Below, in pieces: positions 1-64,000 of a stretch of 64,000 nt of DNA; within the stretch, counting starts at the first letter, position 1, and the number at the start of each line of letters is the position of its first letter. The DNA lies in assembly GCA_963831235.1 (NCBI GenBank), contig CAWHPS010000047.1, positions 2,306 through 66,305 on the forward strand, in the 5' to 3' direction. Source of the DNA: an uncultured Fibrobacterota bacterium (lineage in GTDB: Bacteria > Fibrobacterota > OXYB2-FULL-49-7 > JAEUSG01). The translations under genes were made by a program, and so were the position numbers. The notes below the pieces were generated by a model. The model was not told where the DNA came from. It worked only from the letters and a program-made list of their open reading frames with translations, and did not search any database.

Positions 1-228
1 AGCCCGCGACGCTACCCCGTTATAATCGGTGCTTGACTGTGTTGCGCTCTTCCCAAAAGCCACATTGTTTAAGATCGTATCGTGAATACCGTCCTGATCC
101 AACCAGTCGTCAAGAAGATCGGAATAACCGGGGGTTGTCGAAGTCAAAGTGTCTTGGGCATTGGAATATCCCGCACACAGGAATAAGGCACAAAACGCAT
201 TGACCAGCACAATTGAAATTATTCTCAC
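1..228 (-). CDS. secreted protein, N-terminal part (partial, continues past window start)
   Basis: GTG at 228 with GGAGG about 6 nt upstream. Signal-peptide-like N-terminus VRIISIVLVNAFCALFLCAGYSNAQD. Open to the window edge and divergent from the AraC gene. Confidence 0.4.
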   Translation of the reverse strand, partial: MRIISIVLVNAFCALFLCAGYSNAQDTLTSTTPGYSDLLDDWLDQDGIHDTILNNVAFGKSATQSSTDYNGVASRA

Positions 229-325
229 AGGGGCCTCCTTTGATTTTATAATTACAAAGATATATTATTTCAATAAAAACATCTATACACTATCAAGTAT
301 ATTTTATGTATATTCCTTGCATCCC

Positions 326-1153
326 ATGAAAATAAATGTCCCCAAGCAACGAAGCCTGCCGATCGTCCCATTCGAAATCAATTTATTACTGTGCCATTGC
401 GTCACTTTGTCCGATTGGAAATTCCGGCTCTTCGATCCTTTCTGGCGCATATACTGGATGGCCCAAAAAGGATGGCATATCCTTTATGAGGGGAAATCTC
501 TGGCGCTTGATCCGGACCATCTTGTCATGATTCCCCCGAACACGCAATGCCAATCCGAAAGCAGGAATCCGGCCACGCAACTTTACATCCATTTTACCAT
601 CGGATCGATCATCAATTTTTACACGCCCGGTGTTTTTTTTATCCCCTTGACCCAACACACCCGTTCATTAATCACCGGCATTATTAATTCAACCATTGCC
701 GGATCCGAAACCACCCCCCTTGTCCGAACCTTGCGCGTGAAACAACTTTGCTATGGCGGTCTTGCACAGCTTCCCAAGGAGAGCCACAACGCTTCGCCCT
801 ATTCCCCAAAAATCACCGCCACATTGGAACTCATGGCCAAGAATATTAAAAATCCGCTTTCAAACACGGATTTGGCGCAAGCCATTTGCATGAATACTAC
901 GGCCTTTGTCCGGTTTTTCCATACGGAAACAGGAGAATCACCTCAAAAATGGTATATGCAGAAACGAATCAATCAGGCGGAGATTCTGTTATCCCATACT
1001 ACCCGTACGATTGAAGACATTGCTGAAGAAACCGCGTTTTCCGACCGCAACCATTTTACCCATATGTTCAAAAAATGGCGAGGCGTGGGCCCGGCTTTGT
1101 ACCGAAGGCAAACGGGAAGATATGCGGAACATATGACCTCCAGCATATTATAA
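326..1153 (+). CDS. AraC-family transcriptional regulator
   Basis: C-terminal AraC HTH signature (IEDIAEETAFSDRNHFTHMFKKWRGVGPALYRRQ). The ATG at 326 (MKINVPKQ) is preferred over the track start at 149, which lies in AT-rich promoter-like DNA. Confidence 0.85.
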   Translation: MKINVPKQRSLPIVPFEINLLLCHCVTLSDWKFRLFDPFWRIYWMAQKGWHILYEGKSLALDPDHLVMIPPNTQCQSESRNPATQLYIHFTIGSIINFYTPGVFFIPLTQHTRSLITGIINSTIAGSETTPLVRTLRVKQLCYGGLAQLPKESHNASPYSPKITATLELMAKNIKNPLSNTDLAQAICMNTTAFVRFFHTETGESPQKWYMQKRINQAEILLSHTTRTIEDIAEETAFSDRNHFTHMFKKWRGVGPALYRRQTGRYAEHMTSSIL

Positions 1154-1272
1154 GTCGTCCTCCCCGACAACAGAAGACGCGTTTCCTCATCGCAACAATA
1201 CGGCTTTTTGTTTCTATTTCCGTTCTCATTTTAATATTTCGGGTGGCTTAGCTTTCTAGCGGCATCTGCAAA

Positions 1273-1503
1273 TTAAGATGGTTCTCGCTTACGACTATCT
1301 TGAAGAATGCTTAGAATTTCCCTTCGGGACATCTTGATATCTATGCCTTTAACATCAAGTGGAGATTTTTTGCTAGCAATCTCTGGTCGAATTGAAAAGA
1401 TCTGACCATCCCTTCGCTTTATGTATACTTGGCCATCTTTACGAGCTTTGTCGAGAAGCGAAGAAAAATGCTGACGAGCCCTAGAATATGTGAAGATTAC
1501 CAT
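1273..1503 (-). CDS. Phd/YefM-like type II antitoxin
   Basis: N-terminus MVIFTYSRARQHFSSLLDKARKDGQVYIKRRDG matches the Phd/YefM pattern. TAATG overlap with the end of the upstream PIN gene. Confidence 0.6.
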   Translation of the reverse strand: MVIFTYSRARQHFSSLLDKARKDGQVYIKRRDGQIFSIRPEIASKKSPLDVKGIDIKMSRREILSILQDSRKREPS

Positions 1504-1784
1504 TACAAACCCTCCTTTTTAAACTCATGAACTTTTATTTTCATTTGAATTGCCTTAAGGGCCAGTTGATCATCCAATGTCATAAGGGGATAATGCAGCT
1601 TTCTAGCACATTCAAGAATATAGGCATCATATGCATATATATTATACTCATTCGCAGTTTTAAGCGCATCGGCAAGGCCAATTTCCACTAAACGTATAGG
1701 TATCATTTCATAAATATTAAGTACATGTAAGGTTTGTGGCAAAGTAATTCGTTTTCGCTTAAACATGGCAGAAAATGCATATCC
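1503..1784 (-). pseudogene. vapC: vapC (PIN-domain toxin) C-terminal fragment
   Basis: PIN C-terminal motifs (YDAYILECARKLHYPLMTLDDQL). Joins in frame to the N-terminal fragment 7514-7642 once the inserted element and one GGA repeat are removed, giving about 135 aa. Confidence 0.75.
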
Positions 1785-1880
1785 TCAGAACTCCTGACCT
1801 CGCGTAATTTGAAAACACCCACAATTTTAGAAATTTCAATAAACTAAAGAATTGAGCTATGACGCCAAAAAGCGGTTGGA

Positions 1881-3836
1881 TTATTGACGGTTGTGCATAG
1901 TTTGAAGGATTTTTCTGATCAGCTCGGGGGTGCGAATAATCTTTTTTACCTTTGGCGATAGATTTCTATTTTCTTGTTCTTCGTTTTTTAATTTATTTCT
2001 GACCAGGTTTACATCGATTTGTGCAAATCGAGCTTCCAGCGATGGTGCACCGTTAAGAATGATCGTTCGATATGTGTTGTCGGACAGGTTTGAGATTAAC
2101 GGGGTATCTGTCAAGATAGCCTTCAGAGTTTTGGTCATAGTGTTATTGCCGTTTCTTTTTCTGTGGTTCCTGCGCAGATATCTGAAGAACCGCTCAAGGA
2201 TATTATTGGTCCGTTGAGGATAAATGATAACGGTGCCATGGGGTGTGTTTTTAACGATAGGGTCGGCGAAAAGCTTGTTCCAATAGCGTTTGATTTGGTC
2301 GTGCATTGAGCGGTAATCCTTATCGGGCTTGGTTTTCAAAGTCTCGGCCAGCGCCTTCTGAAAGTTTGTAACACGTTGACAAATAGTATTCATGTTCTTT
2401 TTGCCGTCGTCGTTTAAGCCATGTCTATCGTTTGGTAACGCAATTCGCATCGCCTGCCGCAAGCGGTCAAACACAACGGATTTTTCTTCCATACGATGAG
2501 CTGCTTTCTTCAACAGAGGGTCGTTGATGGTGTCGCCGATGTGTTTCCATAGGATACCGACCATTCGTTTGAGAGATTTCGGGGCTTTGTCACATCGGAC
2601 TCTGAGGTTATCAAGAACTTCATGGATTGAACAAAGCCGCTGATACAACGAAAGGTGAGGCCGGTCAAATGGGAAGCCGTACCCGTCGCCGTCCTTTTTT
2701 CCCTCTAGCGCCCAATGTATCAACACATAAACAATGAGAATGAGTGAGGTATCCGCGCAAAAAGACTGTGACGCGTTGTCATTGAGTCGGGCGCGAAGCA
2801 CATCGACACAGACAGGATCTTTTTCCACCAGTGGTTTGAGGATGCGGGCTTGCCTGTGCAGAAACGATTGAATGCCTTGACAGCGCAATCGTTTTCGCAC
2901 CACATCATTTTCTTTTGACATCAGGTCTTTTCCGATATCACGCAAAAAATGGAAATGACAGATGAAATGGCGCACAGAAGGGAATACTTTGGCAACGGCA
3001 TTCAAAATGCCCTTGGCCATGTCGCTTACAACAGCCAGTGGTACGTTGAAGTTTTGTTTTACTCGTTGAAGAAAGGGAATTATTTGTTCAGCATTTTCAG
3101 ATGGGGTTTTGATATTGTCCAGTACCAGTTCGCTAATACCATCCAAGGCACACATAAGATGGGGACTGTCAGCATCACAGGTGCTGTCCAGGTGAAGTAT
3201 GTATCCCCCGTGTTGACGCATGTGCGCCTGCAACTGCTTTCTACATTCCTGATGTGCAATAGCCAGATAGATAATAAATTTTCTGGCAAGCACACCAATT
3301 TCACTGCGAGAAATGGGGTTACCCTTTTCCCGCAGGCAATCCATGATCTCCTGTTCGCTGCGACAGGCGATGAAAAGTTGTGTGCCGACGAACACGATAA
3401 CATCATAGCCATAGAAGCCTTGCTCCGGTACCAGCGCAGAAAGCCCACGGACAGGCAATGTGCTTTGACAAAAAGGTTTATTGCAGGCACGTACCGTTTC
3501 ATGAGCGGTAAAAACACCTATCGCAAGTGTTGATACCTTTCGTGTTCTGGTTTTGATAACCGCGAGCGTGCTATTGCACTGATGGCATAGCGTAACATCA
3601 GAATCGAAGAAAAGGGTTGGTGGAGTTTTGAACAGAGCTGAAATGGTAAGGCCGGATCGAGCATCGTCAAGGTTTGTGCGTAGCGCTTCAATCAGCGACA
3701 ACCCGCAGTTTTTTTTTAATACCGTACTGTTCGAGGAGCGTATGAATCGCCTCTGGCGTAATGGCCGGCGATTGCGTCTGTAACCTACGGGCGCATTGTT
3801 CAATGGTGTCATCGGGATGCTGGATTCTGTCCACAA
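1881..3836 (-). CDS. IS transposase catalytic ORF (orfB), copy A
   Basis: 651-aa ORF with an N-terminal Cys-rich segment (CHQCNS..CNKPFC) and DDE-like blocks (HLDSTCD, VVSDMAKG, ICHFHFLRDIGKDL). The first ~40 codons overlap orfA and look out of frame (Arg-rich). Confidence 0.7.
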   Translation of the reverse strand: MWTESSIPMTPLNNAPVGYRRNRRPLRQRRFIRSSNSTVLKKNCGLSLIEALRTNLDDARSGLTISALFKTPPTLFFDSDVTLCHQCNSTLAVIKTRTRKVSTLAIGVFTAHETVRACNKPFCQSTLPVRGLSALVPEQGFYGYDVIVFVGTQLFIACRSEQEIMDCLREKGNPISRSEIGVLARKFIIYLAIAHQECRKQLQAHMRQHGGYILHLDSTCDADSPHLMCALDGISELVLDNIKTPSENAEQIIPFLQRVKQNFNVPLAVVSDMAKGILNAVAKVFPSVRHFICHFHFLRDIGKDLMSKENDVVRKRLRCQGIQSFLHRQARILKPLVEKDPVCVDVLRARLNDNASQSFCADTSLILIVYVLIHWALEGKKDGDGYGFPFDRPHLSLYQRLCSIHEVLDNLRVRCDKAPKSLKRMVGILWKHIGDTINDPLLKKAAHRMEEKSVVFDRLRQAMRIALPNDRHGLNDDGKKNMNTICQRVTNFQKALAETLKTKPDKDYRSMHDQIKRYWNKLFADPIVKNTPHGTVIIYPQRTNNILERFFRYLRRNHRKRNGNNTMTKTLKAILTDTPLISNLSDNTYRTIILNGAPSLEARFAQIDVNLVRNKLKNEEQENRNLSPKVKKIIRTPELIRKILQTMHNRQ

Positions 3837-4332
3837 GAATAAGCACGGTATCGCTACTACGTGGCTTATGCGGCGGGCTTACACTATCATGGCTGGTACG
3901 CTGCGCTATTTGCCTGGATCGCACGTCGCTGTTGGCCGAGAAATAAACCAGCTTATGGCCTATGCGATGCGACGATATTTCCTTGATACTGCCAAAGTGC
4001 GTATAGAGCGATGGAGCCGATACACCAAGGATAGAGCAGAGACTCTGTGCGTCGAGCCCTTCTTGCGATTCTCCTACTATATAGGCAACGGTTTTGGTCA
4101 GGTTCCCATGTCGTGAAAAACAAATGTCATTATGCCGCCAGATACCGTAACTGTCAAACTGTGGAACAGTGGATAACGCGTGGTATTTGGCGTTATGGTT
4201 GTAGCTGGTGTAGGCATTCCACTGGTGAAGTCTTCGCGAGGCAGTTCGTGTTGAGCATTTTGAAATTCTGGTGAATGTGTCGATGGTAAATACTTTTGCT
4301 TTGCATAATTGTTGCTGGACGGTTACTGCCAC
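3688..4332 (-). CDS. IS orfA (putative HTH DNA-binding protein), copy A
   Basis: 214-aa ORF upstream of orfB and overlapping it by 149 nt. Ends 20 nt (6 sense codons) after an A9 tract. Confidence 0.6.
   Translation of the reverse strand: MAVTVQQQLCKAKVFTIDTFTRISKCSTRTASRRLHQWNAYTSYNHNAKYHALSTVPQFDSYGIWRHNDICFSRHGNLTKTVAYIVGESQEGLDAQSLCSILGVSAPSLYTHFGSIKEISSHRIGHKLVYFSANSDVRSRQIAQRTSHDSVSPPHKPRSSDTVLILVDRIQHPDDTIEQCARRLQTQSPAITPEAIHTLLEQYGIKKKLRVVAD
3709..3717 (-). promoter_or_regulatory. A9 slippery tract at the orfA/orfB junction (copy A; the equivalent tract in copy B is 6425-6433)
   Basis: T9 on the plus strand, A9 in the mRNA sense. orfB is in the +1 frame relative to orfA. The tract lies inside the overlap. 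Confidence 0.5.
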
Positions 4333-4596
4333 AATACCTCCTCGGCATAGTATATTATATAGCCTATATTAATATAATATACTGCGCCCTTTAAAGCAAA
4401 TAAAAAAGCCGTTTCCTTCTGAAAAGAAATCGGCACTTAATAAAAAATAGGCCCCGGTACTACCAATCACAAAACCGTATGTCGTATCGTATAAACTATT
4501 CCTCTATAGAAATGGTTGACATATTAAAAGATAATCGCTTTTCAACCGCTTTTTGGCGTCATAGGAATTGAGCTATGACGCCAAAAAGCGGTTGGA

Positions 4597-6552
4597 TTAT
4601 TGACGGTTGTGCATAGTTTGAAGGATTTTTCTGATCAGCTCGGGGGTGCGAATAATCTTTTTTACCTTTGGCGATAGATTTCTATTTTCTTGTTCTTCGT
4701 TTTTTAATTTATTTCTGACCAGGTTTACATCGATTTGTGCAAATCGAGCTTCCAGCGATGGTGCACCGTTAAGAATGATCGTTCGATATGTGTTGTCGGA
4801 AAGGTTTGAGATTAACGGGGTATCTGTCAAGATAGCCTTCAGAGTTTTGGTCATAGTGTTATTGCCGTTTCTTTTTCTGTGGTTCCTGCGCAGATATCTG
4901 AAGAACCGCTCAAGGATATTATTGGTCCGTTGAGGATAAATGATAACGGTGCCATGGGGTGTGTTTTTAACGATAGGGTCGGCGAAAAGCTTGTTCCAAT
5001 AGCGTTTGATTTGGTCGTGCATTGAGCGGTAATCCTTATCGGGCTTGGTTTTCAAAGTCTCGGCCAGCGCCTTCTGAAAGTTTGTAACACGTTGACAAAT
5101 AGTATTCATGTTCTTTTTGCCGTCGTCGTTTAAGCCATGTCTATCGTTTGGTAACGCAATTCGCATCGCCTGCCGCAAGCGGTCAAACACAACGGATTTT
5201 TCTTCCATACGATGAGCTGCTTTCTTCAACAGAGGGTCGTTGATGGTGTCGCCGATGTGTTTCCATAGGATACCGACCATTCGTTTGAGAGATTTCGGGG
5301 CTTTGTCACATCGGACTCTGAGGTTATCAAGAACTTCATGGATTGAACAAAGCCGCTGATACAACGAAAGGTGAGGCCGGTCAAATGGGAAGCCGTACCC
5401 GTCGCCGTCCTTTTTTCCCTCTAGCGCCCAATGTATCAACACATAAACAATGAGAATGAGTGAGGTATCCGCGCAAAAAGACTGTGACGCGTTGTCATTG
5501 AGTCGGGCGCGAAGCACATCGACACAGACAGGATCTTTTTCCACCAGTGGTTTGAGGATGCGGGCTTGCCTGTGCAGAAACGATTGAATGCCTTGACAGC
5601 GCAATCGTTTTCGCACCACATCATTTTCTTTTGACATCAGGTCTTTTCCGATATCACGCAAAAAATGGAAATGACAGATGAAATGGCGCACAGAAGGGAA
5701 TACTTTGGCAACGGCATTCAAAATGCCCTTGGCCATGTCGCTTACAACAGCCAGTGGTACGTTGAAGTTTTGTTTTACTCGTTGAAGAAAGGGAATTATT
5801 TGTTCAGCATTTTCAGATGGGGTTTTGATATTGTCCAGTACCAGTTCGCTAATACCATCCAAGGCACACATAAGATGGGGACTGTCAGCATCACAGGTGC
5901 TGTCCAGGTGAAGTATGTATCCCCCGTGTTGACGCATGTGCGCCTGCAACTGCTTTCTACATTCCTGATGTGCAATAGCCAGATAGATAATAAATTTTCT
6001 GGCAAGCACACCAATTTCACTGCGAGAAATGGGGTTACCCTTTTCCCGCAGGCGATCCATGATCTCCTGTTCGCTGCGACAGGCGATGAAAAGTTGTGTG
6101 CCGACGAACACGATAACATCATAGCCATAGAAGCCTTGCTCCGGTACCAGCGCAGAAAGCCCACGGACAGGCAATGTGCTTTGACAAAAAGGTTTATTGC
6201 AGGCACGTACCGTTTCATGAGCGGTAAAAACACCTATCGCAAGTGTTGATACCTTTCGTGTTCTGGTTTTGATAACCGCGAGCGTGCTATTGCACTGATG
6301 GCATAGCGTAACATCAGAATCGAAGAAAAGGGTTGGTGGAGTTTTGAACAGAGCTGAAATGGTAAGGCCGGATCGAGCATCGTCAAGGTTTGTGCGTAGC
6401 GCTTCAATCAGCGACAACCCGCAGTTTTTTTTTAATACCGTACTGTTCGAGGAACGTATGAATCGCCTCTGGCGTAATGGCCGGCGATTGCGTCTGTAAC
6501 CTACGGGCGCATTGTTCAATGGTGTCATCGGGATGCTGGATTCTGTCCACAA
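4597..6552 (-). CDS. IS transposase catalytic ORF (orfB), copy B
   Basis: 651 aa, one amino-acid difference from copy A (IMDRLREKG versus IMDCLREKG). Confidence 0.7.
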   Translation of the reverse strand: MWTESSIPMTPLNNAPVGYRRNRRPLRQRRFIRSSNSTVLKKNCGLSLIEALRTNLDDARSGLTISALFKTPPTLFFDSDVTLCHQCNSTLAVIKTRTRKVSTLAIGVFTAHETVRACNKPFCQSTLPVRGLSALVPEQGFYGYDVIVFVGTQLFIACRSEQEIMDRLREKGNPISRSEIGVLARKFIIYLAIAHQECRKQLQAHMRQHGGYILHLDSTCDADSPHLMCALDGISELVLDNIKTPSENAEQIIPFLQRVKQNFNVPLAVVSDMAKGILNAVAKVFPSVRHFICHFHFLRDIGKDLMSKENDVVRKRLRCQGIQSFLHRQARILKPLVEKDPVCVDVLRARLNDNASQSFCADTSLILIVYVLIHWALEGKKDGDGYGFPFDRPHLSLYQRLCSIHEVLDNLRVRCDKAPKSLKRMVGILWKHIGDTINDPLLKKAAHRMEEKSVVFDRLRQAMRIALPNDRHGLNDDGKKNMNTICQRVTNFQKALAETLKTKPDKDYRSMHDQIKRYWNKLFADPIVKNTPHGTVIIYPQRTNNILERFFRYLRRNHRKRNGNNTMTKTLKAILTDTPLISNLSDNTYRTIILNGAPSLEARFAQIDVNLVRNKLKNEEQENRNLSPKVKKIIRTPELIRKILQTMHNRQ

Positions 6553-7048
6553 GAATAAGCACGGTATCGCTACTACGTGGCTTATGCGGCGGGCTTACAC
6601 TATCATGGCTGGTACGCTGCGCTATTTGCCTGGATCGCACGTCGCTGTTGGCCGAGAAATAAACCAGCTTATGGCCTATGCGATGCGACGATATTTCCTT
6701 GATACTGCCAAAGTGCGTATAGAGCGATGGAGCCGATACACCAAGGATAGAGCAGAGACTCTGTGCGTCGAGCCCTTCTTGCGATTCTCCTACTATATAG
6801 GCAACGGTTTTGGTCAGGTTCCCATGTCGTGAAAAACAAATGTCATTATGCCGCCAGATACCGTAACTGTCAAACTGTGGAACAGTGGATAACGCGTGGT
6901 ATTTGGCGTTATGGTTGTAGCTGGTGTAGGCATTCCACTGGTGAAGTCTTCGCGAGGCAGTTCGTGTTGAGCATTTTGAAATTCTGGTGAATGTGTCGAT
7001 GGTAAATACTTTTGCTTTGCATAATTGTTGCTGGACGGTTACTGCCAC
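6404..7048 (-). CDS. IS orfA, copy B
   Basis: 214 aa, one amino-acid difference from copy A (IHTFLEQ versus IHTLLEQ). Confidence 0.6.
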   Translation of the reverse strand: MAVTVQQQLCKAKVFTIDTFTRISKCSTRTASRRLHQWNAYTSYNHNAKYHALSTVPQFDSYGIWRHNDICFSRHGNLTKTVAYIVGESQEGLDAQSLCSILGVSAPSLYTHFGSIKEISSHRIGHKLVYFSANSDVRSRQIAQRTSHDSVSPPHKPRSSDTVLILVDRIQHPDDTIEQCARRLQTQSPAITPEAIHTFLEQYGIKKKLRVVAD

Positions 7049-7513
7049 AATACCTCCTCGGCATAGTATATTATATAGCCTATATTAATATAATATACTG
7101 CGCCCTTTAAAGCAAATAAAAAAGCCGTTTCCTTCTGAAAAGAAATCGGCACTTAATAAAAAATAGGCCCCGGTACTACCAATCACAAAACCGTATGTCG
7201 TATCGTATAAACTATTCCTCTATAGAAATGGTTGACATATTAAAAGATAATCGCTTTTCAACCGCTTTTTGGCGTCATAGGAATTGAGGCATTTCTTTAC
7301 GACCGTAATTGTATATTTAATAATACATTACAGTAGTAATTGCACTCGTAAACATGGACCATAGAAACTAAAAACGTTTAAAAAATGGACTATTTCTGTT
7401 TTCGACCATATTTTAGGCTTTTATATATATTTACTGGAATAATGCATTTGATAATTAAGCAGTTACAGGTATTAAAGCAAGACCATCGGTTATAGCGAGG
7501 TCAGGAGTTCTGA

Positions 7514-7642
7514 TCCTACTTCCCAAGGAAGTGATGATGGGGCGTATAATTCAGCGCCTTTAGTGGCACTGATGATGTCCTGCTTGTCAGGCTCATCCAT
7601 CAGAATTGCGATTATAATTGATGTATCCAGGACAATTTTCAT
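7514..7642 (-). pseudogene. vapC: vapC (PIN-domain toxin) N-terminal fragment
   Basis: ATG at 7642 with AAGGAG 7 nt upstream. MKIVLDTSIIIAILMDEPDKQ is a typical PIN N-terminus. The reading frame breaks at the MITE end (7513). Confidence 0.75.
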
Positions 7643-7658
7643 TTATTAACTCCTTGAG

Positions 7659-7687
7659 TAATGTACATTTGTACAAAATGTACATTA
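7659..7687. promoter_or_regulatory. palindromic operator/promoter region of the vapC-phd operon
   Basis: TAATGTACATTTGTACAAAATGTACATTA contains three TGTACA palindromes (7663, 7670, 7679), just upstream of the vapC RBS. Confidence 0.45.
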
Positions 7688-7730
7688 ATACCGGGTGGGT
7701 CGGGGGCCTCTCGGCCCCGTTCCCCCCTCA

Positions 7731-7764
7731 GAACCGTACGTGACAGTTTCCCGTCATACGGCTC
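7731..7764 (-). ncRNA. group II intron domain V hairpin (copy 1; copies 2 and 3 are at 12863-12896 and 20942-20975)
   Basis: Minus strand reads GAGCCGTATGACGGGAAACTGTCACGTACGGTTC. This is 34 nt with an AGC triad at positions 2-4, a GAAA tetraloop and a 2-nt CG bulge on the 3' strand. A domain VI-like helix with a bulged A follows. Confidence 0.8.
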
Positions 7765-8168
7765 AAGCATTCATAAGGCAGCACCTTGCTTTTGTGCCAC
7801 CCAGACGTAACCTTGTGGCCAACTCGCTTACCATACGGATGGTTATTGCACTTAGCGCGTATAATCCGTACAGCGTGAATCCGGTTACGGCCTTTGCGAT
7901 ACGCACCAGCAGGCCCTAAGTCGCTGTCGACGGGAGGGGGCCCGATTTGCACATAAGTCGCGTCAGTTTCAGACGCCTTTTTGGTGTCGCCACCATGCAA
8001 ACCACCATAGCGTTCCCTCCTGGAAGGGTTCTCCTGATTATCTCGCAGTAGAACACCAGCATAGACCGTCAGCCTCCCATACGGGTGAGATAATGTTCCA
8101 CCGTCGTCAATCGGCGGTCAATCTCTATCTCCCTCATTACAAGAGAGCATTCGCTTCTGTCAGCTTCT

Positions 8169-10745
8169 GTCGGGATAGAGTTTACGCGCGCGCACATTAG
8201 GGTTCGTTGGCTTTTCCACAAACTTTCGCTGTGGGCCTCAGCACGACTCCCATCGTCACGTTTCATAAAGCCTCCCTGCGATCCCGGACGGTCGGTTTTC
8301 CCGAGTCCGGTTCTGACCTTGGCTCACCTTATATTTTCCGGTCATAAGCCTTCCCATCTTTTGTCTCGGCTTAAGTGTCGGCACACATACACCAAGTCTT
8401 GCATGGTTTACTTATTTCCTCGCCACTGCTCTTTATGGATGCTTATCCAGCTCTGTGTCTGGACATCCATATAGTCCCAGTGACCGCCAAGTGCCCAGAG
8501 CCCCTTTGCTATGGAAGTGTTACCTTCCGTTCTTAGCTCATACTGGCTCATGCGCCAGTCTCTTGTTCTCCACCCTTTTTCTTCCTATAAGGATGGTCTT
8601 TGCAGGTTGCTGCCGCCCCTGCTGAACATGAGACCTTCCCGACATTATTTCTGCAATCCTTGTGTAGGCGCATGGACCCGTATCCCGTTGTGCCTCCTTG
8701 CTGCATTTACCCACTTCTTTGCAAGGAGCATCGGCTTCACGTTCGGGGTGATACGTTCAGCGCACAAAACTTATCCTTGCCATGCAACTTCGGCAAGGGG
8801 AGGTATTTCGGGACTGCAGTCATTCGTTCATCTTCAAGCTCCTACACTCGCTAGACCTCCAGGTTGCTCCCACCTCAGCTTTATCCAAGCTGGGCGGCCA
8901 GGCCGTTTACACCACGCATTCCTCTGATGGTTGCCTGCACAGAGGTGTGGTATCGCTACGTGTCCGACATGGGCAATTGACACGGTTGGACTTCCACCAA
9001 CTGGATTGCAGCCTTGTCGGCTGCTCCGTCGGGATAGAGTTTACGCGCGCGCACATTAGGGTTCGTTGGCTTTTCCACAAACTTTCGCTGTGGGCCTCAG
9101 CACGACTCCCATCGTCACGTTTCATAAAGCCTCCCTGCGATCCCGGACGGTCGGTTTTCCCGAGTCCGGTTCTGACCTTGGCTCACCTTATATTTTCCGG
9201 TCATAAGCCTTCCCATCTTTTGTCTCGGCTTAAGTGTCGGCACACATACACCAAGTCTTGCATGGTTTACTTATTTCCTCGCCACTGCTCTTTATGGATG
9301 CTTATCCAGCTCTGTGTCTGGACATCCATATAGTCCCAGTGACCGCCAAGTGCCCAGAGCCCCTTTGCTATGGAAGTGTTACCTTCCGTTCTTAGCTCAT
9401 ACTGGCTCATGCGCCAGTCTCTTGTTCTCCACCCTTTTTCTTCCTATAAGGATGGTCTTTGCAGGTTGCTGCCGCCCCTGCTGAACATGAGACCTTCCCG
9501 ACATTATTTCTGCAATCCTTGTGTAGGCGCATGGACCCGTATCCCGTTGTGCCTCCTTGCTGCATTTACCCACTTCTTTGCAAGGAGCATCGGCTTCACG
9601 TTCGGGGTGATACGTTCAGCGCACAAAACTTATCCTTGCCATGCAACTTCGGCAAGGGGAGGTATTTCGGGACTGCAGTCATTCGTTCATCTTCAAGCTC
9701 CTACACTCGCTAGACCTCCAGGTTGCTCCCACCTCAGCTTTATCCAAGCTGGGCGGCCAGGCCGTTTACACCACGCATTCCTCTGATGGTTGCCTGCACA
9801 GAGGTGTGGTATCGCTACGTGTCCGACATGGGCAATTGACACGGTTGGACTTCCACCAACTGGATTGCAGCCTTGTCGGCTGCTCCGTCGGGATAGAGTT
9901 TACGCGCGCGCACATTAGGGTTCGTTGGCTTTTCCACAAACTTTCGCTGTGGGCCTCAGCACGACTCCCATCGTCACGTTTCATAAAGCCTCCCTGCAAT
10001 CCCGGACGGTCGGTTTTCCCGAGTCCGGTTCTGACCTTGGCTCACCTTATATTTTCCGGTCATAAGCCTTCCCATCTTTTGTCTCGGCTTAAGTGTCGGC
10101 ACACATACACCAAGTCTTGCATGGTTTACTTATTTCCTCGCCACTGCTCTTTATGGATGCTTATCCAGCTCTGTGTCTGGACATCCATATAGTCCCAGTG
10201 ACCGCCAAGTGCCCAGAGCCCCTTTGCTATGGAAGTGTTACCTTCCGTTCTTAGCTCATACTGGCTCATGCGCCAGTCTCTTGTTCTCCACCCTTTTTCT
10301 TCCTATAAGGATGGTCTTTGCAGGTTGCTGCCGCCCCTGCTGAACATGAGACCTTCCCGACATTATTTCTGCAATCCTTGTGTAGGCGCATGGACCCGTA
10401 TCCCGTTGTGCCTCCTTGCTGCATTTACCCACTTCTTTGCAAGGAGCATCGGCTTCACGTTCGGGGTGATACGTTCAGCGCACAAAACTTATCCTTGCCA
10501 TGCAACTTCGGCAAGGGGAGGTATTTCGGGACTGCAGTCATTCGTTCATCTTCAAGCTCCTACACTCGCTAGACCTCCAGGTTGCTCCCACCTCAGCTTT
10601 ATCCAAGCTGGGCGGCCAGGCCGTTTACACCACGCATTCCTCTGATGGTTGCCTGCACAGAGGTGTGGTATCGCTACGTGTCCGACATGGGCAATTGACA
10701 CGGTTGGACTTCCACCAACTGGATTGCAGCCTTGTCGGCTGCTCC
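8169..10745 (-). repeat. three exact head-to-tail copies of an 859-bp unclassified element nested in intron copy 1
   Basis: Units at 8169-9027, 9028-9886 and 9887-10745. 2577 = 3 x 859. One SNP was seen between units (gatcccgg versus aatcccgg). Absent from intron copies 2 and 3. Confidence 0.85.
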
Positions 10746-11283
10746 CACCCCATACCTCCATCAACCCACCTTGCGGCCAGTCTGCTCTTCCAGTAGCAAA
10801 GAGCGTAGCTATGAGGTTACTTCGTTCCGTGTTTTGACCCATTAGATGCTTTAGGTTTGCGTAGTCCGCCGGTGGGGCTATTATCCGTGCCGGGACTAGT
10901 TGGAGAGTCCCCAGCCACCCACATCCGCCTTGCGACGGACACAGGCCTGTCAATTCCTTTGGCCTGCTACCTTCGTGACGACGGTTAACCGCATTCAGTT
11001 AGTTTAACCATGGCATCCTATTCTATGCCCGACTTTGCCGGAATGGAATTATCCGGAGAGACCCAGCCTCGCGGCTTGGCCCCTGCACTTTTGAATGTGC
11101 TGAGCACTTTGTCCGGGAGGCTTCATACCCACCGTAACAGGATTACGGCACGCATGCTCCCGTAGAATCTCGATGACGGAACATCGGGTCTGACAGGTTA
11201 CCATCATGACGAGTGCGATATTCTCGTCTTATCAGCCAATGGCAGCCTTCAGACAGTCAAAGAACACAGTTGACGAATCGCGA

Positions 11284-11408
11284 CCACGGCGGGTTGTGTT
11301 GCGCGCGCTGGCGAGCATCGAGCGAGCCTTTATATCAAAGGCAACAAAATCCATGATCAATATTTGTTGCCCTCTTTGCGCGCGTCAATACCAACCCGAT
11401 AGTTGGGG
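11284..11408 (-). repeat. integron attC site 1 (R' box split by intron copy 1)
   Basis: L' GGGTTGTGTTGCGCGCGC and L'' GCGCGCGTCAATACCAAC arms, with R'' GTTGGGG on the plus strand. Near-identical to attC-23. Confidence 0.8.
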
Positions 11409-11609
11409 CTGCACCGCGAATGTGCCCACGCGTTAAGCTACCGCGGTGTCAGCATTTCCGGCGCCATTACACATTGTGTCTTTTCAGTTAAGTGATCCCA
11501 GGCGCTAGCCTGAATTTTCATCTCTTTTTATTATCACGAGACTTTGTTGCAGCGCCATTAGATTGTTGTCTAATCTGGAAAATGTGAGTGCGTATAAAAA
11601 TTAGGGTAA

Positions 11610-11999
11610 TTATTCTGCTGTAATATTATTGTCAGGATTTACTGCATTATTCTTGATAAGATCATCTTCGATGATCTTCTGAAGCTGAGGGAGAATGATT
11701 GGAATGTCCTCTGTGATAGTTGCAAATACGATGTTATAATTAATGTCAAAATAAGCGTGAATTAATCGATTGCGCATTACGATTATTTTCTTCCAAGGAA
11801 TAGAAGTATGTTCTTTTTGAAATTCTCCGCTCACTTTAGAAGCTGCCTCACCGAGAACTTCAAGAGAACGGACAACAGCATTTGCAATAGTCTTATTATT
11901 TGGCAGATTTTCTTTTGTCATGCCACCAAGAATATCTTTGGCTTCATTGGCAGCTTCAATCATGTGTTTGATCCGAACAATGTCATCACGATTCAGCAT
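11610..11999 (-). CDS. HepT-like (DUF86) toxin
   Basis: RNRLIHAYFDINYNIV motif. The ATG at 11999 is preferred and overlaps the end of the upstream MNT gene. Confidence 0.75.
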   Translation of the reverse strand: MLNRDDIVRIKHMIEAANEAKDILGGMTKENLPNNKTIANAVVRSLEVLGEAASKVSGEFQKEHTSIPWKKIIVMRNRLIHAYFDINYNIVFATITEDIPIILPQLQKIIEDDLIKNNAVNPDNNITAE

Positions 12000-12300
12000 A
12001 TTGAACCTCGGCAGAATTAACAACTTCATCCCGAAAATACCTGCTTAGATCTTCCGGTGTGCGCAAATCAACCTCGCGGCCAATAATTTTAGAAAGCTCA
12101 ATCTGTATGCCAGCCAACCGAATTAATCCTGGCGTGTGATCTGCCTGGAATTCAACCAGGATGTCAATGTCGCTATCAGGACGCAATTTGCCTTTTATCG
12201 CTGATCCGAAGATAGATAGTTTTTTAATATTATATTGTTTACAAAAAGCAATAAGACTATTTTCTGAAAACTTGTCGTGTATAGAATATCCCATATTCAA
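11986..12300 (-). CDS. MntA-like nucleotidyltransferase antitoxin
   Basis: GSAIKGKLRPDSDIDILVEF minimal nucleotidyltransferase motif. Paired with HepT. Confidence 0.75.
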   Translation of the reverse strand: MNMGYSIHDKFSENSLIAFCKQYNIKKLSIFGSAIKGKLRPDSDIDILVEFQADHTPGLIRLAGIQIELSKIIGREVDLRTPEDLSRYFRDEVVNSAEVQYAES

Positions 12301-12821
12301 CCTCCTGTGTATAACATAATATTATATAGGGAAATGCAACAAGAGAAGCATTAAGCATACTTCTTTCTTTTCTCTAATCCGGCACCGTTACGTATGATGT
12401 TTTTTAGTTACTTTTATCTTAGCGCCAGTCTTTATCTTCTCGTGTGCCAATCCCCTTTCGGCGGTACCAAATTACACGCTTACCTGACCGACATATATTT
12501 TTTCTGCTTTTTCTTCGATTTATTCCGACGCCGCTACGATTTGTGTTTTTTAGTTACGTGATTTTTTTCCGGAATATCTTCTTCATTCTCTTTTTGCTTT
12601 TCCGGCGCCATTACGTTTTGTGCCTTTTTAGTTACGTCTACTTGGCGCCGGTCTTTGTGGTATATTTTAGCAATCGAATACGCATGCCTTTAATCCTGTG
12701 CCGTTACGTTTTGTGCCTTTTTAGTTAAGTTTATCTTGGCACCGGATTTCGTCCTAATCTCTTCATTTCTAGCACCGAATCAATTATGGTTCACTTGTTG
12801 GACTGCCCTGCCATTTTCGGC

Positions 12822-13838
12822 ACCGGGTGGGTCGGGGGCCTCTCGGCCCCGTTCCCCCCTCAGAACCGTACGTGACAGTTTCCCGTCATACGGCTCAAGC
12901 ATTCATAAGGCAACACCTTGCTTTTGTGCCACCCAGACGTAACCTTGTGGCCAACTCGCTTACCATACGGATGGTTATTGCACTTAGCGCGTATAATCCG
13001 TACAGCGTGAATCCGGTTACGGCCTTTGCGATACGCACCAGCAGGCCCTAAGTCGCTGTCGACGGGAGGGGGCCCGATTTGCACATAAGTCGCGTCAGTT
13101 TCAGACGCCTTTTTGGTGTCGCCACCATGCAAACCACCATAGCGTTCCCTCCTGGAAGGGTTCTCCTGATTATCTCGCAGTAGAACACCAGCATAGACCG
13201 TCAGCCTCCCATACGGGTGAGATAATGTTCCACCGTCGTCAATCGGCGGTCAATCTCTATCTCCCTCATTACAAGAGAGCATTCGCTTCTGTCAGCTTCT
13301 CACCCCATACCTCCATCAACCCACCTTGCGGCCAGTCTGCTCTTCCAGTAGCAAAGAGCGTAGCTATGAGGTTACTTCGTTCCGTGTTTTGACCCATTGG
13401 ATGCTTTAGGTTTGCGTAGTCCGCCGGTGGGGCTATTATCCGTGCCGGGACTAGTTGGAGAGTCCCCAGCCACCCACATCCGCCTTGCGACGGACACAGG
13501 CCTGTCAATTCCTTTGGCCTGCTACCTTCGTGACGACGGTTAACCGCATTCAGTTAGTTTAACCATGGCATCCTATTCTATGCCCGACTTTGCCGGAATG
13601 GAATTATCCGGAGAGACCCAGCCTCGCGGCTTGGCCCCTGCACTTTTGAATGTGCTGAGCACTTTGTCCGGGAGGCTTCATACCCACCGTAACAGGATTA
13701 CGGCACGCATGCTCCCGTAGAATCTCGATGACGGAACATCGGGTCTGACAGGTTACCATCATGACGAGTGCGATATTCTCGTCTTATCAGCCAATGGCAG
13801 CCTTCAGACAGTCAAAGAACACAGTTGACGAATCGCGA
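12822..13838 (-). mobile_element. ORF-less group II intron-like element, copy 2 (1017 nt)
   Basis: Domain V at 12863-12896. Flanks are the cassette leader ...TTTTCGGC on the left and attC-2 on the right. No RT-like ORF. Confidence 0.7.
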
Positions 13839-13967
13839 ACAACGAGCACTTGTGTTGCACGCGCTGCGAGCGATAAGCGAGCGATCCTATTAATGAAGAA
13901 GCAAATCCATAATCTATTTAACGCTTCTTTCCCTTGCGCACGTCAACACCAAGCGCTTAGTTGGGCA
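13839..13967 (-). repeat. integron attC site 2 (divergent sequence family, R' split by intron copy 2)
   Basis: ACAACGAGCACTTGTGTTGCACGCGC ... GCGCACGTCAACACCAAGCGCTTAGTTGGGC. Same architecture as the other sites but a clearly different sequence. Confidence 0.65.
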
Positions 13968-14073
13968 AGCGACGCGGCCAGCCCGCCTGCTATACCGAGT
14001 CCGCGGCGTCTGTCTCTTTTCCATCTTTATGAATCTTGTTGGTGGCCGTTTTCCGCCCGTTCCGCGCGTGTCT

Positions 14074-14310
14074 CTAAAATTTGTCGTTGGCGTCTGGCGT
14101 GGTGTGTGGAATTCTTGAAAGAGCTCTTTCAAATCTTGAACGAGAAGAGCGTTTTGCCCTTACTTCAAAGTATTCTTGTACGGTTAATGCAGATACTTTC
14201 TCAGATACAGCGCTGGAAATGAATTGATTAATGGATACACCATCGTTTTTGGCTATATCTTTCATATGGCGATGCAAAGAATTTGGTATGCGAAGACAAA
14301 TTGCACTCAT
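14074..14310 (-). CDS. ribbon-helix-helix / HicB-like antitoxin
   Basis: IPNSLHRHMKDIAKNDGVSINQFISSAVSEKV is RHH-like. Lies immediately downstream of the PIN gene. Confidence 0.55.
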   Translation of the reverse strand: MSAICLRIPNSLHRHMKDIAKNDGVSINQFISSAVSEKVSALTVQEYFEVRAKRSSRSRFERALSRIPHTTPDANDKF

Positions 14311-14311
14311 G

Positions 14312-14737
14312 TTATGCTCCTATGGTTTTTAAAAAGTCTTTTGGGGTTATTGCCCGTACTCTGAATCCTTTAACTGCATTGAAATGCCGAATGTTGTGTG
14401 TCACAATATATTCACAATTGGCGGCAACTGCAACCTCGAGGATCATTTCATCTTTAGGATCAGATAGACATGGTCGCCAAAGAAAAAAAAGCTCATGGGG
14501 GATGGCTTCTCCAATGACATAATCGAGGATGTCTTCAATAACATCATGTGCTAACCCCAGAAGCTTTCCATGACGATGTAACACTTCTTCGTATTCAAAC
14601 GCTAGAGGAACAGATAAGTGGTGTAAGTAATGGCCTTTTTTCATTAACGATAGAATTTTAAATGAGGCTCCATTTGCTGAGCGAATGGCAGATACCAAGA
14701 CATTGGTGTCTAAAACTATATCATATAGCGCCCGCAT
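14312..14737 (-). CDS. PIN-domain toxin
   Basis: IVLDTNVLVSAIRS N-terminal PIN motif, plus EMILEVAVAANCEYIVTHNIRHF at the C-terminus. Confidence 0.7.
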   Translation of the reverse strand: MRALYDIVLDTNVLVSAIRSANGASFKILSLMKKGHYLHHLSVPLAFEYEEVLHRHGKLLGLAHDVIEDILDYVIGEAIPHELFFLWRPCLSDPKDEMILEVAVAANCEYIVTHNIRHFNAVKGFRVRAITPKDFLKTIGA

Positions 14738-14830
14738 GATATCATATATAGTATGATTATGCGTGTTGAGTCAATGATTAATTTGAAGAATGATGATATA
14801 TTATAAAAGCCTAATGAATATAGGCCAAGT

Positions 14831-15100
14831 ATGAAGACAGCCCTTATCAAGATGGTGATATATGAAGTGGATCCGCTTTCCTGCCCTAAATGCGGGGGAC
14901 GGATGAGGATTGTCAGCTTTATAGAACAGGACGAGGTCATCCGGAGGATTCTCACCCACTGCGGTTTATGGAAAGACCCGCCGGTCAGACCGCCACCGAT
15001 GCCTGCTACATCCAGAATTTCGGAGAATCCAATCATTGAGGAGACGATAGACGATATTCCGGATTACTCCTTTTTCTCCGATATATGTTACGATGATTAA
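14831..15100 (+). pseudogene. C-terminal remnant of an IS91-family (Y2) transposase
   Basis: DPLSCPKCGGRMRIVSFIEQDEVIRRILTHCGLWKDPPVRPPP resembles the conserved C-terminal tail of IS91-type transposases. The catalytic part is absent. Confidence 0.45.
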
Positions 15101-15642
15101 AAATCCCAGCGAAAACGTCTTGGCGAAGCCCTATCTTTTCCCTTGAATTTTCGGTATTTGAGGGTCTATATTCTTATCACAAAGAGCGTGTGCGGATGGC
15201 ACCTGGGCGAAACAGGGTATTTCCAATGCAGAATGCGCAAGTTTTTCGCGATCCGGATTTACGAATAGATAAGAATGAAAATACCTATCAGTTATAAAAA
15301 AGCCAATGATTCGTTAATGTCACCGATTCGTTTTGCAATGGGCCCTTTTATTAGAAGCGGCGGTTTGATGATAGTAAATAGATCAATGCCTTCGAGAATC
15401 CAGAAATTGACATGTGACCAACGGCTTGTACCGGAGGTTTGTGCTGCCATCTCTATACGGTGATGCACACCCGGGGGTATGCAAAGCGTTGAGTCGGCAT
15501 CCACCAGAACATTTGCCGATTTTTTCGTTTAACTACACATGGATATATTATATAAGCTGTTAAAAGGTTTGAAAGCGTGCTCCACACTGTATCAAGCGAA
15601 TAGGTTACACGAGTCAGGGCAATCGCATTAAAATTCGCCACT

Positions 15643-15882
15643 TTATTTCTTATTGTCAACGGTAATACGTGACACACGATCCGTTCTTGTTCTTGCAGTT
15701 ACTTTGTTAGACTTGCCAGTTCTAATCATTTTCATGCACTTTACTGTTTCAACCTCCCATTCCACAATTTCGCGTTTCTTGAAATTCATCGCTTTTGCCA
15801 AAGCATTGGGAAAATTAACATACCACTGATTTCCTTTCTTCCGTGAGATGAGTTGAATCGTTGTTGGATAGCCCATGCCCAA
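15643..15882 (-). CDS. small AbrB/SpoVT-like protein encoded inside the IS left arm
   Basis: 79-aa ORF. NQWYVNFPNALAKAMNFKKREIVEWEV resembles a swapped-hairpin DNA-binding fold. Located between the left inverted repeat and the transposase gene. Confidence 0.3.
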   Translation of the reverse strand: MGMGYPTTIQLISRKKGNQWYVNFPNALAKAMNFKKREIVEWEVETVKCMKMIRTGKSNKVTARTRTDRVSRITVDNKK

Positions 15883-15982
15883 TTCCTTTCTATTTAAGTA
15901 GCTCTACGGATATCCGTAGAGCTATATTATAGTATAAAGAAGAGGCAATGTCCACATTTTATTTTACCTATAAGGGGGATTT

Positions 15983-17116
15983 ATGATTTCAACGCCATGC
16001 ACTTTTATCGAATACTTCCAAGACATACCGGACCCACGCATAGAACGTAAAAAACTCCACAAACTTATCGACATAATTGTTGTCTTGGTATGTGCTACCC
16101 TTTGCGGCGCCAAGTCATTCGAGGAAGTCGAATTATTTGGCAACGAGCGAATAGAGTGGCTTAAACAGTTTCTTGAACTCAAAAACGGCATTCCATCGCA
16201 TGACACTTTTGGGCGGGCCAGTGCCTTGCTAAATCCGAAAGACTTTCAAGAATGCTTTATAAAATGGGTTGAGGCGTTACGATTGCCGAAACAAAATGAA
16301 GTAATTGCAGTCGATGGAAAAACCGCACGGCGTTCATTTGATACCAAGGCCGACCGAAATGCTATCCATGTCGTTAGTGCCTGGGCAGCAGAAAATAACT
16401 TGGTACTGGGGCAAATAAAGGTGAATGATAAATCCAACGAAATCACCGCTATCCCTGAATTGCTGAATATGCTCATGGTGAAAGGATGTATCGTCACTAT
16501 CGATGCAATGGGTTGTCAAAAAGCTATTGCCGACAATATTGTAACCAATGGCGCGGATTATGTTCTCGCCGTTAAAGAAAATCAACCGAGCCTGTATGAA
16601 CAAATCCGCAACCGCGTAGATACTGTCGTGGTGGATGGGTTGAAAGATGTGGCCCATGACACGTATTCAACAGAGGATAAGGGACATGGTCGCGAAGAGC
16701 ATCGTGAGTATCATGTTATCGATGATATTACCTGGCTAAAAAATAAGGAACAGTGGCGATCATTGTCTGCTATCGGTGCTGTTCACTCCATAAGGAAAAC
16801 AAAAAAAGCAGAGCAGACAGAAATACGGTATTATATTCTCAGTCGTAAAATGTCGGCAAAACAGTTTGGTCAGGCAGTACGCAGTCATTGGGGAATTGAA
16901 AACAAATTGCATTGGAATCTGGATGTGTCTTTTAGAGAGGATGACTGTCGCATTAGAAAATCAAATGCACCAACAAATATGAATGTAGTCCGGCATGTCG
17001 CTATAAATCTATTGAGACAGGAAACATCAATAAAAGCCAGTATCGTACGCAAACAATTAAAAGCAGCTTTGAGCACACAATATTTGGAGCGCATCCTTGG
17101 AATCGTTAAATTTTAA
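15983..17116 (+). CDS. ISAs1-family transposase
   Basis: DPRIERKKLHKLIDIIVVLVCATLCGAKSFEEVELFG and HWGIENKLHWNLDVSFREDDCR are hallmark ISAs1 (H-repeat) motifs. Confidence 0.9.
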   Translation: MISTPCTFIEYFQDIPDPRIERKKLHKLIDIIVVLVCATLCGAKSFEEVELFGNERIEWLKQFLELKNGIPSHDTFGRASALLNPKDFQECFIKWVEALRLPKQNEVIAVDGKTARRSFDTKADRNAIHVVSAWAAENNLVLGQIKVNDKSNEITAIPELLNMLMVKGCIVTIDAMGCQKAIADNIVTNGADYVLAVKENQPSLYEQIRNRVDTVVVDGLKDVAHDTYSTEDKGHGREEHREYHVIDDITWLKNKEQWRSLSAIGAVHSIRKTKKAEQTEIRYYILSRKMSAKQFGQAVRSHWGIENKLHWNLDVSFREDDCRIRKSNAPTNMNVVRHVAINLLRQETSIKASIVRKQLKAALSTQYLERILGIVKF

Positions 17117-17410
17117 TGCGATTGCCCTGTTACACGAGTAACATCGCCGCACTGATATTCAAAACGCAGGGTCTGTTCTACAATATCAATAAAATGTCTT
17201 AAAGAACTTTCCATGCCCCATCCCGATATTTTAAAACCAATTGAGTTATTAAGTGGGTTATTTTAAAAATATATGATTAATAGTAAGAAATGACATACTT
17301 TCAGTAAGTTTTGCCATACTAAACTTCTTTCCCTAATAATAAAAATAACTTATACTTATTAACAGATATTCAATTAATAGTAGGTTTTTACAAGGAATGA
17401 AGGAGGCATT

Positions 17411-19861
17411 ATGACGAAGATGCGAAACGAGTTCGACTATGCGGCGATCGTTGACCCGGAGGAAATGCGGGACGCCCGTCTGTATCTGGCGCCCATGCTG
17501 GAGACGGCGAGGGTCATCGCGGACACCCCTGGTGCAGGGCCTGAAATCGTCTGCGTGTCCCAAGGCTGGGGCACATTGCAGATCGGCCGCTCCGTGCACC
17601 ACAAAAAGACCCCTTTGTGTCTTGCGGGGAGGACGTTCGCGTCCGGGTTGGGAACCCATGCCGACAGCGAAATCCTGATTCGGCTTCCCGCCGGGGCTGG
17701 GCGATTAACGGGCCTGTGCGGCGTCAACGACAGCCTGGAGACGCGCCAGTTGACCGCCCATGCGCTGGTGTTTCGTATCGAGGTCGATGGTCAAGAGGTG
17801 TGGCGGAGCGGGCCCCAGGACGCCGGCACCGAGCCGGCGCGTGTCGATGCGCGGCTCGCCGGTTGCAAGCAGTTCACCTTGAAGGTCGAGGGGCCGAATA
17901 ATTATGGTCACGCAAATTGGGTCGATTTGAAAGCCACGTTGACCAACGGCAAGATCGTCGAAATTGGCAAGCCGCAAGCCGTTGACATCGGGTTCAGCTT
18001 CCGGTATGGCGGAAAACCGTCGGCGGGGTTTCTCGCGGCCTGGCGGCCGAAGAAACAGCGGTTGCCGGAGAAGGACGGCGTCGTTCTGCACCGGATTACC
18101 CGCACCGATCCGAAGACCGGGCTGGCGGTAATCTGCGAAATCAAGGAATACACACGGTTTCCGGTGGTGGAATGGGGCCTGCGCCTGAAGAACACCTCGA
18201 AGCGCAAGACGCCGCTCCTGGAGGACATCCGGTCTCTGGACACGGAACTGTGGCTCGGTCAGTTCCCATATCTGAACCACTGGAACGGCGACTACTGCGC
18301 GCAGGACGGCTACGAGCCGTTTCGGGTCTCGCTGGCGCATGAGGAGGAGTACCGGTTTGCGCCGGTGGGCGGCCGCCCGACCGATCGCGCCTGGCCGTAT
18401 TACAATCTCGAGTGCCCGAGCGCCAACTGCGGTCTGATCGTCGTGGTGGGTTGGTCCGGGCAATGGGCGTCTTGTTTTCGCGGACTCGACAATCACGCCG
18501 TCCACATTACCGCCGGCCAGGAGCTGACGCATTTCAAGCTTTTGCCGGGCGAGGAAGTGCGCACCCCGTTGTCGGTGCTGATGTTCTATCGCGGCGACCG
18601 GGTGCGCTCGCAGAACCTCTGGCGGCGGTGGATGCTGGCTCATAATCTGCCCCGGCCCGGCGGACGGCTGCCCGAGCCGATCCTGCCAGTGTACTGTGCA
18701 CAGGTGGGTACCGAAATGGCGGCGGAGACCGAGGAAACGCAGAAAGCCGGCATGGAACGCTACGTCGAGGAGGGGATCAAGCTCGATTACTGGTGGATGG
18801 ACGCGGGCTGGTACCCGTGCGATGGCCAGTGGTCCAAAACGGGCACGTGGGAGCCGGACTCGAAGCGCTTTCCACGCGGCCTGCGGGCCGTATGCGACCA
18901 CGCGCATGCCCGGGGCATGAAGACGCTGGTCTGGTTCGAGCCTGAGCGAGTGCATCCGGATACCTGGCTGTGGAAGGAGCGGCCCCAGTGGTTGCTCTCA
19001 TCCCAAAAGTCGAATTACCGGCTGCTCGACCTCGGCAACCCGGCAGCGCTGAAGTGGCTGATCAACCATGTGGTCCGGACGATCCGCGAGCAGGGGATCG
19101 ACCTGTACCGGCAGGATTTCAACTTCCAGCCGTTGCCGCACTGGCGCGCCAACGATGCGCCGGATCGGCAGGGGATCAGCGAGATCCGCCATGTCGAGGG
19201 GTATCTCGCCTATTGGACCGCGTTGCGTCAGCGGTTCCCCGGCATGCTGATCGACTCCTGCTCCAGCGGCGGGCGTCGCAACGACCTAGAAACCATGCGG
19301 CTTGCCGTGCCGTTCCACAAGACCGACTACAACTATGACGACCAGACGACCAAACAGGCGTTTCACCACACGCTGTCCTCATGGCTGCCGTATTACGGCG
19401 CGCTCTTGTTGGCGGAAGACATGGGGGATGTTTACGCGTTCCGCAGCTCGCTGGCCTCGATGACGTTGTTTGTCAACAACCTGCAGGGTGATGTGGACTG
19501 GCGCCAGTTGAAGCGCTTCACCGAGGAATGGCGGCGCATCACCGGCGCCGGGTATTTCTACGGCGACTACTATCCCCTGACCCCCTACAACCGCGACGAG
19601 ACCCAGTGGATCGCCTGGCAGTTTCACCGGCCGGATACCGGCAAGGGCCTGGTGCAGGCGTTCCGGCGCAAAGATAGCAAGGTTGTGTCAACCCGATTCC
19701 ATTTGCAGGGGCTGGAACTCGACGTGTCGTATGTCATAACGGACGTGGATGCACCGAAAAAAAGGATCACCCTGTCCGGCAAGGAACTGATGACTTCCGG
19801 CCTGATGATAGAGATGCGTCGGGCGCCACAGGCGGCGGTAATCCTGTACCAGAAGGCGTGA
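17411..19861 (+). CDS. GH36-type alpha-galactosidase with an N-terminal NPCBM-like carbohydrate-binding module
   Basis: DYWWMDAGWY, GMKTLVWFEPERV, YRQDFN and SCSSGGRRNDLE motifs. N-terminus has GLGTHADSEI...ANWVDLKATL. The CDS is conspicuously GC-rich and all other frames are open. Confidence 0.7.
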   Translation: MTKMRNEFDYAAIVDPEEMRDARLYLAPMLETARVIADTPGAGPEIVCVSQGWGTLQIGRSVHHKKTPLCLAGRTFASGLGTHADSEILIRLPAGAGRLTGLCGVNDSLETRQLTAHALVFRIEVDGQEVWRSGPQDAGTEPARVDARLAGCKQFTLKVEGPNNYGHANWVDLKATLTNGKIVEIGKPQAVDIGFSFRYGGKPSAGFLAAWRPKKQRLPEKDGVVLHRITRTDPKTGLAVICEIKEYTRFPVVEWGLRLKNTSKRKTPLLEDIRSLDTELWLGQFPYLNHWNGDYCAQDGYEPFRVSLAHEEEYRFAPVGGRPTDRAWPYYNLECPSANCGLIVVVGWSGQWASCFRGLDNHAVHITAGQELTHFKLLPGEEVRTPLSVLMFYRGDRVRSQNLWRRWMLAHNLPRPGGRLPEPILPVYCAQVGTEMAAETEETQKAGMERYVEEGIKLDYWWMDAGWYPCDGQWSKTGTWEPDSKRFPRGLRAVCDHAHARGMKTLVWFEPERVHPDTWLWKERPQWLLSSQKSNYRLLDLGNPAALKWLINHVVRTIREQGIDLYRQDFNFQPLPHWRANDAPDRQGISEIRHVEGYLAYWTALRQRFPGMLIDSCSSGGRRNDLETMRLAVPFHKTDYNYDDQTTKQAFHHTLSSWLPYYGALLLAEDMGDVYAFRSSLASMTLFVNNLQGDVDWRQLKRFTEEWRRITGAGYFYGDYYPLTPYNRDETQWIAWQFHRPDTGKGLVQAFRRKDSKVVSTRFHLQGLELDVSYVITDVDAPKKRITLSGKELMTSGLMIEMRRAPQAAVILYQKA

Positions 19862-19888
19862 ATAGAAGCAGAGAATGTCGTTTGTCGC

Positions 19889-20017
19889 GCCATAACGGCG
19901 GGTTGTGTTGCGCGCGCTGGCGAGCGTCCAGCGAGCTTTTATATCAAAGGCAACAAAATCCATAATTAATATTTGTTGCCCTCTTTGCGCGCGTCAATAC
20001 CAACCCGATAGTTGGGC
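19889..20017 (-). repeat. integron attC site 3
   Basis: GCCATAAC R' box, standard L arms, GTTGGGC R'' box. Confidence 0.8.
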
Positions 20018-20141
20018 TTGCACCGAGGCTCATGTCCACCGCCCACTTCTCCGGCAATTTCAGCATCTCAGTTAAGTTGCAGAAAATACTTGAAGTATGG
20101 TTATTATTATGGTATTTTATATGGCGAAAGGTTAAAGATAG

Positions 20142-20432
20142 ATGAACCATCCCGATTTCGACTGGGATTCTAATAAAAGTGCAAACAATCTTGAAAAACA
20201 TGGGATTGATTTCAGTTTTGCTCAAATTGCGTTTAAAGATACCCAAAGAGTAATAGTGCTTGATGTAAAACATAGCACTGATCAAGAAAAGCGTTACTTT
20301 TGCTATGGAATGATTGGCGATAAGGTAGCAACTGTGCGTTTTACCTGGAGAACAGATAAAATAAGAATATTTGGCGCTGGGTTTTGGCGAGAAGGGAGAA
20401 AAAAGTATTATGAAGAAAATGGAATACACTAA
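20142..20432 (+). CDS. brnT: BrnT (DUF497) toxin
   Basis: FDWDSNKSANNLEKHGIDFSFAQIAF ... KIRIFGAGFWREGRKKY. Confidence 0.75.
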   Translation: MNHPDFDWDSNKSANNLEKHGIDFSFAQIAFKDTQRVIVLDVKHSTDQEKRYFCYGMIGDKVATVRFTWRTDKIRIFGAGFWREGRKKYYEENGIH

Positions 20433-20658
20433 TGCTCCGGCTGAAGTAGCGAAAGCAATTGAAAGTGGTGTTGTTATCAAGGACTTTTTGCCTTCACCAG
20501 ACAAATTAGTTTTTAAAGAAGATAACATAAAAGTCACTTTAGAATTAAGTAAAAGAAGCGTCACTCTTTTTAAGAAATATGCCCAAAAGAGTGGCGTGAA
20601 ATATCAGCGCATGATGCGTAATCTGATCGATCAATACGCGAGTAAAACGCTTGTTTAG
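20410..20658 (+). CDS. brnA: BrnA-like antitoxin
   Basis: ATG at 20410 (MKKMEYTN) overlaps the brnT end. The C-terminus is RHH-like (SVTLFKKYAQKSGVKYQRMMRNLIDQY). Confidence 0.6.
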   Translation: MKKMEYTNAPAEVAKAIESGVVIKDFLPSPDKLVFKEDNIKVTLELSKRSVTLFKKYAQKSGVKYQRMMRNLIDQYASKTLV

Positions 20659-20900
20659 CTCTATCATCATTTTTATTTAATAAAGCACATTACGCATTGT
20701 GCTTTTCAGTTAAGCGATCCCAGACGCCGGTCTTTGTGGTATATTTTAGCAATCGAATACGCATGCCTTAAATCCGGTGCCGTTACGTTTTGTGCCTTTT
20801 TAGTTAAGTTTATCTTGACACCGGATTTCGTCCCTATCTCTTCATTTCGAACACCGAATCAATTATGGTTCACTTGTTGAACTGCTCTGCTATTTCCGGC

Positions 20901-21917
20901 ACCGGGTGGGTCGGGGGCCTCTCGGCCCCGTTCCCCCCTCAGAACCGTACGTGACAGTTTCCCGTCATACGGCTCAAGCATTCATAAGGCAACACCTTGC
21001 TTTTGTGCCACCCAGACGTAACCTTGTGGCCAACTCGCTTACCATACGGATGGTTATTGCACTTAGCGCGTATAATCCGTACAGCGTGAATCCGGTTACG
21101 GCCTTTGCGATACGCACCAGCAGGCCCTAAGTCGCTGTCGACGGGAGGGGGCCCGATTTGCACATAAGTCGCGTCAGTTTCAGACGCCTTTTTGGTGTCG
21201 CCACCATGCAAACCACCATAGCGTTCCCTCCTGGAAGGGTTCTCCTGATTATCTCGCAGTAGAACACCAGCATAGACCGTCAGCCTCCCATACGGGTGAG
21301 ATAATGTTCCACCGTCGTCAATCGGCGGTCAATCTCTATCTCCCTCATTACAAGAGAGCATTCGCTTCTGTCAGCTTCTCACCCCATACCTCCATCAACC
21401 CACCTTGCGGCCAGTCTGCTCTTCCAGTAGCAAAGAGCGTAGCTATGAGGTTACTTCGTTCCGTGTTTTGACCCATTGGATGCTTTAGGTTTGCGTAGTC
21501 CGCCGGTGGGGCTATTATCCGTGCCGGGACTAGTTGGAGAGTCCCCAGCCACCCACATCCGCCTTGCGACGGACACAGGCCTGTCAATTCCTTTGGCCTG
21601 CTACCTTCGTGACGACGGTTAACCGCATTCAGTTAGTTTAACCATGGCATCCTATTCTATGCCCGACTTTGCCGGAATGGAATTATCCGGAGAGACCCAG
21701 CCTCGCGGCTTGGCCCCTGCACTTTTGAATGTGCTGAGCACTTTGTCCGGGAGGCTTCATACCCACCGTAACAGGATTACGGCACGCATGCTCCCGTAGA
21801 ATCTCGATGACGGAACATCGGGTCTGACAGGTTACCATCATGACGAGTGCGATATTCTCGTCTTATCAGCCAATGGCAGCCTTCAGACAGTCAAAGAACA
21901 CAGTTGACGAATCGCGA
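20901..21917 (-). mobile_element. ORF-less group II intron-like element, copy 3 (1017 nt)
   Basis: No differences from copy 2 were detected. Domain V at 20942-20975. Flanked by the leader ...TTTCCGGC and by attC-4. Confidence 0.7.
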
Positions 21918-22041
21918 GCAACGGCGGGTTGTGTTGCGCGCGCTGCGAGCTTCCAGCGAGCTTTATATTAAAGGCAACAAAATCTATAATCTATTTTTGT
22001 TGCCATCTTTGCGCGCGTCAATACCAACCCGATAGTTGGGG
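21918..22041 (-). repeat. integron attC site 4 (R' split by intron copy 3)
   Basis: GCAACGGCGGGTTGTGTTGCGCGCGC ... GCGCGCGTCAATACCAACCCGATAGTTGGGG. Confidence 0.8.
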
Positions 22042-22376
22042 CTGCACCGCGAATTCGCCCGCGTACCAAGCCTCCGCGGTGTCAGCATTTCCGGCGCATT
22101 ACGTCTTGTGTCTTTTTAGTTAAGTTGATCTTGCGCCGGTCTTTTTTTTATGGACCTGTACCTATTCCAAAGAATCCTGCATTTTGAATCATTTCCTTGG
22201 ACCATCCAAATAAAACAGTCTGTATTGCCGGACTCCTCTGCCAAATTTGGTTTCAAATAGTGTACATAATATCGGGTGCATTCCCGATTTGTTGGTGTTT
22301 TTTAAGCCAAGTATTGACATTGACCCTTTTTTTTAGTATATTTCCGATAGCAATTATAATGCAATCGGAAAGGAGC

Positions 22377-22727
22377 ATGCCCATGTCCGCCAATAAACGT
22401 CCTGTCCAACAGGTTAAGGACGCACTTTATCGACTTGGCCCTTTGTTGCCTGGCAGCATCAGCACCCAATGGAATGTCTGCGGAAAAGCGGGTTGCCGTT
22501 GCAAAGACCCCGAAAAGCCTCGTAAACACGGCCCTTATTACCAGCTCAGCTTTACCGTTGGCGGGAAGAGCTCCTCAATGTTCATTAAGGCCGCCGATAT
22601 ATCCGCTGTACGAGAATGTATAAAGCGCTATAGACAATTCAAAAAACTCAACAACACCCTGTTAAACGCCTATTTGCTATGGGCGCGTAACGGAGGATTA
22701 CAGCAATCAAAGGAGAAAAAGCTATGA
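22377..22727 (+). CDS. IS accessory zinc-ribbon protein (orfA)
   Basis: ATG at 22377 with GGAAAGGAG upstream. WNVCGKAGCRCKDPEKPRKHGPYYQLSF motif. ATGA overlap with the next ORF. Confidence 0.6.
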   Translation: MPMSANKRPVQQVKDALYRLGPLLPGSISTQWNVCGKAGCRCKDPEKPRKHGPYYQLSFTVGGKSSSMFIKAADISAVRECIKRYRQFKKLNNTLLNAYLLWARNGGLQQSKEKKL

Positions 22728-24138
22728 GCGGGAATATGTCTGAACAGGAGAGAGAAGAACTCAAACTTCGCATGATGGAACAAATAGAGGGCTTGTTGAA
22801 CAAGATTGCCGACACCGGCGTCGTACGCAACGCGGAACAATTGCGAAAAGCCGAACTGGAGATTGCCGCAATTACCGATGGAATGGCCGGGGATGTCATC
22901 AAAACTGTCATCAAACACTCTCTGCAAGACCAGTACCTTATTACCCAGGGACAGTTATTGGCAAAGGGGGCTACCGTACGCATGAAAAACCACGGCAAGC
23001 GTGATGTCGTGATACAGCCCTATCGAGGCGATCCTTTTACTGTAGAAACGACCTATTACTACAAGGCGGGGCAGGTTCACCGGCCTGCAGCAAAAAAAAA
23101 GGGTTCTTTCCCGAATTAACACTGCTTGGCGTCCTCGCCCACCATACGCCGGTGGCCGCAAGTGAGATAACGCAATTGGCTACGGCGTTATGCTCACTCA
23201 AGGAAGCCGTTGTGATACTCCAGGAACGAGGACGCAGCATTGATATCAAGACCCTGCGCCGTCTGACCTATCATTTCGCCGATACAGCCCGTTCAGTACA
23301 GCAAACCATCCCCCTCACTCTTTCCAATACCGTTGCGGGCAAACGATGTGCTGTTTCCGTGGATGGTGGACGCATCCGAATTCGTACGCCCAAGCAGGGT
23401 AAAAAGACCTCGAAAAAGCGAAGTCGTTTCAAGGCAGATTGGCGTGAACCCAAACTGCTCCATATCTGGCTTCTGGAGGGTGATGGGACTATCTGTCGTG
23501 ATTTTGCGCCGTGGATTGACGGCACGCTGAATGGTCCCGATGCCGTCTTCATGCTCCTTGGATATTACCTGACAGCACTCAATATCACCAGCGCCGATCA
23601 GGTCCTTTTTATTGCTGACGGAGCACCTTGGATATGGGCCCGGGTTCCGCTGCTCATAAAAGAACTCGGGCTTGACCCGGCAAAGGTCTACCAAATTGTT
23701 GATTTCTATCATGCCGTGGAGCACCTCAACGCCGTGGCAAAGCTGTGCAAGCGTTGGCCGGAAAAACGACGCCGTCAATGGGTAAGCCGCTTAAAGGGTT
23801 ATCTGTGGGTGGGAAAGAATGAGGAGGTTGTGGAGGCAGTACGCGAAATCTCTCGGGGTCGAAATGGCAAACTGATAACGCGTGAAAGAAATTATTTCGA
23901 AGGTAATATTCAGAGAATGCAATACGCATTGGCCCGGAAAAACAATCTCCCCATTGGCAGCGGCCCAATGGAAAGCGCAATCAGGCGAGTGGTGAATCTG
24001 CGCATGAAAGGAAATGGCATCTTTTGGCTGGAACAGAATGCGGAAGCTATGATCATGCTACGCTCATACTACAAAGCGGGACGCTGGAACGATCTCTTTC
24101 TCATGGCAACCACCGCATCGGCAGGAGATCACTCATAA
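22724..24138 (+). CDS. IS transposase in two frames (22724-23119 and 23005-24138), joined by a -1 shift at A9
   Basis: ADGAPWIWARV and VDFYHAVEHLN blocks (UPF0236/ISKra4-like). The A9 tract at 23092-23100 lies in the 115-nt overlap. The -1 product reads ...AAKKKGFFPELTLLGV... Confidence 0.65.
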
Positions 24139-24835
24139 TGTCACCCACAAAACGGGAATGCACCCCATAATATCCAACCCTAAAGCATCGTAACCCAAGA
24201 ATGGCCTCACAGAATCCTCCATCCGCGCTAAACTTGAAATCTTTCCATTTAACCTCTACAATTGACGACACGGCTATTGAGTCTATATTTTCTTGCTCTA
24301 TTTTCCACTTTTCAAAAGTTTGAGGAAAACCAAAGCCTGCAGCACTACCGTCTTTGCTCTTGCATGATATAGATACCTGTGAAAGAATAGAATAAGCATC
24401 TTTATACTTATGCACTGCAATGTTTTGAAAATAATTCCGAATTGTTTGAAAATATATACTGTCAGAAGGATTGCTTTGGATTGAAGCGGCCAAAAACAGG
24501 AGCGCAAGAATCGATTTGGTAATTGTTTTCATTTTGGCCTCTTTTTCTTAAACTCTCGATTTTGTTTTACTTGCGTTGCCTTCCACAAAGGATTTTGTCT
24601 TTATTCCGGCGCCGTTACGATTTGTGCCTTTTCAGTTAAGTTTATCTTGGCGCCGGTTGCATTTCTGGTATTTTTATAGCCCTCGAATACACATGCCTTT
24701 AATCCGGTGCCGTTACGCCAGTTGCTTTTCAGTTACATTTATCTTGGCACCGGATTTCGTCCTCATTTCTTCATTCCACTTAATTGTGCTCTGCACCAAT
24801 TACAGTTCTGCTTGTTGGGCTGCTCCGCTTTTGCC

Positions 24836-24963
24836 GGCACAACGGCGGGTTGTGTTGCGCGCGCCGCGAGCGTCAAGCGAGCTTTCAAATAAAAGGCAAC
24901 AAAGTCTATAATATATTTTTGTTGCCCTCTTTGCGCGCGTCAATACCAACCCGTTAGTTGGGC
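24836..24963 (-). repeat. integron attC site 5
   Basis: GGCACAAC R' box, L arms, GTTGGGC R'' box. Confidence 0.8.
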
Positions 24964-24964
24964 T

Positions 24965-25004
24965 GCACTGCGGTTTGCCACCCTGCTCAGCTTCCCGCAG
25001 TGTC
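24965..25004 (-). repeat. H module: conserved hairpin abutting R'' (representative copy)
   Basis: GCACTGCGG ... CCGCAGTG(T)C stem around a ~21-nt variable loop. A similar hairpin follows most attC sites. Confidence 0.6.
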
Positions 25005-25043
25005 GGCATTTTGGCTATCTATTTGCCTTTCATTTTGCATTTC

Positions 25044-25078
25044 GACGCCGCCCAGCTTGCGTTACCTTCCCGCGAAGG
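25044..25078 (-). repeat. N module (representative copy)
   Basis: GACGCCGCCCAGCTTGCGTTACCTTCCCGCGAAGG with an internal CCTTC/GAAGG mini-hairpin. Recurs singly or in tandem, for example at 40246-40400. Confidence 0.55.
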
Positions 25079-25092
25079 ATTTTGCTTTTCTT

Positions 25093-25142
25093 CCGGCGCC
25101 ATTACGCGTTGTGTTTTTCAGTTAAGTGTTTCAAGGCGCCGG
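25093..25142 (-). repeat. M module, subtype a (representative copy)
   Basis: CCGGCGCC-ATTACGCGTTGTGTTTTTCAGTTAAGTGTTTCAA-GGCGCCGG. An 8-bp stem closes a conserved ~34-nt loop. Confidence 0.65.
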
Positions 25143-25185
25143 TCTTCATGGTATATTTTAGCCCTCGAATAAGTATGCCTTTAAT
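25143..25185. promoter_or_regulatory. P-box: promoter-like spacer between the two M modules
   Basis: The plus strand has TGGTATATT (extended -10 like). The minus strand has TAAAAT (25155-25160) with TTAAAG 18 nt upstream. Confidence 0.35.
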
Positions 25186-25236
25186 CCGGTGCCGTTACGT
25201 TTTGTGCCTTTTTAGTTACGTTTATCTTGGCACCGG
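25186..25236 (-). repeat. M module, subtype b (representative copy)
   Basis: CCGGTGCC-GTTACGTTTTGTGCCTTTTTAGTTACGTTTATCTT-GGCACCGG. The internal GTGCC (25204-25208) can compete with the 5' stem for GGCAC. Confidence 0.65.
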
Positions 25237-25318
25237 ATTTCGTCCTTATCCATTCATTCAACTTAATTGCGCTCTGCGTCAATTACAGTTCTGCTTGTTG
25301 GGCTGCTCTGCTTTTGCC
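25237..25318 (-). repeat. Box A: conserved cassette 5' leader segment adjoining R'
   Basis: Present next to R' in most cassettes, in two sequence variants. Contains a second RYYYAAC/GTTRRRY-like pair and a TAATTG/CAATTA hairpin. Confidence 0.55.
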
Positions 25319-25448
25319 GGCACAACGGCGGGTTGTGTTGCGCGCGCTTTGCGAGCGACAAGCGAGCTTTTATATCAAAGGCAACAAAATCTATAATCAA
25401 TATTTGTTGCCCTCTTTGCGCGCGTCAATACCAACCCGATAGTTGGGC
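25319..25448 (-). repeat. integron attC site 6
   Basis: GGCACAAC ... GTTGGGC with standard L arms. Confidence 0.8.
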
Positions 25449-25802
25449 CTACACCGAGGCTCATTGCAAACACCGAGCTCTCCGACTCTGTCCTTTTTTC
25501 CTTCGACGCCGCCCATCTGTTAACACATTCACATAAGGCGATACTGCATTTCCCTCTATCCTGCAACACTACACTCTTACGTTACATGCTGACAAAGGAT
25601 TTTTATATCTTATTTCAAAACGCACCGCCTCCCTTTCGGCTGTACCAATGTTTACGCTTACCTGACAGAATCGAATCCTTCTAACTTTTCTTCAATATTT
25701 TCCGAAAATATTACGTCTTGTGTTTTTCAGTTATATGATCCAAGCGCCGGATTTAGTCCTTACGTCCCGCTCCGTCCTTGGCTCAAACCGATACTATGGA
25801 GC

Positions 25803-26261
25803 CTATGCATTTCCATTGCAGTTTATTTCAATAAATCTATTGTTTTTTATATCGAAAATTATTCCACAAAAAGAATCTCCTCCATCCATTACCCAAATTG
25901 GTTTCTTTTCCCAATTTTTAAATTCATTATGTTTCGCAATCAAATTGATGTAAACATAGTTTTCGCTACCAATTTTAAATCCGATATATTGCCTTCTGTA
26001 ATATCCAATTCCATTATCATTTATTTTGGCAACTTTAAGTGAATCAAAATATCTCGGTAGAATTGCTTCTATTTTGATACAAATAGAATCAGCCAATTTA
26101 TCAATTTCTATTGATTTTGATTTAAGGAATGAGTGATTTCTTTGATAAATCGCATTCTTACAATCATTTCCTGCTAATACTACAAATTCCTTTTCGTTTT
26201 TAGCGAAGCAATAAAATGCGATAACTGAAGCAAAGATAAAAATGCCTATTTTTGTTTTCAT
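25803..26261 (-). CDS. hypothetical secreted protein (cassette gene)
   Basis: 152-aa ORF with signal peptide MKTKIGIFIFASVIAFYCFA. No recognisable family. Confidence 0.55.
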   Translation of the reverse strand: MKTKIGIFIFASVIAFYCFAKNEKEFVVLAGNDCKNAIYQRNHSFLKSKSIEIDKLADSICIKIEAILPRYFDSLKVAKINDNGIGYYRRQYIGFKIGSENYVYINLIAKHNEFKNWEKKPIWVMDGGDSFCGIIFDIKNNRFIEINCNGNA

Positions 26262-26307
26262 AATTTATTCCTTTTGCTCTCTTATCATTAAACTTAATTG
26301 CGATTCA

Positions 26308-26333
26308 CGTCAATACCAACCCGATAGTTGGGG
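26308..26333 (-). repeat. decayed attC (site 7): only L''/R'' retained, fused to a Box A fragment
   Basis: AACTTAATTGCG (Box A) is followed by CGTCAATACCAACCCGATAGTTGGGG. R' and L' are missing. Confidence 0.6.
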
Positions 26334-26501
26334 CTGCACCGCGGTTTGCCACCCTGCTCAGCTTCCCGCGGTGTCGGCATCTCCGGCGCCTTTACGCTTT
26401 GTGCTTTTTAGTTAAGTTTATCTTGGCGCCGGTCTTCTCTTTTACATTTTGACGTCGCCCAGCTTGCGTTGCCTTCCCGCAATGAAACATCTGCCTTGTG
26501 T

Positions 26502-26921
26502 TCATATAGTCTTTATAAACCTTTTCCTGTATTCCCCATAACCATGGCTTTCGTAAAATTGATGCGCATCTTTTCGACGATAAGCGCTTGTCACTTCAAA
26601 CTTGCAGCAATTCTTTTGTTTTCCCCATTTCTCAACAAATGATAGCAGTTTTGATGCGATTCCCTTTCTTCGATGGCTTTTGCTTACAATTAACGAAGTG
26701 ATTCTACCCGTGCATCCAATTTGATGCATTAATGGCGTAAGGCAAAAACTTATAAAGCCAATGGCTTTTTGTTTTTCTGTAATTACGGCTGCAACTCCTC
26801 TTTTTCCATTATAGTTTAAAAGGTTCTTTTTAATGTCGTTGGATGAGATATTATAACCTAGTTCATACATCAATTGCGAAATGTCTTTTGAAAAAGAAAT
26901 AGGATTCTGAATTATCTTCAT
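26502..26921 (-). CDS. GNAT-family N-acetyltransferase (cassette gene)
   Basis: RITSLIVSKSHRRKGIASKLLSFVEKW acetyl-CoA binding motif, plus AHQFYESHGY. Confidence 0.75.
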   Translation of the reverse strand: MKIIQNPISFSKDISQLMYELGYNISSNDIKKNLLNYNGKRGVAAVITEKQKAIGFISFCLTPLMHQIGCTGRITSLIVSKSHRRKGIASKLLSFVEKWGKQKNCCKFEVTSAYRRKDAHQFYESHGYGEYRKRFIKTI

Positions 26922-27310
26922 TATGTTTTCCTTTCTACTATTGTTGAAATAGCAGTTTCTTTCGAACCAAGTAATGTGCTTTTCTTCTGTCTTTTGACGT
27001 CGACCAGCTTACGTTACCTTTCCACAAGGCGACATTGTTTTCTTTTTATATTTCTTACGTTGCCTTCGACAAAGGATTTTGTCTTTTTTCCGAATTCATT
27101 ACACCTTGTGCATTTTCAGTTAAGTGATCTTATATCTGCATTTCTGGTATTTTCATAGCCCGCGAATACGCATGCCTTAAATCCGGCGCATTACGTATTG
27201 TGCTTTTCAGTTACGTGATCCCAGCGCCGGATTTCGTGATCCCTCCTCATTAAACTTAATTGTGCTCTGCATCAATTATGGTTCACTTGTTGAGCTGCTC
27301 TGCCATTTCA

Positions 27311-27438
27311 GGCCCAACGGCGGGTTGTGTTGCGCGCGCTGCGAGCGTCCAGCGAGCTTTTATATCAAAGGCAACAAAATCCATGATCAATATTTGTTGC
27401 CCTCTTTGCGCGCGTCAATACCAACCCGATAGTTGGGG
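27311..27438 (-). repeat. integron attC site 8
   Basis: GGCCCAAC ... GTTGGGG. Confidence 0.8.
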
Positions 27439-27510
27439 CTGCACCGCTGCCTTGCCCCACGCCTAGCCTCCTGCGGTGTCGGCACTTGTTTATATTCATT
27501 TCTTAAATAG

Positions 27511-28605
27511 CTACTTATAAAAAGGAGTTACACCATAATATACTTTTCCATGGTCTTTATCTTTAGGTGCAGCAATTTTAAATTCTTCCCAAACATTTTT
27601 CAAAGGGAACGCTAGTACGGCCAGGCTACCTTCCTCATTCCATACAGTTGTGCTCCAACCACCACTAAGTCCGTCAAGCATAAACTGAGGCTCCTCCATT
27701 TTTGTCAGACATTTTGATATAAGATGCTTTAACGAATCGACATTACCATAATTTGTCCTAATAAGTTCATAAGTATAAAAGATTTCGCCTAAAACTACTT
27801 TTGAACAAAAGTGTGTTCCAAATTGTTTTTGAAAAACAGCCGAGTCTTTTTGTAGTGAATCTGCACATGACGAGAAAGGCGCTAGCTCTTTTATTAAATA
27901 TTCTTTATCACGATAAACCATATAGGTGAAATACAAGATTTCACCCGGTTGCCTTTTGATGGTTTGATCTAACATAGAATATAAATCAAATCTGTTTTGT
28001 GAAAACTTAATTGCCGCAGCCTCATCTGAATCATTTGCAATTATAACGTAGCCATATTCAAATTTATTTATTATTACGCTCTGGCATACGCCTCCTTTTC
28101 CAAATGGAGATAAACATTCACCTGAACCAACATAATAATAAATACTATTTAAAATAGTTGAATCAAAAGAGAAGTATAATCCATAATTACGTGCAAGAGA
28201 GTCTGAACAGATTTCATACACAGGCGGCAGAATAGTAGCTTTCCAGAATAGCATTAAATTATTCGAATTTGTTATCTCGAATGGAAGCTGCAATTTACCA
28301 TACATTCTATAGTAACCTGGCATCAATGGAATTGAAATTGAATCCCATATAACAGGTACCAATGAAGTAGAGTTGTTATCAAAAAGCACCTTCACTTCAC
28401 CTGGAAGCTGATAACTTTCACCGTATGTAAGCGTAATAGATGTATCCGTAGCAACGTTTTGTACTTCTACTATACTCTTGGCAGAAGGCATAATGCTTTG
28501 ACCGGTTGGATTATTTTGATTTTTTGTACAAGAAAACACAAATAATACAACAAGCAAACAAATAAGTCTTCCGGCCAATTCATTTTTTGCTGATTCTAAT
28601 AACAT
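27511..28605 (-). CDS. hypothetical lipoprotein (cassette gene)
   Basis: 364-aa ORF with a lipobox-like LFVFSC near the N-terminus. No recognisable family. Confidence 0.55.
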   Translation of the reverse strand: MLLESAKNELAGRLICLLVVLFVFSCTKNQNNPTGQSIMPSAKSIVEVQNVATDTSITLTYGESYQLPGEVKVLFDNNSTSLVPVIWDSISIPLMPGYYRMYGKLQLPFEITNSNNLMLFWKATILPPVYEICSDSLARNYGLYFSFDSTILNSIYYYVGSGECLSPFGKGGVCQSVIINKFEYGYVIIANDSDEAAAIKFSQNRFDLYSMLDQTIKRQPGEILYFTYMVYRDKEYLIKELAPFSSCADSLQKDSAVFQKQFGTHFCSKVVLGEIFYTYELIRTNYGNVDSLKHLISKCLTKMEEPQFMLDGLSGGWSTTVWNEEGSLAVLAFPLKNVWEEFKIAAPKDKDHGKVYYGVTPFYK

Positions 28606-28715
28606 TAAAAAGCCTTTCCTTTAAAAGTTAAACTACTGATTCAGCGACGATTTTGTTTTGTATCTTTCAATTGCATTTGTCTTACGTTACATTCCCCCGA
28701 AGGATTTTATCTTTG

Positions 28716-28845
28716 CATCCAACGGCGGGTTGTGTTGCGCGCGCCTTGCTCGCGTCAAGCGAGCTTTTATATAAAAGGCAACAAAGTCCATAATCAATAT
28801 TTGTTGCCATCTTTGCGCGCGTCAATACCAACCCGATAGTTGGGC
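28716..28845 (-). repeat. integron attC site 9
   Basis: CATCCAAC ... GTTGGGC. Identical to attC-16 apart from the part of the R' box lying beyond the crossover (CATCCAA versus GGCCCAA). Confidence 0.8.
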
Positions 28846-29283
28846 CTACACCGAGGCTCATTGCAAACACCCACCTCTCCGGCAATGTACTTTTTTACTT
28901 CGACGCCGCCATTCTGTTAACACATCCACATAAGGCGACACCACAATTCCAGACATCCTGCAACACCGCTTACTTTTACACGGTGAAGCTCATTTACTCA
29001 CAAGAGAATTTCATTATTTTATCCGCACTTTCAACCCACTGAGCTGTTCTTCCAAATACCTTCAACTCAATCTTTAGCACTCTATCAGTTTCAGTTCAGC
29101 AAATTGGCATACATTTGCGTTTCTGGTATATTTTAGCAATCGAAGAAGCATGCCTTTAATCCGGTGCCGTTACGACGAGTGTTTTTCAGTTACGTTTATC
29201 TTGGCACCGGATTTCGTCCCAATCTCTTCATTCCGAACACCGAATCAATTATGGTTCATTTGTTGGACTGCTCCGCTTTTTCC

Positions 29284-29411
29284 GGCCCAACGGCGGGTTG
29301 TATTGCGCGCGCTGCGAGCGTCCAGCGAGCTTTTATATTAAAGGCAACAAAATCCATGATCAATATTTGTTGCCCTCTTTGCGCGCGTCAATACCAACCC
29401 GATAGTTGGGC
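29284..29411 (-). repeat. integron attC site 10
   Basis: GGCCCAAC ... GTTGGGC. Confidence 0.8.
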
Positions 29412-29736
29412 TCACACCGAGGCTCATTCTCACCACCAAGCTTTCCAGCAATCTTTACGCTTTGTGCTTTTTAGTTAAGTGATCTTTTTCCGGAATAATT
29501 TCTTCATTATCTTTTGCTTACGTTGTCTACTTACAAAGGATTTTGTCTTTTTCCGAATTCATTACACCTTGTGCATTTTTAGTTAAGTGATCTTAATATC
29601 TGCATTTCTGGTATTTTCATAGCCCGCGAATACGCATGCCTTAAATCCGGCGCATTACGTATTGTGCTTTTCAGTTACGTAATCCCAGCGCCGGATTTCG
29701 TGATCCCTCCTCATTAAACTTAATTGTGCTATTTTA

Positions 29737-29758
29737 GGCCCTGACGCATGTTAGGGCC
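29737..29758. terminator. GC-rich hairpin downstream of the 142-aa cassette ORF
   Basis: GGCCCT-N10-AGGGCC. There is a T-rich run on the plus-strand side only, so termination on the minus strand is uncertain. Confidence 0.3.
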
Positions 29759-29797
29759 GCTTTTCTTTCGTTTCCAGCCAGATAATTTATTACGCGC

Positions 29798-30226
29798 TTA
29801 TAAGATTGCCTTTGCTACAAGCGCTATAAAGTCATGACCGGATTCAAATTTGCCGCTTACCGCCAATATGCCGCGCTTACTCATACGAGAAATAGGATAT
29901 CCTTTATGTCTTGCAATAATCGTAGCATAATTTTCCTTCAATCCATCACGCATAAATGGTTCATCAAAATTAATTCGATATAAATTATCCGAAAAATGTG
30001 TAATTGTTCCTACCAGCTCCATTGGAGGGTTGGGATCCATATTTTCAAATTCAAAAAGCCTTACTTTGGTTCTGTTGATTTTATCAGGGTTTTCTTTTGA
30101 CCATATTATTCCGTTTACTTTTATAAATACATTATCGAAAAATAGTATGACGAGAATTGCGATAATAATGCCGATAATGACAAGATAATTCATACTTTTG
30201 ACGAGATAATAAGTATTAATAAACAT
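29798..30226 (-). CDS. hypothetical membrane-anchored protein (cassette gene)
   Basis: 142-aa ORF with one N-terminal TM helix (YLVIIGIIIAILVILFF). An alternative start at 30193 is possible. Confidence 0.5.
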   Translation of the reverse strand: MFINTYYLVKSMNYLVIIGIIIAILVILFFDNVFIKVNGIIWSKENPDKINRTKVRLFEFENMDPNPPMELVGTITHFSDNLYRINFDEPFMRDGLKENYATIIARHKGYPISRMSKRGILAVSGKFESGHDFIALVAKAIL

Positions 30227-30489
30227 TCTAAAAAAAGTCGCATTATTTTTCCTCCTTTTTGATTTTCCGGCACCATTACGAATTGTGCTTTTTAGTTACG
30301 TCTACTTGGCGCCGGTCTTTGTGGTATATTTTAGCAATCGAAGACGCATGCCTTAAATCCGGTGCCGTTACGACGGGTGTTTTTCAGTTACGTTTATCTT
30401 GGCACCGGATTTCGTCCTTATCTCTTCATTCCACTTAATTGTGCTCTGCATCAATTACAGTACGCAAGTTGGGCGGCAGTGCCATGTCC

Positions 30490-30617
30490 GGCCCAACGGC
30501 GGGTTGTGTTGCGCGCGCTGCTCGCATCAAGCGAGCATTCAAATAAAAGGCAACAAAGTCCATAATATAAATTTGTTGCCCTCTTTGCGCGCGTCAATAC
30601 CAACCCGATAGTTGGGC
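30490..30617 (-). repeat. integron attC site 11
   Basis: GGCCCAAC ... GTTGGGC. Confidence 0.8.
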
Positions 30618-31130
30618 TTACACCGAGGCTCATGTCCACCACCAAGCTCTCCGGCAACGTCAGCTTTTTTCTTTCTACGCTGCCAATATTTTGACACACT
30701 CTCACAAGACCACACCAAATTTCCAGTTATCCTGCAACACCGAACTCTTACGTTACCTTCCAGCAGAGTTTTTTATCTAACATTCCCCAGCACACCAACT
30801 CCCTTTCAGCGGCACCAAGACACTTGTTCCGCTTACCTTTAGGCAGTGCAGCCCATTTACGAACCAGCGCCTTTCATTTCTTTTTTGTCGCACTTTCAGA
30901 CCACAGCGCCACTTTTCCAAACCTCTTCAACTCAGCCTCTACAATCCATCAGCTTTAGTTCCGCCAATTGGACTGCTCTTTTTTATCAATTGTCAAGAAC
31001 CTTATTCTGTTTATTTTGTCAGCAACACATCTGCGAGTTGAATGGCAATTCTTCTTCAAGCAATTAATTCGGCTCAATTTATTTCCTACCAGCCACGCTT
31101 CCGATAGTTGGATTTTACTTCTTAGTTATT

Positions 31131-31261
31131 TGCCCAACGGCGGGTTGTGTTGCGCGCGCTTTGCGAGCGACAAGCGAGCAATCTATTATAAAGGCAACAA
31201 AATCCATAATCAATTTTTGTTGCCATCTTTGCGCGCGTCAATACCAACCCGATAGTTGGGA
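31131..31261 (-). repeat. integron attC site 12
   Basis: TGCCCAAC ... GTTGGGA. Confidence 0.75.
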
Positions 31262-31328
31262 CTGCATCGCGGTTTTGCCACAGTACCAAGCTATCCGCGG
31301 TGTCAGCATTTTTCTTATATCTCTCATT

Positions 31329-32345
31329 TTATTTAAAATATGCTGGTGCTGAACTCCAAAATATTTTGTCTGTTTCAAAAGGATGAAAACCAATCTTTAA
31401 CGGTTGACCTACATGAATATTTTTCTTAGGATTTACAAACCTAATAGTAATCACATCGGAAATGCCTTGAGGGGGCAAAATAACCTTAAGAGCATCAAAC
31501 GATTTCTCAATGCAACCTTCGATATGGTAGAAAATATTTCCATCCAGAACATCTTCATTGTCACAAACCCAATTACCTCGAAAGTCAAAAACACTTGGTT
31601 CTATTTTAAAGGTAGTCACATTCTTGCTATTTCCAAAATTAGGCATGCGTTCCGGTGGCAAACCTTCAAATCTTATGGCTTGAAACCTGTTTGTTAAATT
31701 CTTAATTTTAACATTTAAATAGCTGCCCTCACTTCTATTTTCAAAGCTATCTGATACTAAGATAAACTTAATCGAAGAATCACTTAATCTATCTTCTTCC
31801 TGTCCATTTATGAACCATCGCCTAATGGAACCTTGCCGTTTTCCATTGACAATCGTATCAACTGAATAAATATTACCATTTTCATAGTAACATTTACGTA
31901 CTCCTGACAGCTTATCAAAATTAAACGAGTCACGTTGAATCAGATTACCAAAACCATCAAATTTAAGCCGCTCTCCATGACGCAATCCTAGTTCTATATT
32001 TTCTAATCCGATTATGGTGTCTCCCTTCCAAATAACATTGGTCCCTTTCCATGGGATACTTGAATTAGGTGTATTAAATTTCCAATAACATGCGGATATT
32101 TTTATACCAAAGGAATCATAACAAGCCCATATTCCCGTCTTATAACTATTTAATAAATAGCCCTCATACTTAGGATTCCCGTTTTTATAATACTCTTTAG
32201 ACAAGACGACATTTCCATGAAGCATTGATGTATCAGGATTAATGAGATTAATTTGGGTGCTTACATTTATTAGCTGTTTATAATTCGATAAACATGTTGC
32301 AGAATAAGTCTGGCAAATGGCAATTACAACTAATAATATTTTCAT
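31329..32345 (-). CDS. secreted MORN-repeat (YwqK-like) protein (cassette gene)
   Basis: Signal peptide, plus repeated YKNGNPKYEGY / YYENGNIYSV / NGKRQG motifs. Confidence 0.5.
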   Translation of the reverse strand: MKILLVVIAICQTYSATCLSNYKQLINVSTQINLINPDTSMLHGNVVLSKEYYKNGNPKYEGYLLNSYKTGIWACYDSFGIKISACYWKFNTPNSSIPWKGTNVIWKGDTIIGLENIELGLRHGERLKFDGFGNLIQRDSFNFDKLSGVRKCYYENGNIYSVDTIVNGKRQGSIRRWFINGQEEDRLSDSSIKFILVSDSFENRSEGSYLNVKIKNLTNRFQAIRFEGLPPERMPNFGNSKNVTTFKIEPSVFDFRGNWVCDNEDVLDGNIFYHIEGCIEKSFDALKVILPPQGISDVITIRFVNPKKNIHVGQPLKIGFHPFETDKIFWSSAPAYFK

Positions 32346-32556
32346 ACATTGCTCCTGATTTCTTATTGACTTCTCTTCTGATTCCCGTGTCTTGCGTTAG
32401 CTTCCCACAAAGGATTTTGCCTTTAATCCGGCGCATTACGTGTCGTGTTTTTCAGTTACGTGATCCCAGCGCCGGATTTCGTCCTTATTCCTTCATTAAA
32501 CTTAATTGTGCTCTGCATTAATTACAGTTCTCTTGTTGGGCTGCACTTATTTTCCC

Positions 32557-32684
32557 GGCCCAACGGCGGGTTGTGTTGCGCGCGCCTGCGAGCGTCCAGC
32601 GAGCTTTCAAATCAAAGGCAACAAAATCTATAATCTATTTTTGTTGCCCTCCCAGCGCGCGTCAATACCAACCCGTAGTTGGGG
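32557..32684 (-). repeat. integron attC site 13
   Basis: GGCCCAAC ... GTTGGGG. Confidence 0.8.
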
Positions 32685-32801
32685 CTGCACCGCGAATTCG
32701 CCCACCTGCCCTACCCCCGCGGTGTCAGCGCTTTTATTCATGCCTCTATATCTCTTGTTTTGTATAGATAGCTTCATAAAGATATTTTAACTAAAGACAA
32801 C

Positions 32802-33335
32802 TCATTGCTTTAAATAATTCCCTTGCTTAAATTCAGTAGATTTTCCTTTTGGAATTGATAGTGAAACCCATTCTTTCCCTTTGCACTGTTTGGCGATAAT
32901 TACGATTTGTCCTATATGATATGAACAATGTGATATTTGGCGATTAAGTGCCTGAACAAGTGAATGTGGCTCCTTTAAAATTATAACTGGCCGCGTAAAG
33001 TCATTTTCGGTAATTTTGCTAAGTCCTTCCTCAAGATACAAGAAGCCCTCGTTATAAAGTTCTATGATTTTCTCTTTTTCCAATTGTTCTTCTTCAAATT
33101 CACGGTCTCTATTCCTATTTGGTTTTTCGCCGTCTTCTGTAAACAAATTGACCCATCTTGATTTCATGTTTCCATTTAGATGCTTAACAATAATGGAAAT
33201 AGAATTAGCGTTGTTAATGTTTGAATTTAATTCCTCCATTGACAATGACTGAATAGATTGAATTCCAAGATTTCTATAGCGTTTAAATTCGGATCGAACA
33301 CTTTCAAGATAGTTTAGATTAAATTGCTTTTTCAT
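32802..33335 (-). CDS. DinB-family (DUF1572-like) protein (cassette gene)
   Basis: VKHLNGNMKSRW and HCSYHIGQIVIIAK motifs. The ATG at 33335 (MKKQFN) is preferred because the longer track ORF runs into attC remnant DNA. Confidence 0.6.
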   Translation of the reverse strand: MKKQFNLNYLESVRSEFKRYRNLGIQSIQSLSMEELNSNINNANSISIIVKHLNGNMKSRWVNLFTEDGEKPNRNRDREFEEEQLEKEKIIELYNEGFLYLEEGLSKITENDFTRPVIILKEPHSLVQALNRQISHCSYHIGQIVIIAKQCKGKEWVSLSIPKGKSTEFKQGNYLKQ

Positions 33336-33372
33336 ATTGCCTTTCGCGTGCTTGTCTTTTTGCTTTTGGCCA

Positions 33373-33389
33373 CCAACCCGTAGTTGGGG
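33373..33389 (-). repeat. decayed attC (site 14): R'' end only
   Basis: CCAACCCGTAGTTGGGG followed by a normal H hairpin. No L' or R' partner. Confidence 0.5.
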
Positions 33390-33560
33390 CTGCACCGCGA
33401 ATTCGCCCACCTGCCCTGCCCCCGCGGTGTCAGCGCTTTGGCTATCTATTTACCTTTTCCTTTTGCTTTTTTTGCGCCGCCCAGCTTGCGTTACCTACCC
33501 ACAAGGCGATTCGCCTTTTCCTTGAGGCTAAGCGCTTATCTTTTTTATCATTTTGTTTGT

Positions 33561-33797
33561 TATATAGATGCGCATATATAAATCGACATAATCAATATTA
33601 TACACTATGAAATGACTCTTCTTTACAAGTGCTTTTTTAATTATAAGGTTCATTTTTCATAGGGAACTTCTAAAATGCTTAATGTTACAATTTTTCCAAT
33701 CTCAATTAAATGAAAATCGATTTCCTCTATGAACACACAAGAAAACTACAACATTTGGCAAAGCAATGATGTCGATTTAATTATGCGCATCTATATA
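33561..33797. mobile_element. MITE (~237 bp) with ~29-bp terminal inverted repeats
   Basis: TATATAGATGCGCATATATAAATCGACAT (33561-33589) versus the reverse complement of 33769-33797, with 2 mismatches. The outermost TA on each side could be a TA target duplication. Confidence 0.55.
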
Positions 33798-33800
33798 GTG

Positions 33801-33980
33801 CTAATTACTGGCATTTGAAGATGCCTTTCTGCTTTTTAGAATTCGTGTTATTATTAAATAAAGCACGATGTAAATCAATTCTGCTATAATACCAATAAAA
33901 ATGCTTTTTGTAAGATACAAAATGGCAATAAACAAGATAAGGGCTGAGCAAACCGCAATCAACATGGGTTTTGAATTCAT
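33801..33980 (-). CDS. possible small membrane protein (59 aa)
   Basis: Hand-translated as MNSKPMLIAVCSALILFIAILYLTKSIFIGIIAELIYIVLYLIITRILKSRK.., with two hydrophobic helices. Below the track cutoff. Confidence 0.3.
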   Translation of the reverse strand: MNSKPMLIAVCSALILFIAILYLTKSIFIGIIAELIYIVLYLIITRILKSRKASSNASN

Positions 33981-34271
33981 TTAATTTCCTTTTTTTGTGA
34001 ATTGTTTTCTTCTGCTTTTCGACTCCGCCCAGCTTTCGTTACCTACTCACGAAGGTGACATTGTTTTCTCTTTATCTTTCAATTCTGTTTTACTTGCGTT
34101 GCCTGCCCACAAAGGATTTTGCCTTTTATCCGGCGCCATTAAAATTAGTGCCTTTTTAGTTAAGATGATCTTGCGCCGGATTCCGCATCTCTTTCATCTT
34201 CCATTAAGCTTAATTGTGCGGTTCATACCGCATCAATTACAGTGCGCAAGTTGGGCGGCGCTGCATCGTCC

Positions 34272-34399
34272 GGCCCAACGACGGGTTGTGTTGCGCGCGC
34301 CGCGAGCGTCAAGCGAGCTTTCAAATAAAAGGCAACAAAGTCTATAATCAATATTTGTTGCCCTCTTTGCGCGCGTCAATACCAACCCGATAGTTGGGG
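34272..34399 (-). repeat. integron attC site 15
   Basis: GGCCCAAC ... GTTGGGG. Identical to attC-22 apart from the part of the R' box lying beyond the crossover (GGCCCAA versus GGCACAA). Confidence 0.8.
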
Positions 34400-34578
34400 C
34401 TGCACCGCGAATATGCCCACGCGTTAAGCTACCGCGGTGTCAGCATCTCCGGCGCCATTACACGTTGTGCCTTTTTAGTTAAGTTTATCTTGGCGCCGGT
34501 CTTTTCTTCTTTCTTTTGATGCTGCCAAGCTCGCGTTGCCGTCCTTCAAGGCTTCTACAAAAACTTGCCTTTACATCT

Positions 34579-35055
34579 TTATTGATATTTAACATCATTA
34601 AAGATAATCCAACCATTTTCATGCACATTATTTGGGTCATGGTGGGTCCAGTGCATTAATCCGCCCTGATCATTCCAAACGTAATCACCATGAACGTAGA
34701 CAAGGGAACCGATTTGAATCCCAGCTACACGAGGTGCAATGTCAATATTGTGTTCGATCAATAAAGTTTGTTGGTTGGATAGTTGAATAATAAAGCGTTG
34801 GTGATTTTCTCCTATAGTATCATCGTTTAGAATGCGAATTATGGCTCCTTTTACGGTAACATTTAAATTACTGTCTTGATTGGCAAATGCTGCTTCAATT
34901 ACAGAAATAGGTGTTAGACTAGAATCCAATGGAATATTAGTTTGAGCAGCAGTATTGGTGATTTCTTTGGGACTTTGCAATGAGCAACCATTTATACCCA
35001 CAATAAAATAAAATAGCAAAAGGGCTACGCATTGACTGATTGCTTTTTTATGCAT
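34579..35055 (-). CDS. DUF3465-like lipoprotein (cassette gene, copy 1)
   Basis: Lipobox GINGCS. ENHQRFIIQLSNQQTLLIEHNIDIAPRV and GGLMHWTHHDP motifs. Confidence 0.6.
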   Translation of the reverse strand: MHKKAISQCVALLLFYFIVGINGCSLQSPKEITNTAAQTNIPLDSSLTPISVIEAAFANQDSNLNVTVKGAIIRILNDDTIGENHQRFIIQLSNQQTLLIEHNIDIAPRVAGIQIGSLVYVHGDYVWNDQGGLMHWTHHDPNNVHENGWIIFNDVKYQ

Positions 35056-35337
35056 TTTAATCTGCTTTGCTTACGTTGCCTACCCAGAAAAGATTTTGTC
35101 TTTAATCCGGCGCCGTTACGATTTGTGCCTTTTCAGTTAAGCCTATCTTGGCGCCGGTCTGATTTCCTGGTATTTTCATAGCCCGCGAATACGTCTGCCT
35201 TTAAATCTGGTGCCATTACGACGGGTGTTTTTCAGTTACGTTTATCTTGGCACCGGATTTCGTCCTCATTTCTTCATTACACTTAATTGTGCTCCGCATC
35301 AATTACAGTGCGCGAGTTGGGCGGCGCTGCATCGTCC

Positions 35338-35467
35338 GGCCCAACGGCGGGTTGTGTTGCGCGCGCCTTGCTCGCGTCAAGCGAGCTTTTATATAAAAGG
35401 CAACAAAGTCCATAATCAATATTTGTTGCCATCTTTGCGCGCGTCAATACCAACCCGATAGTTGGGC
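35338..35467 (-). repeat. integron attC site 16
   Basis: GGCCCAAC ... GTTGGGC. Confidence 0.8.
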
Positions 35468-35905
35468 CTACACCGAGGCTCATTGCAAACACCCACCTCT
35501 CCGGCAATGTACTTTTTTACTTCGACGCCGCCATTCTGTTAACACATCCACATAAGGCGACACCACAATTCCAGACATCCTGCAACACCGCTTACTTTTA
35601 CACGGTGAAGCTCATTTACTCACAAGAGAATTTCATTATTTTATCCGCACTTTCAACCCACTGAGCTGTTCTTCCAAATACCTTCAACTCAATCTTTAGC
35701 ACTCTATCAGTTTCAGTTCAGCAAATTGGCATACATTTGCGTTTCTGGTATATTTTAGCAATCGAAGAAGCATGCCTTTAATCCGGTGCCGTTACGACGA
35801 GTGTTTTTCAGTTACGTTTATCTTGGCACCGGATTTCGTCCCAATCTCTTCATTCCGAACACCGAATCAATTATGGTTCATTTGTTGGACTGCTCCGCTT
35901 TTTCC

Positions 35906-36036
35906 GGCCCAACGGCGGGTTGTGTTGCGCGCGCTTTGCGAGCGATAAGCGAGCAATCATATTTAAAGGCAACAAAATCTATAATCAATTATTGTTGCCC
36001 TCTTTGCGCGCGTCAATACCAACCCGATAGTTGGGG
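35906..36036 (-). repeat. integron attC site 17
   Basis: GGCCCAAC ... GTTGGGG. Confidence 0.8.
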
Positions 36037-36233
36037 CTGCACCGCGAATGTGCCGACTTTCGAAGCTACCGCGGTGTCAGCATTTTCTGGCGCCATTACG
36101 ACGGGTGTCTTTTTAGTTACGTTTATCTTGGCGCCGGTCTTCTTCATATTGCTGATTACTGTTCTTTTCTTCTGGTTCTCTTTTCTTTATTCCAGCGCCA
36201 TTGCATCGGTAGAATATTTATTATAATCAAATA

Positions 36234-37547
36234 TTATCTAAAATGAACAATTTTCTTTTGATAAATATCTCGCACTGTTTCAACTTTAATAAAATAAATG
36301 CCGTTAGGCAACAACTTTGGGGTCCAGAGAACTTTATTATTAGTTATTTGCTGAAAAACAGCGACTGATTTTCCATTTATATCATAAATTTGCATAATCG
36401 GATTGCTTGGCAAGTTTATCAAAAGAATTGAGATTGATGTATTGAATGGATTGGGATGGCATTTTATTTTCGAATAGGCAATATCATTTGCTGGTTTTTC
36501 AGCTTTTGTATCTATGCTATCAATCGGAATACCTGAGAAAGGTTTATAATAAACGGTTCCGAGTTTATAATTATCCTTTACATGTAACAGGTCTAATTCG
36601 ATTATGTTTGTATCGGTAGTTCCCCAATAATTATCCGGCGCTGATACATTGTTACTTCCACGTAATTTTATATTATAATTGGAATTAACCGCAAAGTTAT
36701 TTCTGCTCACAAAAACAGCTCCTGTTGAAGTTGTGTCAATCAAGATATCAGGATTATTGGCTGTAATATTGTTGTATTCAACATTTACGTCAGCATAATT
36801 AAAAATTACGATGCCAGCGCTCTGGTTATTATAAATATTATTAAACGAAATCGTGGCATTCTTCGCAAAGCTTCCGATTTTCAATGCATGCATACACGAA
36901 TTGTTGTAGACTGAATTGTTGGAAAAAATGCCACCTTCACGCATATAAATAGCTGGATTTTCACTACATCCCATATTATCTATTTCACAATATTTGATTG
37001 TTGCCATTTTATTGCATTGGATTGCTGCATAATTTGAATTATGAATCTTAAGACTGCATAATTCCATACCATCCTGGTTAGTGAAAAGACAATGGTACGA
37101 GTTGTAAATATGCAAATTTTTAATAAATGGTTTGCAACTATCAGCTTTAAGAGCCCAGCCACCATATGCGCTCGAATTACATATTACGCAATAATTGAAA
37201 ATTGAGCCTTGATTATTCTGCCAACTTTTGGTTTTTGAAGTTAATATTATCCCCAACCAAGAGGTGCCAGAGAAATAAATTGAGTCATCTATTTTACCAT
37301 TAGCAACCAAAGTGCCCTGAACTCGCAATTCAACATTGGGAGCAAAATCTAAATGTGTGCCTGGCAATATGGTAACAGTTGCAGTTTCTCCAATTAATAA
37401 ATTGCCCACAATCTTATATATAGTATCATTACTCCAGGTTAGATCTGTCTGGATAATTTGGCTTGTAATAGTTTTCTCAGGTAAAGCTAACACAATTGAG
37501 GAAAAGGCTATAATGCCAAATAAAGCCTTGATAAATAAATTATGCAT
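36234..37547 (-). CDS. secreted right-handed beta-helix protein with a T9SS C-terminal sorting domain (cassette gene)
   Basis: Repetitive N-rich beta-helix motifs (NNSVYNN, FNNIYNNQSAGIVIFN, NNITANN). C-terminus has HPNPFNTSISI...NGIYFIKVE, typical of Por/T9SS type A CTDs. Confidence 0.6.
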   Translation of the reverse strand: MHNLFIKALFGIIAFSSIVLALPEKTITSQIIQTDLTWSNDTIYKIVGNLLIGETATVTILPGTHLDFAPNVELRVQGTLVANGKIDDSIYFSGTSWLGIILTSKTKSWQNNQGSIFNYCVICNSSAYGGWALKADSCKPFIKNLHIYNSYHCLFTNQDGMELCSLKIHNSNYAAIQCNKMATIKYCEIDNMGCSENPAIYMREGGIFSNNSVYNNSCMHALKIGSFAKNATISFNNIYNNQSAGIVIFNYADVNVEYNNITANNPDILIDTTSTGAVFVSRNNFAVNSNYNIKLRGSNNVSAPDNYWGTTDTNIIELDLLHVKDNYKLGTVYYKPFSGIPIDSIDTKAEKPANDIAYSKIKCHPNPFNTSISILLINLPSNPIMQIYDINGKSVAVFQQITNNKVLWTPKLLPNGIYFIKVETVRDIYQKKIVHFR

Positions 37548-37972
37548 ATTACCTCCACAATAAAATGTTGATTGTCTCTCAAAATGGTTTTAGCCACCCC
37601 ACAGTGAGTGTGTGGCTTGGTTTCTGCATTTTGGCCCCACAAGACCACATCGTATTTTAATCCGGTGCCGTTACGACAGGTGTCTTTTCAGTTACGTTTA
37701 TCTTTGGCACCGGATTTCCCTTTTATTTCTTTTCTTAAATCCGGCGCAATTACGTTTATTCCCTTAGTAACGCAAGTGACGCGCCGGTCTTTGTGGTATT
37801 TTATAGCCCTCGAATACGTCTGCCTTTAAATCCGGCGCCGTTAGAGAGGGTGCTTTTCAGTTACATTTATCTTGGCACCGGATTTCGTTCTTCATCTCTC
37901 CAGTCAAGCTTAATTGCGCGGTCCGTAACTGCGTCAATTAAAGTTCGCAAGTTGGGCGGCAGTGCCATGTCC

Positions 37973-38100
37973 GGCCCAACGGCGGGTTGTGTTGCGCGCG
38001 CCGCGAGCGTCAAGCGAGCTTTCAAATAAAAGGCAACAAAGTCTATAATATATTTTTGTTGCCCTCTTTGCGCGCGTCAATACCAACCCGTTAGTTGGGC
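37973..38100 (-). repeat. integron attC site 18
   Basis: GGCCCAAC ... GTTGGGC. Confidence 0.8.
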
Positions 38101-38455
38101 TGCACTGCGGTTTGCCACCCTGCTCAGCTTCCCGCAGTGTCGGCATTTTGGCTATCTATTTGCCTTTCATTTTGCATTTCGACGCCGCCCAGCTTGCGTT
38201 ACCTTCCCGCGAAGGATTTTGCTTTTCTTCCGGCGCCATTACGTGTTGTGCTTTTCAGTTAAGTGTTTCAAGGCGCCGGTCTTCATGGTATATTTTAGCA
38301 ATCGAAGAAGCATGCCTTAAATCCGGTGCCGTTACGTTTTGTGCCTTTTTAGTTAAGTTTATCTTGGCACCGGATTTCGTCCTTATTTCTCCATTCAACT
38401 TAATTGCGCTCCGCGTCAATTACAGTTCTGCTTGTTGGGCTGCTCCGCTTTTGCC

Positions 38456-38583
38456 GGCACAACGGCGGGTTGTGTTGCGCGCGCCACGAGCGTCCAGCGA
38501 GCTTTTATATCAAAGGCAACAAAATCTATGATATATTTTTGTTGCCCTCTTTGCGCGCGTCAATACCAACCCGATAGTTGGGC
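38456..38583 (-). repeat. integron attC site 19
   Basis: GGCACAAC ... GTTGGGC. Confidence 0.8.
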
Positions 38584-38695
38584 TGCACCGCTGCCTTGCC
38601 CCCCGCCCAGCTTCCCTGCGGTGTCAGTATCTTCTTTGGCATCTTGGTTCCCTTATCTCACATTCCTTATCTTCTTCGGCTGAAGCATGGCTCAA

Positions 38696-38851
38696 TTATT
38701 TTAATCTACTCACCAAAACAAAACCAAGGCCTGCTAGCATTGAAGTAATGTCAAAAGTCAATATTCTGGAATCATCCATAATATTGATAAGCCCATTAAT
38801 CATCAACAACACACCGATTAAAATGATTGAGACCTTTATCCATTTGTTCAT
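38696..38851 (-). CDS. possible small membrane protein (51 aa)
   Basis: Hand-translated as MNKWIKVSIILIGVLLMINGLINIMDDSRILTFDITSMLAGLGFVLVSRLK. GGAGG upstream. It is the only ORF in this cassette. Confidence 0.3.
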   Translation of the reverse strand: MNKWIKVSIILIGVLLMINGLINIMDDSRILTFDITSMLAGLGFVLVSRLK

Positions 38852-38994
38852 TTAACCTACCTCCTTTCACATCTTAAACATATACTCTGCAATTTTCTCA
38901 CTAGCAGCACTTCCGTCAATTATTCCACACTTCTTTCCATTTCACAGTGCGGCAAATATTAGTTTTCCTCTTCCATTTCTTGCTTCTGATTTTG

Positions 38995-39121
38995 CTCCCA
39001 ACGGCGGGTTGTGTTGCGCGCGCCGCGAGCTTCCAGCGAACTTTTATATTAAAGGCAACAAAGTCTAAAATATATATTTGTTGCCCTCCTCGCGCGCGTC
39101 AATACCAACCCGTAGTTGGGC
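38995..39121 (-). repeat. integron attC site 20
   Basis: CTCCCAAC ... GTTGGGC. Confidence 0.75.
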
Positions 39122-39220
39122 CTACACCGCTGCCTTACCCGCCCCCGCCCAACTTCTCGCGGTGTCGGCACTTCGCCTTCTTTATGATGATTTATAAGAG
39201 CTTTTTACATCTTTTATGTC

Positions 39221-39922
39221 TTAAAGAACTTTCTTTTTTAGGCCTACCCATACTATACAATCCAATATTTTATCAGGGACAGTTTCAATGTCTGCTTCAA
39301 TCTTGCTTAATGAATATAGCTCCTTCTTTGATGCAAAGAATATTTTCTCAAGGAAGACATTCTCGACTGAAATCAAATAAAGTTGAAATATTTCGTTTAA
39401 ATCAGTTGCTAATTTTGATTGCTGCATAAACTTTATTACTTTTTTGTAATCCTTATTATGAACATCATCTCCCAATCCTATCGTTTGCCGATATTGTCTT
39501 GTTACTTGGACTGCGAGATCCCCGCTTAAAATTAGCCGTCCGAATGATATTGAATTTAATGAATCGAAGTTGAAGTCTTTTGAACCTTCTTTTAGAATTG
39601 CTTTTAATTCAGTCATTCGCTGCAAATATGACATGGTTTTTTGGGCATATGGAATATTTAAAAGAACTCCAACTTTCCCATCTTCTTTTGACTCAACAAA
39701 AATACAAGTAAAGTCAGACGTATCCTTATTAAGGATAACAAAATATCCTTTCGCCCTTTTTCTGTATGCCGACCCAGCAATTTCATCAGTAATCGTCCTG
39801 CTTCCAATAATAGTATCATTCCTAACAGACAGTTCCCTTGATTGTGAAAAGCAGCATTGCTCATAACCACTCATCAAAACTGACAATACTATTAATATCG
39901 CTACCACAAATGAACGATTCAT
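39221..39922 (-). CDS. hypothetical secreted protein (cassette gene)
   Basis: 233-aa ORF with signal peptide MNRSFVVAILIVLSVLMSG. No recognisable family. Confidence 0.55.
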   Translation of the reverse strand: MNRSFVVAILIVLSVLMSGYEQCCFSQSRELSVRNDTIIGSRTITDEIAGSAYRKRAKGYFVILNKDTSDFTCIFVESKEDGKVGVLLNIPYAQKTMSYLQRMTELKAILKEGSKDFNFDSLNSISFGRLILSGDLAVQVTRQYRQTIGLGDDVHNKDYKKVIKFMQQSKLATDLNEIFQLYLISVENVFLEKIFFASKKELYSLSKIEADIETVPDKILDCIVWVGLKKKVL

Positions 39923-40035
39923 AGCTTCTCCACTTTTTGATTTATATGTTTATTTTATTCGGAGCCTAATAATTACCTTTCCTTCAGTTTACAAGGAAGC
40001 GCGATTCTCTTCTTCGTCTTTGCTTCCGTTTTCGG

Positions 40036-40165
40036 CATCCAACGGCGGGTTGTGTTGCGCGCGCCTTGCTCGCGTCCAGCGAGCTTTTATATAAAAGGCA
40101 ACAAAATCTATAATCAATATTTGTTGCCCTCTTTGCGCGCGTCAATACCAACCCGTTAGTTGGGC
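40036..40165 (-). repeat. integron attC site 21
   Basis: CATCCAAC ... GTTGGGC. Confidence 0.8.
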
Positions 40166-40641
40166 TGCACTGCGGTTTGCCACCCTGCTCAGCTTCCCGC
40201 AGTGTCGGCATTTTGGCTATCTATTTGCCTTTTTTTTTTGCATTTTGACGCCGCCCAGCTTACGTTACCTACCCACAAGGCGACATTGCATTTTTCTTTT
40301 GCATTTCGACACCGCCCAGCTTACGTTACCTACCCACAAGGTGACATTGCTTTTTCTTCATCTTTCGATTCTGTTTTACTTACGTTACCTTCCCGCGAAG
40401 GATTTTGCTTTTCTTCCGGCGCCATTACGCGTTGTGCTTTTCAGTTAAGTGTTTCAAGGCGCCGGTCTTCATGGTATATTTTAGCAATCGAATAAGTATG
40501 CCTTTAATCCGGTGCCGTTACGTTTTGTGCCTTTTTAGTTACGTTTATCTTGGCACCGGATTTCGTCCTTATATCTCAATTCCGCTTAATTGCGCTCCGC
40601 GTCAATTACAGTTCTGCTTGTTGGGCTGCTCTGCTTTTGCC

Positions 40642-40769
40642 GGCACAACGACGGGTTGTGTTGCGCGCGCCGCGAGCGTCAAGCGAGCTTTCAAATAAAA
40701 GGCAACAAAGTCTATAATCAATATTTGTTGCCCTCTTTGCGCGCGTCAATACCAACCCGATAGTTGGGG
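40642..40769 (-). repeat. integron attC site 22
   Basis: GGCACAAC ... GTTGGGG. Confidence 0.8.
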
Positions 40770-40948
40770 CTGCACCGCGAATATGCCCACGCGTTAAGCT
40801 ACCGCGGTGTCAGCATCTCCGGCGCCATTACACGTTGTGCCTTTTTAGTTAAGTTTATCTTGGCGCCGGTCTTTTCTTCTTTCTTTTGATGCTGCCAAGC
40901 TCGCGTTGCCGTCCTTCAAGGCTTCTACACAAACTTGCCTTTACATCT

Positions 40949-41425
40949 TTATTGATATTTAACATCATTAAAGATAATCCAACCATTTTCATGCACATTA
41001 TTTGGGTCATGGTGGGTCCAGTGCATTAATCCGCCCTGATCATTCCAAACGTAATCACCATGAACGTAGACAAGGGAACCGATTTGGATCCCAGCTACAC
41101 GAGGTGCAATGTCAATATTGTGTTCGATCAATAAAGTTTGTTGGTTGGATAGTTGAATAATAAAGCGTTGGTGATTTTCTCCTATAGTATCATCGTTTAG
41201 AATGCGAATTATGGCTCCTTTTACGGTAACATTTAAATTACTGTCTTGATTGGCAAATGCTGCTTCAATTACAGAAATAGGTGTTAGACTAGAATCCAAT
41301 GGAATATTAGTTTGAGCAGCAGTATTGGTGATTTCTTTGGGACTTTGCAATGAGCAACCATTTATACCCACAATAAAATAAAATAGCAAAAGGGCTACGC
41401 ATTGACTGATTGCTTTTTTATGCAT
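40949..41425 (-). CDS. DUF3465-like lipoprotein (cassette gene, copy 2)
   Basis: 158 aa, protein identical to 34579-35055. Confidence 0.6.
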   Translation of the reverse strand: MHKKAISQCVALLLFYFIVGINGCSLQSPKEITNTAAQTNIPLDSSLTPISVIEAAFANQDSNLNVTVKGAIIRILNDDTIGENHQRFIIQLSNQQTLLIEHNIDIAPRVAGIQIGSLVYVHGDYVWNDQGGLMHWTHHDPNNVHENGWIIFNDVKYQ

Positions 41426-41707
41426 TTTAATCTGCTTTGCTTACGTTGCCTACCCAGAAAAGATTTTGTCTTTAATCCGGCGCCGTTACGATTTGTGCCT
41501 TTTCAGTTAAGCCTATCTTGGCGCCGGTCTGATTTCCTGGTATTTTCATAGCCCGCGAATACGTCTGCCTTTAAATCTGGTGCCATTACGACGGGTGTTT
41601 TTCAGTTACGTTTATCTTGGCACCGGATTTCGTCCTCATTTCTTCATTACACTTAATTGTGCTCCGCATCAATTACAGTGCGCGAGTTGGGCGGCGCTGC
41701 ATCGTCC

Positions 41708-41836
41708 GGCCCAACGGCGGGTTGTGTTGCGCGCGCTGGCGAGCATCGAGCGAGCCTTTATATCAAAGGCAACAAAATCCATGATCTATTTTTGTTGCCC
41801 TCTTTGCGCGCGTCAATACCAACCCGATAGTTGGGG
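41708..41836 (-). repeat. integron attC site 23
   Basis: GGCCCAAC ... GTTGGGG. Central region matches attC-1. Confidence 0.8.
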
Positions 41837-42016
41837 CTGCACCGCGAATGTGCCCACGCGTTAAGCTACCGCGGTGTCAGCATTTTCCGGCGACATTACG
41901 TCTTGTGTCTTTATAGTTAAGTCTATCTTGCGCCGGTCTTTTCCGTTAATCTCATTTTACATTTATCTCTTTGCCATTTACTCTCTTGGACATCCTTTAA
42001 AAGATGAATATTACCT

Positions 42017-42817
42017 TTACTTTCCGTGCCAACTGAAAGAATTCATAGTACCTTTAAAATGATGTGATGGCCTATCCGAATGATTTTTAGGATTATCTAA
42101 AAAAACAGCTCGATAATGGCAAAAAATGGTCTCGTCTCTTATTATGTTTGAAGAAATGGATAACTTATTAACGATTTCTTTCTCGAAAGTAGTGTATGGT
42201 GAAGTCCAGCATATTTCAAGAATATTTGTATTGCTTTTGTTGTCATTCTTAAACTTGACAGTTCGTTTACGGATCGTTTGAGGGAAGGGGACTGTCCCTT
42301 TCGTTATGCACGAAGCAAGCATAGAAGATGTTAGAATTTTCATTCCGGCAGGACCATCTCTTTCTATCTTGTATGCTTCATAATGAGCGTCACTTACTAT
42401 ACTATAAATTTGAAGATTTGAAGGTATAGTATATTTGCTTTTGTCGATACCTTGCCAATTATTACCTATGGAAATCCCTGCTCGTAACCAAATATTGTTA
42501 CAGAAACATACTTTGAAGAGTATTCTTAGAAAGGAAATGCCTTCGGAAATATCTGTGAATTTAACACTCAGGCCATCAGAAAAAATGCAACCTTCGAATG
42601 CTTTAAAATATCTAAACAATTCAATTGTCCAATATTGAAAGCGCTCAATCTCAACTTTGGCTTTAATCATATTCTTGAATGAATCTTTTCCATAATATGG
42701 ATCCTTCAGTTTATTCCCAGTTCCGAGAATATCAGTCCATAACGCATATTGATGCAGGAAAGGTGCGTTATTTCGAGTCATTTTAAAAAACCTTTCTTTT
42801 CGCGTTAGCCTTTTCAA
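42017..42817 (-). CDS. hypothetical cytoplasmic protein with possible class III nucleotidyl-cyclase-like motifs
   Basis: ALWTDILGTG, IFSDGLSVKF, LRAGISIGNNWQG and SDAHYEAYKIERDGPAGMKILTS resemble the metal-Asp, GDG, R-x-G-I-H and AAR blocks of cyclase homology domains. The similarity is weak and judged by eye only. Confidence 0.3.
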   Translation of the reverse strand: MKRLTRKERFFKMTRNNAPFLHQYALWTDILGTGNKLKDPYYGKDSFKNMIKAKVEIERFQYWTIELFRYFKAFEGCIFSDGLSVKFTDISEGISFLRILFKVCFCNNIWLRAGISIGNNWQGIDKSKYTIPSNLQIYSIVSDAHYEAYKIERDGPAGMKILTSSMLASCITKGTVPFPQTIRKRTVKFKNDNKSNTNILEICWTSPYTTFEKEIVNKLSISSNIIRDETIFCHYRAVFLDNPKNHSDRPSHHFKGTMNSFSWHGK

Positions 42818-42887
42818 TCTTTTATACTTTGTTTATTCTTTATTCAGGTTTCATTATATTTAGTCCCGACTCAGAAAAGGTTGATTT

Positions 42888-44192
42888 TTATCGTTTTATG
42901 CTAAGCACATTTATGAACCCTTTTTCTATGGCAAGGTTTCGAAGTTCATTTTCTCCATATTTATCTGCGTAACTACTTGCAAGAATACTAAACTGTTGCG
43001 CAAATGTCATAACACTACGATCTCCAAATGTTTCTAGCTCCTTTTGCTTTATATTATAATCATACGATTTTGTAAAGTGTTCTAAATTATACGCCATTTC
43101 TTTATATTTATTTGTTGCGTCAATATATAGAATTGCTACTCTATATAAAGAGTCTGCTAGTCTATTTTTATCAATAATAAGTTGGTTTTTTTGTTGTATC
43201 GCCTGCAGTTGTATCGCCTGCAGTTGTTTATCGTACATATCCGAATTATGGGTGTCCATTGAATCTGCAACCTTTATTGCTTGGTCCATTTTGGTAGATC
43301 TCAGAAGCGAAGACATCTTTGTTTTAAAATTAATGCTACTCTCATGACTTTTTATAGAAATTAAAGGAGTCATTATCTTGCTATTATATATTGGGCAGAT
43401 ATCTTGACATATAGCCTTTGTGTCGTTCTTACAATATTTTGAATTGATAAAACACTTTACAATAGTATCGCAAATATTATCGGCAATTGGCGTTGCTGAA
43501 AGGGTATACAAATATTGATAAATATCAGTACTATGGGGATTATTTAATATTTCTGAAATAAATTTCAATATTTCTGGTTCTTTTTCAATATATTTCGTAA
43601 TAAGCATATGTTTGTGTTTCTTAACATAAATGCTTGTTTCATCTAAATAGTCATATAATGCATTATTCTCCAAAAATGAGGCTAACATAATTGAACGAAC
43701 AAAACTACTGTCATATTTAAAAAGGGAGTCAAAATCAAATTTAGATAAAACCCAGAAAGCCTTTTTAACTTCTGTTATAGGATCTGAAGTCTCACGTAGG
43801 TGTTCTAATGATAATAACTTTTCCGAGTAATTTAAAACAATTGCACATGTTTTTGAAGGATAGTCAATGTCAAGTAGACATTTTATTGCCATATAACTTG
43901 CGGAATCGTTAATGCCTTTATAATTTATCAACGATTGCAAAGAACAAATTGAAATCGTAGAGAATTTTCTAAGCAAAAGCATGTCAAACTCATTTAATAC
44001 ATTGTCTGTGCGTATTTTATTTAATTCTTGCGAAATTAACAACGCTTTCCCAGCATCATCAAGCTGGTTAACATATTCATTGTATTTCGAACTGTCTGTA
44101 TCATATTTATCTTTTAGCTCTGTCAAGGTCGGCGCACATGACATTATAAACTGCAAGCAAAAAAGAAAGATATAATAATATAATGTTTTCAT
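42888..44192 (-). CDS. hypothetical lipoprotein, alpha-helical (cassette gene)
   Basis: 434-aa ORF with a lipobox-like QFIMSC. Contains an in-frame 15-bp tandem duplication (QLQAIQLQAIQ). Confidence 0.55.
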   Translation of the reverse strand: MKTLYYYIFLFCLQFIMSCAPTLTELKDKYDTDSSKYNEYVNQLDDAGKALLISQELNKIRTDNVLNEFDMLLLRKFSTISICSLQSLINYKGINDSASYMAIKCLLDIDYPSKTCAIVLNYSEKLLSLEHLRETSDPITEVKKAFWVLSKFDFDSLFKYDSSFVRSIMLASFLENNALYDYLDETSIYVKKHKHMLITKYIEKEPEILKFISEILNNPHSTDIYQYLYTLSATPIADNICDTIVKCFINSKYCKNDTKAICQDICPIYNSKIMTPLISIKSHESSINFKTKMSSLLRSTKMDQAIKVADSMDTHNSDMYDKQLQAIQLQAIQQKNQLIIDKNRLADSLYRVAILYIDATNKYKEMAYNLEHFTKSYDYNIKQKELETFGDRSVMTFAQQFSILASSYADKYGENELRNLAIEKGFINVLSIKR

Positions 44193-44270
44193 AAAGAATC
44201 CTCCTCTTATAAATTAATCACATTTTATCAGACCATATATATGTTTTGTAACGTTTTATTAATTGCGTTA

Positions 44271-44282
44271 GGGGGGGGGGGG
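44271..44282. repeat. G12 homopolymer tract (C12 on the coding strand) upstream of the 434-aa ORF
   Basis: Counted directly from TTAGGGGGGGGGGGGTTGAT. Lies 79-90 nt upstream of the ATG at 44192. Confidence 0.9.
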
Positions 44283-44343
44283 TTGATTAAACTCTTTTCC
44301 AGATATTGATTTCATGGTACTGCTCAATTGCATCTTGTTCTTT

Positions 44344-44733
44344 TCAATTAAGTAATCCAGTCGCCGGATTTCTTTCTCGACTGGTTTGCGTTAGCTTTCC
44401 AAAAGGCGACATGGTGGGTAATTTTGCATAGCCTTGTCTTTTATGTCTTTTTAGCTTTTGTAGCGTCCCTCTTACACCCGAAACCAAAGATGGTGTAAGG
44501 GGTCTCGAGCTGTAAGTCTCAATAGATAAAGTAAATGTATTTCCTTCATCTCCATTAGGCAAGATTTGTATCACTTGATGGGTTATTTTTTTGTTGTCAA
44601 AATCGTGTTTAACTTGTGGCTTGAATTTGGCTTCACAACCATTATGTTTACAAATATACTGAATAATTTTAGTGCCTTCCTTAATGTTTTGCATTTTGTT
44701 TTTGCATAAAGGGCAAGAAAATTGGTCTGTCAT
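44344..44733 (-). CDS. small zinc-ribbon protein (cassette gene)
   Basis: CPLCKNK...CKHNGC motif. The 3' third of the ORF reads through N/M-module-like DNA, so the true C-terminus is uncertain. Confidence 0.4.
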   Translation of the reverse strand: MTDQFSCPLCKNKMQNIKEGTKIIQYICKHNGCEAKFKPQVKHDFDNKKITHQVIQILPNGDEGNTFTLSIETYSSRPLTPSLVSGVRGTLQKLKRHKRQGYAKLPTMSPFGKLTQTSRERNPATGLLN

Positions 44734-44932
44734 ACTTCCTCCCGTTTGGAATTTCGATTTTGTTTTGCTTGCTTTATCTTCTACAAAGGATAGTGTCTTT
44801 TATCCGGCGCCATTACGTCTTGTACTTTCAGTTAAGTGATCCTGGCGCCGGATTTCGTCCAGATCTCTTCATTACACTTAATTGTGCATCGCATCAATTA
44901 CAGTGCGCAAGTTGGGCGGCGCTGCATCGTCC

Positions 44933-45060
44933 GGCCCAACGGCGGGTTGTGTTGCGCGCGCTGCGAGCTTCCAGCGAGCTTTCAAATAAAAGGCAACAAA
45001 GTCTATAATATATTTTTGTTGCCATCTTTGCGCGCGTCAATACCAACCCGTTAGTTGGGC
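44933..45060 (-). repeat. integron attC site 24
   Basis: GGCCCAAC ... GTTGGGC. Confidence 0.8.
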
Positions 45061-45415
45061 TGCACTGCGGTTTGCCACCCTGCTCAGCTTCCCGCAGTGT
45101 CGGCATTTTGGCTATCTATTTGCCTTTCATTTTGCATTTCGACGCCGCCCAGCTTGCGTTACCTTCCCGCGAAGGATTTTGCTTTTCTTCCGGCGCCATT
45201 ACGCGTTGTGTTTTTCAGTTAAGTGTTTCAAGGCGCCGGTCTTCATGGTATATTTTAGCCCTCGAATAAGTATGCCTTTAATCCGGTGCCGTTACGTTTT
45301 GTGCCTTTTTAGTTACGTTTATCTTGGCACCGGATTTCGTCCTTATCCATTCATTCAACTTAATTGCGCTCTGCGTCAATTACAGTTCTGCTTGTTGGGC
45401 TGCTCTGCTTTTGCC

Positions 45416-45542
45416 GGCACAACGGCGGGTTGTGTTGCGCGCGCCGCGAGCTTCCAGCGAGCTTTATATTAAAGGCAACAAAGTCCATAATCAATATTTG
45501 TTGCCCTCCTTGCGCGCGTCAATACCAACCCGATAGTTGGGC
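45416..45542 (-). repeat. integron attC site 25
   Basis: GGCACAAC ... GTTGGGC. Confidence 0.8.
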
Positions 45543-46089
45543 CTACACCGAGGCTCATTGCAAACACCATGCTCTCCGGCAATGTCCTTTTTTCCTTCGA
45601 CGCCGCCCATCTGTTAACTCATCTACATAAGGCGACACTGCATTTCCCTCTATCCTGCAACACTACACTCTTACGTTACCTGCAGACAGAGGATTTTTAT
45701 CTCATATTTCAAAACGCACCGCCTCCCTTTCGGCGGTACCAAAGTTTACGCTTACCTGACGAAACCGAATCTATCTAACATTTTCTTCGATATTTTCCGA
45801 AAATATTACGTTTCGTGTTTTTTAGTTACGTGATCTTTTTCCGAAATATCTTCTTCATTCTCTTTTTGCTTTTCCGGCGCCATTACGTTTTGTGCCTTTT
45901 TAGTTACGTCTACTTGGCGCCGGTCTTTGTGGTATATTTTAGCGATCGAAGACGCATGCCTTAAATCCGGTGCCGTTACGACGAGTGTTTTTCAGTTACG
46001 TTTATCTTGGCACCGGATTTCGTCCTTATCTCTTCATTCCGAACACCGAATCAATTATGGTTCACTTGTTGGACTGCTCTGCTTTTCCC

Positions 46090-46217
46090 GGCCCAACGGC
46101 GGGTTGTTTTGCGCGCGCCTGCGAGCGTCAAGCGAGCTTTAAAATTAAAGGCAACAAAATCTATGATCAATATTTGTTGCCCTCTTTGCGCGCGTCAATA
46201 CCAACCCGTAGTTGGGC
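46090..46217 (-). repeat. integron attC site 26
   Basis: GGCCCAAC ... GTTGGGC. Confidence 0.8.
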
Positions 46218-46306
46218 CCTACACCGAGGCTCATGTCCTCCGCCTACCTCTCCGGCAATGTCAGCCTTTTCCCAGCATTTCAATCTGCTTTATAAAATAA
46301 TGGTTA

Positions 46307-47080
46307 CTAAAAGTTGAATCCACCTGTAACATTGAACCATTTTGTTGATTCACCTTCGGTAAACACAATTTTAAATCCAGCTTTAAGCTCTATTACTTGC
46401 AAATCCGCACCTCCCTCAATAGAAACACCAAAATCACCTTCAGATACACTTACGGATTGTCCATATCCTGATACTGTTGCAGTTCCATTAAAATAACCAA
46501 GCCCAGGTTGAAAAAAACCTCCGGAACCTGAACTACTTTGTTTAAAACGCATAATTGCCAATATTGATAAATAGGAGAGTGAAGCACCCATGGATGAAAG
46601 ACCATATTCTGACAAGTCAAATGACCACTTTTGATAGCCGACTTGAGCACCCAAGCAAATACCTGGTTTTATTCTTGAGTAAAATGTACCATCAAGGCCG
46701 AATCCCATATTCATATTTTCTGAACCTGTACCTAACGCCTTTGCTATTCCACCGGTGATCGAAAAGCCATTCTCGCCTGGTTTTTTTGATACAGATTCTG
46801 TCAATTCCTGATCTTCTGACCTGCCTTCAAAATCATTTGTCGCAGACTTCGATGCAAGTGGTTTTAATATCTGCTCGGAAGAAATGCTGTCAATATCAGA
46901 GAATTTGAAAACAAATATACTTCCATCTCCTGTTTCTATTTTAATATGGTCTCCGTCTACCTTTTCAATGATTTTACCCTTTACAACGCTACCATCATGT
47001 AGAGAAACAACATCTCGAGAGTTTTTTTGTCCATACAAATTAGCCAGCAAAACGACCATTATAACTAAAAGAACTTTCAT
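46307..47080 (-). CDS. outer-membrane beta-barrel-like protein (first cassette)
   Basis: Signal peptide, Gly/Ser-rich alternating beta-strand C-terminal half, terminal Phe (..VTGGFNF). Confidence 0.55.
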   Translation of the reverse strand: MKVLLVIMVVLLANLYGQKNSRDVVSLHDGSVVKGKIIEKVDGDHIKIETGDGSIFVFKFSDIDSISSEQILKPLASKSATNDFEGRSEDQELTESVSKKPGENGFSITGGIAKALGTGSENMNMGFGLDGTFYSRIKPGICLGAQVGYQKWSFDLSEYGLSSMGASLSYLSILAIMRFKQSSSGSGGFFQPGLGYFNGTATVSGYGQSVSVSEGDFGVSIEGGADLQVIELKAGFKIVFTEGESTKWFNVTGGFNF

Positions 47081-47393
47081 CAGGACTCTCCTTCTTTGAT
47101 TAAGTATGTGGCTTTTTATTTCTATACGATTTTTATGCTTTTCTTATGTTGATTTTTACCAATTCTTTTTTAAATTCCGACGCCGTTACGCATTGTGTTT
47201 TTTAGTTACGTGATCCGAGGCGCCGGTCTTTGTGGTATATTTTAGCCATCGAATACGCATGCCTTAAATCCGGTGCCGTTACGTTTTGTGCCTTTTTAGT
47301 TAAGTTTATCTTGGCGCCGGATTTCGTCCCAATCTCTTCATTCCGAACACCAAATCAATTATGGTTCACTTGTTGGACTGCTCCGCTATTTCC

Positions 47394-47437
47394 GGCACAA
47401 CGGCCAATTGGAATTGATCTAATCAATTCCAATTGGC
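47394..47437 (-). other. attI recombination site (R'-type box plus 16-bp perfect palindrome)
   Basis: GGCACAAC (47394-47401) marks the point where cassette-leader homology ends. It is followed by GCCAATTGGAATTGAT-cta-ATCAATTCCAATTGGC (47403-47437), about 100 nt upstream of intI. Confidence 0.65.
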
Positions 47438-47536
47438 AGAATATTCTATAAATTTTCGGGATAAATTATGCAGTTTTTATAATCTAATCCCATATAAAGG
47501 CACTTATACAGATCAACTTTAATTAAAGGGGTATTT

Positions 47537-48841
47537 ATGCAAATCAAAGAACAGATTCTTGTTCAATACGATCAATTCCTTGAAAAAGAAGGAATTCATC
47601 AAACCAATCGCCCCTTTTTCAGATATTGGCTAGCCCACTACTTGGATATTTGTCAGCGCCACAATACAAAACCTGACAATTATGGGAGCATTAACCCATT
47701 TATTCAAAGTTTGATAAAAATGGGGACGCCCCAATTTCAAGTTACCCAAGCACAGAAAGCTGCCGAATGGTATTGTAAAAACGCCTCGTGTCTTACGAAC
47801 ACTGATTATAAATTAAATAATCTAGAAGCACATAAGTCAAGTGAAAAAGCTAATGATTTTGATACTACTTTTAAGACAACAAACAAATGGGAGGAAGCAC
47901 TTAATCTTTTAAAGCAATCCATTAAGATAAGGCATTATTCAGGACGCACACTTGAAATCTATACTTACTGGACTCAAAAACTGGGGCGTTTTGCAAAAAA
48001 GGCCGACCCTTTTGAGCTTGTTTCAGATGATGCTCAGCAATATTTGACTTGGCTCGCTATGGAGAAAAAAGTAAGCAGTGCCACGCAAAACCAGGCGTTC
48101 AACGCGCTCCTTTTCTTTTACAAGAACGTATTAAAAAAGGAATATAAGATACTGTCAACCACTCCACGAGGAAAGACAACTCAAAATGCGCCTAATGTCC
48201 TGTCCCGCGAAGAAGTTCAACGACTATTTAGCAAGATGATCTATCCATACAAACTCGTTGCACAACTGATGTATGGTTGCGGTCTAAGATTGAGTGAGGT
48301 GTCAACAATAAGGGTCAAAGATATTGACTTTGATCAAAAAAAGTTGTGTGTGCGCAAAGGTAAAGGTAGAAAAGACAGAATACTTCCACTCCCCGAAAAA
48401 ATACTGGATGAGCTCAAAGCTCACATGAAAAGAGTCATGACACTATATGAATTTGACCTCAAGGAAGGATTTGATGGCGTATTCATGCCTGAAGAGTCTG
48501 AAGCAAAATTCAAGGGGAGAGCCCGCGATATTGCCTGGTACTGGTTTTTTCCGGCAAAAGGACTTACTAATCTCAAAGACAGCAATGAAATTAGACGCTA
48601 TCATCTACATGAAACAAATATTTACACAGCAATCAGGGAGGCTGCTAATTTAAGCTGCATCACCAAGCGCGTATCTCCGCATACATTACGCCACAGTTTT
48701 GCAACACATCTTCTACGGGCTGGACATGATATTCGGACGCTTCAGGAACTGCTGGGGCACAGTGATGTCCGTACCACAATGATCTATACACATACCCTGG
48801 AGAGTGATCCAAAACCTCTTAAAAGCCCCTTGGATATGTGA
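47537..48841 (+). CDS. intI: integron integrase IntI (tyrosine recombinase) with an N-terminal extension
   Basis: HTLRHSFATHLLRAGHDIRTLQELLGHSDVRTTMIYTH catalytic region. The IntI-specific insertion EAKFKGRARDIAWYWFFPA is comparable to [20 protein letters not shown] of IntI1. Adjacent to attI and the attC array. Confidence 0.9.
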   Translation: MQIKEQILVQYDQFLEKEGIHQTNRPFFRYWLAHYLDICQRHNTKPDNYGSINPFIQSLIKMGTPQFQVTQAQKAAEWYCKNASCLTNTDYKLNNLEAHKSSEKANDFDTTFKTTNKWEEALNLLKQSIKIRHYSGRTLEIYTYWTQKLGRFAKKADPFELVSDDAQQYLTWLAMEKKVSSATQNQAFNALLFFYKNVLKKEYKILSTTPRGKTTQNAPNVLSREEVQRLFSKMIYPYKLVAQLMYGCGLRLSEVSTIRVKDIDFDQKKLCVRKGKGRKDRILPLPEKILDELKAHMKRVMTLYEFDLKEGFDGVFMPEESEAKFKGRARDIAWYWFFPAKGLTNLKDSNEIRRYHLHETNIYTAIREAANLSCITKRVSPHTLRHSFATHLLRAGHDIRTLQELLGHSDVRTTMIYTHTLESDPKPLKSPLDM

Positions 48842-48951
48842 AATATTTTTTGAATAGAACGTCCAGAGATCACAAACATTGCCCTCTTACTGAATATGAT
48901 TTTATCTTTTTATTACCCTAAGAAACTTTACCACATTAAGGAATTATAAAA

Positions 48952-50388
48952 ATGAAAAAGTCAATATACGAAAGCCCTCTTATTTCACGTTACGCATCAC
49001 AGGAAATGCTTGGTCTCTTTTCGCCGGACTTCAAGTTTACCACATGGCGTAAACTCTGGATTGCTCTTGCCGAGGCGGAAAAAGAGCTCGGTCTTAAAAT
49101 TACAAAAGCACAAATTAGCGAGATGAAGCATTACGTTAATGACATCAATTACAGTGTGGCGGAAAAACAGGAAGCTAAAACAAGACACGATGTGATGTCT
49201 CATGTACATGCATTCGGGAAGCAGTGCAAGAAAGCGGCTGGTATAATCCATCTTGGCGCAACCAGCGCCTATGTTGGCGACAACACGGATCTTATACAGA
49301 TGAAGGAGGGATTGCTTCTTGTAAAGTCCAGACTTCTAAATGTTGTCGATCTCCTTTCACAATTCGCTTTAAAGTACAGGGGAGAACCAACCCTTGCATT
49401 CACCCATTTTCAGCCGGCCCAATTGACAACGGTTGGCAAACGAGCTACACTTTGGATTCAGGATATGCTCCAGGATCTCTCTGACCTGGATCATCAGCTA
49501 AATGAACTGCGTTTTCTTGGGGTGAAAGGTACAACCGGCACACAGGCAAGCTTCCTCGAACTTTTCGAAAACAACCATGCGAAGGTAAAAAAGCTTGATG
49601 AAATCGTTACCAGGAAAATGGGGTTTGACAAAGCGTATGCTGTTGCAGGACAGACCTACCCGCGCAAAGTGGATGCGCGTATTCTTTCCGTGCTTTCCGG
49701 ATTGGCCCAGTCGGCACACAAGATGACAAATGATATCAGGCTGTTGCAGAATTTAAAAGAGGTCGAGGAGCCTTTTGGGAAAAAACAGATTGGTTCATCC
49801 GCAATGGCGTATAAGCGCAATCCTATGAAATGTGAGAGGGTTGCCTCACTTTCAAGGCTTATAATGGCGTTTTGTCACTCTGTTGAACACACTGCAGCCA
49901 CCCAATGGTTCGAACGTACGTTGGACGATTCAGCAAACAAACGCATTGCTGTAGCAGAGGCTTTTCTTGCTGCGGATGCGGTACTTCTGATACTGACAGA
50001 CATTTCTTCGGGCCTTACTGTATATCCTAAAATGATTAAACGCCGTCTGGAGCTTGAACTTCCTTTCATGGCAACCGAAAACATCCTAATGGAGGCTGTA
50101 AAAAAAGGGGGCGACCGCCAGGTATTACACGAGAAAATTCGGGAGTATTCAATGGAGGCCGGACGCAACATCAAGGAATCAGGGCTTGACAATAACCTTC
50201 TCGACCTGATTGCCAAAGACCCTGCCTTTAATCTTGATGTCAACAAACTCAAATGTGTATTGAAACCTGAAAACTATATTGGAAGGGCAAAGGAACAGGT
50301 TGAGGAATATTTGAAGTCCGAAGTAAGGCCGTATCTCATGAAAAACAAAAATCTTATAAGATCGGATTCCGTTAAGCTTAAGGTTTGA
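48952..50388 (+). CDS. purB: adenylosuccinate lyase
   Basis: 478 aa with fumarate-lyase superfamily motifs (GSSAMAYKRNP) and a typical PurB N-terminus (SPLISRYASQEM). Confidence 0.9.
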   Translation: MKKSIYESPLISRYASQEMLGLFSPDFKFTTWRKLWIALAEAEKELGLKITKAQISEMKHYVNDINYSVAEKQEAKTRHDVMSHVHAFGKQCKKAAGIIHLGATSAYVGDNTDLIQMKEGLLLVKSRLLNVVDLLSQFALKYRGEPTLAFTHFQPAQLTTVGKRATLWIQDMLQDLSDLDHQLNELRFLGVKGTTGTQASFLELFENNHAKVKKLDEIVTRKMGFDKAYAVAGQTYPRKVDARILSVLSGLAQSAHKMTNDIRLLQNLKEVEEPFGKKQIGSSAMAYKRNPMKCERVASLSRLIMAFCHSVEHTAATQWFERTLDDSANKRIAVAEAFLAADAVLLILTDISSGLTVYPKMIKRRLELELPFMATENILMEAVKKGGDRQVLHEKIREYSMEAGRNIKESGLDNNLLDLIAKDPAFNLDVNKLKCVLKPENYIGRAKEQVEEYLKSEVRPYLMKNKNLIRSDSVKLKV

Positions 50389-50441
50389 TTTGATTTTAGC
50401 ACCTTGACTCATTTTCATTTGAATAATTATACTAGTCATAT

Positions 50442-50672
50442 ATGAGTTTGTTCTACACATTTATTATATTATTCCTAATTGTGCTCTCGCTCTTTTTAGG
50501 ACAGATTGCGATTCAATTCATAAAACTCGAACGCAAGGTTGAAGCCGCTACGGAGACCCTTGAAGAAGAATTAATCGATGTGTTCGGGTTGCAGCCCGGG
50601 AACGTAAATGAGGCAAAGAAACCCATAGAGGTCCAACCCGAAGTAAAACCTGTAAAAAAAGCCGGTAAATAA
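50442..50672 (+). CDS. small membrane protein, hypothetical
   Basis: 76-aa ORF with one N-terminal TM helix and a Lys/Glu-rich tail. Confidence 0.35.
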   Translation: MSLFYTFIILFLIVLSLFLGQIAIQFIKLERKVEAATETLEEELIDVFGLQPGNVNEAKKPIEVQPEVKPVKKAGK

Positions 50673-50687
50673 AATCCCATAAAACTG

Positions 50688-50716
50688 TTGACAATAAAAT
50701 CAGAAAGAATTATAAT
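50688..50716 (+). promoter_or_regulatory. consensus sigma-70 promoter upstream of rho
   Basis: TTGACA (50688-50693), 17-nt spacer, TATAAT (50711-50716). About 180 nt upstream of the rho start. Confidence 0.6.
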
Positions 50717-50897
50717 ATTAACATAACGGCATAAGACCTGCTCTAAGTAACTAAACCCATAATCCCAGCGACAATCTTAAAAATCAAGAGAATGTAAACT
50801 ATCTTCATTCAAATATTTTAAACCATGCGGATGGCTAATAGGGAATTCTCCCAATCCGTCCGTAAAATTAAAGTCCCAACAAAAGGAAGTCTTTTTT

Positions 50898-52316
50898 ATG
50901 ACACAATCCAGAAGCCGAAACAACAGAACCGACGAACGAATCGACAGGTCCGAAGAACTCGACGCCTTCGATGAACGCACTGCACGCGCTGTAAAGGAAA
51001 ACGCATCCGAAGGTCAACCCGAAAACATCGACAAAGACCTGATTACAAACAACAAAGACGGCGACTACCTGAACCTTACTGACCTTAAAAACAAGAGCAT
51101 GGAGGAGCTTTTCTCCCTTGCTCACGGCCTCGACATTCAAGACGGCCGTGCCATGAAAAAGCAGTCCCTGATTTACAAAATCCTTGAACTTCAATCCGCA
51201 AAAAACGGTCAAATCCGCGCTGAAGGCGTTCTTGAGATCATGCCAGACAGCTTCGGGTTCCTGCGTTCACCGGATCACGACTACCTTGCCGGTTCCGACG
51301 ACATCTATGTTTCACCATCCCAGATCAAGCGTTTTAACCTAAGGACAGGCGACACTGTTGCAGGGTTAATCCGTCCTCCCAAGGAGCCTGAAAGATACTT
51401 CGCGCTCCTCCGCGTGGAGCATATCAACTACGAAGACCCCGAAGAGTGCAAAAAGAAAATCTCTTTTGACGCGCTTACGCCCCTGTTTCCAAACCAGAGG
51501 ATTTGCCTCGAATTCAAAACCAATGAACTATCAACCAGAATTATGCATCTTCTTACCCCTCTTGGCAAGGGACAACGCGCATTAATAGTGGCCCCTCCGC
51601 GCGCAGGAAAGACCGTCCTTCTCCAGAACATCGCTAACGCAATCACAAGCAACCACAAAGACATCAAACTAATGGTACTTCTTATTGATGAACGGCCCGA
51701 AGAAGTCACGGAATTCCGTCGCCAAACCCACGCCGAGGTGATTGCATCCACATTTGATGAGCCGCCGGAGCGTCATACTCAGATAGCTGAAATTGTAATT
51801 GAAAGGGCTAAGCGCCTTGTTGAACACAAGTTTGATGTGGTAATCCTGCTTGACTCAATTACAAGACTTGCACGGGCATACAACAACGTTGTTCCTCACA
51901 GCGGTAAAATTTTATCCGGCGGTGTTGATTCAACAGCCCTGCAAAAGCCCAAACGCTTTTTCGGCGCAGCTCGAAACATAGAAAACGGCGGCAGCCTTAC
52001 AATTATCGGCACAGGCTTAATTGAAACCGGTTCCCGGATGGACGAGGTTATTTTCGAGGAGTTCAAAGGAACCGGCAACATGGAGCTTGTGCTTGATCGT
52101 ACAATTAGCAACCGTCGGGTTTATCCTGCTATCGACATCAACAAAAGCGGGACCAGAAAGGAAGAGCGGCTTTTGACCGAAGAAGAGGTCAACCGTGTGT
52201 TTATCCTGCGAAAATACATGCAGGACCTTACTCCTCTTGAATGCATGGAATTTCTGATTGATCGAATGGGATCAACAAAGAGCAACAAGGAATTCCTTGC
52301 GTCGATGAACAAATAA
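50898..52316 (+). CDS. rho: transcription termination factor Rho
   Basis: [31 protein letters not shown] Walker A and RNA-binding domain motifs. N-terminal acidic extension. Confidence 0.95.
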
Positions 52317-53113
52317 TGGACCTTTCAACCAAGACGATATTATTTATCGGCACGGGTAACATGGGTTCCGCGCTTATAATGGGTCTTCAGAAAACCCGAA
52401 CAGGCAAAATACTGCTGCATGATATTGACAAGGAAAAGGCCCGTGCACTTGCTCAAAAAACCGGCGCAGAGGAATGTCTTGATCTTAAAACAGGCATGGC
52501 TTTGGCGGATATTGTTGTCCTTGCAATAAAACCCCAATCCCTTGATGGTTTTCTTTTAACAGCAGCGCCATTATTCCGGAGCGATCAGACATTAATCTCC
52601 ATTCTGGCGGGCATAAACACTCAAAAGCTGACAAATGAAATCCCATCAAAACCATCAATGGTCCGTGCCATGCCGAATACCCCGGCACTTGTGTCACAGG
52701 GAATGACGGCAATATGCGGCAAAGAGAGTGCATCACTCAATATAGCAGAAAAAATCTTTTTAAATGTTGGGGAAGTACTGATTGTTGATGAAGAATCCAT
52801 GGATTCCATAACAGCAGTATCAGGTTCAGGACCTGCATATCTTTTCTATTTTACCGAATGTTTAATTGAAGCTGCCAAGGCACAGGGTTTTAATGAAGAT
52901 ACTTCAAAAAAGCTGGTCTATAAGACTTTGAGCGGCTCATTATCTCTTCTTTTGCAAAGTAATGAAGCACCCGAAAGTCTCCGCCAAAAAGTCACATCAA
53001 AGGGCGGAACAACTGAGGCAGCGCTTAACATGTTCGAGAAACTCGGGTTCAAAGACATTTTAATCAGGAGCGTTTCAGCTGCAAGAGAGCGCTCCAAACA
53101 GATGGGCAAATGA
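52316..53113 (+). CDS. proC: pyrroline-5-carboxylate reductase
   Basis: IGTGNMGSALI, MPNTPALVSQGMTA, SGSGPAY and KGGTTEAAL motifs. Confidence 0.9.
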   Translation: MDLSTKTILFIGTGNMGSALIMGLQKTRTGKILLHDIDKEKARALAQKTGAEECLDLKTGMALADIVVLAIKPQSLDGFLLTAAPLFRSDQTLISILAGINTQKLTNEIPSKPSMVRAMPNTPALVSQGMTAICGKESASLNIAEKIFLNVGEVLIVDEESMDSITAVSGSGPAYLFYFTECLIEAAKAQGFNEDTSKKLVYKTLSGSLSLLLQSNEAPESLRQKVTSKGGTTEAALNMFEKLGFKDILIRSVSAARERSKQMGK

Positions 53114-53709
53114 TTTTAATAATCGACTTCGGGGCCGGAAACCTGCGTTCCGTCCAAAAGGCCTTTGAACTTTTTAATAGCGATGTGAGAGTATCTTCGG
53201 ACCCACTGCTTATTGCAAAAGCCGACCGTCTTGTGCTTCCGGGTGTTGCGGCATTTGGAGACAGCATAAAAAATATAGAGGAGCTAAAGCTTAAGGAACC
53301 CATTCTTGAATTTGTTTCAAAGGGCCGTCCGTTTATAGGAATATGCATAGGCATGCAGCTTTTACTCACTCAGAGCTCGGAAAAGGGTGACCATAAAGGG
53401 TTAAATATCATACCCGGTAGGGTCCTGAAATTTCCTGATACCGGCAAGGTCCCGCAAATAGGCTGGAACCAGGTAAGGATCAAAAATGAGAGCTCGCTTT
53501 TCAAAGATATCCCGGACAATACCTATTATTACTTCGTACATTCCTATTACGTGAATCCGGATTCAGAAGACTGCATTGCCGGGCTTACTGACTACAGCGT
53601 ATCCTACACCAGCGTTATTGCCAAAGAGAATGTTTTCGGGGTGCAATTTCACCCGGAAAAAAGCCAGAAGGCCGGGCTTAAAATAATTGATAATTTCTGC
53701 AAGCTTTGA
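53110..53709 (+). CDS. hisH: imidazole glycerol phosphate synthase, glutamine amidotransferase subunit
   Basis: IIDFGAGNLRSVQKAFE, GICIGMQLL and VQFHPEKS motifs. Confidence 0.9.
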   Translation: MILIIDFGAGNLRSVQKAFELFNSDVRVSSDPLLIAKADRLVLPGVAAFGDSIKNIEELKLKEPILEFVSKGRPFIGICIGMQLLLTQSSEKGDHKGLNIIPGRVLKFPDTGKVPQIGWNQVRIKNESSLFKDIPDNTYYYFVHSYYVNPDSEDCIAGLTDYSVSYTSVIAKENVFGVQFHPEKSQKAGLKIIDNFCKL

Positions 53710-53793
53710 ATGATAATCCTTTCGATTTTGCAGTTCAAGAATGATGTGGGACATAATATTTTTCCTTGAATTTGGATCTTTTAAGGGGCTATC

Positions 53794-55350
53794 TTGTTAT
53801 CATCAAGATTAATTAATAGTTGGAGATATTTTATTATGCAAACGTTTTTATCAGGCATCCTAATCCTGATTACAGGGCTGCTTTTAAGTTGTGTTAAAGT
53901 TCCTCACCACACCAACCCCTATGATCCTGCCACACCCAACGATGAACCACGACCCCTTATATCCCGCCCTGATTCCATAATTGTCGGTGTCACCTCAAAA
54001 AGCATTGATTTGCAGTGGCCTCTCGCCAATGAAATTGACGAGAAAGATTTTGATGCGTATGTTATTTCTCGCAAAAAGGAGGGCGACGCAGAGTTTACGA
54101 TCATGGATCAGGTCACCTCGCTGGTGCGCAATTCGTATAGTGATCGGTCCATAAGCTCAAACACGACTTATTTATACGAGGTTTATGTAAGAGACAAAGG
54201 AGGCAAGCAATCAGCGCCATTGCAGGTCACCATCCGTTCAGCCCCGGCCTTTGCCCCGCTCGGGCAGCTTCCGGGTTTTATGGTGTCACAATCTGCGGCA
54301 AATTGCAGCCGCCGTCTGCGAAAAGTTGGAAACAGCCAGGATTCAGTGCATACGCTATTTGTTCTTGGCACCAGTGAAAAGTCAACTCCAATGATCTCTT
54401 ATCTTGACTTCAAACAAAGATTGGATACCGGAAGCATTTCTTTTATGAATCTTAACAGTTTCTTTTTAGATGGTGTTGCTCCAGGTACGCCGATAAAGCC
54501 ATATACTGTAAATGGTATTACCCCGCTCGAAAACTCAATTTTCAAAAAAATCATGTCCCGTCGGGATCCTGTTTTATATGCAAGCGACTCCAACCCTCTT
54601 GGTAAAGCCATTGCTTCGGAAGATGTGCTCTACCACAAAATCAAATATGGGGCCATCTGCGCTTCACCTTACGGTGACACTGTTTTTATCAGCCTGGTTG
54701 ATTTTTTCCAGCTCAAACTCAAACCCGGGCGACCCATGCAACTCGGATTTGCCGGTATTTTAAGATATGTTTTATTGTCGCAACAGTTTCGGTACGACAC
54801 CTTATTGGAATTGCCTATAGGTGATTCTCTTATACGCGACGACCACTACATCTCCGCTCTTGAGACCTCGGATGTGGAACCCGCTCTTTATTTGGCTGGC
54901 CCGGGAATCAACCAACAATCTTTGATATTCAAATGGAATTATATTACAGGCGAGCGTGTCAACTATGGTCAGGTAATTGACCCCGAACATGTCACCATTC
55001 GTGTTGTCAGGATTTCCGGCAATGAGGCGATTGTCTTAAGTACCTACAACGACATCAGGCTGATTACAGGATCTTCGTACATATCTTTTTCGCCGAATGG
55101 ATATTTTTCAAATATCAACCGATTTGCTTTTGGCAGCGATAATTTACTGTACGTTACGGATGCGGGGAATACCGGAATAAGCGTTATTGATATTGAAGGT
55201 ATTGCTGATTCAAGGAAGCCCTCACTTGTTTCGAAATGGACGACCTTTGGAAACAGGACGCTAAACCTTGGAATAAATGATTATCTCTTTGCACTTGGAT
55301 CAATGGTCGTCTTCACCATGGATGGATCGACAATTTGGAGAACATATTGA
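53794..55350 (+). CDS. hypothetical lipoprotein with an Fn3-like domain and a beta-propeller-like C-terminal region
   Basis: 518-aa ORF. The likely true start is at 53836 (MQTFLSGILILITGLLLSC lipobox). Confidence 0.5.
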   Translation: MLSSRLINSWRYFIMQTFLSGILILITGLLLSCVKVPHHTNPYDPATPNDEPRPLISRPDSIIVGVTSKSIDLQWPLANEIDEKDFDAYVISRKKEGDAEFTIMDQVTSLVRNSYSDRSISSNTTYLYEVYVRDKGGKQSAPLQVTIRSAPAFAPLGQLPGFMVSQSAANCSRRLRKVGNSQDSVHTLFVLGTSEKSTPMISYLDFKQRLDTGSISFMNLNSFFLDGVAPGTPIKPYTVNGITPLENSIFKKIMSRRDPVLYASDSNPLGKAIASEDVLYHKIKYGAICASPYGDTVFISLVDFFQLKLKPGRPMQLGFAGILRYVLLSQQFRYDTLLELPIGDSLIRDDHYISALETSDVEPALYLAGPGINQQSLIFKWNYITGERVNYGQVIDPEHVTIRVVRISGNEAIVLSTYNDIRLITGSSYISFSPNGYFSNINRFAFGSDNLLYVTDAGNTGISVIDIEGIADSRKPSLVSKWTTFGNRTLNLGINDYLFALGSMVVFTMDGSTIWRTY

Positions 55351-56303
55351 TGCGTTTCACTTATATATTTCGATGTGGTATTCTGGCAATGCTCCTTGCT
55401 TGTTCGACACAGGCAGCTAACAGCTCTCCTGTGCAGGATGTTGTTCGCAGCAAGGTCGGATCGCTTGTTACCATACTTACAGCCCCACTCGATTCATCAC
55501 ATGGGACACTGACAGTTGCAATCGCCGACTTTTCCACAGCAGAAGGGGCGGCCCGCACAAGACAACTTGGCAAAGCGCTTCCTATCCTGGTACAGGAAGT
55601 ATTGACAACTCGCTCATACATAAAAATTGTGGAACGGGAAAAGATAGAATCAGTCTCCAAGGAGATTGCGCTGGGCCAGAGCGGGCTCATAGACGAGGCC
55701 ACAGCACAGGAAGCAGGCAGGCTTGTGGGAGCACGTTACATTATCACCGGCAGCGTTGCAGAACTTGGGGCATACTTTGTTGTGAGCGGAAGGATCATTG
55801 ATGTTACAACCGGCTTTGTCGCGGCAAGCGCTCTTGAGGAGATTGGCCGCGAAAACCTGATTGCCGTATCCAGTAAATATGTAGTTGTTAAACGATACGC
55901 CCTTGTGCCGGCTTTTCAATCAGCAATCATTCCAGGATGGGGACAGTTTTACAATGACGAACCCGGCAAGGGTATATTTTTTGCCAGTATGGCTGCTGTG
56001 GGTGCAGCCGGATTAGGGCTTTCTTATCTTGCCTACCAGGGCAATACATATAACCAGGCGGATAACCGTGAATATGCGGAAAACCAATACAAGCAGTGGA
56101 AGCGTCTATATTACATCCATATGGGATCCATTGCGTGGTGTGCAACCGTATGGGGTATTGCGGTTATTGATGCATTCTTAACAGCACATTCAAGTCTTTC
56201 CGTTCCTAATGAACAAGTAACGATTAACAGAGGCAAAATAACCCCGATAATAGCTTATTCCCCATACGGGACGGTAAAAGCAGGTGTTACAGTCGGATTT
56301 TAA
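55350..56303 (+). CDS. CsgG/LpoB-like lipoprotein domain fused to a C-terminal membrane domain
   Basis: ATG at 55350 overlaps the upstream stop (TGATG). Lipobox LLAC. IADFS...ARYIITGSV pattern, plus a C-terminal IIPGWGQFYN TM region. Confidence 0.5.
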   Translation: MRFTYIFRCGILAMLLACSTQAANSSPVQDVVRSKVGSLVTILTAPLDSSHGTLTVAIADFSTAEGAARTRQLGKALPILVQEVLTTRSYIKIVEREKIESVSKEIALGQSGLIDEATAQEAGRLVGARYIITGSVAELGAYFVVSGRIIDVTTGFVAASALEEIGRENLIAVSSKYVVVKRYALVPAFQSAIIPGWGQFYNDEPGKGIFFASMAAVGAAGLGLSYLAYQGNTYNQADNREYAENQYKQWKRLYYIHMGSIAWCATVWGIAVIDAFLTAHSSLSVPNEQVTINRGKITPIIAYSPYGTVKAGVTVGF

Positions 56304-56330
56304 AAAAACATTTTTTTTGGAGGCGCGGAA

Positions 56331-57065
56331 ATGAGCATCAGGTTATTAATTCTACTGCCGATTCTTTTTTTATTTTTAAAGGCAAATTCAGAAAATATCG
56401 TGCCTTTAATAAAAGAAGGCGACCCAGCACCAACATTCATGCTTCCCACGCTGGACGACAAGCGGGTTTCTTTGCGGGATTACTGCGGTGTAATCCGGAA
56501 CCAATGGAAAAACAATAAAAGATATATCGTTATAGTAAGTTTTATGGCAAGCTATTGTGTACCGTGCCGTCACGAAATTCCCCTACTCGAGGCCTATGCA
56601 AAAACAGCCGAAGAGGACGTCAAAGTAATTTTCATAAGTGTCGATACAATCGGGGCCGAACAGCTTGCACCTTTTGTGCAAAAAATGAACATCACCCAGA
56701 CGCTGCTCGTTGACCGTTACGGCGGGATAATGAAAAAATACGGTGTTCAAAAGCTGCCCTCTCTTTTTATAATCGACAAGGATGGTTATCTTCGTTTCCA
56801 GAACCTTAACGGCCTGCCTGCTGATGTTGATCTTAAGGAAATGCTTTCTAAAAAAGTGGCGCAAATACGCGCCCAGTCCGCAGCTTCGGCAAACATTGTT
56901 ACGGCAATACCTGTTGACAAAAAAAAGGCAATATTAAAAAGCATTCTTTCATCAAAGAGCGCCGAGGAAATAGCCCGCGAACAAGGACTGACTCAGGAAG
57001 ATGCCGGCCGCGTTAAAGATGAGATTGATGTAATTGTAAAAGAACGCTGGAGCGCGGAACAATAG
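56331..57065 (+). CDS. TlpA/redoxin-family thiol-disulfide oxidoreductase
   Basis: SFMASYCVPCRHEIPLL CxxC motif in a thioredoxin-like context. Signal peptide present. Confidence 0.7.
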   Translation: MSIRLLILLPILFLFLKANSENIVPLIKEGDPAPTFMLPTLDDKRVSLRDYCGVIRNQWKNNKRYIVIVSFMASYCVPCRHEIPLLEAYAKTAEEDVKVIFISVDTIGAEQLAPFVQKMNITQTLLVDRYGGIMKKYGVQKLPSLFIIDKDGYLRFQNLNGLPADVDLKEMLSKKVAQIRAQSAASANIVTAIPVDKKKAILKSILSSKSAEEIAREQGLTQEDAGRVKDEIDVIVKERWSAEQ

Positions 57066-57067
57066 AC

Positions 57068-57970
57068 ATGCCATCCAATAACAGGACTATTGGTTATATA
57101 TCTCTTTTAACCGGCACCATACTTTTTTTATTCTGCGGCGTATATCTTTATTTCTCAACAATCTATGGATACTGCTATAGAACAGCCTATTCAGATGACA
57201 TCGGCAACCTTAAACTCGACAACAAAGTCAAGGTGTCTGGCATGGAAGTGGGCCGTGTCGAGGGCTTGACGCGTGAGGGAAACAGGGCTAAAATAGTGCT
57301 CAGGATGCGCGATAAAATTAAAATCAGGAGCGGTTACATTTTTGAGAATCGCGATTACGGCCTTATGGGGGATCGTGCGCTTTTTCTTAACCCGGGAACT
57401 GATGGAGAAATAATTCCAATTGATTCGCCGCTTAAAATTGAATTCATCCCCGGCATTGCGGAAGGCATCCGAAACGCAGACTCCCTAAAGGTAATCGTTA
57501 ACCGAATGCAGGTGCTTATAAAGGATTATAGCCGCATTGATCCGAGGAACGATTCCCTGTTCACAACACAACTGATGAGCGTGCTTAAATGTCTGGATCA
57601 AACCTCTGCCAAGCTTGAAAAGATGGTTGCTCAAAAAGAGCCTGTGATCACAAGAAACATAAACCGCACATCGGAATATGCAATAGCAGCAAGGTCAACC
57701 CTTGCACAAATAAAACCCAAGACGGAAAAGATAATTGCAAATACCAATAAACTTTCAAGCGATGCCATTGTATTGCTTGACAAGATTATTCCGGTACTTG
57801 ACACGCTCAACATTGTATTGCAAACGGTAGTTGACGAAAAGAATATTGTTGGAAAAGCTATTGCCAATAAGGATCTTTACGTAAAACTTATTGATTCTTT
57901 AAATAAAGTCCGAAAAGTTCTTGGCGTTCTTAAGAGTGAAGGGGTCGGACTTGATATTGATTTGTTTTAA
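57068..57970 (+). CDS. MlaD/MCE-family protein
   Basis: N-terminal TM helix, then VKVSGMEVGRVEGL, which is typical of MCE domains. Confidence 0.6.
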   Translation: MPSNNRTIGYISLLTGTILFLFCGVYLYFSTIYGYCYRTAYSDDIGNLKLDNKVKVSGMEVGRVEGLTREGNRAKIVLRMRDKIKIRSGYIFENRDYGLMGDRALFLNPGTDGEIIPIDSPLKIEFIPGIAEGIRNADSLKVIVNRMQVLIKDYSRIDPRNDSLFTTQLMSVLKCLDQTSAKLEKMVAQKEPVITRNINRTSEYAIAARSTLAQIKPKTEKIIANTNKLSSDAIVLLDKIIPVLDTLNIVLQTVVDEKNIVGKAIANKDLYVKLIDSLNKVRKVLGVLKSEGVGLDIDLF

Positions 57971-57987
57971 TTTATCTGTTTTGTAAA

Positions 57988-59151
57988 TCAGAACTCCGAA
58001 ATCATCCTCCTTACCTGAAACACTTCCTTATCCTTTATGTAAACGCGTGTGACACGCCTGCTGATATTGCAAATAACCTCGTACGGAATGGTCCCGAGTT
58101 TGTCGGCTATATCATAAACAGATATCTCTTCCCTGCCCTGCTTTCCAATAAGCACGGCTTCATCCCCTGTTTTGATGCCTGAATTTGGACCAGCATCAAC
58201 CATTATCATGTCCATACACACGGTACCAACCACTGGATAACGTTTATTGCGGATTAGCACTTCCCCTGAATTCGAAAAAGCCCTTGGGAATCCGTCGGCA
58301 TATCCAATTGGAAGTGTCACAATATCCGTTGTTTCTTCGGTTATATAACGCCTGCCATAACTTACCGTGAATCCCTTTGGAACGGTCTTTATAAATGTGA
58401 CCCTGGTCTTGAAAGAGAGGACGCTTTCCACTTCCGGATAGTTTTTCTTTCTTGCACAAGGGTATATACCGTAAAGAATAAGGCCCGGTCTTACATTGGA
58501 ATATGTGCTGCCTTTTACATTTAAAATTCCCGCGCTGTTTGCAATGTGCACCATGGGCACATGCACTCCGCTTTCTCTTAGTTCAAGGAGCAGGCTGTCA
58601 AAGCGTCCTTTTTGTGTTTTTGCGAAATTGATATCATCATCAGCTGTTGAAAAGTGTGAATATAGGCCTGTAAGCCTGATGTTTTTTAACCCGGCAATCT
58701 GCCTTATAAATGGAAGCGCACCCGAATAGAACGGCCCCACACGTCCGTCACCGGTGTCGATGCATATATGGGCCTTTATTTCCTTGTTGAATCTTACAGC
58801 TTCCCTGGAAAGCGCATGCGCAAATTCCAGGGATGAAACAGTGGGTGTAAGATCGTAAGTAATAATGTCACATATCTGGTTTTCAGGCGGCGCACCGAAG
58901 ATAAGTATTTCGCGGTTTACAAAATTACGCCGAAGCTCGATGGCTTCCTCCAGGCATGACACGGCAAAGACCCGCACACCGCATTTTTCCACGCACCTGG
59001 CCACTTCAACAGCGCCATGACCATAAGCATCAGCCTTTACAACGGCTATTATTCCGGCAGGGGCCGCCTTTTTCCCGATGAGCTTGATATTGCGCGCCAA
59101 TGCATCAAGGTCGATTTCCACCCATTTGCTTCCAAGTTTGTCAATCTTCAT
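57988..59151 (-). CDS. alr: alanine racemase
   Basis: AVVKADAYGHGA PLP-lysine motif. Full-length at 387 aa. Confidence 0.9.
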   Translation of the reverse strand: MKIDKLGSKWVEIDLDALARNIKLIGKKAAPAGIIAVVKADAYGHGAVEVARCVEKCGVRVFAVSCLEEAIELRRNFVNREILIFGAPPENQICDIITYDLTPTVSSLEFAHALSREAVRFNKEIKAHICIDTGDGRVGPFYSGALPFIRQIAGLKNIRLTGLYSHFSTADDDINFAKTQKGRFDSLLLELRESGVHVPMVHIANSAGILNVKGSTYSNVRPGLILYGIYPCARKKNYPEVESVLSFKTRVTFIKTVPKGFTVSYGRRYITEETTDIVTLPIGYADGFPRAFSNSGEVLIRNKRYPVVGTVCMDMIMVDAGPNSGIKTGDEAVLIGKQGREEISVYDIADKLGTIPYEVICNISRRVTRVYIKDKEVFQVRRMISEF

Positions 59152-60148
59152 AGTATGCCTTTTTCATGCTGCGCTTTGTTGTAAGACTGCTGCGCAGTAT
59201 GCAATAAATTAATTCGTCATAAGTCAAGCCTGCGGCCCTCGCCTGGGCCGGAATATCCGAGAGCGAGGTCAGGCCTGGAAGGGTGTTGAGTTCAAGCACA
59301 TAAGGGATTCCAGTTTTTTCTTCAAGGATAAAGTCAGTCCGAGAATAACCGTGGCAATTAAGCGCCTCATGAGTGCGCAATGCAAGGGAGTGCACTTTTC
59401 GTGTTTGTTTTAATGAGATTTCCGCTGGAAGAATAAAGTCTGTCAGGCCCTTTGTGTATTTTGCCTTATAGTCATAGAACTTTCGTTTGGGCAGTAGTTC
59501 AAGTATGGGCAAGGCCTTAAGTCCCGCCCCACAATCAACCACCCCAACAGTCAGTTCTTTGCCTTTAACATACTTTTCAGCGAAAAGCCGTGGATAATTG
59601 TTTTTTTCCTTGTTTACAGCTGCAATAAGTTCAGCCCTGTTCCTGACTAAATGGCAACCAACACTTGATCCTTCGTTATATGGCTTTACTATAAGAGGAA
59701 AATCCGGATTTGTATGGGCCGGGATATTACTTTTCCAGTCACCATCAAGGTGGATGGTAAAAAAAGGGGCCGTCGGGATATTGCTAAACTTGAATATCTG
59801 TTTGGAGCTTATCTTGTTCATTGCAAGGGCTGATGAATGCACCCCTGATCCGGTATAGGGTATATTCATGTATTCAAGAAGCCCCTGAATGGTTCCATCC
59901 TCGCCCCATCTGCCGTGAAGCGCAAGAAAGGCTATGCATATCCCTTCACTTACAATCTTTTTTTCAACATTGAATGCAGCATCAATGGCTATAGCATTGA
60001 ACCCCATCCTTGAAAGCGCTGCCATGACTCCTTTGCCCGACATGAATGATACATCGCGCTCTGAAGACCGTCCGCCCATTAACACGCCAATCTTCTGCTT
60101 TTTGAGGATATTGTAATAAGAATCCCTGGCAACAGGAACTTTCATCAT
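59141..60148 (-). CDS. ddl: D-alanine--D-alanine ligase
   Basis: LHGRWGEDGTIQGLLE, an ATP-grasp C-terminal half and LELNTLPGLT. Confidence 0.9.
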   Translation of the reverse strand: MMKVPVARDSYYNILKKQKIGVLMGGRSSERDVSFMSGKGVMAALSRMGFNAIAIDAAFNVEKKIVSEGICIAFLALHGRWGEDGTIQGLLEYMNIPYTGSGVHSSALAMNKISSKQIFKFSNIPTAPFFTIHLDGDWKSNIPAHTNPDFPLIVKPYNEGSSVGCHLVRNRAELIAAVNKEKNNYPRLFAEKYVKGKELTVGVVDCGAGLKALPILELLPKRKFYDYKAKYTKGLTDFILPAEISLKQTRKVHSLALRTHEALNCHGYSRTDFILEEKTGIPYVLELNTLPGLTSLSDIPAQARAAGLTYDELIYCILRSSLTTKRSMKKAYYED

Positions 60149-60405
60149 ACGTTTCCCTCTTCCTCAACACGTTTCTTTGCGAATGCTATTTTCTCTTCAA
60201 TCGCCTGGAGCCTGTTTTTGCTTTTTTCTTTAGAGTCCTCAAACTTACGGGCAATCTCGTCCTTTCGGCTTTTTTGCTTTGAAAGAAAGCTATCGAATTC
60301 AGCAGGCCCTTTTTTGTATTCCTCAACATGAAGGATAAGGCCTGTTTCCTTATTGACAGTTATCACGGCTTTGCAGCACGGGCATTTGATATCAAGCGTG
60401 TTCAT
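60145..60405 (-). CDS. small zinc-ribbon / coiled-coil protein, hypothetical
   Basis: 86-aa ORF with a CPCC motif. Overlaps the ddl start by 4 nt. Confidence 0.45.
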   Translation of the reverse strand: MNTLDIKCPCCKAVITVNKETGLILHVEEYKKGPAEFDSFLSKQKSRKDEIARKFEDSKEKSKNRLQAIEEKIAFAKKRVEEEGNV

Positions 60406-60440
60406 AATTACTCCGGATTAAGTGACATTATTGATAATTA

Positions 60441-61262
60441 CTATTTTAACAATCTTATATTCTTATTTAACATAAGTGATTTCAATTGCATAATTGCGGT
60501 ATCATTAAGCTGCATTAGGCGCTCTGACTGTTTCATACCCTGATGAACTAGAAGCGCATTAATGCTTTCCAAGTTAGAAAGAACAACCAATTGTTCAATT
60601 TCCGCATGGTCACGGATATTGCCGCTTTTTTCAGGATTTTTTTCGCGCCATTCCTTTGCTGTCTGGCCGAATAGAGCGACATTCAGAAGATCAGCTTCGC
60701 TTGCATAGATGGCATTAGCCTGTGCGCGGGTAACAGGGTCGGGTATAATTTTTTCTTTGATCGCATCGGTATGTATGCGATAGTTAATTTTAGAAAGGGT
60801 TCTTTGAAGGTTCCATTCAAGTTTAAGGTTTTGATTTTCATCACATTTTAAGCGTTGAAATTCTTTAATTATAAATAATTTAAATTCTATCGATATCCAT
60901 GAAGCAAATTCAAATGCAATATCTTTATGGGCAAAAGTGCCTCCATATCTGCCAGATTTTGAAATTATACCAATTGCATTAGTAGATTCTATCCATTTCT
61001 TAGGAGTCATTGTAAAGCTATTAAGACCTGCCAATCTCCTAAACCCGTCGAATTCGACGGGTTTAAAAAAAGGATTATGCAGTTTTTCCCAGAAACCAAG
61101 TAATTCGATAGTATTTCTGTTCCGCAGCCAGTTCTTAATAATATCATCCGTATTGTCTTTATCTTTATGGCGCGCAATATCTGTTAAACAAATGTAATCT
61201 TCCTGACCTTTAGCAAAAAAAGAAATTTCACTTCCTTTAACTTCAATTTTTTGAGTTTTCAT
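60441..61262 (-). CDS. KilA-N domain-containing protein
   Basis: YICLTDIARHKDKDNTDDIIKNWLRNRNTIELLGFWE matches the KilA-N pattern. Confidence 0.65.
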   Translation of the reverse strand: MKTQKIEVKGSEISFFAKGQEDYICLTDIARHKDKDNTDDIIKNWLRNRNTIELLGFWEKLHNPFFKPVEFDGFRRLAGLNSFTMTPKKWIESTNAIGIISKSGRYGGTFAHKDIAFEFASWISIEFKLFIIKEFQRLKCDENQNLKLEWNLQRTLSKINYRIHTDAIKEKIIPDPVTRAQANAIYASEADLLNVALFGQTAKEWREKNPEKSGNIRDHAEIEQLVVLSNLESINALLVHQGMKQSERLMQLNDTAIMQLKSLMLNKNIRLLK

Positions 61263-61306
61263 GTTTCAACATCTCCATAGCCTCTAATAAAATATAGTTA
61301 TCGTTT

Positions 61307-62260
61307 TTACAACACCGTCTCCTCAAACGAAGCCTGGGGACTAGCCCCTTCATTCCTATTCCTGATAACATCAATAAACGTGGTTGCCTGATCCATGTTG
61401 AGCACAAATTCCGTTTTCAGTTTATCTAACATTGCTTCCCCAAAATCCGGTATCCGTGCCTTGAAATAATCCAAATCCTCATCTGTAAGCGTAGGGGGTT
61501 TGAGATTGCCTGATACCCCAAGCCCTGTCCTGCGGCTTAAATAATCAGCAAGCTTGGTGTAAGCCACAAGAGGCATATACTTTTCGGAAAGGTACGGATT
61601 ATGATGGAACTCTATGGCCTCAACTATGGGCATTGGCAGGTTCCATCTGTCTGCAAGCCAGCCGCCTATGCGATCGTGTGTGGTGTCAAGCACCATTGTT
61701 TCAGCGTAGAGGAGATCCTCGTTGTCTTCGTGTACGCGCTCGATGATTTCAATAAAGTCATTGTGGCAATACTGGTTGATAACCACCTTGCCAATATCGT
61801 GAAGAAGGCCTGCTGTAAAAGCCTCCCCTGAATAACGCGGATCGAACCTCTTTACAAGCAGGCTGGTACCAACGCCAACGCTTATCGCATGTTCCCAGAA
61901 CCTGGATAAATCAAAGTATTTGCTACCACCCGGATCATCAAAAGCTTCAAGCACGGAAACCGACAATCCCATGTCCTTTACAGCCTCGAACCCGACAACA
62001 ACCACTGCGTGGTTTACGGTTGCAATCGAACGCTGCTGGCCGTAATAGGCGCTATTGGCAAGCTTAAGAATCTTGGCTGTAAGCACCTGATCGCCTTCTA
62101 TAAGGCGTGAAAGCGATTTGGCTGAGGTCCGGGGACTTCCCACAAGCTCCATCATCTTTGCGACAATGGTTGGCAGTGTTGGAAGTCCAATGACCTTTTC
62201 AGCAATGAAACGGAGTTTCTGGGCTTTACCAATACTGGCGGTTGTTCTTCGGCCTGACAT
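61307..62260 (-). CDS. HDOD domain signalling protein
   Basis: LPTLPTIVAKMMELV...AKILKLANSAYYG, plus GLLHDIGK HD-like motifs. Confidence 0.75.
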   Translation of the reverse strand: MSGRRTTASIGKAQKLRFIAEKVIGLPTLPTIVAKMMELVGSPRTSAKSLSRLIEGDQVLTAKILKLANSAYYGQQRSIATVNHAVVVVGFEAVKDMGLSVSVLEAFDDPGGSKYFDLSRFWEHAISVGVGTSLLVKRFDPRYSGEAFTAGLLHDIGKVVINQYCHNDFIEIIERVHEDNEDLLYAETMVLDTTHDRIGGWLADRWNLPMPIVEAIEFHHNPYLSEKYMPLVAYTKLADYLSRRTGLGVSGNLKPPTLTDEDLDYFKARIPDFGEAMLDKLKTEFVLNMDQATTFIDVIRNRNEGASPQASFEETVL

Positions 62261-62274
62261 GTGACCTGTGTGGT

Positions 62275-62586
62275 TTATGCATCGATGTCTATGAGGTGCG
62301 AGCCGTCGGATGTGCTGCGTCTTTGCTTCTTTTGTGTATCTTCAGGTGCGGCTTTTTCGCCCTTTTTCTTCTCCCGACCCTTTTCCCTCTCTTCTTTATC
62401 CTTGTTAACAAGCTTGTCTTTGGACTTCTCGGACTCGGCTATCTGGCTCTGCTTTATGGCATCTTCCTGCATTCTCTTGAGTTGCGCGAGCTGGGTGTCG
62501 TCCATGGGCTGATTGACTGTTCGCGACTGTATCTTTTCTGTTGGCTGCGAACGGTAAAGACCGTCCTGAAAATCCAATACCCGCAT
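62275..62586 (-). CDS. hypothetical charged protein downstream of fliA
   Basis: 103-aa Lys/Glu-rich ORF in an operon-like position. Confidence 0.35.
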   Translation of the reverse strand: MRVLDFQDGLYRSQPTEKIQSRTVNQPMDDTQLAQLKRMQEDAIKQSQIAESEKSKDKLVNKDKEEREKGREKKKGEKAAPEDTQKKQRRSTSDGSHLIDIDA

Positions 62587-62610
62587 GGGGCCCTTCCCTG
62601 CAAAAAAAGC

Positions 62611-63372
62611 TTATTCGTTAATCTTGCGGATTAGGCGGCTGCGTAATTTGATAATGGCCTTTGAGTGGATCTGCGACACTCGAGACTCCGTAATGCTCAG
62701 CACTTCGCCGATTTCCTTGAGCGTAAGTTCTTCATAGTGATATAAGGCAATCACAAGACGTTCTTTTTCCGGGAGCCCCATTATGGACTCTTTCAGTATC
62801 CGCTTGGTTTCATCGAAACCCATCTCTTTAAGAGGGTTGGTGCCTTGTGGATCTTCTATGATGTCCATTATCTTGAGCTGCTTGCTTTCACCGTCCCCAT
62901 CGCTCCTGGATTCATCAAGTGACATTATAGTTGTGGGTGTGACATCTGAAAGCATTTCCTCGAAAACCTTAATTGAAATATTAAGTTCAGCAGCCACTTC
63001 GTCGTCATAAGGTATACGGCCAAGATCGTTCTCGAGTTTTGCATAAGTCCTCTGGAGTGTGCGGCTCTTCTGACGAATGGATCGCGGAACCCAGTCAAGC
63101 GAACGGAGCTCATCAAGGATGGCGCCCCTTATTTTATGGGTGGCAAAGGTCTCAAACTTGACATCACGGCCAGGGTCAAACCCTTCGACCGCTTTTATAA
63201 GGCCCATAATCCCAGAGCTTATCAAATCATCAACCTGTACCGAAGAAGGCAGGTTAACAGCCATTCTATGGGCGGTATATTTCACAAGCTGCGCATATTC
63301 CACAAGCAATTTGTCTTTTGCGGACTTGCTCTTGGTTTCTATGTATTCCTGCCAGGTTTTTTCGAGTCCCAT
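62611..63372 (-). CDS. fliA: flagellar sigma factor FliA (sigma-28)
   Basis: Region 2 (DLISSGIMGLIKAVEGFDP), region 3 and region 4 (LTLKEIGEVLSITESRVSQIHSKA), at 253 aa. Confidence 0.85.
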   Translation of the reverse strand: MGLEKTWQEYIETKSKSAKDKLLVEYAQLVKYTAHRMAVNLPSSVQVDDLISSGIMGLIKAVEGFDPGRDVKFETFATHKIRGAILDELRSLDWVPRSIRQKSRTLQRTYAKLENDLGRIPYDDEVAAELNISIKVFEEMLSDVTPTTIMSLDESRSDGDGESKQLKIMDIIEDPQGTNPLKEMGFDETKRILKESIMGLPEKERLVIALYHYEELTLKEIGEVLSITESRVSQIHSKAIIKLRSRLIRKINE

Positions 63373-63406
63373 AAATTATCACCTAATTAGATCTCAAATC
63401 CAATTG

Positions 63407-63724
63407 CTATATCGCCTGTTCCGGAGGTTTTACATTTACCTTTAGAAGCTCTTCGTTTTTTTCCGGGGTGAATTTTACAAGCAGTCCGCCCTCTGCAGCA
63501 TCGTATTTTTTATCTTCCATTGTTGTCAGGACAGCTTTTAATATAATATCTGAAATCACGATCCCTAAAAGCCAGAAAATTACATATCCTGTAAAGGCCC
63601 TTAACACTATCATTGGCAGTTGCGAAAAACTGAACGTATCGAGTGAGAATATGCCCACCATCATAAGTAGCAGAAAAGCGAACAGGCTCAGTGTTTGGGC
63701 GATCCCTTTAGCCAGCTTGACCAT
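63407..63724 (-). CDS. hypothetical membrane protein
   Basis: 105-aa ORF with 2-3 TM helices, lying between the flhG-like gene and fliA. Confidence 0.4.
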   Translation of the reverse strand: MVKLAKGIAQTLSLFAFLLLMMVGIFSLDTFSFSQLPMIVLRAFTGYVIFWLLGIVISDIILKAVLTTMEDKKYDAAEGGLLVKFTPEKNEELLKVNVKPPEQAI

Positions 63725-63744
63725 AAACCCATTACTCCTTTAAT

Positions 63745-64000
63745 TTATGAGGGCATGGACGCCATTAATCTGTGGAAAAAGCCGTTTCGCTCTGCCACAG
63801 GACGCCCCATGACCCTGAGTACTATGCGCGAAAGTGATCTTGAAAAAGGCGATTCAGGACATGAAATGGTTACAGGAGACTGCCGCGAGACGCTTGTCCT
63901 GACATTTTTATCCATAGGCAAAGATCCCAAAAATAGCGGCGCCTTCTTTAAAAACCTTCGGCACAATGCCGCCAGCTTCTGATATGTTTCAAGCCCCTCT
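63745..64000 (-). CDS. MinD/ParA-family ATPase C-terminus (FlhG/YlxH-like), partial
   Basis: The frame is open to the window end. FLGSLPMDKNVRTSVSRQSPVTISCPESPFSRSLSRIV fits the MinD/FlhG C-terminal pattern. Synteny with fliA supports the call. Confidence 0.5.
   Translation of the reverse strand, partial: EGLETYQKLAALCRRFLKKAPLFLGSLPMDKNVRTSVSRQSPVTISCPESPFSRSLSRIVLRVMGRPVAERNGFFHRLMASMPS

Follow-up and report, generated by a model that had tools for sequence, protein, structure and literature searches.

Head-to-tail copies of a predicted, ORF-less group IIB-like intron inside a second group II intron

In a 64-kb stretch of DNA (the window, in the following), one copy of a group II intron is interrupted by three head-to-tail copies of an 859-bp unit. 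Judged from its sequence, this unit is itself an ORF-less group IIB-like intron and a predicted ribozyme. We think it probable that the unit is a complete, non-autonomous intron and that the array was built by repeated insertion directed by the unit's own guide sequences. A previous sequence-only reading had listed the unit as an unknown element, a label that gives way to an ORF-less group IIB-like intron with a solo copy and homologues elsewhere. The same reading's view of a retroelement nested in its host like a twintron is supported by the structure of the unit, its guides and the empty sites in two further host copies.

Three exact units interrupt one of three host introns

By direct comparison of the assembled sequence, positions 8169-10745 consist of exactly 3 x 859 bp arranged head to tail (Table 1). 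Units 1 and 2 are identical, and the sole difference in the array is one base in unit 3, a G to A exchange on the plus strand at unit position 112 (window position 9998). In the sense orientation this is C to U, which leaves a G.U in place of the G-C pair that closes domain V. The 859-bp periodicity stops at 8169 and 10745 and extends not one base further on either side. The exact triplication without spacer and with a single SNP, as first read from the letters, is borne out by this comparison; Tandem Repeats Finder, which covers periods up to 500, did not detect the array for that reason.

Three copies of the host (c1 to c3), a group II intron of 1017 nt without an ORF, lie on the minus strand of the window, and each is matched by the Rfam models RF02012, with 79 bits, and RF00029, with 67 bits. 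Besides having the 2577-bp insert, c1 differs from c2 and c3 (which are the same) at two bases. On the minus strand, the insertion point lies between GGAGGTATGGGGTG and AGAAGC. It falls in the 5' strand of the host's GGGGUGAGA/UCUCACCC stem, which is also present in the minimum-free-energy fold of the host intron; the insert does cut a host helix, as had been proposed. Nesting is in the same orientation, with c1 interrupted and the site empty in c2 and c3, as expected of a twintron. In another locus of the family (L011), interrupted and uninterrupted host copies likewise differ by a clean insertion, of 916 nt.

The three host copies are located in attC sites of an integron cassette array, a location shared with the group IIC-attC introns of integrons (PMC3001079). 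The published IIC-attC introns encode a reverse transcriptase (RT) and lie on the bottom strand, opposite to cassette transcription (PMC3001079), whereas the host copies have no ORF, lie on the top strand of attC within the R' box (between GTTGN and GCC) and are oriented like the cassettes. By these features, the host intron falls outside the group IIC-attC introns.

Table 1 Positions of the array, the host intron copies and the guide, target and domain elements within the window
Feature	Position	Strand	Description
host copy c1, 5' part	10746..11283	(-)	538 nt; RF02012 match at 11188-11031
host copy c1, 3' part	7690..8168	(-)	479 nt; canonical domains V-VI (RF00029, 7766-7690)
host copy c2	12822..13838	(-)	1017 nt; target site GGAGGUAUGGGGUG/A (junction 13301/13300) empty
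host copy c3	20901..21917	(-)	1017 nt; identical to c2; target site empty too
unit 1	8169..9027	(-)	3'-most copy in intron sense; its 3' end, CUAUCCCGAC, directly adjoins the host A at 8168
unit 2	9028..9886	(-)	identical to unit 1 and to the L001 solo copy
unit 3	9887..10745	(-)	5'-most copy in intron sense; abuts IBS1 of the host site; bears the only SNP
IBS2 of host site	10755..10759	(-)	GGAGG; complementary to EBS2 CCUCC
spacer UAU, 3 nt	10752-10754	(-)	between IBS2 and IBS1
IBS1 of host site	10746..10751	(-)	GGGGUG; complementary to EBS1 CACCCC
original IBS3 (+1) of host site	8168	(-)	A; no pair with EBS3 C
EBS2, unit 1	8799..8803	(-)	CCUCC, sense positions 225-229
EBS2, units 2 and 3	9658-9662; 10517-10521	(-)	
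EBS1, unit 1	8745..8750	(-)	CACCCC, sense positions 278-283; loop of conserved hairpin
EBS1, units 2 and 3	9604-9609; 10463-10468	(-)	
EBS3, unit 1	8680	(-)	C, sense position 348; in invariant motif GGGGUA-N-GGGUCCA
EBS3, units 2 and 3	9539; 10398	(-)	
domain V variant, unit 1	8280..8313	(-)	GAACCGGACUCGGGAAAACCGACCGUCCGGGAUC; 2-nt bulge, GAAA-type loop, AAC replacing AGC triad
domain V variant, units 2 and 3	9139-9172; 9998-10031	(-)	counterparts of 8280..8313
domain VI, unit 1	8169..8279	(-)	enlarged; bulged A at 8176, 8 nt from 3' end; 3'-terminal AC

The unit folds like a group IIB intron with a variant domain V

In the consensus fold of ten family members (RNAalifold), 141 of the 235 pairs show compensatory changes. 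The fold proceeds from a domain I, whose long-range closing stem covaries, through further stems to a domain V hairpin and domain VI. The model RF02003 (D1-D4-4) matched each window unit with 47.6 bits (E 1e-8), just below the gathering score of 49, and the relatives L007, L008, L009 and L011 with 50-55 bits, above the threshold. In the model scan that had been recommended along with the sequence-only reading, Rfam at E <= 10 returned only group II domain I, and no retron, large non-coding RNA or other family; RF00029, covering domains V-VI, gave no match in the unit at the same cutoff.

The hairpin at 8313-8280, previously described as resembling domain V without an exact match, turned out to be a conserved domain V variant. 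It has the ~34 nt, the 2-nt bulge and the GNRA-type loop of a domain V; its helices are CCGGAC/GUCCGG and UCGG/CCGA, its bulge is CU/CC and its loop GAAA(A/U). The CCGGAC/GUCCGG helix shows compensatory changes in L007 and L014, and the closing pair covaries (C:G in eight copies, G:C in six, G.U in one). In domain VI, one A of the GGGGGG/UCU-A-CCC stem stays unpaired (column 972 of the alignment; window position 8176), and the domain terminates in GAC; the bulged A lies 7-8 nt from the 3' end across the family.

The unit shares with canonical IIB introns EBS1, EBS2 and EBS3 in a large domain I with a long-range closing stem, the 2-nt bulge of domain V, the bulged A of domain VI and the 3'-terminal AC. 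It departs from them in its 5' end (GGAGC versus GUGYG), in the family-wide lack of an intron-encoded protein, in a domain VI of ~110 nt in most family members and in the catalytic triad. This triad is AGC or CGC in all characterised group II introns (PMC4424553). In the unit family, AAC takes the place of AGC in all copies (16 of 16); its middle A is faced by GA, with an extra purine on the opposite strand compared with the AGC/G.U triad of canonical IIB introns. The unit may be catalytically active; the AAC triad, the GGAGC end and the absent RF00029 match count against this.

None of the full-length family members (859-942 nt) has an ORF, and an intron-encoded RT/maturase in domain IV was not found in any of them. 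Antisense ORFs of 138 and 183 amino acids were considered as genes and rejected: substitution rates are equal over the codon positions (0.28, 0.29 and 0.26), the frames are disrupted by frameshifting indels in relatives, and the 138-aa frame lacks codon periodicity, in agreement with the initial impression that no convincing ORF exists. Such long antisense frames stay open because the sense strand is purine-rich. A tblastn search of the 64-kb window with the RT of L009 yielded no RT gene, and a Pfam scan of 16 ORFs of the window gave none either.

A family that usually resides inside other group II introns

A search for solo copies had been suggested as a means to define the ends of the element. 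We found one in the contig L001, with a RhuM-like gene on one side and cas1 on the other. This copy shows 100 % identity to units 1 and 2, a sign of recent mobility, has exactly the ends of the tandem unit and follows the same 5' flank, GGGGTG, as in the window. We also identified more than 20 homologues of 859-942 nt in seven bacterial phyla, ranging from Actinomycetota to Bacteroidota. The relatives from the scan of the genome collection are all diverged from the window unit, and blastn of the unit against E. coli genomes gave no match.

The ends GGAGCAGCC...CUAYCCGAC are kept in full-length homologues of many phyla, with GGAGCAG at the 5' end in 14 of 18 family copies and GGAGCGG in two. 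The family does not have a GUGYG 5' end; the GGAGC end is fixed by the solo copy and the tandem junctions. At the 3' side, the end of the unit matches that of the canonical host intron in L011 (UCUACCCGAC).

The unit might alternatively be read in another phase, as a circularly permuted group II ribozyme or as a concatemer that arose when an intron circle was copied by rolling-circle reverse transcription, beginning at the GTGCG 27 nt before the 3' end. Bacterial circularly permuted group II ribozymes exist (PMC8637638), and in the window unit GUGCG does follow a domain VI-like stem. However, this motif is not conserved in the family, only GCGCGC, and the solo copy and all relatives share the ends of the tandem unit. 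Moreover, the domains follow one another in the canonical order, V-VI being the 3'-terminal ones rather than lying 5' of domain I, and the guides pair with the DNA that flanks the ends of the tandem unit. We consider a permuted phase highly improbable and treat the unit as an intron running from GGAGC to CCGAC.

Family members usually have another group II intron as their host, often one that encodes an RT and takes up the insert in its domain V loop. The copies carry no annotation in RefSeq records, for instance in that of a Mycobacterium riyadhense plasmid. In the literature searched, which did not extend to Simon et al. 2008 on ORF-less varieties, there was no account of the unit family, an AAC triad or homing to domain V.

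Three guides pair with the DNA flanking the insertion

Positions for all three exon-binding sites typical of group IIB introns were identified in domain I by covariation, and EBS1-IBS1, EBS2-IBS2 and EBS3-IBS3 pairings occur in the unit family. With G.U pairs accepted, pairing to the 5' flank extends to 59 of 60 positions for EBS1 and to 45 of 50 for EBS2, the mean with permuted flanks being 30 in both cases; none of 20000 flank permutations reached the observed count for EBS1 or EBS2. EBS3 pairs with the +1 base in 11 of 12 copies. A IIA-type delta pairing was rejected, the base 5' of EBS1 being a constant U that does not covary with +1, whereas position 348 covaries. The +1 base is A at the original host site, a mismatch to EBS3, and G, a match, at both unit junctions and in L001. 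The notion that a target recognised by its 5' flank survives insertion fits these pairings well: IBS2 and IBS1 are both part of the flank, and a matching IBS3 comes from the resident copy in the form of its first G.

Guide pairing is also used by IS200/IS605 elements. A non-autonomous DNA transposon of this type, or a PATE-like one, would equally have a specific flank, no target duplication, no ORF and an internal guide that covaries with the 5' flank, and would be no retroelement at all. Such an element would hardly be expected to match group II domain I in Rfam, to fold over ~900 nt with covariation and a domain V/VI architecture, to bear three separate, G.U-tolerant guides at positions typical of IIB introns or to share its 3' end with canonical introns. 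A TnpA-like gene was not seen in the loci examined, and we give a DNA transposon next to no credence. The guides are best read as those of a IIB-like intron.

Tandem junctions recur in the family

A junction scan revealed head-to-tail junctions of a 3' end and a 5' end in five independent metagenome contigs. The abutting copies are only 92 % identical in L017 and 88 % in L021, from which we conclude that these neighbours stem from separate insertions and not from duplication. In both contigs, EBS3 of the upstream copy is a G that does not pair with the G at +1, so EBS3 pairing as a requirement for every tandem was discarded. In L021, EBS1 of the downstream copy does not fit the flank of the array.

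For the array in the window, we propose the following course. An RT/maturase encoded elsewhere would supply the protein functions in trans; the excised unit RNA would reverse-splice into DNA, and a cDNA copy would fix the insertion. The first copy would have entered c1 at GGAGG-UAU-GGGGUG/A, with perfect EBS2 and EBS1 pairings and the EBS3 C opposite A. Such an insertion would spare IBS2 and IBS1 and place the intron's own first G at +1, where it can pair with the EBS3 C. Because this G restores the EBS3 pair, the occupied site would be a better target than the empty one, which would explain the array. Two more copies would then have been added, each directly after the 5' flank and ahead of the resident, to make up 3 x 859 bp without spacer, and the youngest would be the 5'-most one (9887-10745), the bearer of the SNP. 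By the reverse logic, splicing would proceed sequentially from the 5' side, each removal remaking the 5' exon/intron junction for the next, and the stem of the host intron would be back only once all three units were removed.

A single retrohoming event followed by amplification at the DNA level, through unequal homologous recombination or replication slippage between sister copies, could also have produced the array. Its copies differ by one SNP across 2577 bp, the same contig contains a tandem pair of an IS256-like element, so the locus may tolerate or generate tandem duplications, and once one copy was present, unequal recombination would be equally able to yield the second and third; the step from two copies to three is readily made by unequal crossing-over. 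Yet an initial duplication of this kind presupposes breakpoints that coincide exactly with the two ends of the element and share no flanking base, which is unlikely for slippage and automatic for re-insertion. The match of the EBS3 C to G(+1) predicts re-insertion, head-to-tail neighbours elsewhere are, at 88-92 % identity, independent arrivals, and tandem integration has been demonstrated experimentally (PMC12584367). We therefore regard amplification as unlikely.

Long exact repeats are difficult to assemble, and a single nested copy or a dispersed repeat could have been mis-assembled as three; two of the junction contigs, L018 and L019, are short with repeated ends that are 99-100 % identical, and could represent collapsed or wrapped repeats. 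Against an assembly artefact, one of the window units has a private SNP, the insert joins the host exactly at either end, in agreement with the empty sites of c2 and c3, and the clearly different abutting copies in L017 and L021 demonstrate that true tandems exist in the family. This makes an artefact very improbable, and repeated guide-directed insertion is the reading that we retain.

Comparison with known systems

The closest parallel is the IIB1 intron EcKTE56.groEL, for which tandem integration in E. coli relies on EBS3-IBS3 pairing to the G that begins the resident copy and is commoner with a delta-ORF construct and the RT in trans (PMC12584367). In the proposed course, as with EcKTE56.groEL, a new copy would arrive between the intact 5' exon and the resident and would use the resident's first G as IBS3; both introns also share the 3' end ...CCGAC. 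The EcKTE56.groEL tandems consist of two copies at the stop codon of a gene, were obtained in a laboratory assay and involve a U.G wobble (PMC12584367), whereas the window array is natural, has three copies, lies inside an intron, and combines a Watson-Crick C-G pair for EBS3 with a mismatch at the original site. It provides a natural, sequence-level example of tandem array building by a group II intron, and the reason for the array may be read from three guide-target pairings: a site with a mismatch would become a fully matched one through insertion.

Twintrons and nests in Methanosarcina acetivorans, Thermosynechococcus and Trichodesmium resemble the unit family in the same-orientation homing of ORF-less introns and in that the inner introns must leave before the outer one folds (PMC4424553, PMC2882425, PMC4649490). 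They are, however, introns within introns and not head-to-tail arrays at one site, and unlike them, the unit family is found repeatedly in the domain V loop of host introns unrelated to each other, and occurs in at least seven bacterial phyla.

HYERs (Liu et al. 2024, in the summary given by PMC12990946) are likewise protein-less group II ribozymes of 600-900 nt that occur in multiple copies per genome and use a short guide. They are IIC ribozymes with a single 6-nt target recognition site (PMC12990946), whereas the unit family has an EBS2 and a IIB-type EBS3; the 1017-nt host intron is more HYER-like than the 859-bp unit.

It is conceivable, although somewhat short of an even chance in our estimate, that the family is a lineage of non-autonomous group II ribozymes, so far undescribed and spread over several phyla, that parasitise other group II introns. 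Such a lineage would home to host introns, most often to the domain V loop of RT-encoding ones, borrow the RT of its hosts and amplify in tandem because insertion preserves or improves the target, with an active site lacking the invariant G of AGC and a 5' end other than GUGYG. As a compact (~0.9 kb), protein-less family found mainly inside introns in our sample, it is a candidate for a mobile element parasitising mobile elements. If the unit is catalytically active, its AAC domain V and GGAGC end would mean that the active site tolerates change at a position regarded as near-invariant, a point relevant to how group II introns are compared with the spliceosome. Its guides, being short and retargetable, would also be of interest for ribozyme engineering.

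The IS256-like tandem pair in the same contig consists of two copies of a 2708-bp element (1849-7288), with the 8-bp sequence GAATTGAG before, between and after the copies.

The array and its host intron

The sequence-only reading had described an exactly triplicated 859-bp element. The array is real: three units lie head to tail with one differing base, and the 859-bp periodicity stops exactly at both ends, not one base further. Tandem Repeats Finder left it unreported solely because the longest period of this tool is 500. A 1017-nt ORF-less group II intron occurs three times on the minus strand; the array interrupts one of these copies (c1), and every unit is oriented as its host. RF02012 (79 bits) and the RF00029 domain V-VI model (67 bits) match each of the host copies c1, c2 and c3; c2 equals c3 in sequence, and c1 differs from both by two bases, insert aside. 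In intron sense, the insertion point lies between GGAGGUAUGGGGUG and AGAAGC, within the 5′ strand of the host stem GGGGUGAGA/UCUCACCC. This stem is also present in the minimum-free-energy fold of the host intron.

The host introns are inserted within the R′ box of attC sites (GTTGN | GCCGG), in the top strand and in cassette orientation. They are ORF-less, unlike the published IIC-attC introns, which carry an RT, use the bottom strand and are opposite to the cassettes (PMC3001079).

Coordinates of the array, its host introns, neighboring elements and selected family members (window positions unless a locus is named)
Feature	Coordinates	Strand	Remarks
Unit 1 of array	8169-9027	minus, in intron sense	859 bp, identical to unit 2
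Unit 2 of array	9028-9886	minus, in intron sense	859 bp, identical to unit 1
Unit 3 of array	9887-10745	minus, in intron sense	859 bp, one base different (9998)
Host intron c1	11283..10746 plus 8168..7690	minus	split by array; 5′ junction 11283/11284, 3′ end 7690
Host intron c2	13838..12822	minus	1017 nt, uninterrupted; 5′ junction 13838/13839, 3′ end 12822
Host intron c3	21917..20901	minus	1017 nt, uninterrupted; 5′ junction 21917/21918, 3′ end 20901
Tandem IS pair	1849-7288		2708-bp IS twice, head to tail; 3 SNPs between copies
Chromosomal integron	11273-48841		
Integron integrase	47537-48841	plus	TIGR02249, 359 bits against a cut-off of 265
Transposase and glycosidase genes	15983-19861		G+C 59-64 % (window average 44 %)
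Duplicated 300-bp stretches	28719-29018 and 35341-35640		100 % identical
L003, nested pair	337-1283 and 1-341		one member at position 46 of another
L011, host intron region	8419-9160 and 11949-12167		Vicinamibacterales
L021, abutting copies	1-1484		sense coordinates
L022, family member	4001-4940; plasmid NZ_OY970457.1, 22805-23741		Mycobacterium riyadhense, cultured isolate

A discrete element with relatives

Comparison with homologous sequences identifies the unit as a discrete mobile element, bounded precisely as in the array. An exact-match search with an ORF from inside the unit yielded locus L001 (ENA ERZ25039527 contig_43170), a single copy with a RhuM-like gene on one side and cas1 of a type I-E CRISPR locus on the other. 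This copy, running from GGAGCAGCC to CUAUCCCGAC, shows 100 % identity to units 1 and 2 and has the 5′ flank GGGGTG as in the window. It thus fixes the ends, as a homology search for solo copies had been expected to do. Scanning one genome per species revealed 15 loci with diverged homologues from Desulfobacteraceae, Vicinamibacterales, Pedobacter, Planctomycetota and other MAGs, including 12 full-length copies (898-942 nt), and a plasmid search gave additional copies in Mycobacterium riyadhense and Niallia and a fragment in Cupriavidus. Both termini, GGAGCAGCCGACAAGGCUGCAAUCCAG on the 5′ side and GCGCGCC..UUCUAYCCGAC on the 3′ side, are conserved in the whole family.

A permuted phase, suggested by a GTGCG that precedes the 3′ terminus of the window unit by 27 nt, was rejected because this motif is not conserved in the family. 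The previous impression that the unit has no convincing ORF extends to all family members, which lack one. A 138-aa antisense ORF was rejected as a gene on the basis of equal substitution rates at the three codon positions and frameshifting indels in relatives; it is an artefact of the purine-rich sense strand.

Ribozyme structure

The conserved fold marks the element as a IIB-like ribozyme of group II type, unusual in two respects. The consensus built from ten members contains 235 pairs, 141 of them with compensatory changes. In this fold, a covarying long-range stem closes a large domain I, and several intermediate stems lead on to a domain V hairpin of 34-35 nt with a GAAA-type loop and a 2-nt bulge, followed by a terminal domain VI, whose basal stem has a bulged A 7-8 nt from the 3′-terminal AC. 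RF02003 (group II D1-D4-4; threshold 49 bits) matches the 5′ region with 47.6 bits in the window units and with 50-55 bits in four relatives.

The family begins with GGAGC, and the GUGYG hallmark of group II introns is missing. The inferred 5′ end of the host intron, UCGCG, is likewise non-GUGYG. At the base of domain V, all 16 of 16 copies read x-A-A-C...G-G-A-U-x′, whereas characterised group II introns have AGC or CGC (PMC4424553). The flanking pair x:x′ covaries (C:G, G:C, G.U), which secures the register; the sole SNP of the array turns this closing pair from G-C into G.U. The hairpin that was said to resemble, but not match, domain V can be read as a domain V variant. The AAC domain V together with the GGAGC 5′ end looks new.

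Guide-target pairing

Three guide segments (EBS1, EBS2 and EBS3) show covariation with the DNA that flanks the copies. EBS1, which occupies a conserved hairpin loop, pairs with the six upstream bases at 59 of 60 positions in ten distinct copies; permutation of the flanks gave a mean of 30 and reached 59 in 0/20000. EBS2, a 5-mer with its target 8-10 nt further upstream, pairs at 45/50 positions (permuted mean 30). EBS3, the only variable base of the otherwise invariant motif GGGGUA-N-GGGUCCA, is paired, in 11 of 12 copies, with the base immediately downstream of the element. These pairings represent the IIB mode of exon recognition.

The guides of the window element are CACCCC (EBS1), CCUCC (EBS2) and C (EBS3). 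The host site in c1 consists of GGAGG (5/5 pairs with EBS2), a 3-nt spacer and GGGGUG (6/6 pairs with EBS1), followed by an A at +1, unpaired with the EBS3 C. After one insertion, the +1 base beyond the flank is the initial G of the resident copy, which pairs with this C. The +1 base in L001 is G, too.

Origin and fate of the array

A first insertion would leave the upstream EBS2 and EBS1 pairings untouched and put the resident copy's G at +1. Because a mismatched A is replaced by a G that pairs with EBS3, the occupied site fits the guides better than the empty site does, and a further copy would enter exactly at the border of the 5′ flank with the resident copy. The proposal of the sequence-only reading, reiteration through a target surviving in the 5′ flank, is thereby supported and sharpened. 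There is experimental precedent for this route in the IIB1 intron EcKTE56.groEL, which forms tandem integrants in E. coli via EBS3-IBS3 pairing with the resident intron's first G, more commonly with its ORF deleted and the RT supplied in trans (PMC12584367).

Tandem arrays are habitual in this family, as a metagenome scan yielded five contigs with a 3′-end/5′-end junction. The abutting copies are 92 % identical in locus L017 and 88 % in L021; these neighbors are therefore separate arrivals, not duplications or assembly wrap-arounds. For the window, it is unlikely that copies two and three came from unequal recombination after a first insertion, and an assembly error behind the three copies is highly improbable, considering the private SNP in one unit and the exact junctions. 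In both L017 and L021, the EBS3 of the upstream copy is a G facing G, hence the EBS3 pair is helpful, not obligatory, for tandem formation. The EBS1 of the downstream copy in L021, CUCCCG, does not match the array flank GGAAGU; it fits CGGGAG, which this flank contains 45 nt upstream. Under guided reiteration, a natural three-copy array with a cause readable from its guides looks new.

If the 5′-most unit were spliced out, GGGGUG would be ligated to the G of the following unit, which again gives the substrate of the first step. Three such reactions in sequence could therefore remove all units and re-form the host stem, as we infer. Until then, the host intron fold would stay interrupted.

Insertion into other introns

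Most readable insertion sites of the family lie inside other group II introns. The copies in L007, L008, L009, L011 and L022 occupy the loop of a canonical domain V, flanked by GAGCCGGAUGCGGGAA and AACUGCACGUCCGGUU. An uninterrupted host copy in the same locus defines a clean 916-nt insertion in L011, and the hosts in L007, L009 and L022 have a group II RT/maturase encoded immediately upstream. The L022 copy immediately follows a CDS annotated as "group II intron maturase-specific domain", with domain V halves on both sides of the copy, and has no annotation in the RefSeq record. In L010, a canonical domain V follows 39 nt downstream of the copy, and the window copies lie within an ORF-less intron. 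One member is nested in another in L003, so the family homes into itself as well. A similar nesting of introns is known from Methanosarcina acetivorans (PMC4424553). The window yielded no RT gene; its element is presumably mobilised in trans.

Individually, twintrons, introns lacking an ORF and tandem retrohoming were known before. No description of recurrent homing into domain V or of spacer-less arrays was found in the accessible literature, in which coverage of ORF-less varieties is partial; the wide spread of the family and its habit of residing in other introns look new.

Several copies of the ORF-less host intron are present in the L011 locus, one of them with the nested family member inside. 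This host intron is of the RF02005 type and ~840 nt long; it begins with a canonical GUGUG, and its domain V has a CAGAAC hexaloop.

Surrounding integron and other elements

Left of the integron integrase extends a long array of minus-strand cassettes, separated by attC sites of ~165 nt with the layout R″ GCCCAAC, imperfect inverted repeat GGUUGGUAUUGACGCGCGC/GCGCGCGCAACACAACC and R′ GTTGGGC. Among the cassette products, one protein carries a T9SS sorting domain (Por_Secre_tail). Within the cassette array, an IS4-type transposase (DDE_Tnp_1) adjoins an 816-aa NPCBM/melibiase-like glycosidase in a segment that looks like foreign DNA. The identity of the two 300-bp stretches reflects recent duplication or exchange between cassettes. 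The IS pair forms a second tandem structure; each copy encodes a MULE/IS256-like 651-aa transposase and has terminal inverted repeats CTATGACGCCAAAAAGCGG, and the 8-bp GAATTGAG occurs before, between and after the copies.

Follow-up and report, generated by a model that had tools for sequence, protein, structure and literature searches.

The DNA analysed here, a 64-kb window of an 81-kb contig from an uncultured Fibrobacterota bacterium, carries a chromosomal integron with 24 attC sites, all on the minus strand, beside an integrase gene (intI) whose homologues down to 57% identity carry the name integron integrase (Table 1). Three copies of a 1017-nt element, all on the minus strand, were found in this array, exactly at the coordinates proposed by an earlier reading made from the letters alone (hereafter the sequence-only reading). 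The copies head three distinct cassettes, containing MNT/HepT, an unknown 206-aa ORF and a truncated PIN gene, and two of them follow toxin-antitoxin cassettes (PIN and MNT/HepT).

Table 1 Coordinates of the features in the 64-kb window (a slash marks the insertion point).
Feature	Position	Strand	Details
Copy 1, 3' part, intron nt 539-1017 (DIII, DIV remnant, DV, DVI)	7690..8168	-	479 nt, 1 mismatch
Nested insertion in copy 1	8169..10745	-	2577 nt = 3 x 859-nt tandem units, ends GGAGC...CCGAC
Copy 1, 5' part, intron nt 1-538 (DI, DII)	10746..11283	-	99% identical to copy 2
attC hosting copy 1, last attC of the array	11286..11418	-	R' GT-GG/
Copy 2, ORF-less group II intron	12822..13838	-	1017 nt, 5' UCGCGA ... 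CCCGGU 3'; RF02012 and RF00029
Domain VI	12822..12859	-	bulged A at 12828; 3' end ...GGU
Domain V	12863..12896	-	AGC triad, 2-nt bulge, GAAA loop (Rfam match and fold)
DIV, approximate limits	12900..13240	-	SD/start region, then LLVRIAKAV, C-terminal ...LMNA(stop)
Predicted EBS1 loop CUCCAACU	13453..13460	-	EBS1 = CCAAC at 13454-13458; homology and covariation in relatives
DI core, copy 2	13586..13743	-	RF02012 full model, 79.4 bits
attC hosting copy 2	13843..13977	-	R' GTTGT/
Copy 3 of the intron	20901..21917	-	100% identical to copy 2 over 1017 nt
attC hosting copy 3	21921..22051	-	R' GTTGC/
Empty attC, example	24842..24972	-	…CCGCCGTTGT/GCCGG
Integron integrase gene	47537..48841	+	Phage_integrase and SAM_4 domains; divergent from the cassette array

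Copy 1 (7690-11283) is the same element as copy 2 at 99% identity and is interrupted by a nested insertion. The identity between copies 2 and 3 ends at both intron ends, save for four common flank bases on the 3' side. The 3' flank had been described as freely variable, which does not hold for these two copies, whose 3' flanks are 96% identical over ~176 nt (family D6). With introns that are 100% identical and host attC sites that are diverged copies of one family (81% mean column identity in a five-site alignment), the locus displays recent copying of the intron, as identical copies within diverged flanks.

In each of the three copies the R' box of a host attC of ~133 nt is split. The 5' flanks read CGTTGT/, CGTTGC/ and CGTGG/, as given by the sequence-only reading, and they place the insertion inside R', 3-4 nt 3' of the G/TT crossover. 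Empty sites of the array read ...CCGCCGTTGT/GCC, and the insertion is therefore precise. One host site had been assigned to a different attC sequence family; the host of copy 2 was instead recovered as a divergent member of the same family (nhmmer E 2e-34). The intron sense strand is the cassette and attC top strand, as had been proposed, given that 24/24 attC sites lie on the minus strand, that intI is divergent and that the extra bases are in the 5' (R''-L'') arm; the possibility that the cassette top strand is the plus strand is thereby dismissed. Since the G/TT crossover and the first 4-5 nt of R' are intact, a 'locking' of these junctions against IntI is not implied by the sequence, and any effect of the insertions on IntI recombination is presumptive.

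All three copies were matched by two Rfam covariance models, RF02012 (group-II-D1D4-7; 79.4 bits, E 1e-14) and RF00029 (DV/DVI; 67.3 bits, E 4e-11), with scores above the curated thresholds of 34 and 40 bits, respectively, so that covariance support was obtained in DI as well as in DV/DVI. The corresponding matches in copy 1 lie at 11031-11188 (RF02012) and 7690-7766 (RF00029). The triad, bulge and tetraloop of DV noted in the sequence-only reading were recovered in the fold, as was a DVI helix with a single bulged A, located 7 nt from the 3' end, and DV and DVI fold canonically (z = -4.4). The region from DI to DIII, about 600 nt in length before DIV, keeps 74 of 86 family-consensus pairs (86%), somewhat lower than the 88-100% of most relatives. 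The 5' end, reported before as TCGCGA, was confirmed, and the termini are UCGCG ... GU in 3/3 copies, which departs from the consensus 5' GUGYG ... AY 3'. Every relative with a recovered 5' end starts with GUGCG, a motif that also served as the criterion for locating those ends. Judging from its sequence, the element may be catalytically competent despite the U1/penultimate-G ends. A 47-nt 5' extension suggested by the first alignment, possibly a captured exon, was dropped after a broader alignment, in which UCGCGAUUCG at the 5' end lines up with GUGCGACACG and the first DI hairpin is expanded by the additional ~50 nt.

A group II intron ribozyme lacking a reverse transcriptase (RT) or maturase ORF, as the sequence-only reading described it, is borne out by the Rfam matches, by the absence of Pfam matches for the longest ORFs of the element and by a tblastn search with a related IEP, which found no RT anywhere in the 64-kb window. 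Traces at the two ends of DIV match the N- and C-termini of the related IEP by position, each of them non-significant (E>1), with no Pfam match and too short for an IEP lineage to be assigned. Related ORF-less copies of ~1.03 kb in Desulfobacterales keep the first and last codons of the related IEP, and the internal deletion is clear there. These traces, weak in themselves, and the analogy with the related ORF-less copies suggest that the IEP gene of the element may have been lost by internal deletion.

The nested insertion in copy 1, absent from the sequence-only reading, lies in the J2/3-DIII region and inactivates this copy. Its 859-nt unit, of which the tandem copies differ by 1-2 SNPs, is a second ORF-less group II-like element. 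As assembled, a further tandem array of 2 x 2716 nt is also present. Each unit gave a match to RF02003 (group-II-D1D4-4) of 47.6 bits, below the threshold of 49 (E 2e-8), and contains a 34-nt DV-shaped hairpin with AAC instead of the triad, while no RF00029 match was obtained in the units even at E<=10. A permuted phase of the unit, GUGCG...AU, was dropped because the array comprises exactly 3.0 units in a clean insertion and also because, in the phase given by the junctions, the GGUGGAAGUCC motif lies ~27 nt from the 5' end; class C introns carry this motif about 27 nt from their 5' end.

A full-length relative sharing the same DI and DIII blocks (L010) encodes a 528-aa IEP with RVT_N, RVT_1 and GIIM domains, which matches the T.el4h IIB RT (PDB 6ME0_C) with an E value of 1.4e-165. 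The best relatives are ~55% identical to the element in DI-DIII. A degenerate DIII pattern retrieved 120 loci of the wider family, none of them close to the element; an element-specific 21-mer had 0 matches in a metagenome scan, the viral scans gave 1 and 0 matches, and a plasmid BLAST search with the intron returned DV/DVI similarity only, at 8% coverage, and no relatives. The exact 28-mer of DV occurs in many phyla among the matches listed, Desulfobacterales relatives included, and DV is thus not family-specific. Relatives in Desulfobacterales and on environmental contigs also lie at GTTNNN/ of attC-like repeats in the sense orientation. Across the family, 19 of 56 distinct 5' junctions have GTT at -6/-7, a set that includes Desulfobacterales arrays with cassette ORFs on the intron's strand, plus 8 other contigs; of the four among these eight that were folded, three form hairpins resembling attC, whose 5' arm contains extra bases. 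On sequence grounds, the element is most likely of the IIB structural type, within the chloroplast-like (CL)/IIB1-like lineage matched by RF02012.

The predicted EBS1, CCAAC, complements GUUGG, the consensus R' of the array (5/5). Folded alone, the EBS1 hairpin did not form the expected loop, and the assignment therefore rests on homology and covariation rather than on energy. Indeed, in the relatives the homologous loop and the 6 nt at the end of the 5' exon covary, the two being 6/6 complementary in 8 members with 5 different sequences, and the mean loop complementarity of 4.93 (4.32 +/- 0.12 when shuffled) was reached in 0/2000 shuffles. This covarying loop, of the IIA/IIB kind, argues against the proposal that targeting relies purely on a stem-loop plus a short IBS. 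None of the occupied sites pairs fully with EBS1 (4/5 at copies 2 and 3, with a mismatch at -1, and 3/5 at copy 1), and GTTGG is present at 15 of 21 empty sites, all 15 of these perfect sites being unoccupied. Each attC also offers GTTGG in its L'' arm, and again at R'' when the bottom strand is read, yet neither place is used, so that EBS1 pairing by itself does not account for the choice of site. No EBS2-IBS2 pairing common to the three sites was seen by eye with the one candidate stretch, GAAGGUAG; in some relatives a 5-nt EBS2-type match was noted by eye (GGGAG/CUCCC in the Desulfobacterales copies). No EBS3 was identified in the element. With IBS1 pairing limited to 3-4 bp where the intron is inserted, and with no shared EBS2 partner evident, the attC hairpin may play a role.

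We consider it probable that the element is a non-autonomous CL/IIB1-like intron, guided by EBS1 to the R' box of attC and mobilised in trans. The EBS1 loop of this sublineage would pair with the GTTRRR core of R' on the attC top strand, so that its members would land 5-6 nt into R' in the cassette direction; the intron RNA would reverse-splice into the top strand, and cDNA copying would be carried out by an RT supplied in trans from a related autonomous intron elsewhere in the genome. Retrohoming is the most likely route by which the copies spread, and mobilisation in trans is proposed by analogy. Counting against this explanation, no close relative of the element was found in two collection scans, and no donor of the IEP is visible in the 64-kb window of the 81-kb contig.

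The sequence-only reading favoured a class C-like ORF-less intron with the attC stem-loop and a very short IBS as its target, which would be removed from cassette transcripts by splicing and would block IntI at the junctions it splits. All three insertions do lie directly after the L'/R' stem, pairing between the 5' exon and the predicted EBS1 is limited to 3-4 nt, and no shared IBS2 was seen, so that the hairpin could contribute; the orientation would permit co-transcription with the cassettes, and two copies follow toxin-antitoxin cassettes. However, the AGC triad, where class C has a CGC-type triad (PMC4424553), the ~600-nt DI-DIII and the T.el4h-like IEP of the relatives are not class C features and argue against this assignment, the strand used by IIC-attC introns is the bottom one, at R'' (PMC3001079), and, with the G/TT crossover and the GTTG of R' intact, the sequence does not imply that IntI is blocked. 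Splicing is putative and the termini are non-canonical; we regard the class C-like model as quite improbable. It is also unlikely that the copies are an immobile relic, in which one insertion was followed by copying at the DNA level through IntI shuffling, homologous recombination of leaders or gene conversion. In favour of such a history, the intron, being just after G/TT, belongs to the downstream cassette and would travel with it, copies 2 and 3 have a common 96%-identical 176-nt leader, no RT is present in the 64-kb window, and the termini are non-canonical. Yet no two copies stand at the head of the same cassette, and the cassettes do not begin with the same bases (TTGT, TTGC and TGG). 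Identity is 100% up to the very ends of the intron and 96% or nil beyond them, a drop better accounted for by independent precise insertions than by the copying of a whole segment; gene conversion confined to the intron may be involved.

Preservation of DV, DVI and most DI-DIII pairs would also fit a domesticated ribozyme, either a HYER-type nuclease, RNA-guided and hydrolytic, or an RNA acting in cis on cassette expression, and ORF-less group II RNAs with nuclease activity exist (HYERs; PMC12990946). We hold this to be very improbable, as HYERs are described as group IIC and the element is IIB-like, a recent origin by deletion is indicated by the DIVa start region and by the traces that may be remnants of an IEP, one copy is disrupted with no apparent consequence, and no conservation across genomes was found in the collection scans.

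The introns that colonise integron attC sites have been regarded as belonging almost exclusively to class C and as lying antisense. The window and the relatives point to a second lineage, of IIB type, which uses the other strand, the other core box and ordinary EBS1 base pairing, and whose autonomous and stripped-down forms have spread inside large chromosomal integrons. Sense introns at cassette junctions could leave read-through transcripts, ride with cassettes and alter R' boxes, and would therefore be relevant to the expression and reshuffling of cassette arrays. More tentatively, and as a possibility we think rather less likely than its negation, a widespread and essentially undescribed chloroplast-like/IIB clade might have converged on integrons, its EBS1 copying the R'' core (..AAC) and thereby invading R' (GTT...) on the top strand, with dual mobility and with an ORF-less form that persists only at imperfect R' boxes and has co-varied termini. 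Were this so, insertion 3' of G/TT would make the intron the first element of the downstream cassette, the intron would move both by retrohoming and as cargo of IntI cassette excision and integration, and the U1/penultimate-G termini might still support splicing or a linear-intron pathway. These termini recur in the one IIB intron published from an integron and provide a natural setting in which to probe how the first and the penultimate intron nucleotides interact.

That intron, UHB.I2, belongs to group IIB1/CL1, encodes its IEP and lies in an array of cassettes from a hypersaline metagenome (Sonbol & Siam 2021, PMC7923331). Similar to the element described here, it has a IIB-type ribozyme with an AGC triad and lies at the 3' end of attC in the cassette orientation, and the non-consensus termini are alike (UUGCG..GU in UHB.I2 and UCGCG..GU in the element, both starting with U and ending with GU). 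Compared by description, UHB.I2 has an IEP and is present as a single copy 'immediately after' attC, whereas the element is ORF-less, in three copies and inside R'. The IIC-attC introns, such as S.ma.I2, are likewise attC specialists that insert a few nt into a GTT-containing core box beside the stem (PMC3001079). Unlike the element, which is IIB-like, has no IEP and lies sense on the top strand at R', they combine a class C ribozyme with a class C IEP and target R'' (TTGT/T) on the bottom strand, antisense to the cassettes (PMC3001079, PMC7923331). In an integron of Enterobacter cloacae, a group IIC intron has been reported on the attC top strand, in the cassette orientation (Rodriguez-Martinez et al. 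2012, cited in PMC7923331); as far as that citation describes it, it resembles the element in strand and orientation and differs in being class C and IEP-encoding. The closest parallel for mobility is provided by the ORF-less CL/IIB1 introns TeI3 of Thermosynechococcus elongatus, which are mobilised by related IEPs in trans (Mohr et al. 2010, PMC2882425), a process shown experimentally for TeI3 and only proposed by inference for the element. Both are multi-copy and form twintrons, and the IEP of a relative of the element matches the T.el4h RT. TeI3 introns have lost the IEP ORF by internal deletion in DIVb with N- and C-terminal remnants, to which the weak traces in the element may correspond. 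They differ from it in their GUGYG ends, in targets set by diverged EBS sequences and in having no integron association. HYERs (Liu et al. 2024, as summarised in PMC12990946) are ORF-less group IIC RNAs of ~600 nt that act as stand-alone nucleases with a 6-nt target site; they share with the element the status of ORF-less bacterial group II RNAs, whereas the element is IIB-like and resembles a deletion derivative of a retroelement. The layout of the nested 859-nt unit is closer to IIC, but its DV is non-canonical. The element is a stripped-down member of a little-described intron lineage and not a new kind of element, and the novelty of its sense orientation is weakened by UHB.I2 and by the E. 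cloacae top-strand IIC intron. What is unusual here, compared with these systems, is the U1/penultimate-G termini, the occupation of imperfect R' sites only and the nested tandem trimer.

Covariance-model searches bore out the sequence-only reading of a three-copy group II intron-like element without a reverse transcriptase. The Rfam models RF02012 (group-II-D1D4-7; 79.4 bits, E 1e-14) and RF00029 (domains V-VI; 67.3 bits, E 4e-11) both exceeded their curated thresholds on every copy. The last 79 nt, with a fold z-score of -4.4 against shuffles, contain a canonical domain V (AGC triad, 2-nt bulge and GAAA loop), followed by a domain VI with one bulged A, 7 nt before the 3' end. No Pfam match was found for ORFs inside the element, and tblastn with a related intron-encoded protein (IEP) as query detected no reverse transcriptase in the whole 64-kb window. 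Sequence identity between copies 2 and 3 stops at the element borders. All three proposed copies are present, but copy 1 is not continuous, its halves being parted by a clean 2577-nt insertion.

Coordinates of the element copies, the integron array and neighbouring features
Feature	Position	Strand	Description
Element copy 2	12822-13838	-	1017 nt, 100% identical to copy 3
Element copy 3	20901-21917	-	1017 nt, 100% identical to copy 2
Element copy 1, 5' part	10746-11283	-	538 nt; whole copy 99% identical
Element copy 1, 3' part	7690-8168	-	479 nt
Predicted EBS1 loop (copy 2)	13453-13460	-	reads CUCCAACU, includes CCAAC
Integrase gene intI	47537-48841	+	Phage_integrase and SAM-like domains; homologues annotated as integron integrases
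Full-length attC sites	11286-46228	-	24 sites, ~133 nt each
Insertion in copy 1	8169-10745	-	exactly 3 x 859 nt, units head-to-tail with 1-2 SNPs between them
IS pair	1849-7280		two directly abutting 2716-bp copies, 3 internal mismatches
Truncated PIN/VapC gene	7490-7642	-	
Segment inside array	15983-19861	+	IS4-type transposase gene and 816-aa glycoside hydrolase gene (Melibiase/NPCBM)
Conserved cassette leader (examples)	24800-24841, 45390-45421		
61-nt leader repeat (six times)	12592, 12685, 20764, 22080, 24596, 24694		

The attC sites, searched with a profile made from five attC copies, form a block directly adjoining the divergent intI. On the minus strand they read R'' GCCCAAC, TATC, GGGTTGGTATTGACGCGCGC, the central region, GCGCGCGCAACACAACCC, GCC and R' G|TTGGGC. 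Since the two extra attC bases sit in the 5' arm and the majority of cassette ORFs also lie on the minus strand, this strand is the attC top strand and the sense strand of the cassettes. The sequence is ...CCGCCGTTGT|GCCGG at empty sites and ...CGTTGT|intron|GCCGA, ...CGTTGC|intron|GCCGG and ...CGTGG|intron|ATTAAT at occupied ones; the element has therefore inserted precisely and in sense orientation, within R' at 3-4 nt beyond the G|TT crossover. The attC of copy 2, previously assigned to a different sequence family, turned out to be a divergent member of the same one, and the idea of freely varying 3' flanks fails for copies 2 and 3, whose 3' flanks are 96% identical across about 176 nt. The cassettes headed by the three copies all differ (MNT/HepT, an unknown ORF and a truncated PIN gene). 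Published group IIC-attC introns show the opposite of the top-strand, R' and sense placement observed here: they occupy R'' on the bottom strand (consensus TTGT/T) and run antisense to the cassettes (PMC3001079, PMC7923331).

Contrary to the earlier reading, the element is not a class C intron, because it carries the AGC triad and has ~600 nt upstream of domain IV. Introns with a CGC triad are class C introns. This triad has been found in 'some introns' (PMC4424553). A scan of a genome collection for the domain V sequence returned, among the matches listed, Desulfobacterales loci sharing DI and DIII blocks with the element, together with many unrelated introns. One of the fetched loci, L010, is a full-length intron encoding a 528-aa IEP with RVT_N, RVT_1 and GIIM domains, which matched PDB 6ME0 chain C (E 1.4e-165). 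This chain is the T.el4h reverse transcriptase, from a group IIB intron. Introns of Thermosynechococcus elongatus have been described as CL/IIB1 (PMC2882425). Several other family loci hold ~1.03 kb copies with only the first and last IEP codons left; at places equivalent to the IEP, the element displays an SD/ATG region, LLVRIAKAV versus LQMRIAKAV and, reaching into domain V, a C-terminal ...LMNA*, though none of these matches is significant by itself. The DI-DIII consensus structure of the element and 21 diverse family members comprises 87 pairs; the element keeps 74/86, compared with 88-100% for most relatives, and its DI-DIII identity to the nearest relatives among the fetched loci is about 55%. 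It belongs, as a divergent member without an ORF, to an R'-targeting IIB-type sublineage. In a broader alignment its 5' end, UCGCGAUUCG, aligns with GUGCGACACG of the family. A 5' extension was rejected, the extra ~50 nt being an expansion within the first DI hairpin in this alignment.

In the family alignment, one DI terminal loop and the six 3'-most nucleotides of the 5' exon covary. Complementarity is 6/6 in eight family members with five different sequences (loop/exon pairs include CCUAAC/GUUAGG, AUUGAU/AUCAAU, UUUGAU/AUCAAA, UUGAAA/UUUCAA and GUCUUA/UAAGAC), and its mean exceeded all 2000 shuffles of the exon-loop pairings; this loop is the predicted EBS1. CCAAC in the element is the exact complement of GUUGG, the start of R' (GTTGG) in 15/21 empty attC sites. 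Among the fetched loci, GTT lies at -6/-7 in 19/56 distinct 5' junctions of the family. One group of these junctions falls in Desulfobacterales arrays, whose ~130-nt repeats end in AGCTCCCCGTT and whose intron-free cassettes have ORFs on the intron's strand; the other comprises eight other contigs, four of which were folded, 3/4 giving attC-like hairpins whose 5' arm has extra bases. Given the EBS1-exon covariation and the GTT junctions at attC-like repeats, a IIB-type sublineage probably homes, through base pairing, to the R' core of the top strand.

The Desulfobacterales genomes with such arrays (L099, L114, L070, L077, L055, L063, L003, L010 and L057) hold introns of this same family, both full-length with an IEP gene and ~1.03-kb without an ORF, inserted at GTTNNN| on the cassette-ORF strand; in L003, an ORF-less copy without its own first 3 nt lies directly against domain VI of a second intron. 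In the eight other genome or metagenome contigs (L092, L153, L180, L188, L189, L203, L216 and L237; attC-like hairpins in L153, L203 and L237), family introns follow GTTAGG, GTTGGG, GTTCGG or GTTAGC. The putative EBS1 loop CCUAAC pairs with the 5' exon in L153, L188 and L237; L216 has the same loop sequence, with its exon match unscored and its 5' end mis-assigned in that analysis.

Not all observations fit such pairing. A perfect GTTGG is present at 0/3 occupied sites, where R' starts GTTGT, GTTGC and GT-GG, each with one deviation in five bases; the predicted EBS1 matches them 4/5, 4/5 and 3/5, respectively, two of the sites being mismatched at -1. All perfect GTTGG sites (15/15) are empty; avoidance of these is only suggestive, having a chance of about 0.04 under random choice with three events. 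GTTGG is also found within the L'' arm of every attC and, on the bottom strand, at its R'', and both positions are unused. Target choice must therefore depend on something more; candidates are hairpin geometry, an EBS2, contacts between the IEP and the 3' exon, and strand accessibility. The element termini, U1...G(penultimate)U, are unlike GUGYG...AY; as group II introns have an interaction between their first and penultimate nucleotides, we infer that U1 and the penultimate G may form a compensated pair. The termini resemble the UUGCG..GU of UHB.I2, the single integron-associated IIB1 intron published, likewise in sense orientation (PMC7923331).

Other elements also occur in the window. The 859-nt trimer is cleanly inserted at nt 538/539 of copy 1. 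Each unit scored 47.6 bits (E 2e-8) against RF02003 (group-II-D1D4-4), just below the threshold of 49, and has ends GGAGC...CCGAC and a 34-nt domain V-shaped hairpin with AAC replacing the AGC/CGC triad and an AAAA loop; RF00029 gave no match to the units even at E<=10, nor did Pfam to their ORFs. The unit is a second ORF-less intron relic, possibly class C-like, and the tandem trimer is a possible assembly artefact. Each 2716-bp IS, in the pair just past the array end and adjoining the truncated PIN/VapC gene, encodes a 651-aa MULE/Mutator-like transposase and a 214-aa ORF. The segment with the IS4-type transposase gene lies on the opposite strand to the array, has a G+C of 62% versus 42-48% in its surroundings, and looks like a foreign insertion, not a cassette. 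Most cassettes open with a conserved leader, TTGGGCCGG-N-GCAG-N-GCCCAAC(A/T), which puts an R''-like GCCCAAC box about 20 nt past R', and some leaders include a 61-nt repeat that itself contains an inverted repeat (CCGGTGCC...GGCACCGG); no Rfam match was found for leader or repeat.

Most likely, the element derives from a CL/IIB1-like retroelement and is non-autonomous. Its RNA would reverse splice into R' of the attC top strand and would be reverse transcribed by an IEP supplied in trans; experiments on the ORF-less TeI3 introns of T. elongatus have demonstrated this mechanism (PMC2882425). Three observations speak for recent copying: the introns are 100% identical, their flanks are 96% identical or unrelated, and each copy heads a different cassette. 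Copy 1 as it stands must, judging from its sequence, certainly be inactive, because the nested insertion falls in the J2/3-DIII region. Since G|TT and GTTG stay in place at intron-bearing sites, blockage of IntI is not implied by the sequence. As it lies 3' of the crossover, the element formally counts with the downstream cassette, which could take it along.

In the literature searched, a link between IIB introns and integrons was found only in a 2021 study (PMC7923331). EBS1 matched to top-strand R' across several phyla may be an under-described lineage pattern and is the most interesting lead. The element adds a variant within known categories, not a new category. UHB.I2 resembles it in orientation and site type, but is IEP-encoding and single-copy; IIC-attC introns share its niche, but differ in strand, box and class; and TeI3 introns are likewise ORF-less derivatives, but have no integron link.

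Follow-up and report, generated by a model that had tools for sequence, protein, structure and literature searches.

Why does a stretch of 483 bp that encodes no protein recur almost unchanged three times within a window of 64,000 nucleotides (the whole stretch of DNA analysed), and what do the modules of which it is built do for the genes around them? The locus that carries this repeat is a large sedentary chromosomal integron of an uncultured Fibrobacterota-like bacterium. We base this identity on the integron integrase gene intI (47537..48841, + strand), whose product passes TIGR02249 with 359 bits against a cut-off of 265 and is also supported by Pfam and by homologues named integron integrase, on 23 co-oriented attC copies, on the adjoining attI, on a flank of housekeeping genes including purB and on toxin-antitoxin cassettes (HepT/MntA and PIN). 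The array (11287..47401, - strand) holds at least 23 cassettes and about 40 M hairpins, with one orientation for all modules, and the first crossover lies together with attI at about 47402, where the attI region (47402..47450, - strand) shows the perfect 15-bp palindrome CCAATTGGAATTGAT..ATCAATTCCAATTGG followed by CCG|TTGTGCC. The attC half-site was found 23 times and the M core 20 times, with 0.00 matches expected by chance for either of them, and the attC sites have an identity to the majority base of 0.92 across the array. Thus a chromosomal location, more than 20 cassettes, homogeneous attC sites and toxin-antitoxin cassettes come together as in other sedentary integrons, and the integron array proposed in the earlier note is borne out by intI, attI and the co-oriented attC sites. 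From the syntenic relative L011 we infer that rho probably lies in the array flank as well. Introns of about 1015 nt were seen in passing in the array as Rfam matches on the - strand, which is also the strand of the cassette ORFs, and they contain no ORF of reverse-transcriptase size. The group IIC-attC introns are found at the attC bottom strand in the orientation opposite to cassette transcription (PMC3001079), and this identity was rejected because of the sense orientation and the missing reverse-transcriptase-sized ORF.

The three near-identical copies described before are real, as the unit at 24843..25325 (483 bp from crossover to crossover) can be aligned without gaps to a second copy at 37980..38462 (97.1% identical to the first) and a third one at 44940..45422 (99.2%), all on the - strand and with pairwise identities of 96.3–99.2%. 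Each copy has different neighbours, and outside the unit the identity drops to 48–91% within 150–300 bp, so that the ends of the unit are true cassette boundaries, located at G|TT in the R' box of attC. The same holds for all duplicates of 483, 568 and 1066 bp, which are 96–100% identical inside and 48–91% outside and break exactly at G|TT. No ATG-started ORF of at least 30 aa is present on the cassette strand of the unit and none of at least 60 aa on the other strand. Several M hairpins are preceded by ATG codons, and hidden small proteins were considered and rejected since neither the frames nor the peptides agree from copy to copy or from lineage to lineage. With an attC end, crossover-delimited borders, a place in an array beside intI and attI and no protein-coding gene, the unit is very probably a discrete mobile cassette without an ORF.

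Read along the - strand, the unit starts with Box A, in which hairpin 1 (hp1, 25296..25325) is formed by the R' core TTGTGC pairing with a downstream GCCCAAC (an R''-like box) and hairpin 2 (hp2, 25262..25288) consists of TAATTG-A, a variable inner stem and CAATTA, with the A being bulged. It is followed by the M-b hairpin (25180..25241) with an 8–10-bp stem CCGGTGCC/GGCACCGG and a 35-nt loop carrying two GTAAC boxes, by the P-box (25148..25179) with a -10-like TAAAAT in sense and an extended -10-like TGGTATATT on the + strand (in part a direct reading), and by the M-a hairpin (25090..25147) with the stem CCGGCGCC/GGCGCCGG. The N module (25013..25089) contains the small hairpin CCTTCGCGGGAAGG, then GTAACGCAAGC and then TGGGCGGCGTCGAAATGC, and the H hairpin (24964..25012) lies upstream of the attC R'' box, always with the same spacing. 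The attC itself (24843..24963, 121 bp) comprises R'' (GCCCAAC), the L''/L' stems, two inner hairpins and R' ending with ...CCGCCG|TT; over the array R' reads GTTGKGC, the L stems pair and the extra bases are located on the R''/L'' arm.

None of these modules is private to the repeat, and what the unit represents is a lineage-specific cassette-boundary block of about 480 bp in its bare form. Drawn as a circle, the block is one contiguous sequence of N, H, attC, hp1, hp2, M-b, P-box, M-a and N, with the IntI crossover in its middle. The view of the earlier note that the unit is built from recurring modules alone, which also make up the surroundings of protein-coding cassettes, is confirmed by a module-by-module match: coding cassettes consist of the boundary block and an ORF that brings its own Shine-Dalgarno sequence, and the modules form their leaders (117–530 nt) and trailers (190–500 nt). 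The ORF sits in or beside N and is frequently bordered by copies of N or M at either end; N copies flank the ORFs in the cassettes 25326-27317, 32564-34278 and 40649-41714. Measured from attC, the conserved unit reaches about 50 nt upstream (H) and 150–270 nt downstream (Box A, M, P, M, N). A leader of Box A and M is present at 19 of the 24 cassette starts, while five lack Box A and their similarity ends right after GTTGG, showing that the Box A leader is dispensable for recombination and gene carriage.

Nine of the 23 cassettes carry no ORF. A variant of 606 bp (40043..40648, - strand) is the 483-bp unit with N present three times in tandem at a period of 61 nt, in agreement with the extra N modules noted before. 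As had also been described, four others share a second spacer family, which contains diverged N copies and M copies without a stem: two cassettes of 568 bp (28723..29290 and 35345..35912, 100% identical to each other, with Box A type III and one M), one of 674 bp with leader and spacer (45423..46096) and one of 641 bp without Box A or M (30497..31137), all on the - strand. An origin of this spacer from an ORF was rejected, as the tblastn matches of a 206-aa ORF (19944-20564) merely reflect read-through into attC and the ORF is spurious. We additionally observed a ninth ORF-less cassette of 539 bp (38463..39001, - strand) that was missing from the earlier list; it has no Box A and its only ORF is 51 aa long.

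Are the modules under selection or simply copied along with the cassettes? In the M stem 89% of the cells are paired, compared to 23–42% when the partners were slid against each other, and compensatory changes lead from C:G to U:A in 14 of 48 sequences and from G:C to A:U in two. The inner stem of hp2 exists in five versions, all of them pairing (CGC/GCG, TGC/GCA, TGCGG/CCGCA, CGCACG/CGTGCG and CGCGG/CCGCG), and H, attC, hp2 and M contain compensatory pairs in an alignment of 10 sequences including the about 25%-diverged L008 and L003. Because of these changes, and because the hairpins persist in this diverged relative, selection appears to maintain the base pairing of the H, Box A and M hairpins. 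The whole block, on the other hand, is conserved almost evenly at about 85–90%, with stems, loops and linkers all at 0.75–0.92 identity to the majority base, a pattern for which recent duplication or gene conversion would be sufficient. Decayed copies occur too, such as Box A type III without hp2 pairing and the stem-less M copies, and M (1–4) and N (0–3) vary in copy number. Much of the similarity is therefore due to concerted evolution or recent duplication.

This opens the possibility that the modules are functionless lineage-specific repeats, multiplied within the array through duplicated cassettes, unequal crossing-over and gene conversion, and that the ORF-less cassettes are deletion products which IntI still moves, as has also been proposed for the non-coding cassettes of Vibrio (PMC1382264). 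The near-uniform conservation, the variable counts with the tandem N, the decay in the second spacer family and in Box A type III, the large share of empty cassettes and the limitation to two related lineages would all fit, as would the fact that copies differ in patches which correspond to variants of other cassettes. Nevertheless, we regard this explanation as unlikely, since the M, hp2 and H stems stay paired through compensatory substitutions and changes in stem length, since the M stem and the boxes in its loop are practically the same in a relative with an overall block identity of no more than about 73–78%, and since all of the about 40 M copies keep a single orientation and a single fixed order. 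The selected function put forward in the earlier note thus stands in part: the paired stems of H, Box A hp1/hp2 and M, kept in the relative, speak against pure debris, while the evenness of the block and its decayed copies point to concerted evolution or recent duplication for much of the similarity. Mobile repeats of the MITE or REP type were rejected, as the copies are co-oriented, fixed in order and confined to 11287-47400.

Comparison with related arrays, which had been suggested as well, was possible for metagenome contigs, of which seven matched and five were real, confining the modules to two related lineages. Three of them (L002, L004 and L005) contain the same units in another order and also in tandem. 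In L008 and L003 the H, Box A and M hairpins are kept, with Box A being followed by four tandem M hairpins in L008, and no P-box or N was seen in the leader of the diverged relative; the elements closest to attC are the ones retained. Outside the integron the window contains no copies of the modules, and public genomes have none either. A search of 185,579 genomes revealed no real copy of the block, its sole match being a chance one inside a coding region, and searches of plasmids, phages and viral contigs were empty or gave chance matches. Rfam 15 gave no match in the array at the gathering threshold and, at E ≤ 1, only one implausible 22-bit match outside the 483-bp unit, so that a known structured RNA family was discarded for the latter. 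The closest IntI is 57% identical and its contig carries no array, a 50%-identical IntI offered no usable array DNA, relatives with purB synteny show no integron, and exact look-ups of two cassette proteins gave no match.

If the modules do have a function, the strand on which it is exerted might be visible from transcription signals. The cassette strand is rich in A and G, and the best consensus matches for promoters and terminators lie antisense to the cassettes, with the promoter matches directed away from the ORFs. Several attC copies contain TTCAAA-17-TATAAT on the + strand (10/12 of the consensus), the attC of L008 has TTGTCA-16-CATAAT at the same place and the P-box contributes its + strand match, whereas the sense candidates TTGACG-17-AAAAAT and TTAAAG-18-TAAAAT are weak. 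A Bacteroidetes-type promoter for the P-box was set aside in view of the clear Shine-Dalgarno sites in the cassette genes and the Fibrobacterota-like host. Of 37 terminator-like sites 35 are on the + strand, an excess to which the T-rich composition of that strand and the repetition of copies contribute. Compared with shuffled sequences, both strands fold better (z -4.2 and -6.4), the + strand being the stronger one with -6.4. These signals could mean that the payload is read antisense to the ORFs, with promoters in the attC centre and the P-box giving short structured RNAs that end at an H, N or M hairpin plus T-run and act as sRNAs or antisense regulators; the first cassette would then also feed transcription into intI. 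Antisense promoter activity has indeed been documented for the ORF-less cassettes of Treponema (PMC8876359). Still, the promoters here are consensus matches, the attC match in L003 is poor on direct reading, the T-rich strand inflates the terminator-like matches, the 35-nt M loop is too big for a classical terminator and no sRNA was matched in Rfam. The ratio of wobble pairs to C-A mismatches in the M stem (9 to 5) was set aside as uninformative about the functional strand and does not favour the + strand. We therefore consider an antisense RNA payload quite improbable.

The hairpins could also work in single-stranded DNA, where they would enlarge the attC by accessory arms and tune its folding, the binding of IntI and the frequency of excision and insertion. 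The block surrounds the crossover without interruption, H abuts R'' at its fixed distance, and the arms of hp1 are TTGGGC of R' and a perfect GCCCAAC, which would sequester the R' core. Furthermore, the arms of hp2 (AATTGA/CAATT) are similar to the attI palindrome GGAATTGAT/ATCAATTCC, M has a core-site-like GTTAAGT or GTTACGT on its + strand, and bottom-strand boxes resembling GTTRRRY would be displayed by M and N. The attC as a known ssDNA element covaries like the other hairpins, and it is the attC-proximal elements that the diverged relative has retained. Against this, M copies are found up to 300 nt away from attC and also in trailers, the 7-bp hp1 is no competitor for the long attC stem, and the five starts without Box A have evidently recombined. 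The attI shows its 15-bp palindrome and no M-like or GTTACG repeats, for which reason the M boxes were also rejected as copies of accessory integrase sites of attI. A role as an enlarged recombination site hence seems improbable to us.

The explanation that we favour, with the chances for the statement as a whole lying a little below even, is that of a mobile ORF-less cassette which derives from the boundary block and of a block with a cis-acting leader and trailer function. The empty form might have lost its ORF via recombination between the flanking direct repeats of N or M or, alternatively, might be the ORF-free progenitor which became fused to N-led cassettes. IntI would then copy the empty cassette to new positions in the array, which would account for three copies with different neighbours and sharp boundaries. 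The block itself may serve as a portable leader and trailer for expression or insulation, a role that we rate as possible and not yet as probable. Hairpins presumably kept by compensatory change would flank every attC and, together with the promoter-like matches of the P-box and the middle of attC, could provide each cassette with its own signals for transcription and insulation, as a single Pc would be insufficient for an array of 36 kb. Purine-rich sense transcripts, in which terminator-like hairpins are almost absent, would read on and have hairpins on either side, while antisense transcripts would meet sites of a hairpin plus T-run. The invariant GTAAC boxes in the M and N loops imply a putative sequence-specific binding partner.

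More speculatively, the block of about 480 bp could be a blank cassette, an enlarged attC scaffold that this lineage joins to genes in making cassettes, with ORFs entering at the N hairpins, with the GC-clamped M and N hairpins and their GTAAC boxes as putative recognition sites of a dedicated protein and with the sense ORF-less group II introns in the R' core perhaps taking part. This appears very doubtful to us, but if true the array would show integron cassettes in the course of their genesis, a step that to our knowledge has never been observed. How cassettes are built, and how genes far from Pc in very large arrays are expressed or silenced, is poorly understood in integrons, and the array is relevant to both questions with its shared structured leader of 150–270 nt on most cassettes, an empty unit of leader plus attC that is probably mobile by itself and ORFs placed between repeated modules. 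It thereby offers a compact and concrete system for reporter, recombination and binding assays. Even if the modules were inert, it would still document strong concerted evolution in the integron of a little-sampled phylum.

How does the array compare with known systems? Short hairpins with GC stems in tens of non-coding copies are reminiscent of REP/BIME and MITE-type repeats, which differ from the modules here in that the latter have one orientation and order, are confined to the integron and show no target duplications. The DUF1874 motif is likewise a recurring conserved multi-stem structure, found in consecutive intergenic regions and suspected to be a complex attC-like ssDNA element (Weinberg et al. 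2017, PMC5737381), whereas the array described here has a canonical attC and an integrase, with the additional stems placed around the attC, and no Rfam family matched the window. With its length of 121 bp and about 92% likeness within the array the attC resembles the VCR and VXR sites of sedentary integrons (PMC8352920, PMC13638679), from which it differs in being part of a conserved unit that extends beyond it on both sides. In described chromosomal integrons, according to the earlier note, only the attC is conserved between cassettes. This has to be corrected, as the chromosomal integrons of Vibrio contain highly paralogous non-coding cassettes, for which selfish elements or promoter and regulatory elements have been hypothesized (Boucher et al. 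2006, PMC1382264). Like the unit described here, these are ORF-less, bounded by attC, present in many near-identical copies per array, highly conserved and restricted to a narrow lineage, but they have no sequence similarity to it, the host here is an uncultured Fibrobacterota-like bacterium, and the modules here also lead most cassette starts and form many trailers, with several of them being hairpins with compensatory changes. ORF-less cassettes are also known from oral Treponema (promoter-bearing) and from Xanthomonas (sRNA cassettes), where a supply of promoters (frequently antisense ones) or of regulatory RNAs to the array has been suggested or demonstrated (reviewed in PMC8876359). In our array the candidate promoters are sigma-70-like consensus matches on both strands, the best being antisense, and the modular multi-hairpin build common to coding cassettes is not described in these systems. 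The novelty of multi-copy non-coding cassettes had thus been overstated, since they were already described with the same candidate functions (PMC1382264, PMC8876359). While multi-copy cassettes without genes are known from Vibrio, Treponema and Xanthomonas, the new part is the structured leader that the empty cassette shares with most of the gene-carrying ones.

The window carries a sedentary chromosomal integron. Its integrase gene intI (47537–48841, + strand) matches the NCBIfam model TIGR02249 'integron integrase' with 359 bits against a cut-off of 265, and the homologues of IntI bear the same name, the nearest being only 57% identical. IntI shows an N-terminal extension of about 120 aa (47537–47900) before the region matched by the model (residues 122–433), and its length is common to many homologues (430–480 aa). 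Directly left of intI lies the attI region with a perfect 15-bp palindrome and then CCG|TTGTGCC; this inverted repeat, CCAATTGGAATTGAT tag ATCAATTCCAATTGG (47408–47440), is located 3 nt from the crossover, and its arms resemble those of Box A hairpin 2 described below. From attI down to 11287 at least 23 cassettes follow on the minus strand, each terminating in a 121-bp attC (R'' GCCCAAC ... R' GTTGKGC) of uniform orientation. The minus strand has the extra unpaired bases of attC on its R''/L'' arm, in agreement with its role as the top (coding) strand, and clear Shine-Dalgarno sites precede the cassette ORFs. Two minus-strand cassettes encode toxin–antitoxin systems as typical of sedentary integrons, namely a HepT-like RNase with a MntA-like nucleotidyltransferase (11610–12300) and a PIN-domain toxin with a small upstream ORF (14312–15036), and one cassette protein bears a T9SS sorting domain. 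Housekeeping genes are located after intI, the purB product being closest to proteins of named Fibrobacterota and Raymondbacteria MAGs (70–74% identity).

Within this array a 483-bp cassette recurs almost identically at 24843–25325, 37980–38462 and 44940–45422, as the earlier note had claimed. The three copies align without gaps over 483 columns (pairwise identity 96.3–99.2%), and since identity falls sharply to 48–91% in the 150–300 bp outside, their ends are real unit boundaries. The drop is equally abrupt at the edges of the duplicates 28723–29290 and 35345–35912 (100% identical) and 34279–35344 and 40649–41714 (99.8% identical). The unit is indeed ORF-less, with no ATG ORF of at least 30 aa on the cassette strand and none of at least 60 aa on the opposite one. 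Because the attC half-site and the core of the M hairpin give 23 and 20 matches in the window against 0.00 expected for each, chance is excluded for these repeat families. With high confidence the unit is a genuine non-coding integron cassette that has been duplicated independently, and it represents a cassette-boundary block, enlarged and conserved, in its bare form.

Read along the cassette strand, the unit is composed of Box A hairpin 1 (hp1, unit positions 1–30, R' TTGTGC paired with a downstream GCCCAAC), Box A hairpin 2 (hp2, 38–64, TAATTG-A-stem-CAATTA), a purine-rich linker (65–84), the M-b hairpin (85–146), the P-box (147–178), the M-a hairpin (179–236), N (237–313), the H hairpin (314–362) and attC (363–483). 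Mapping the unit on the window confirmed that these modules also serve as leaders and trailers of coding cassettes: they form the initial 150–270 nt in 19 of 24 cassette starts, including the first cassette beside attI and two stretches directly behind group II introns, and in most cassettes the final 170–300 nt in the order (N), (M), H, attC. Box A is absent from the starts at 40043, 39002, 31138, 28723 and 19896, where similarity does not extend past GTTGG, and this confirms the position of the crossover. If a cassette is drawn as circular, its non-coding part becomes a single uninterrupted block around a central crossover, and the 483-bp unit is this block alone. The cassette ORFs lie in or beside N, each with 15–60 nt of unique upstream sequence bearing a ribosome-binding site. 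A full N is present on both sides of a GNAT gene (26502–26921) and of a 59-aa ORF (33801–33980), and the DUF3465 gene is preceded by the 5' half of N and followed by a diverged N. No credible gene is carried by 9 of the 23 cassettes. A 606-bp ORF-less variant contains N three times in tandem, and the second spacer family noticed previously in other ORF-less cassettes consists of diverged N copies and stem-less M copies and is an older paralogue of the same N/M material. Truncated attC sites with H and the R''/L'' half only occur at 26308–26380, where the GNAT gene and a 152-aa ORF are fused into one unit, and at 33372–33439, where the same applies to the 59-aa ORF and a DinB/DUF1572 gene; the second gene of both has only a short classical leader. 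The empty cassette might have originated by deletion of an ORF via recombination between flanking N or M repeats, or an ORF-free partner might have fused by N × N recombination to cassettes starting with N, such as 27318–28722; by either route, IntI-mediated copying to new positions would come next.

The window also contains other elements. Three minus-strand copies of a group II intron, ORF-less and about 1015 nt long, are present (20903–21917, 12824–13838 and 7690–11286), two of them 100% identical. These introns are inserted within the R' core of attC on the strand of the cassette ORFs and are ORF-less, whereas published group IIC-attC introns code for a reverse transcriptase and occupy the bottom strand, in opposite orientation to the cassettes (PMC3001079). 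A leader with the Box A variant type III comes after each of the two intact copies, and the third is interrupted by three repeats of an 859-bp unit (8166–10183, + strand, 99–100% identity), whose + strand ORFs (138 and 183 aa) show no Pfam match. Between two attC sites a 6-kb stretch (13966–19895) contains genes for an IS4-like DDE transposase (15983–17116, +) and a GH36/melibiase-like protein (17411–19861, +) at 61% G+C, compared to about 40–45% in the array, and appears to be a foreign insertion. In the cassette 21922–24842, a 143-aa ORF lies on the cassette strand and three + strand ORFs are found at 22197–22727 (DUF6788), 22724–23119 and 23152–24138, the latter two without a Pfam match. 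Left of the array, two minus-strand copies of an element encoding a 651-aa MULE/Mutator-like transposase (1881–3836 and 4597–6552) are positioned 2716 bp apart.

Using the M-core pattern as query, 185,579 reference genomes gave one match, which was ruled out as a chance match within a coding region, and metagenome contigs gave seven, of which five are real. Three of these contigs (L002, L004 and L005) show 93–96% identity to the unit and contain ORF-less units in different orders and in tandem runs. The other two (L003 and L008, about 73–78%) represent a diverged relative with H, attC and both Box A hairpins, next four M hairpins in tandem, and an ORF behind them. The comparison spans two lineages only, and assembly errors across repeats may affect parts of the short metagenome contigs. 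No real match came from collections of plasmids, phages or viruses, and no Rfam family matches the array.

The earlier note had suggested a selected function, and covariation among the module copies bears this out in part. Base pairing is under selection in several modules, as pairs in M, hp2, H and attC are kept through compensatory or double changes. In an alignment with 48 different M sequences, nearly all copies show pairing of the 8-bp core stem, and over the 10 pairs tested 89% of the cells are paired compared to 23–42% with partners slid. Compensatory changes lead from C:G to U:A in 14 sequences and from G:C to A:U in two, and the loop boxes TAAC and GTAA show little or no variation, diverged relative included. 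In hp2 the outer stem and a bulged A are invariant and the inner stem occurs in five sequences/lengths, every one paired. Double changes maintain pairs in H, the attC L boxes, hp2 and M (12 of 72 pairs in a 10-sequence alignment of both lineages). Four observations weigh the other way: independent events are few, the copies having a common origin in duplication, conservation is near-uniform across stems, loops and linkers (0.75–0.92 identity to the majority base) with attC alone standing out (0.92), hp2 pairing is lost in Box A type III, and decayed M copies are present. Taken by themselves these would suit repeats without function that evolve in concert, which next to the compensatory changes we consider rather unlikely. 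Mismatches in the M stem are of the G-T type in nine cases and of the C-A type in five, a count that indicates neither the active strand nor the RNA or DNA form, and folding is better than in shuffles on both strands (z = −4.2 sense, −6.4 antisense). A role as single-stranded DNA accessory arms tuning attC folding and IntI action seems unlikely to us.

The cassette strand is purine-rich, and 35 of 37 terminator-like sites (hairpin plus T-run) in 24000–42000 are on the + strand, antisense to the cassettes. Also antisense are the best matches to sigma-70, whose consensus may not be that of the host: the near-consensus TTCAAA-17-TATAAT, which many attC sites carry in their central loop region (24884–24912, 32606–32634, 34320–34348, 38021–38049 and 40690–40718, all +), and TGGTATATT, an extended −10, in the P-box. 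In the about 25%-diverged L008, TTGTCA-16-CATAAT at the same attC position (4135–4108, −) is the top match of the locus. Sense-strand candidates are weaker (TTGACG-17-AAAAAT in attC, TTAAAG-18-TAAAAT in the P-box). Since all these are consensus matches, inflated by repeated copies and the T-rich strand, they are leads and not findings. Modules acting as antisense small-RNA or promoter units appear quite improbable. Tentatively, we prefer a possible function as portable cis-acting leader and trailer, which would provide each cassette of the 36-kb array with promoter, insulation or stability signals; a putative factor would recognise the GTAAC boxes that the M and N hairpins display.

A multi-copy ORF-less cassette is a known kind of thing, as such cassettes have been described in Vibrio, Treponema and Xanthomonas. 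Vibrio arrays contain non-coding cassettes that are highly paralogous and restricted to a lineage, a single family having up to 45 copies; selfish and promoter hypotheses have already been raised for them (PMC1382264), and promoter-bearing ORF-less cassettes from Treponema and sRNA cassettes from Xanthomonas have been reviewed (PMC8876359). A multi-stem motif of consecutive intergenic regions has been suspected to be an unusual attC (PMC5737381). The new part, not reported in the literature searched, is the long, modular and hairpin-rich leader and trailer on most coding cassettes, whose pieces are those of the empty cassette.

Follow-up and report, generated by a model that had tools for sequence, protein, structure and literature searches.

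A ~50-nt hairpin repeated in the cassette backbone of a sedentary chromosomal integron from an uncultured Fibrobacterota/Raymondbacteria-type bacterium

The integron and its attC sites

In the usual description of integrons, the attC site is the sole feature common to cassettes, and we know of no accessory site of attC described in the integron literature. Some cassettes carry no gene: two papers describe promoter activity in most of the gene-less Vibrio cassettes assayed (PMC11014356) and in ORF-less Treponema cassettes from an oral metagenome (PMC6557892). The array described here, found in a 64-kb stretch of genome (hereafter the window), is a sedentary chromosomal integron from an uncultured Fibrobacterota/Raymondbacteria-type bacterium. 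Most of its cassettes have in common, besides attC, a conserved, non-coding and hairpin-rich backbone of 150-250 nt. The repeated unit of this backbone, which we call M, is a hairpin of ~50 nt with a closing G+C stem of 8 bp.

The intI gene (47537-48841, + strand) encodes an integron integrase of 434 aa, an IntI-type tyrosine recombinase with an N-terminal extension of ~120 aa. The protein scores 359 bits against TIGR02249 (cut-off 265) and contains the Pfam domains Phage_int_SAM_4 and Phage_integrase; the extension itself has no Pfam match. A co-oriented attC array lies beside intI and attI, and the cassette ORFs, carried by the - strand, are divergent from intI and read away from it. They encode cargo typical of integrons, for instance HepT and PIN toxins, a GNAT acetyltransferase and DUF proteins. 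The first-pass annotation of this DNA had recognized the hairpin family, which stands, and had suggested a riboswitch-like arrangement, which is not supported; it missed the integron array, and what it called the 'P-box' is the attC site, ~125 nt long and present in ~24 copies in a single orientation.

These co-oriented attC sites fold as R/L-box hairpins. The attC located beside the copy of M at 25186-25236 spans 25321-25447 (+ strand) and reads, on the + (bottom) strand, R' GCACAAC, L' CGGGTTG ... L'' CAACCCG and R'' GTTGGGC. Further copies, all on the + strand, are located at 11283-11407, 13839-13965, 19886-20016, 21919-22040, 24838-24962, 27313-27437, 28720-28844, 29286-29410, 30492-30616, 31133-31260, 32559-32683, 34274-34398, 35340-35466, 35908-36035, 37975-38099, 38458-38582, 38997-39120, ~40040-40164, 40644-40768, 41710-41835, 44935-45059, 45418-45541 and 46092-46216. 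The attI junction and the boundaries of a duplicated cassette place the crossover at GC(A/C)CAA↓C on the + strand. At the junction between the first cassette and attI (47368-47440, + strand), similarity to attC flanks ends at GGCACAAC, followed by GGCC, and a 35-bp perfect palindrome, GCCAATTGGAATTGATCTAATCAATTCCAATTGGC, follows.

M is not itself an attC site: its GTTAC and GTTAA motifs are direct only and have no AAC partner, and it has neither an inverted RYYYAAC/GTTRRRY core nor R/L boxes, its stem being a plain G+C clamp of 8 bp. Nor is it the cassette boundary, as the attI junction and the boundaries of the duplicated cassette fall in the R' box of attC. We also considered the N-terminal extension of IntI as an arm-binding domain dedicated to M. 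This extension is conserved across a large clade and is not specific to M, since a Scalindua integron (IntI 46% identical) has the extension and yet harbors no M-like repeat family.

Copies, stem and loop of the M hairpin

The copy of M at 25186-25236 (+ strand) reads CCGGTGCCGTTACGTTTTGTGCCTTTTTAGTTACGTTTATCTTGGCACCGG, and its stem extends to ATCCGGTGCC/GGCACCGGAT. It is an attC-proximal copy of the 'b' type, carried by an ORF-less cassette, and scores 82.6 bits with the covariance model. This model, run on the whole window with filters off, gave 48 matches of at least 30 bits (the threshold), all on the + strand between 11.4 and 47.3 kb, and nhmmer gave 50; the 45-50 copies formerly counted by hand were therefore right. 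The same scan detected no independent copy on the - strand of the 64-kb window and no match above noise outside 11453-47325. Copies scoring at least 55 bits were classed as intact (n=40) and the others as degenerate (n=8). The strict stem pattern CCGGYGCC-N30-45-GGCRCCGG has 25 matches, on the + strand only (0 in 100 shuffles), and the loop-core pattern TTACR-N4-5-GTG-N1-3-TTTTYAGTTAMG has 39 (0 expected). The consensus already proposed and its two subtypes proved correct, the subtypes differing at stem position 5 (C..G or T..A).

All the copies listed below are on the + strand and were found with the covariance model. Copies of the 'a' type that also match the strict stem pattern are located at 12602-12651, 24606-24656, 35107-35157 and 45874-45923, in ORF-less cassettes at 25093-25142 (the tandem partner of 25186, in the same cassette), 38230-38279, 40416-40465 and 45190-45239, and in a duplicated cassette at 41477-41527. 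Other 'a' copies are found at 30267-30315 and, in the first cassette beside attI, at 47177-47226. Copies of the 'b' type matching the strict pattern lie at 24704-24753, 30359-30408 and 45967-46016, in ORF-less cassettes at 38323-38373, 40509-40559 and 45283-45333, in ORF-less cassettes with one M at 29161-29210 and 35783-35832, and in the first cassette beside attI at 47270-47320, this one with a T.G wobble in its stem. Other 'b' copies are at 12695-12745, 20774-20824, 35207-35256 and, in the duplicated cassette, 41577-41626. The 'b' position is also occupied by copies at 37832-37881 (chimeric stem with a C..A mismatch) and 44804-44851, both matching the strict pattern, at 34130-34179, and at 27183-27230 and 32428-32475, both with a 7-bp stem. 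Copies of the 3'-type match the strict pattern at 26383-26432, 34449-34499 and 40819-40869 (duplicated cassette); others are a single copy at 11458-11508, 51 nt after R'', a 7-bp stem variant at 22091-22139, and copies at 36087-36137 and 41887-41936. Three more copies lie at 12379-12428 (intact), 29647-29694 (7-bp stem variant) and 37662-37713 (strict pattern). Among degenerate copies, the one at 12520-12577 retains the loop with a different stem (TATTCCG/CGGAATA), that at 20677-20735 has lost its 5' arm, and that at 25697-25755 is degenerate or chimeric, with a variant 5' arm and a standard 3' arm. Only the loop core, matching the loop-core pattern, is left at 27085-27144, 29450-29490 and 29548-29607, and the copy at 37736-37792 retains the stem with a diverged loop.

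Watson-Crick pairs occupy 377 of the 398 stem cells (95%). At pair 17-61, 33 copies have C-G and 16 have T-A, and the covariation score of this pair is 0.117 versus 0.067 in shuffles, none of the 500 shuffles scoring as high. In the 7-bp stem variant, one C and its partner G have been lost together. In L077, a divergent metagenomic lineage, the stems are CCGGCACC/GGTGCCGG and CCGCCGCC/GGCGGCGG and the loop is retained; likewise, some copies of the window keep the loop with unrelated stems, such as the AT-rich GATATTT/AAATATC of the copy at 45792-45849. The alignment thus indicates that stem changes are compensatory, as the covariation and the L077 stems both attest, and the view that the stem only has to pair is supported because of this covariation. 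Wobble asymmetry (4 G.T versus 9 A.C cells) does not indicate the strand of action.

The loop carries as much information as the stem and includes 10 of the 14 invariant columns of the alignment. This loop, TTAC..GTG..TTTTYAGTTA, is 34 nt long and unstructured in predicted folds, and contains two TTAC boxes with a spacing of 20-21 nt, as well as a T-run. It is far better conserved than its flanks and is conserved in L077, though the L077 spacers are unalignable. The first-pass annotation would have been refuted by non-compensatory stem substitutions with a loop no better conserved than flanking DNA; the opposite was found, and M is a real hairpin family. Its proposal that the GGCGCC/CCGG palindromes of the stem are protein-binding sites is weakened, since the loop is retained under different stems in L077 and at 45792.

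Other identities were considered for M. The + strand ORFs that cross M were rejected as coding because copies differ by 1-nt indels. A sigma-54 or Bacteroidetes-type promoter within M was rejected by eye, as spacing or key bases do not fit, and no relation to tRNA or tmRNA was found. A partner complementary to the loop (kissing or pseudoknot) was sought in the other conserved modules of the same strand; the only match, an 8-mer of the R' box, was inconsistent.

Position in the cassettes and distribution

M is located within cassettes, with one to four copies at their 5' end. Of these, the attC-proximal one ends 76, 83-85 or 94-95 nt from the crossover box (R'), and one extra copy, of the 3'-type, often starts ~51 nt past R''. 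The distance from M to the start codon is variable (38-165 nt). The position of M is set relative to attC and not to the ORF. Pairs of M had been described as flanking the P-box; tandem pairs in fact lie on one side only, at the cassette 5' end, and single copies lie on the other, between ORF and attC. The strand of M is always the bottom (cleaved) strand of attC, and polarity relative to this site is the same in all 48 copies of the window and all 28 metagenomic ones.

Between M(b) and the crossover box, the conserved 5' leader of the cassette (25237-25320, + strand) contains a hairpin, hpB (TTAATTGCGC..GCGTCAATTA), one pair of which is T-A in seven copies and C-G in four. A GTTGGGC box of the leader, 16 nt from R', is able to pair with the R' box (hpA). 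Since hpA re-uses the crossover box, the backbone is tied to the recombination site. Lying between M(a) and M(b), a conserved spacer (25143-25185, + strand, partly read from the sequence) carries TGGTATATTTTAGC, which resembles an extended -10 on both strands.

M(b) is present in 19 of the 19 cassettes with the conserved leader. Five or six cassettes have a good attC and neither leader nor M; M is therefore not required for cassette existence. About one third of cassettes are ORF-less, the majority of them being made of the backbone alone. There are at least seven such backbone-only cassettes in the window, they are found in tandem in the metagenomic contigs L023 and L041, and they have multiplied in the array. 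Furthermore, a 1.36-kb duplication (34120-35475 = 40499-41844, 95.7% identical) includes a whole cassette with its three copies of M. M is carried in cassettes and moves with them.

The 48 copies of the window lie in 36 kb of array, and the 27 kb of sequence outside the array has none. In metagenome Ga0172379, attC is also present on each of the five contigs that bear M, as it is in L077. Both loop and stem of M are conserved across two integron lineages whose IntI are 57% identical and whose spacers have diverged. The contigs of the closest IntI relatives end 250-450 bp upstream of intI, and L018 alone was informative on the neighboring arrays. Among 185,579 GTDB representatives, the loop-core pattern has 17 single matches, which look like chance because none has flanking stem arms; it has none in viral contigs. 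No plasmid matched a whole ORF-less cassette, and no cassette-borne accessory repeat like M was found in the databases and papers searched. In L072, one copy of M contains an inserted true MITE, which has an 8-bp duplication.

Possible roles of M and comparison with known systems

The reading that we tentatively prefer, short of even confidence, is that M folds as a single-stranded nucleic acid whose loop is recognized by a protein and assists attC function. The conservation of the 34-nt unstructured loop, with its two TTAC boxes and T-run, suggests that it may be what the protein reads. When the bottom strand becomes single-stranded, M and the leader hairpins hpA and hpB would all fold beside attC. 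The M hairpins may thus be cis accessory elements of cassette recombination that would give the attC flanks a defined structure, offer their loops to IntI or to a host factor and modulate the ease of cassette excision and insertion. Against this reading, the TTAC boxes differ from the boxes of the integron's own IntI (GTTGGGC and GTTGTGC). In addition, part of the high similarity among copies could be due to recent duplication or gene conversion, and not to each copy being under selection.

M hairpins would fold equally in RNA. M might instead serve as an RNA leader or insulator, which is almost as likely as the putative attC-assisting role, although doubtful in itself. M might act on cassette mRNAs or on antisense + strand RNAs: promoters in attC or in the M-M spacer would place it at or near the mRNA 5' end, where it might stabilize or insulate transcripts or cause their termination, or where its conserved loop might be bound by a global RNA-binding regulator, and ORF-less M cassettes might be promoter/expression cassettes for the next gene. 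The center of attC indeed has promoter-like motifs (TTGACG-17/18-AATATT in sense, TTCAAA-17-TATAAT in antisense), although a promoter scan was only modestly enriched (89 sites versus 53 ± 9 in shuffles), and the M-M spacer has a conserved TGGTATATTTTAGCA, extended -10-like on both strands but not conserved in L077. Predicted RNA folds of M are stable (z-scores -3.4 to -5.6) and start codons lie 38-165 nt downstream of M, whose placement nevertheless follows attC and not the ORF. Both internal leaderless ORF cassettes (27511-28605 and 39221-39922) are directly downstream of an ORF-less M cassette, and gene-less Vibrio and Treponema cassettes are reported to act as promoters (PMC11014356, PMC6557892), but tandem runs of ORF-less cassettes are hard to explain as promoters. 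T-runs follow the 3'-type copies on the + strand; on the sense strand there is no U-run, and a 34-nt loop makes a poor intrinsic terminator. As such a terminator M was rejected, its loop being longer than the usual 3-8 nt and its T-rich tails being on the + strand only and mainly after 3'-type copies.

Other explanations appear still less probable. It is improbable that M is a selfish REP- or MITE-like element that spreads by itself, for instance with an HUH/RAYT-type enzyme, or by gene conversion, and has no integron role. M is a short multi-copy palindromic repeat, with 0-4 copies per cassette, decayed and chimeric copies exist, and TTAC is the target tetranucleotide of IS608-type transposases. 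However, M has a single orientation and is restricted to the array, where its distance to attC is fixed, and its ends are not bordered by target-site duplications; the window ORFs that were scanned include no HUH or RAYT gene, and stem and loop are kept across lineages in which IntI is 57% identical and spacers have diverged. Very improbable is a double-stranded DNA operator, in which a regulator bound to the two direct TTAC boxes, and perhaps to the inverted repeats that flank them, would silence cassette promoters. The spacing of these boxes (20-21 nt, i.e. two helical turns), the invariant loop positions and the -10-like element bracketed by two copies of M are in its favor, whereas compensatory stem changes and the replacement of whole stems under a retained loop are unexpected for a duplex site, and no candidate regulator was found. 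The least credible explanation, to which we give hardly any weight, is the riboswitch- or attenuator-like switch of the first-pass annotation, in which GGCAC would pair either with the 5' stem arm or with an internal GTGCC. In this alternative helix, 94.9% of scorable cells are compatible with base pairing, but its length is only 3-5 bp, a G.T wobble is usually included and a gap occupies one column in 32 of 51 copies. The switch is unsupported because the helix does not covary (97 of 500 shuffles equal its score) and is absent from every predicted fold, minimum-free-energy or consensus, the loop being otherwise unstructured. Moreover, M has no Rfam match at the gathering score, nor even at E≤1 over 24500-27500, and is present in ORF-less cassettes and 3' of ORFs as well.

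Returning to the attC-assisting role, a more specific and rather unlikely version is that M, hpA and hpB form an extended single-stranded recombination site that would tune attC folding and IntI action. If so, they would be accessory 'arm-like' elements of a sort not described before in integron cassettes, and ORF-less M cassettes might be hyper-mobile 'empty' cassettes or a template for gene capture, which would bear on the unsolved question of cassette origin. More generally, if M assists recombination, it would add a new single-stranded-DNA layer of control to cassette mobility and a clue to cassette origin; if it acts in RNA, it would be a portable expression/insulation module allowing a long array to be expressed cassette by cassette. 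Either way, M is a defined and synthesizable element with its cognate integrase, from a poorly known phylum.

Several described systems have features in common with M. Gene-less cassettes with promoter activity are described in Vibrio and Treponema, in papers whose abstracts mention no structured repeat shared with ORF-bearing cassettes (PMC11014356, PMC6557892); here likewise about one third of cassettes are ORF-less, and they carry promoter-like, consensus-like motifs. Like REP/BIME, BOX, Correia and ERIC sequences, M is a short, multi-copy intergenic palindrome with a G+C stem and possible effects on mRNA. These repeats are genome-wide, in both orientations and with variable loops, whereas M is limited to the array, in one orientation and with an invariant loop. 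M was rejected as a REP/BIME on its distribution in the 64 kb (0 copies in 27 kb of non-array versus 48 in the array, all direct). It was also rejected as a MITE: its 8-bp arms could be taken for terminal inverted repeats, but no duplication borders them and only one orientation occurs.

The single-strand origins and initiation signals (ssoA, ssi) of rolling-circle plasmids and phages are orientation-specific single-stranded DNA hairpins with conserved loop motifs, recognized by host enzymes. Their likeness to M is an analogy only: the sequences are not similar, M has no replicon context, and cassettes are not known to need synthesis of a complementary strand. DR1 and DR2 of attI1 are accessory direct repeats that bind IntI1 (GTTACGC and GTTATGG), located in attI, in duplex DNA and with no closing stem. 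M resembles them by motif alone, having GTTAC-containing direct repeats beside an integron recombination core site. It differs in that its boxes lie in a hairpin loop, inside cassettes, and contain TTAC versus GTTGG/GTTGT in the integron's own R/L boxes; no DR1/DR2-like boxes were found in the attI of this integron. Lastly, M may be compared with the attC sites of sedentary chromosomal integrons, such as the Vibrio cholerae repeats (VCR). Both are co-oriented, repeated imperfect palindromes located between cassettes, restricted to the array, lineage-specific in sequence and expected to fold as single-stranded DNA. Unlike attC, M has no core pair, R/L boxes or crossover, has a large conserved loop instead of a long bulged stem, and is present in 0-4 copies per cassette on top of the true attC.

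Structure and copy number of the M hairpin

The M hairpin, about 50 nt long with an 8-bp G+C stem and a 34-nt loop, reads at 25186-25236 (+) as the first-pass annotation described it, and the consensus and the hand count of roughly 45-50 copies proposed there are both borne out. A profile search of the window recovered 50 copies. We also trained a covariance model on 51 distinct copies; scanned with it and with no filters, the window gave 48 + strand matches of at least 30 bits (40 intact and eight degenerate). With this model, the window holds no independent copy on the - strand, where every match falls on one of those loci in reverse, and none above noise outside 11453-47325. In pattern counts of the window, the strict stem CCGGYGCC-N30-45-GGCRCCGG occurs 25 times, always on the + strand, and in none of 100 shuffles. 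The loop core TTACR-N4-5-GTG-N1-3-TTTTYAGTTAMG occurs 39 times and is therefore more numerous than the full stem.

The alignment drew its 51 distinct copies from both the window and metagenomic contigs. Of 398 cells in the 8-bp stem, 377 are Watson-Crick. At pair 17-61, 33 copies have C-G and 16 have T-A, and the two exceptions look like chimeras. Stem covariation reaches 0.117 versus 0.067 +/- 0.007 in shuffles (0/500 attain the observed value), and sliding the partners lowers pairing from 84% to 20-43%. Independently, RNAalifold predicts this stem alone. One C and its partner G are lost together in a 7-bp variant, and the copies at 45792 and 12520 keep the loop on unrelated stems (GATATTT/AAATATC and TATTCCG/CGGAATA, respectively). 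The information content of the loop is as high as that of the stem: TTA, T33, TTT and AGTTA are invariant, and the four bases between TTACG and GTG, like the flanks, are free to vary. Its TTAC/TTAA boxes form two direct repeats 20-21 nt apart. Predicted folds, as DNA or RNA and for either strand, consist of the terminal stem and a largely open loop, with calculated DNA free energies of -10 to -14 kcal/mol (z-scores of -2.2 to -5.4). Comparison of stem and loop in this alignment thus finds a covarying stem and a constrained loop between variable flanks: M is a selected hairpin whose loop is constrained in sequence.

The cassette array and the position of M

The ORF at 47537-48841 (+) encodes an integron integrase, IntI (TIGR02249, 359 bits versus a cut-off of 265; Pfam SAM_4 and Phage_integrase). 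The region left of it holds an imperfect palindrome of about 125 nt, previously named P-box, in about 24 co-oriented copies; the predicted single-stranded DNA fold of this palindrome (R box, unpaired spacer, L box, long stem, variable tip) is attC-like. The cassette ORFs, on the - strand and divergent from intI, encode HepT and PIN toxins, a GNAT acetyltransferase, DUF3465 and DUF1572/DinB proteins and secreted proteins, one with a type IX secretion tail; this is typical integron cargo. Similarity between the first cassette and other cassette starts stops at GGCACAAC|GGCC, adjoining intI. Furthermore, the stretch 34120-35475 is duplicated at 40499-41844 (95.7% identity). It spans a whole cassette, with a DUF3465 protein and three M. 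The boundaries of this cassette fall in the same attC box, R', as the attI junction, and at the attC sites bounding it the shared sequence starts or stops at or near R'. These ends place the crossover, in + strand sequence, at GC(A/C)CAA|C. The + strand is therefore the attC bottom strand, and the layout is canonical. The system carrying M is a sedentary chromosomal integron and as such of a known kind. A 35-bp perfect palindrome (47405-47439, GCCAATTGGAATTGATCTAATCAATTCCAATTGGC), possibly a hairpin-type attI or else an operator, lies right at the attI crossover; contig L018 has an analogous inverted repeat with arms AATTGGAAGTGA.

Read in cassette sense (- strand), a typical cassette consists of the crossover box G|TTGKGCC, 16 nt and a GCCCAAC box, the hairpin hpB, the attC-proximal copy M(b), about 43 nt of spacer (25143-25185 next to the copy at 25186-25236), the tandem partner M(a), 38-165 nt followed by the ORF, sometimes one further M, and a small hairpin before attC. 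The distance from the end of M(b) to R' is 76, 83-85 or 94-95 nt, and the single 3'-type copies start about 51 nt past the R'' box. M(b) is present in 19/19 cassettes with the conserved leader, five or six cassettes have neither leader nor M, and the number of M per cassette ranges from 0 to 4. This placement, the cassette content and the duplication of a cassette with its M indicate that M is cassette-borne and array-confined, its position being tied to attC and not to the ORF.

About one third of the cassettes are ORF-less, most of them made up of the backbone alone. At least seven carry M (~24963-25320, which is backbone only, 28845-29285, 35467-35907, 38100-38457, 40165-40643, 45060-45417 and 45542-46091), and M is absent from those at 30617-31132 and 38583-38996. 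Four of the ORF-less set are near-identical two-M cassettes, and tandem ORF-less cassettes occur on contigs L023 and L041. The internal leaderless ORF cassettes at 27511-28605 and 39221-39922 both lie directly downstream of an ORF-less M cassette.

Other modules accompany M. In the leader, hpB (TTAATTGYGC..GCRTCAATTA; 25270-25294 and homologous positions, and 118-147 of the divergent contig L077) has a loop of variable size and one fully compensated pair, T-A in seven copies and C-G in four; hpB is absent from a second leader type (CCGAACACCGAATCAATTATGG). Every R' box has to its left, at a distance of 16 nt (upstream on the bottom strand; e.g. 25298-25327), a GTTGGGC box able to pair with the crossover box GC(A/C)CAAC in a hairpin, hpA (86% paired). 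R' has, therefore, two possible partners, the nearby GTTGGGC box or the true R'', an arrangement that has the look of genuine alternative pairing at the site of recombination. The hpA of L018 and L077 contains a 51-nt insert. The attC centre (e.g. 24880-24925) carries promoter-like motifs in cassette sense (TTGACG-17/18-AATATT, the TTGACG box being conserved also in L077 attC) and antisense (TTCAAA-17-TATAAT). A conserved TGGTATATTTTAGCA between M(a) and M(b) is absent from L077. M(a) is immediately preceded by a small hairpin, CCTTCCCGCGAAGG, and then ATTTTGCTTTTCTT (25062-25092, 38202-38229, 40388-40415, 45162-45189 and similar sites), which together resemble a terminator for the + strand only. 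This strand, which is also the T-rich one, has 30 of the array's 31 terminator-like sites.

Occurrence and possible roles of M

Among 185,579 reference genomes, the loop-core pattern has only 17 isolated matches, which look like chance since none has the M stem arms; it has no match in viral contigs, and a plasmid search with a whole ORF-less cassette gave none. In metagenomes it marks five short contigs of sample Ga0172379, all with attC and 80-96% identical to the window array, and L077. The latter has the same architecture (attC, - strand ORF, three to four M, leader, attC) and a conserved M loop, though its spacers are unalignable with those of the window; its M stems are CCGGCGCC, CCGGCACC/GGTGCCGG, CCGCCGCC/GGCGGCGG and CCAGCGCC. 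Hence, M has been maintained in at least two integron lineages. L077 shares an 88-nt segment (92% identity) with L018, which encodes the closest IntI, only 57% identical among about 5.8 billion proteins. M is a real, structured, lineage-restricted repeat without a described family. In a related population (contig L072, ~326-514, - strand view), a MITE of about 190 bp is inserted in the loop of one M, with an 8-bp target duplication CTTTTTAG and terminal inverted repeats GGGTGnAGnTCnnATATTACGCAA. As regards the host, Rho shares 86% identity with a Candidatus Raymondbacteria protein, versus about 72% with Fibrobacterota/Chitinivibrionia proteins.

IntI residues 1-120 (47537-47900) form a conserved helical N-terminal extension of about 120 aa with no Pfam match. 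Integron integrases of 430-480 aa that form a large clade (Scalindua, Desulfocicer and many proteins from metagenomes) have it in common. We rejected it as an M-specific feature since the whole clade has it, including the Scalindua integron, whose IntI is of the same long type (46% identity) and which holds no repeat family comparable to M.

M has a fixed polarity, lies inside cassettes, is placed relative to attC and is exclusive to the integron; that it is a selfish REP- or MITE-like element is unlikely. We infer that it acts single-stranded, its loop being read by a protein, and a duplex operator is less probable still. The attenuator proposed in the first-pass annotation, in which an internal GTGCC would pair with GGCAC, is the most improbable reading: this helix is compatible but short, one of its columns is absent in 32/51 copies, it shows no covariation (97/500 shuffles do as well) and it appears in no predicted fold.

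Array features common to unrelated cassettes usually serve cassette propagation, and M is such a feature. Moreover, it keeps its place with respect to attC on either side, hpA next to it re-uses the crossover box, and backbone-only cassettes have multiplied. On these grounds we slightly favour, tentatively, a role on the attC side, where M might act beside attC during the single-stranded DNA phase of cassette recombination. A function as RNA leader or insulator, which is only a little less likely, would fit the promoter-like motifs and the two internal leaderless ORF cassettes that come after ORF-less M cassettes; gene-less cassettes are reported to be promoters in Vibrio and Treponema (PMC11014356, PMC6557892).

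Insertions in the array and comparison with known introns

Insertion sequences and a GH36/melibiase-like gene lie at or inside the array (1881-7048, 15983-17116, 17411-19861 and 22197-24138). The former comprise two tandem Mutator/IS256-like copies, an IS4-type DDE transposase and an ISKra4-family element; the latter is on the opposite strand between two attC sites. In addition, three group II introns are present on the - strand (~7693-11282, ~12825-13838 and ~20904-21918; Rfam D1-D4 and D5-D6 matches), two of them being copies of about 1.0 kb without ORF. The cassette after the leftmost intron has neither leader nor M; upstream of its start codon, a palindrome TGTACATTTTGTACAAATGTACA (7640-7690, - strand) looks like a toxin-antitoxin operator. 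The insertion point of all three introns is the attC R' box (GTTGT/); they have the orientation of the cassette ORFs and so occupy the attC top strand. IIC-attC introns, by contrast, are described as antisense, with R'' (TTGT/T) of the bottom strand as their site (PMC7923331).
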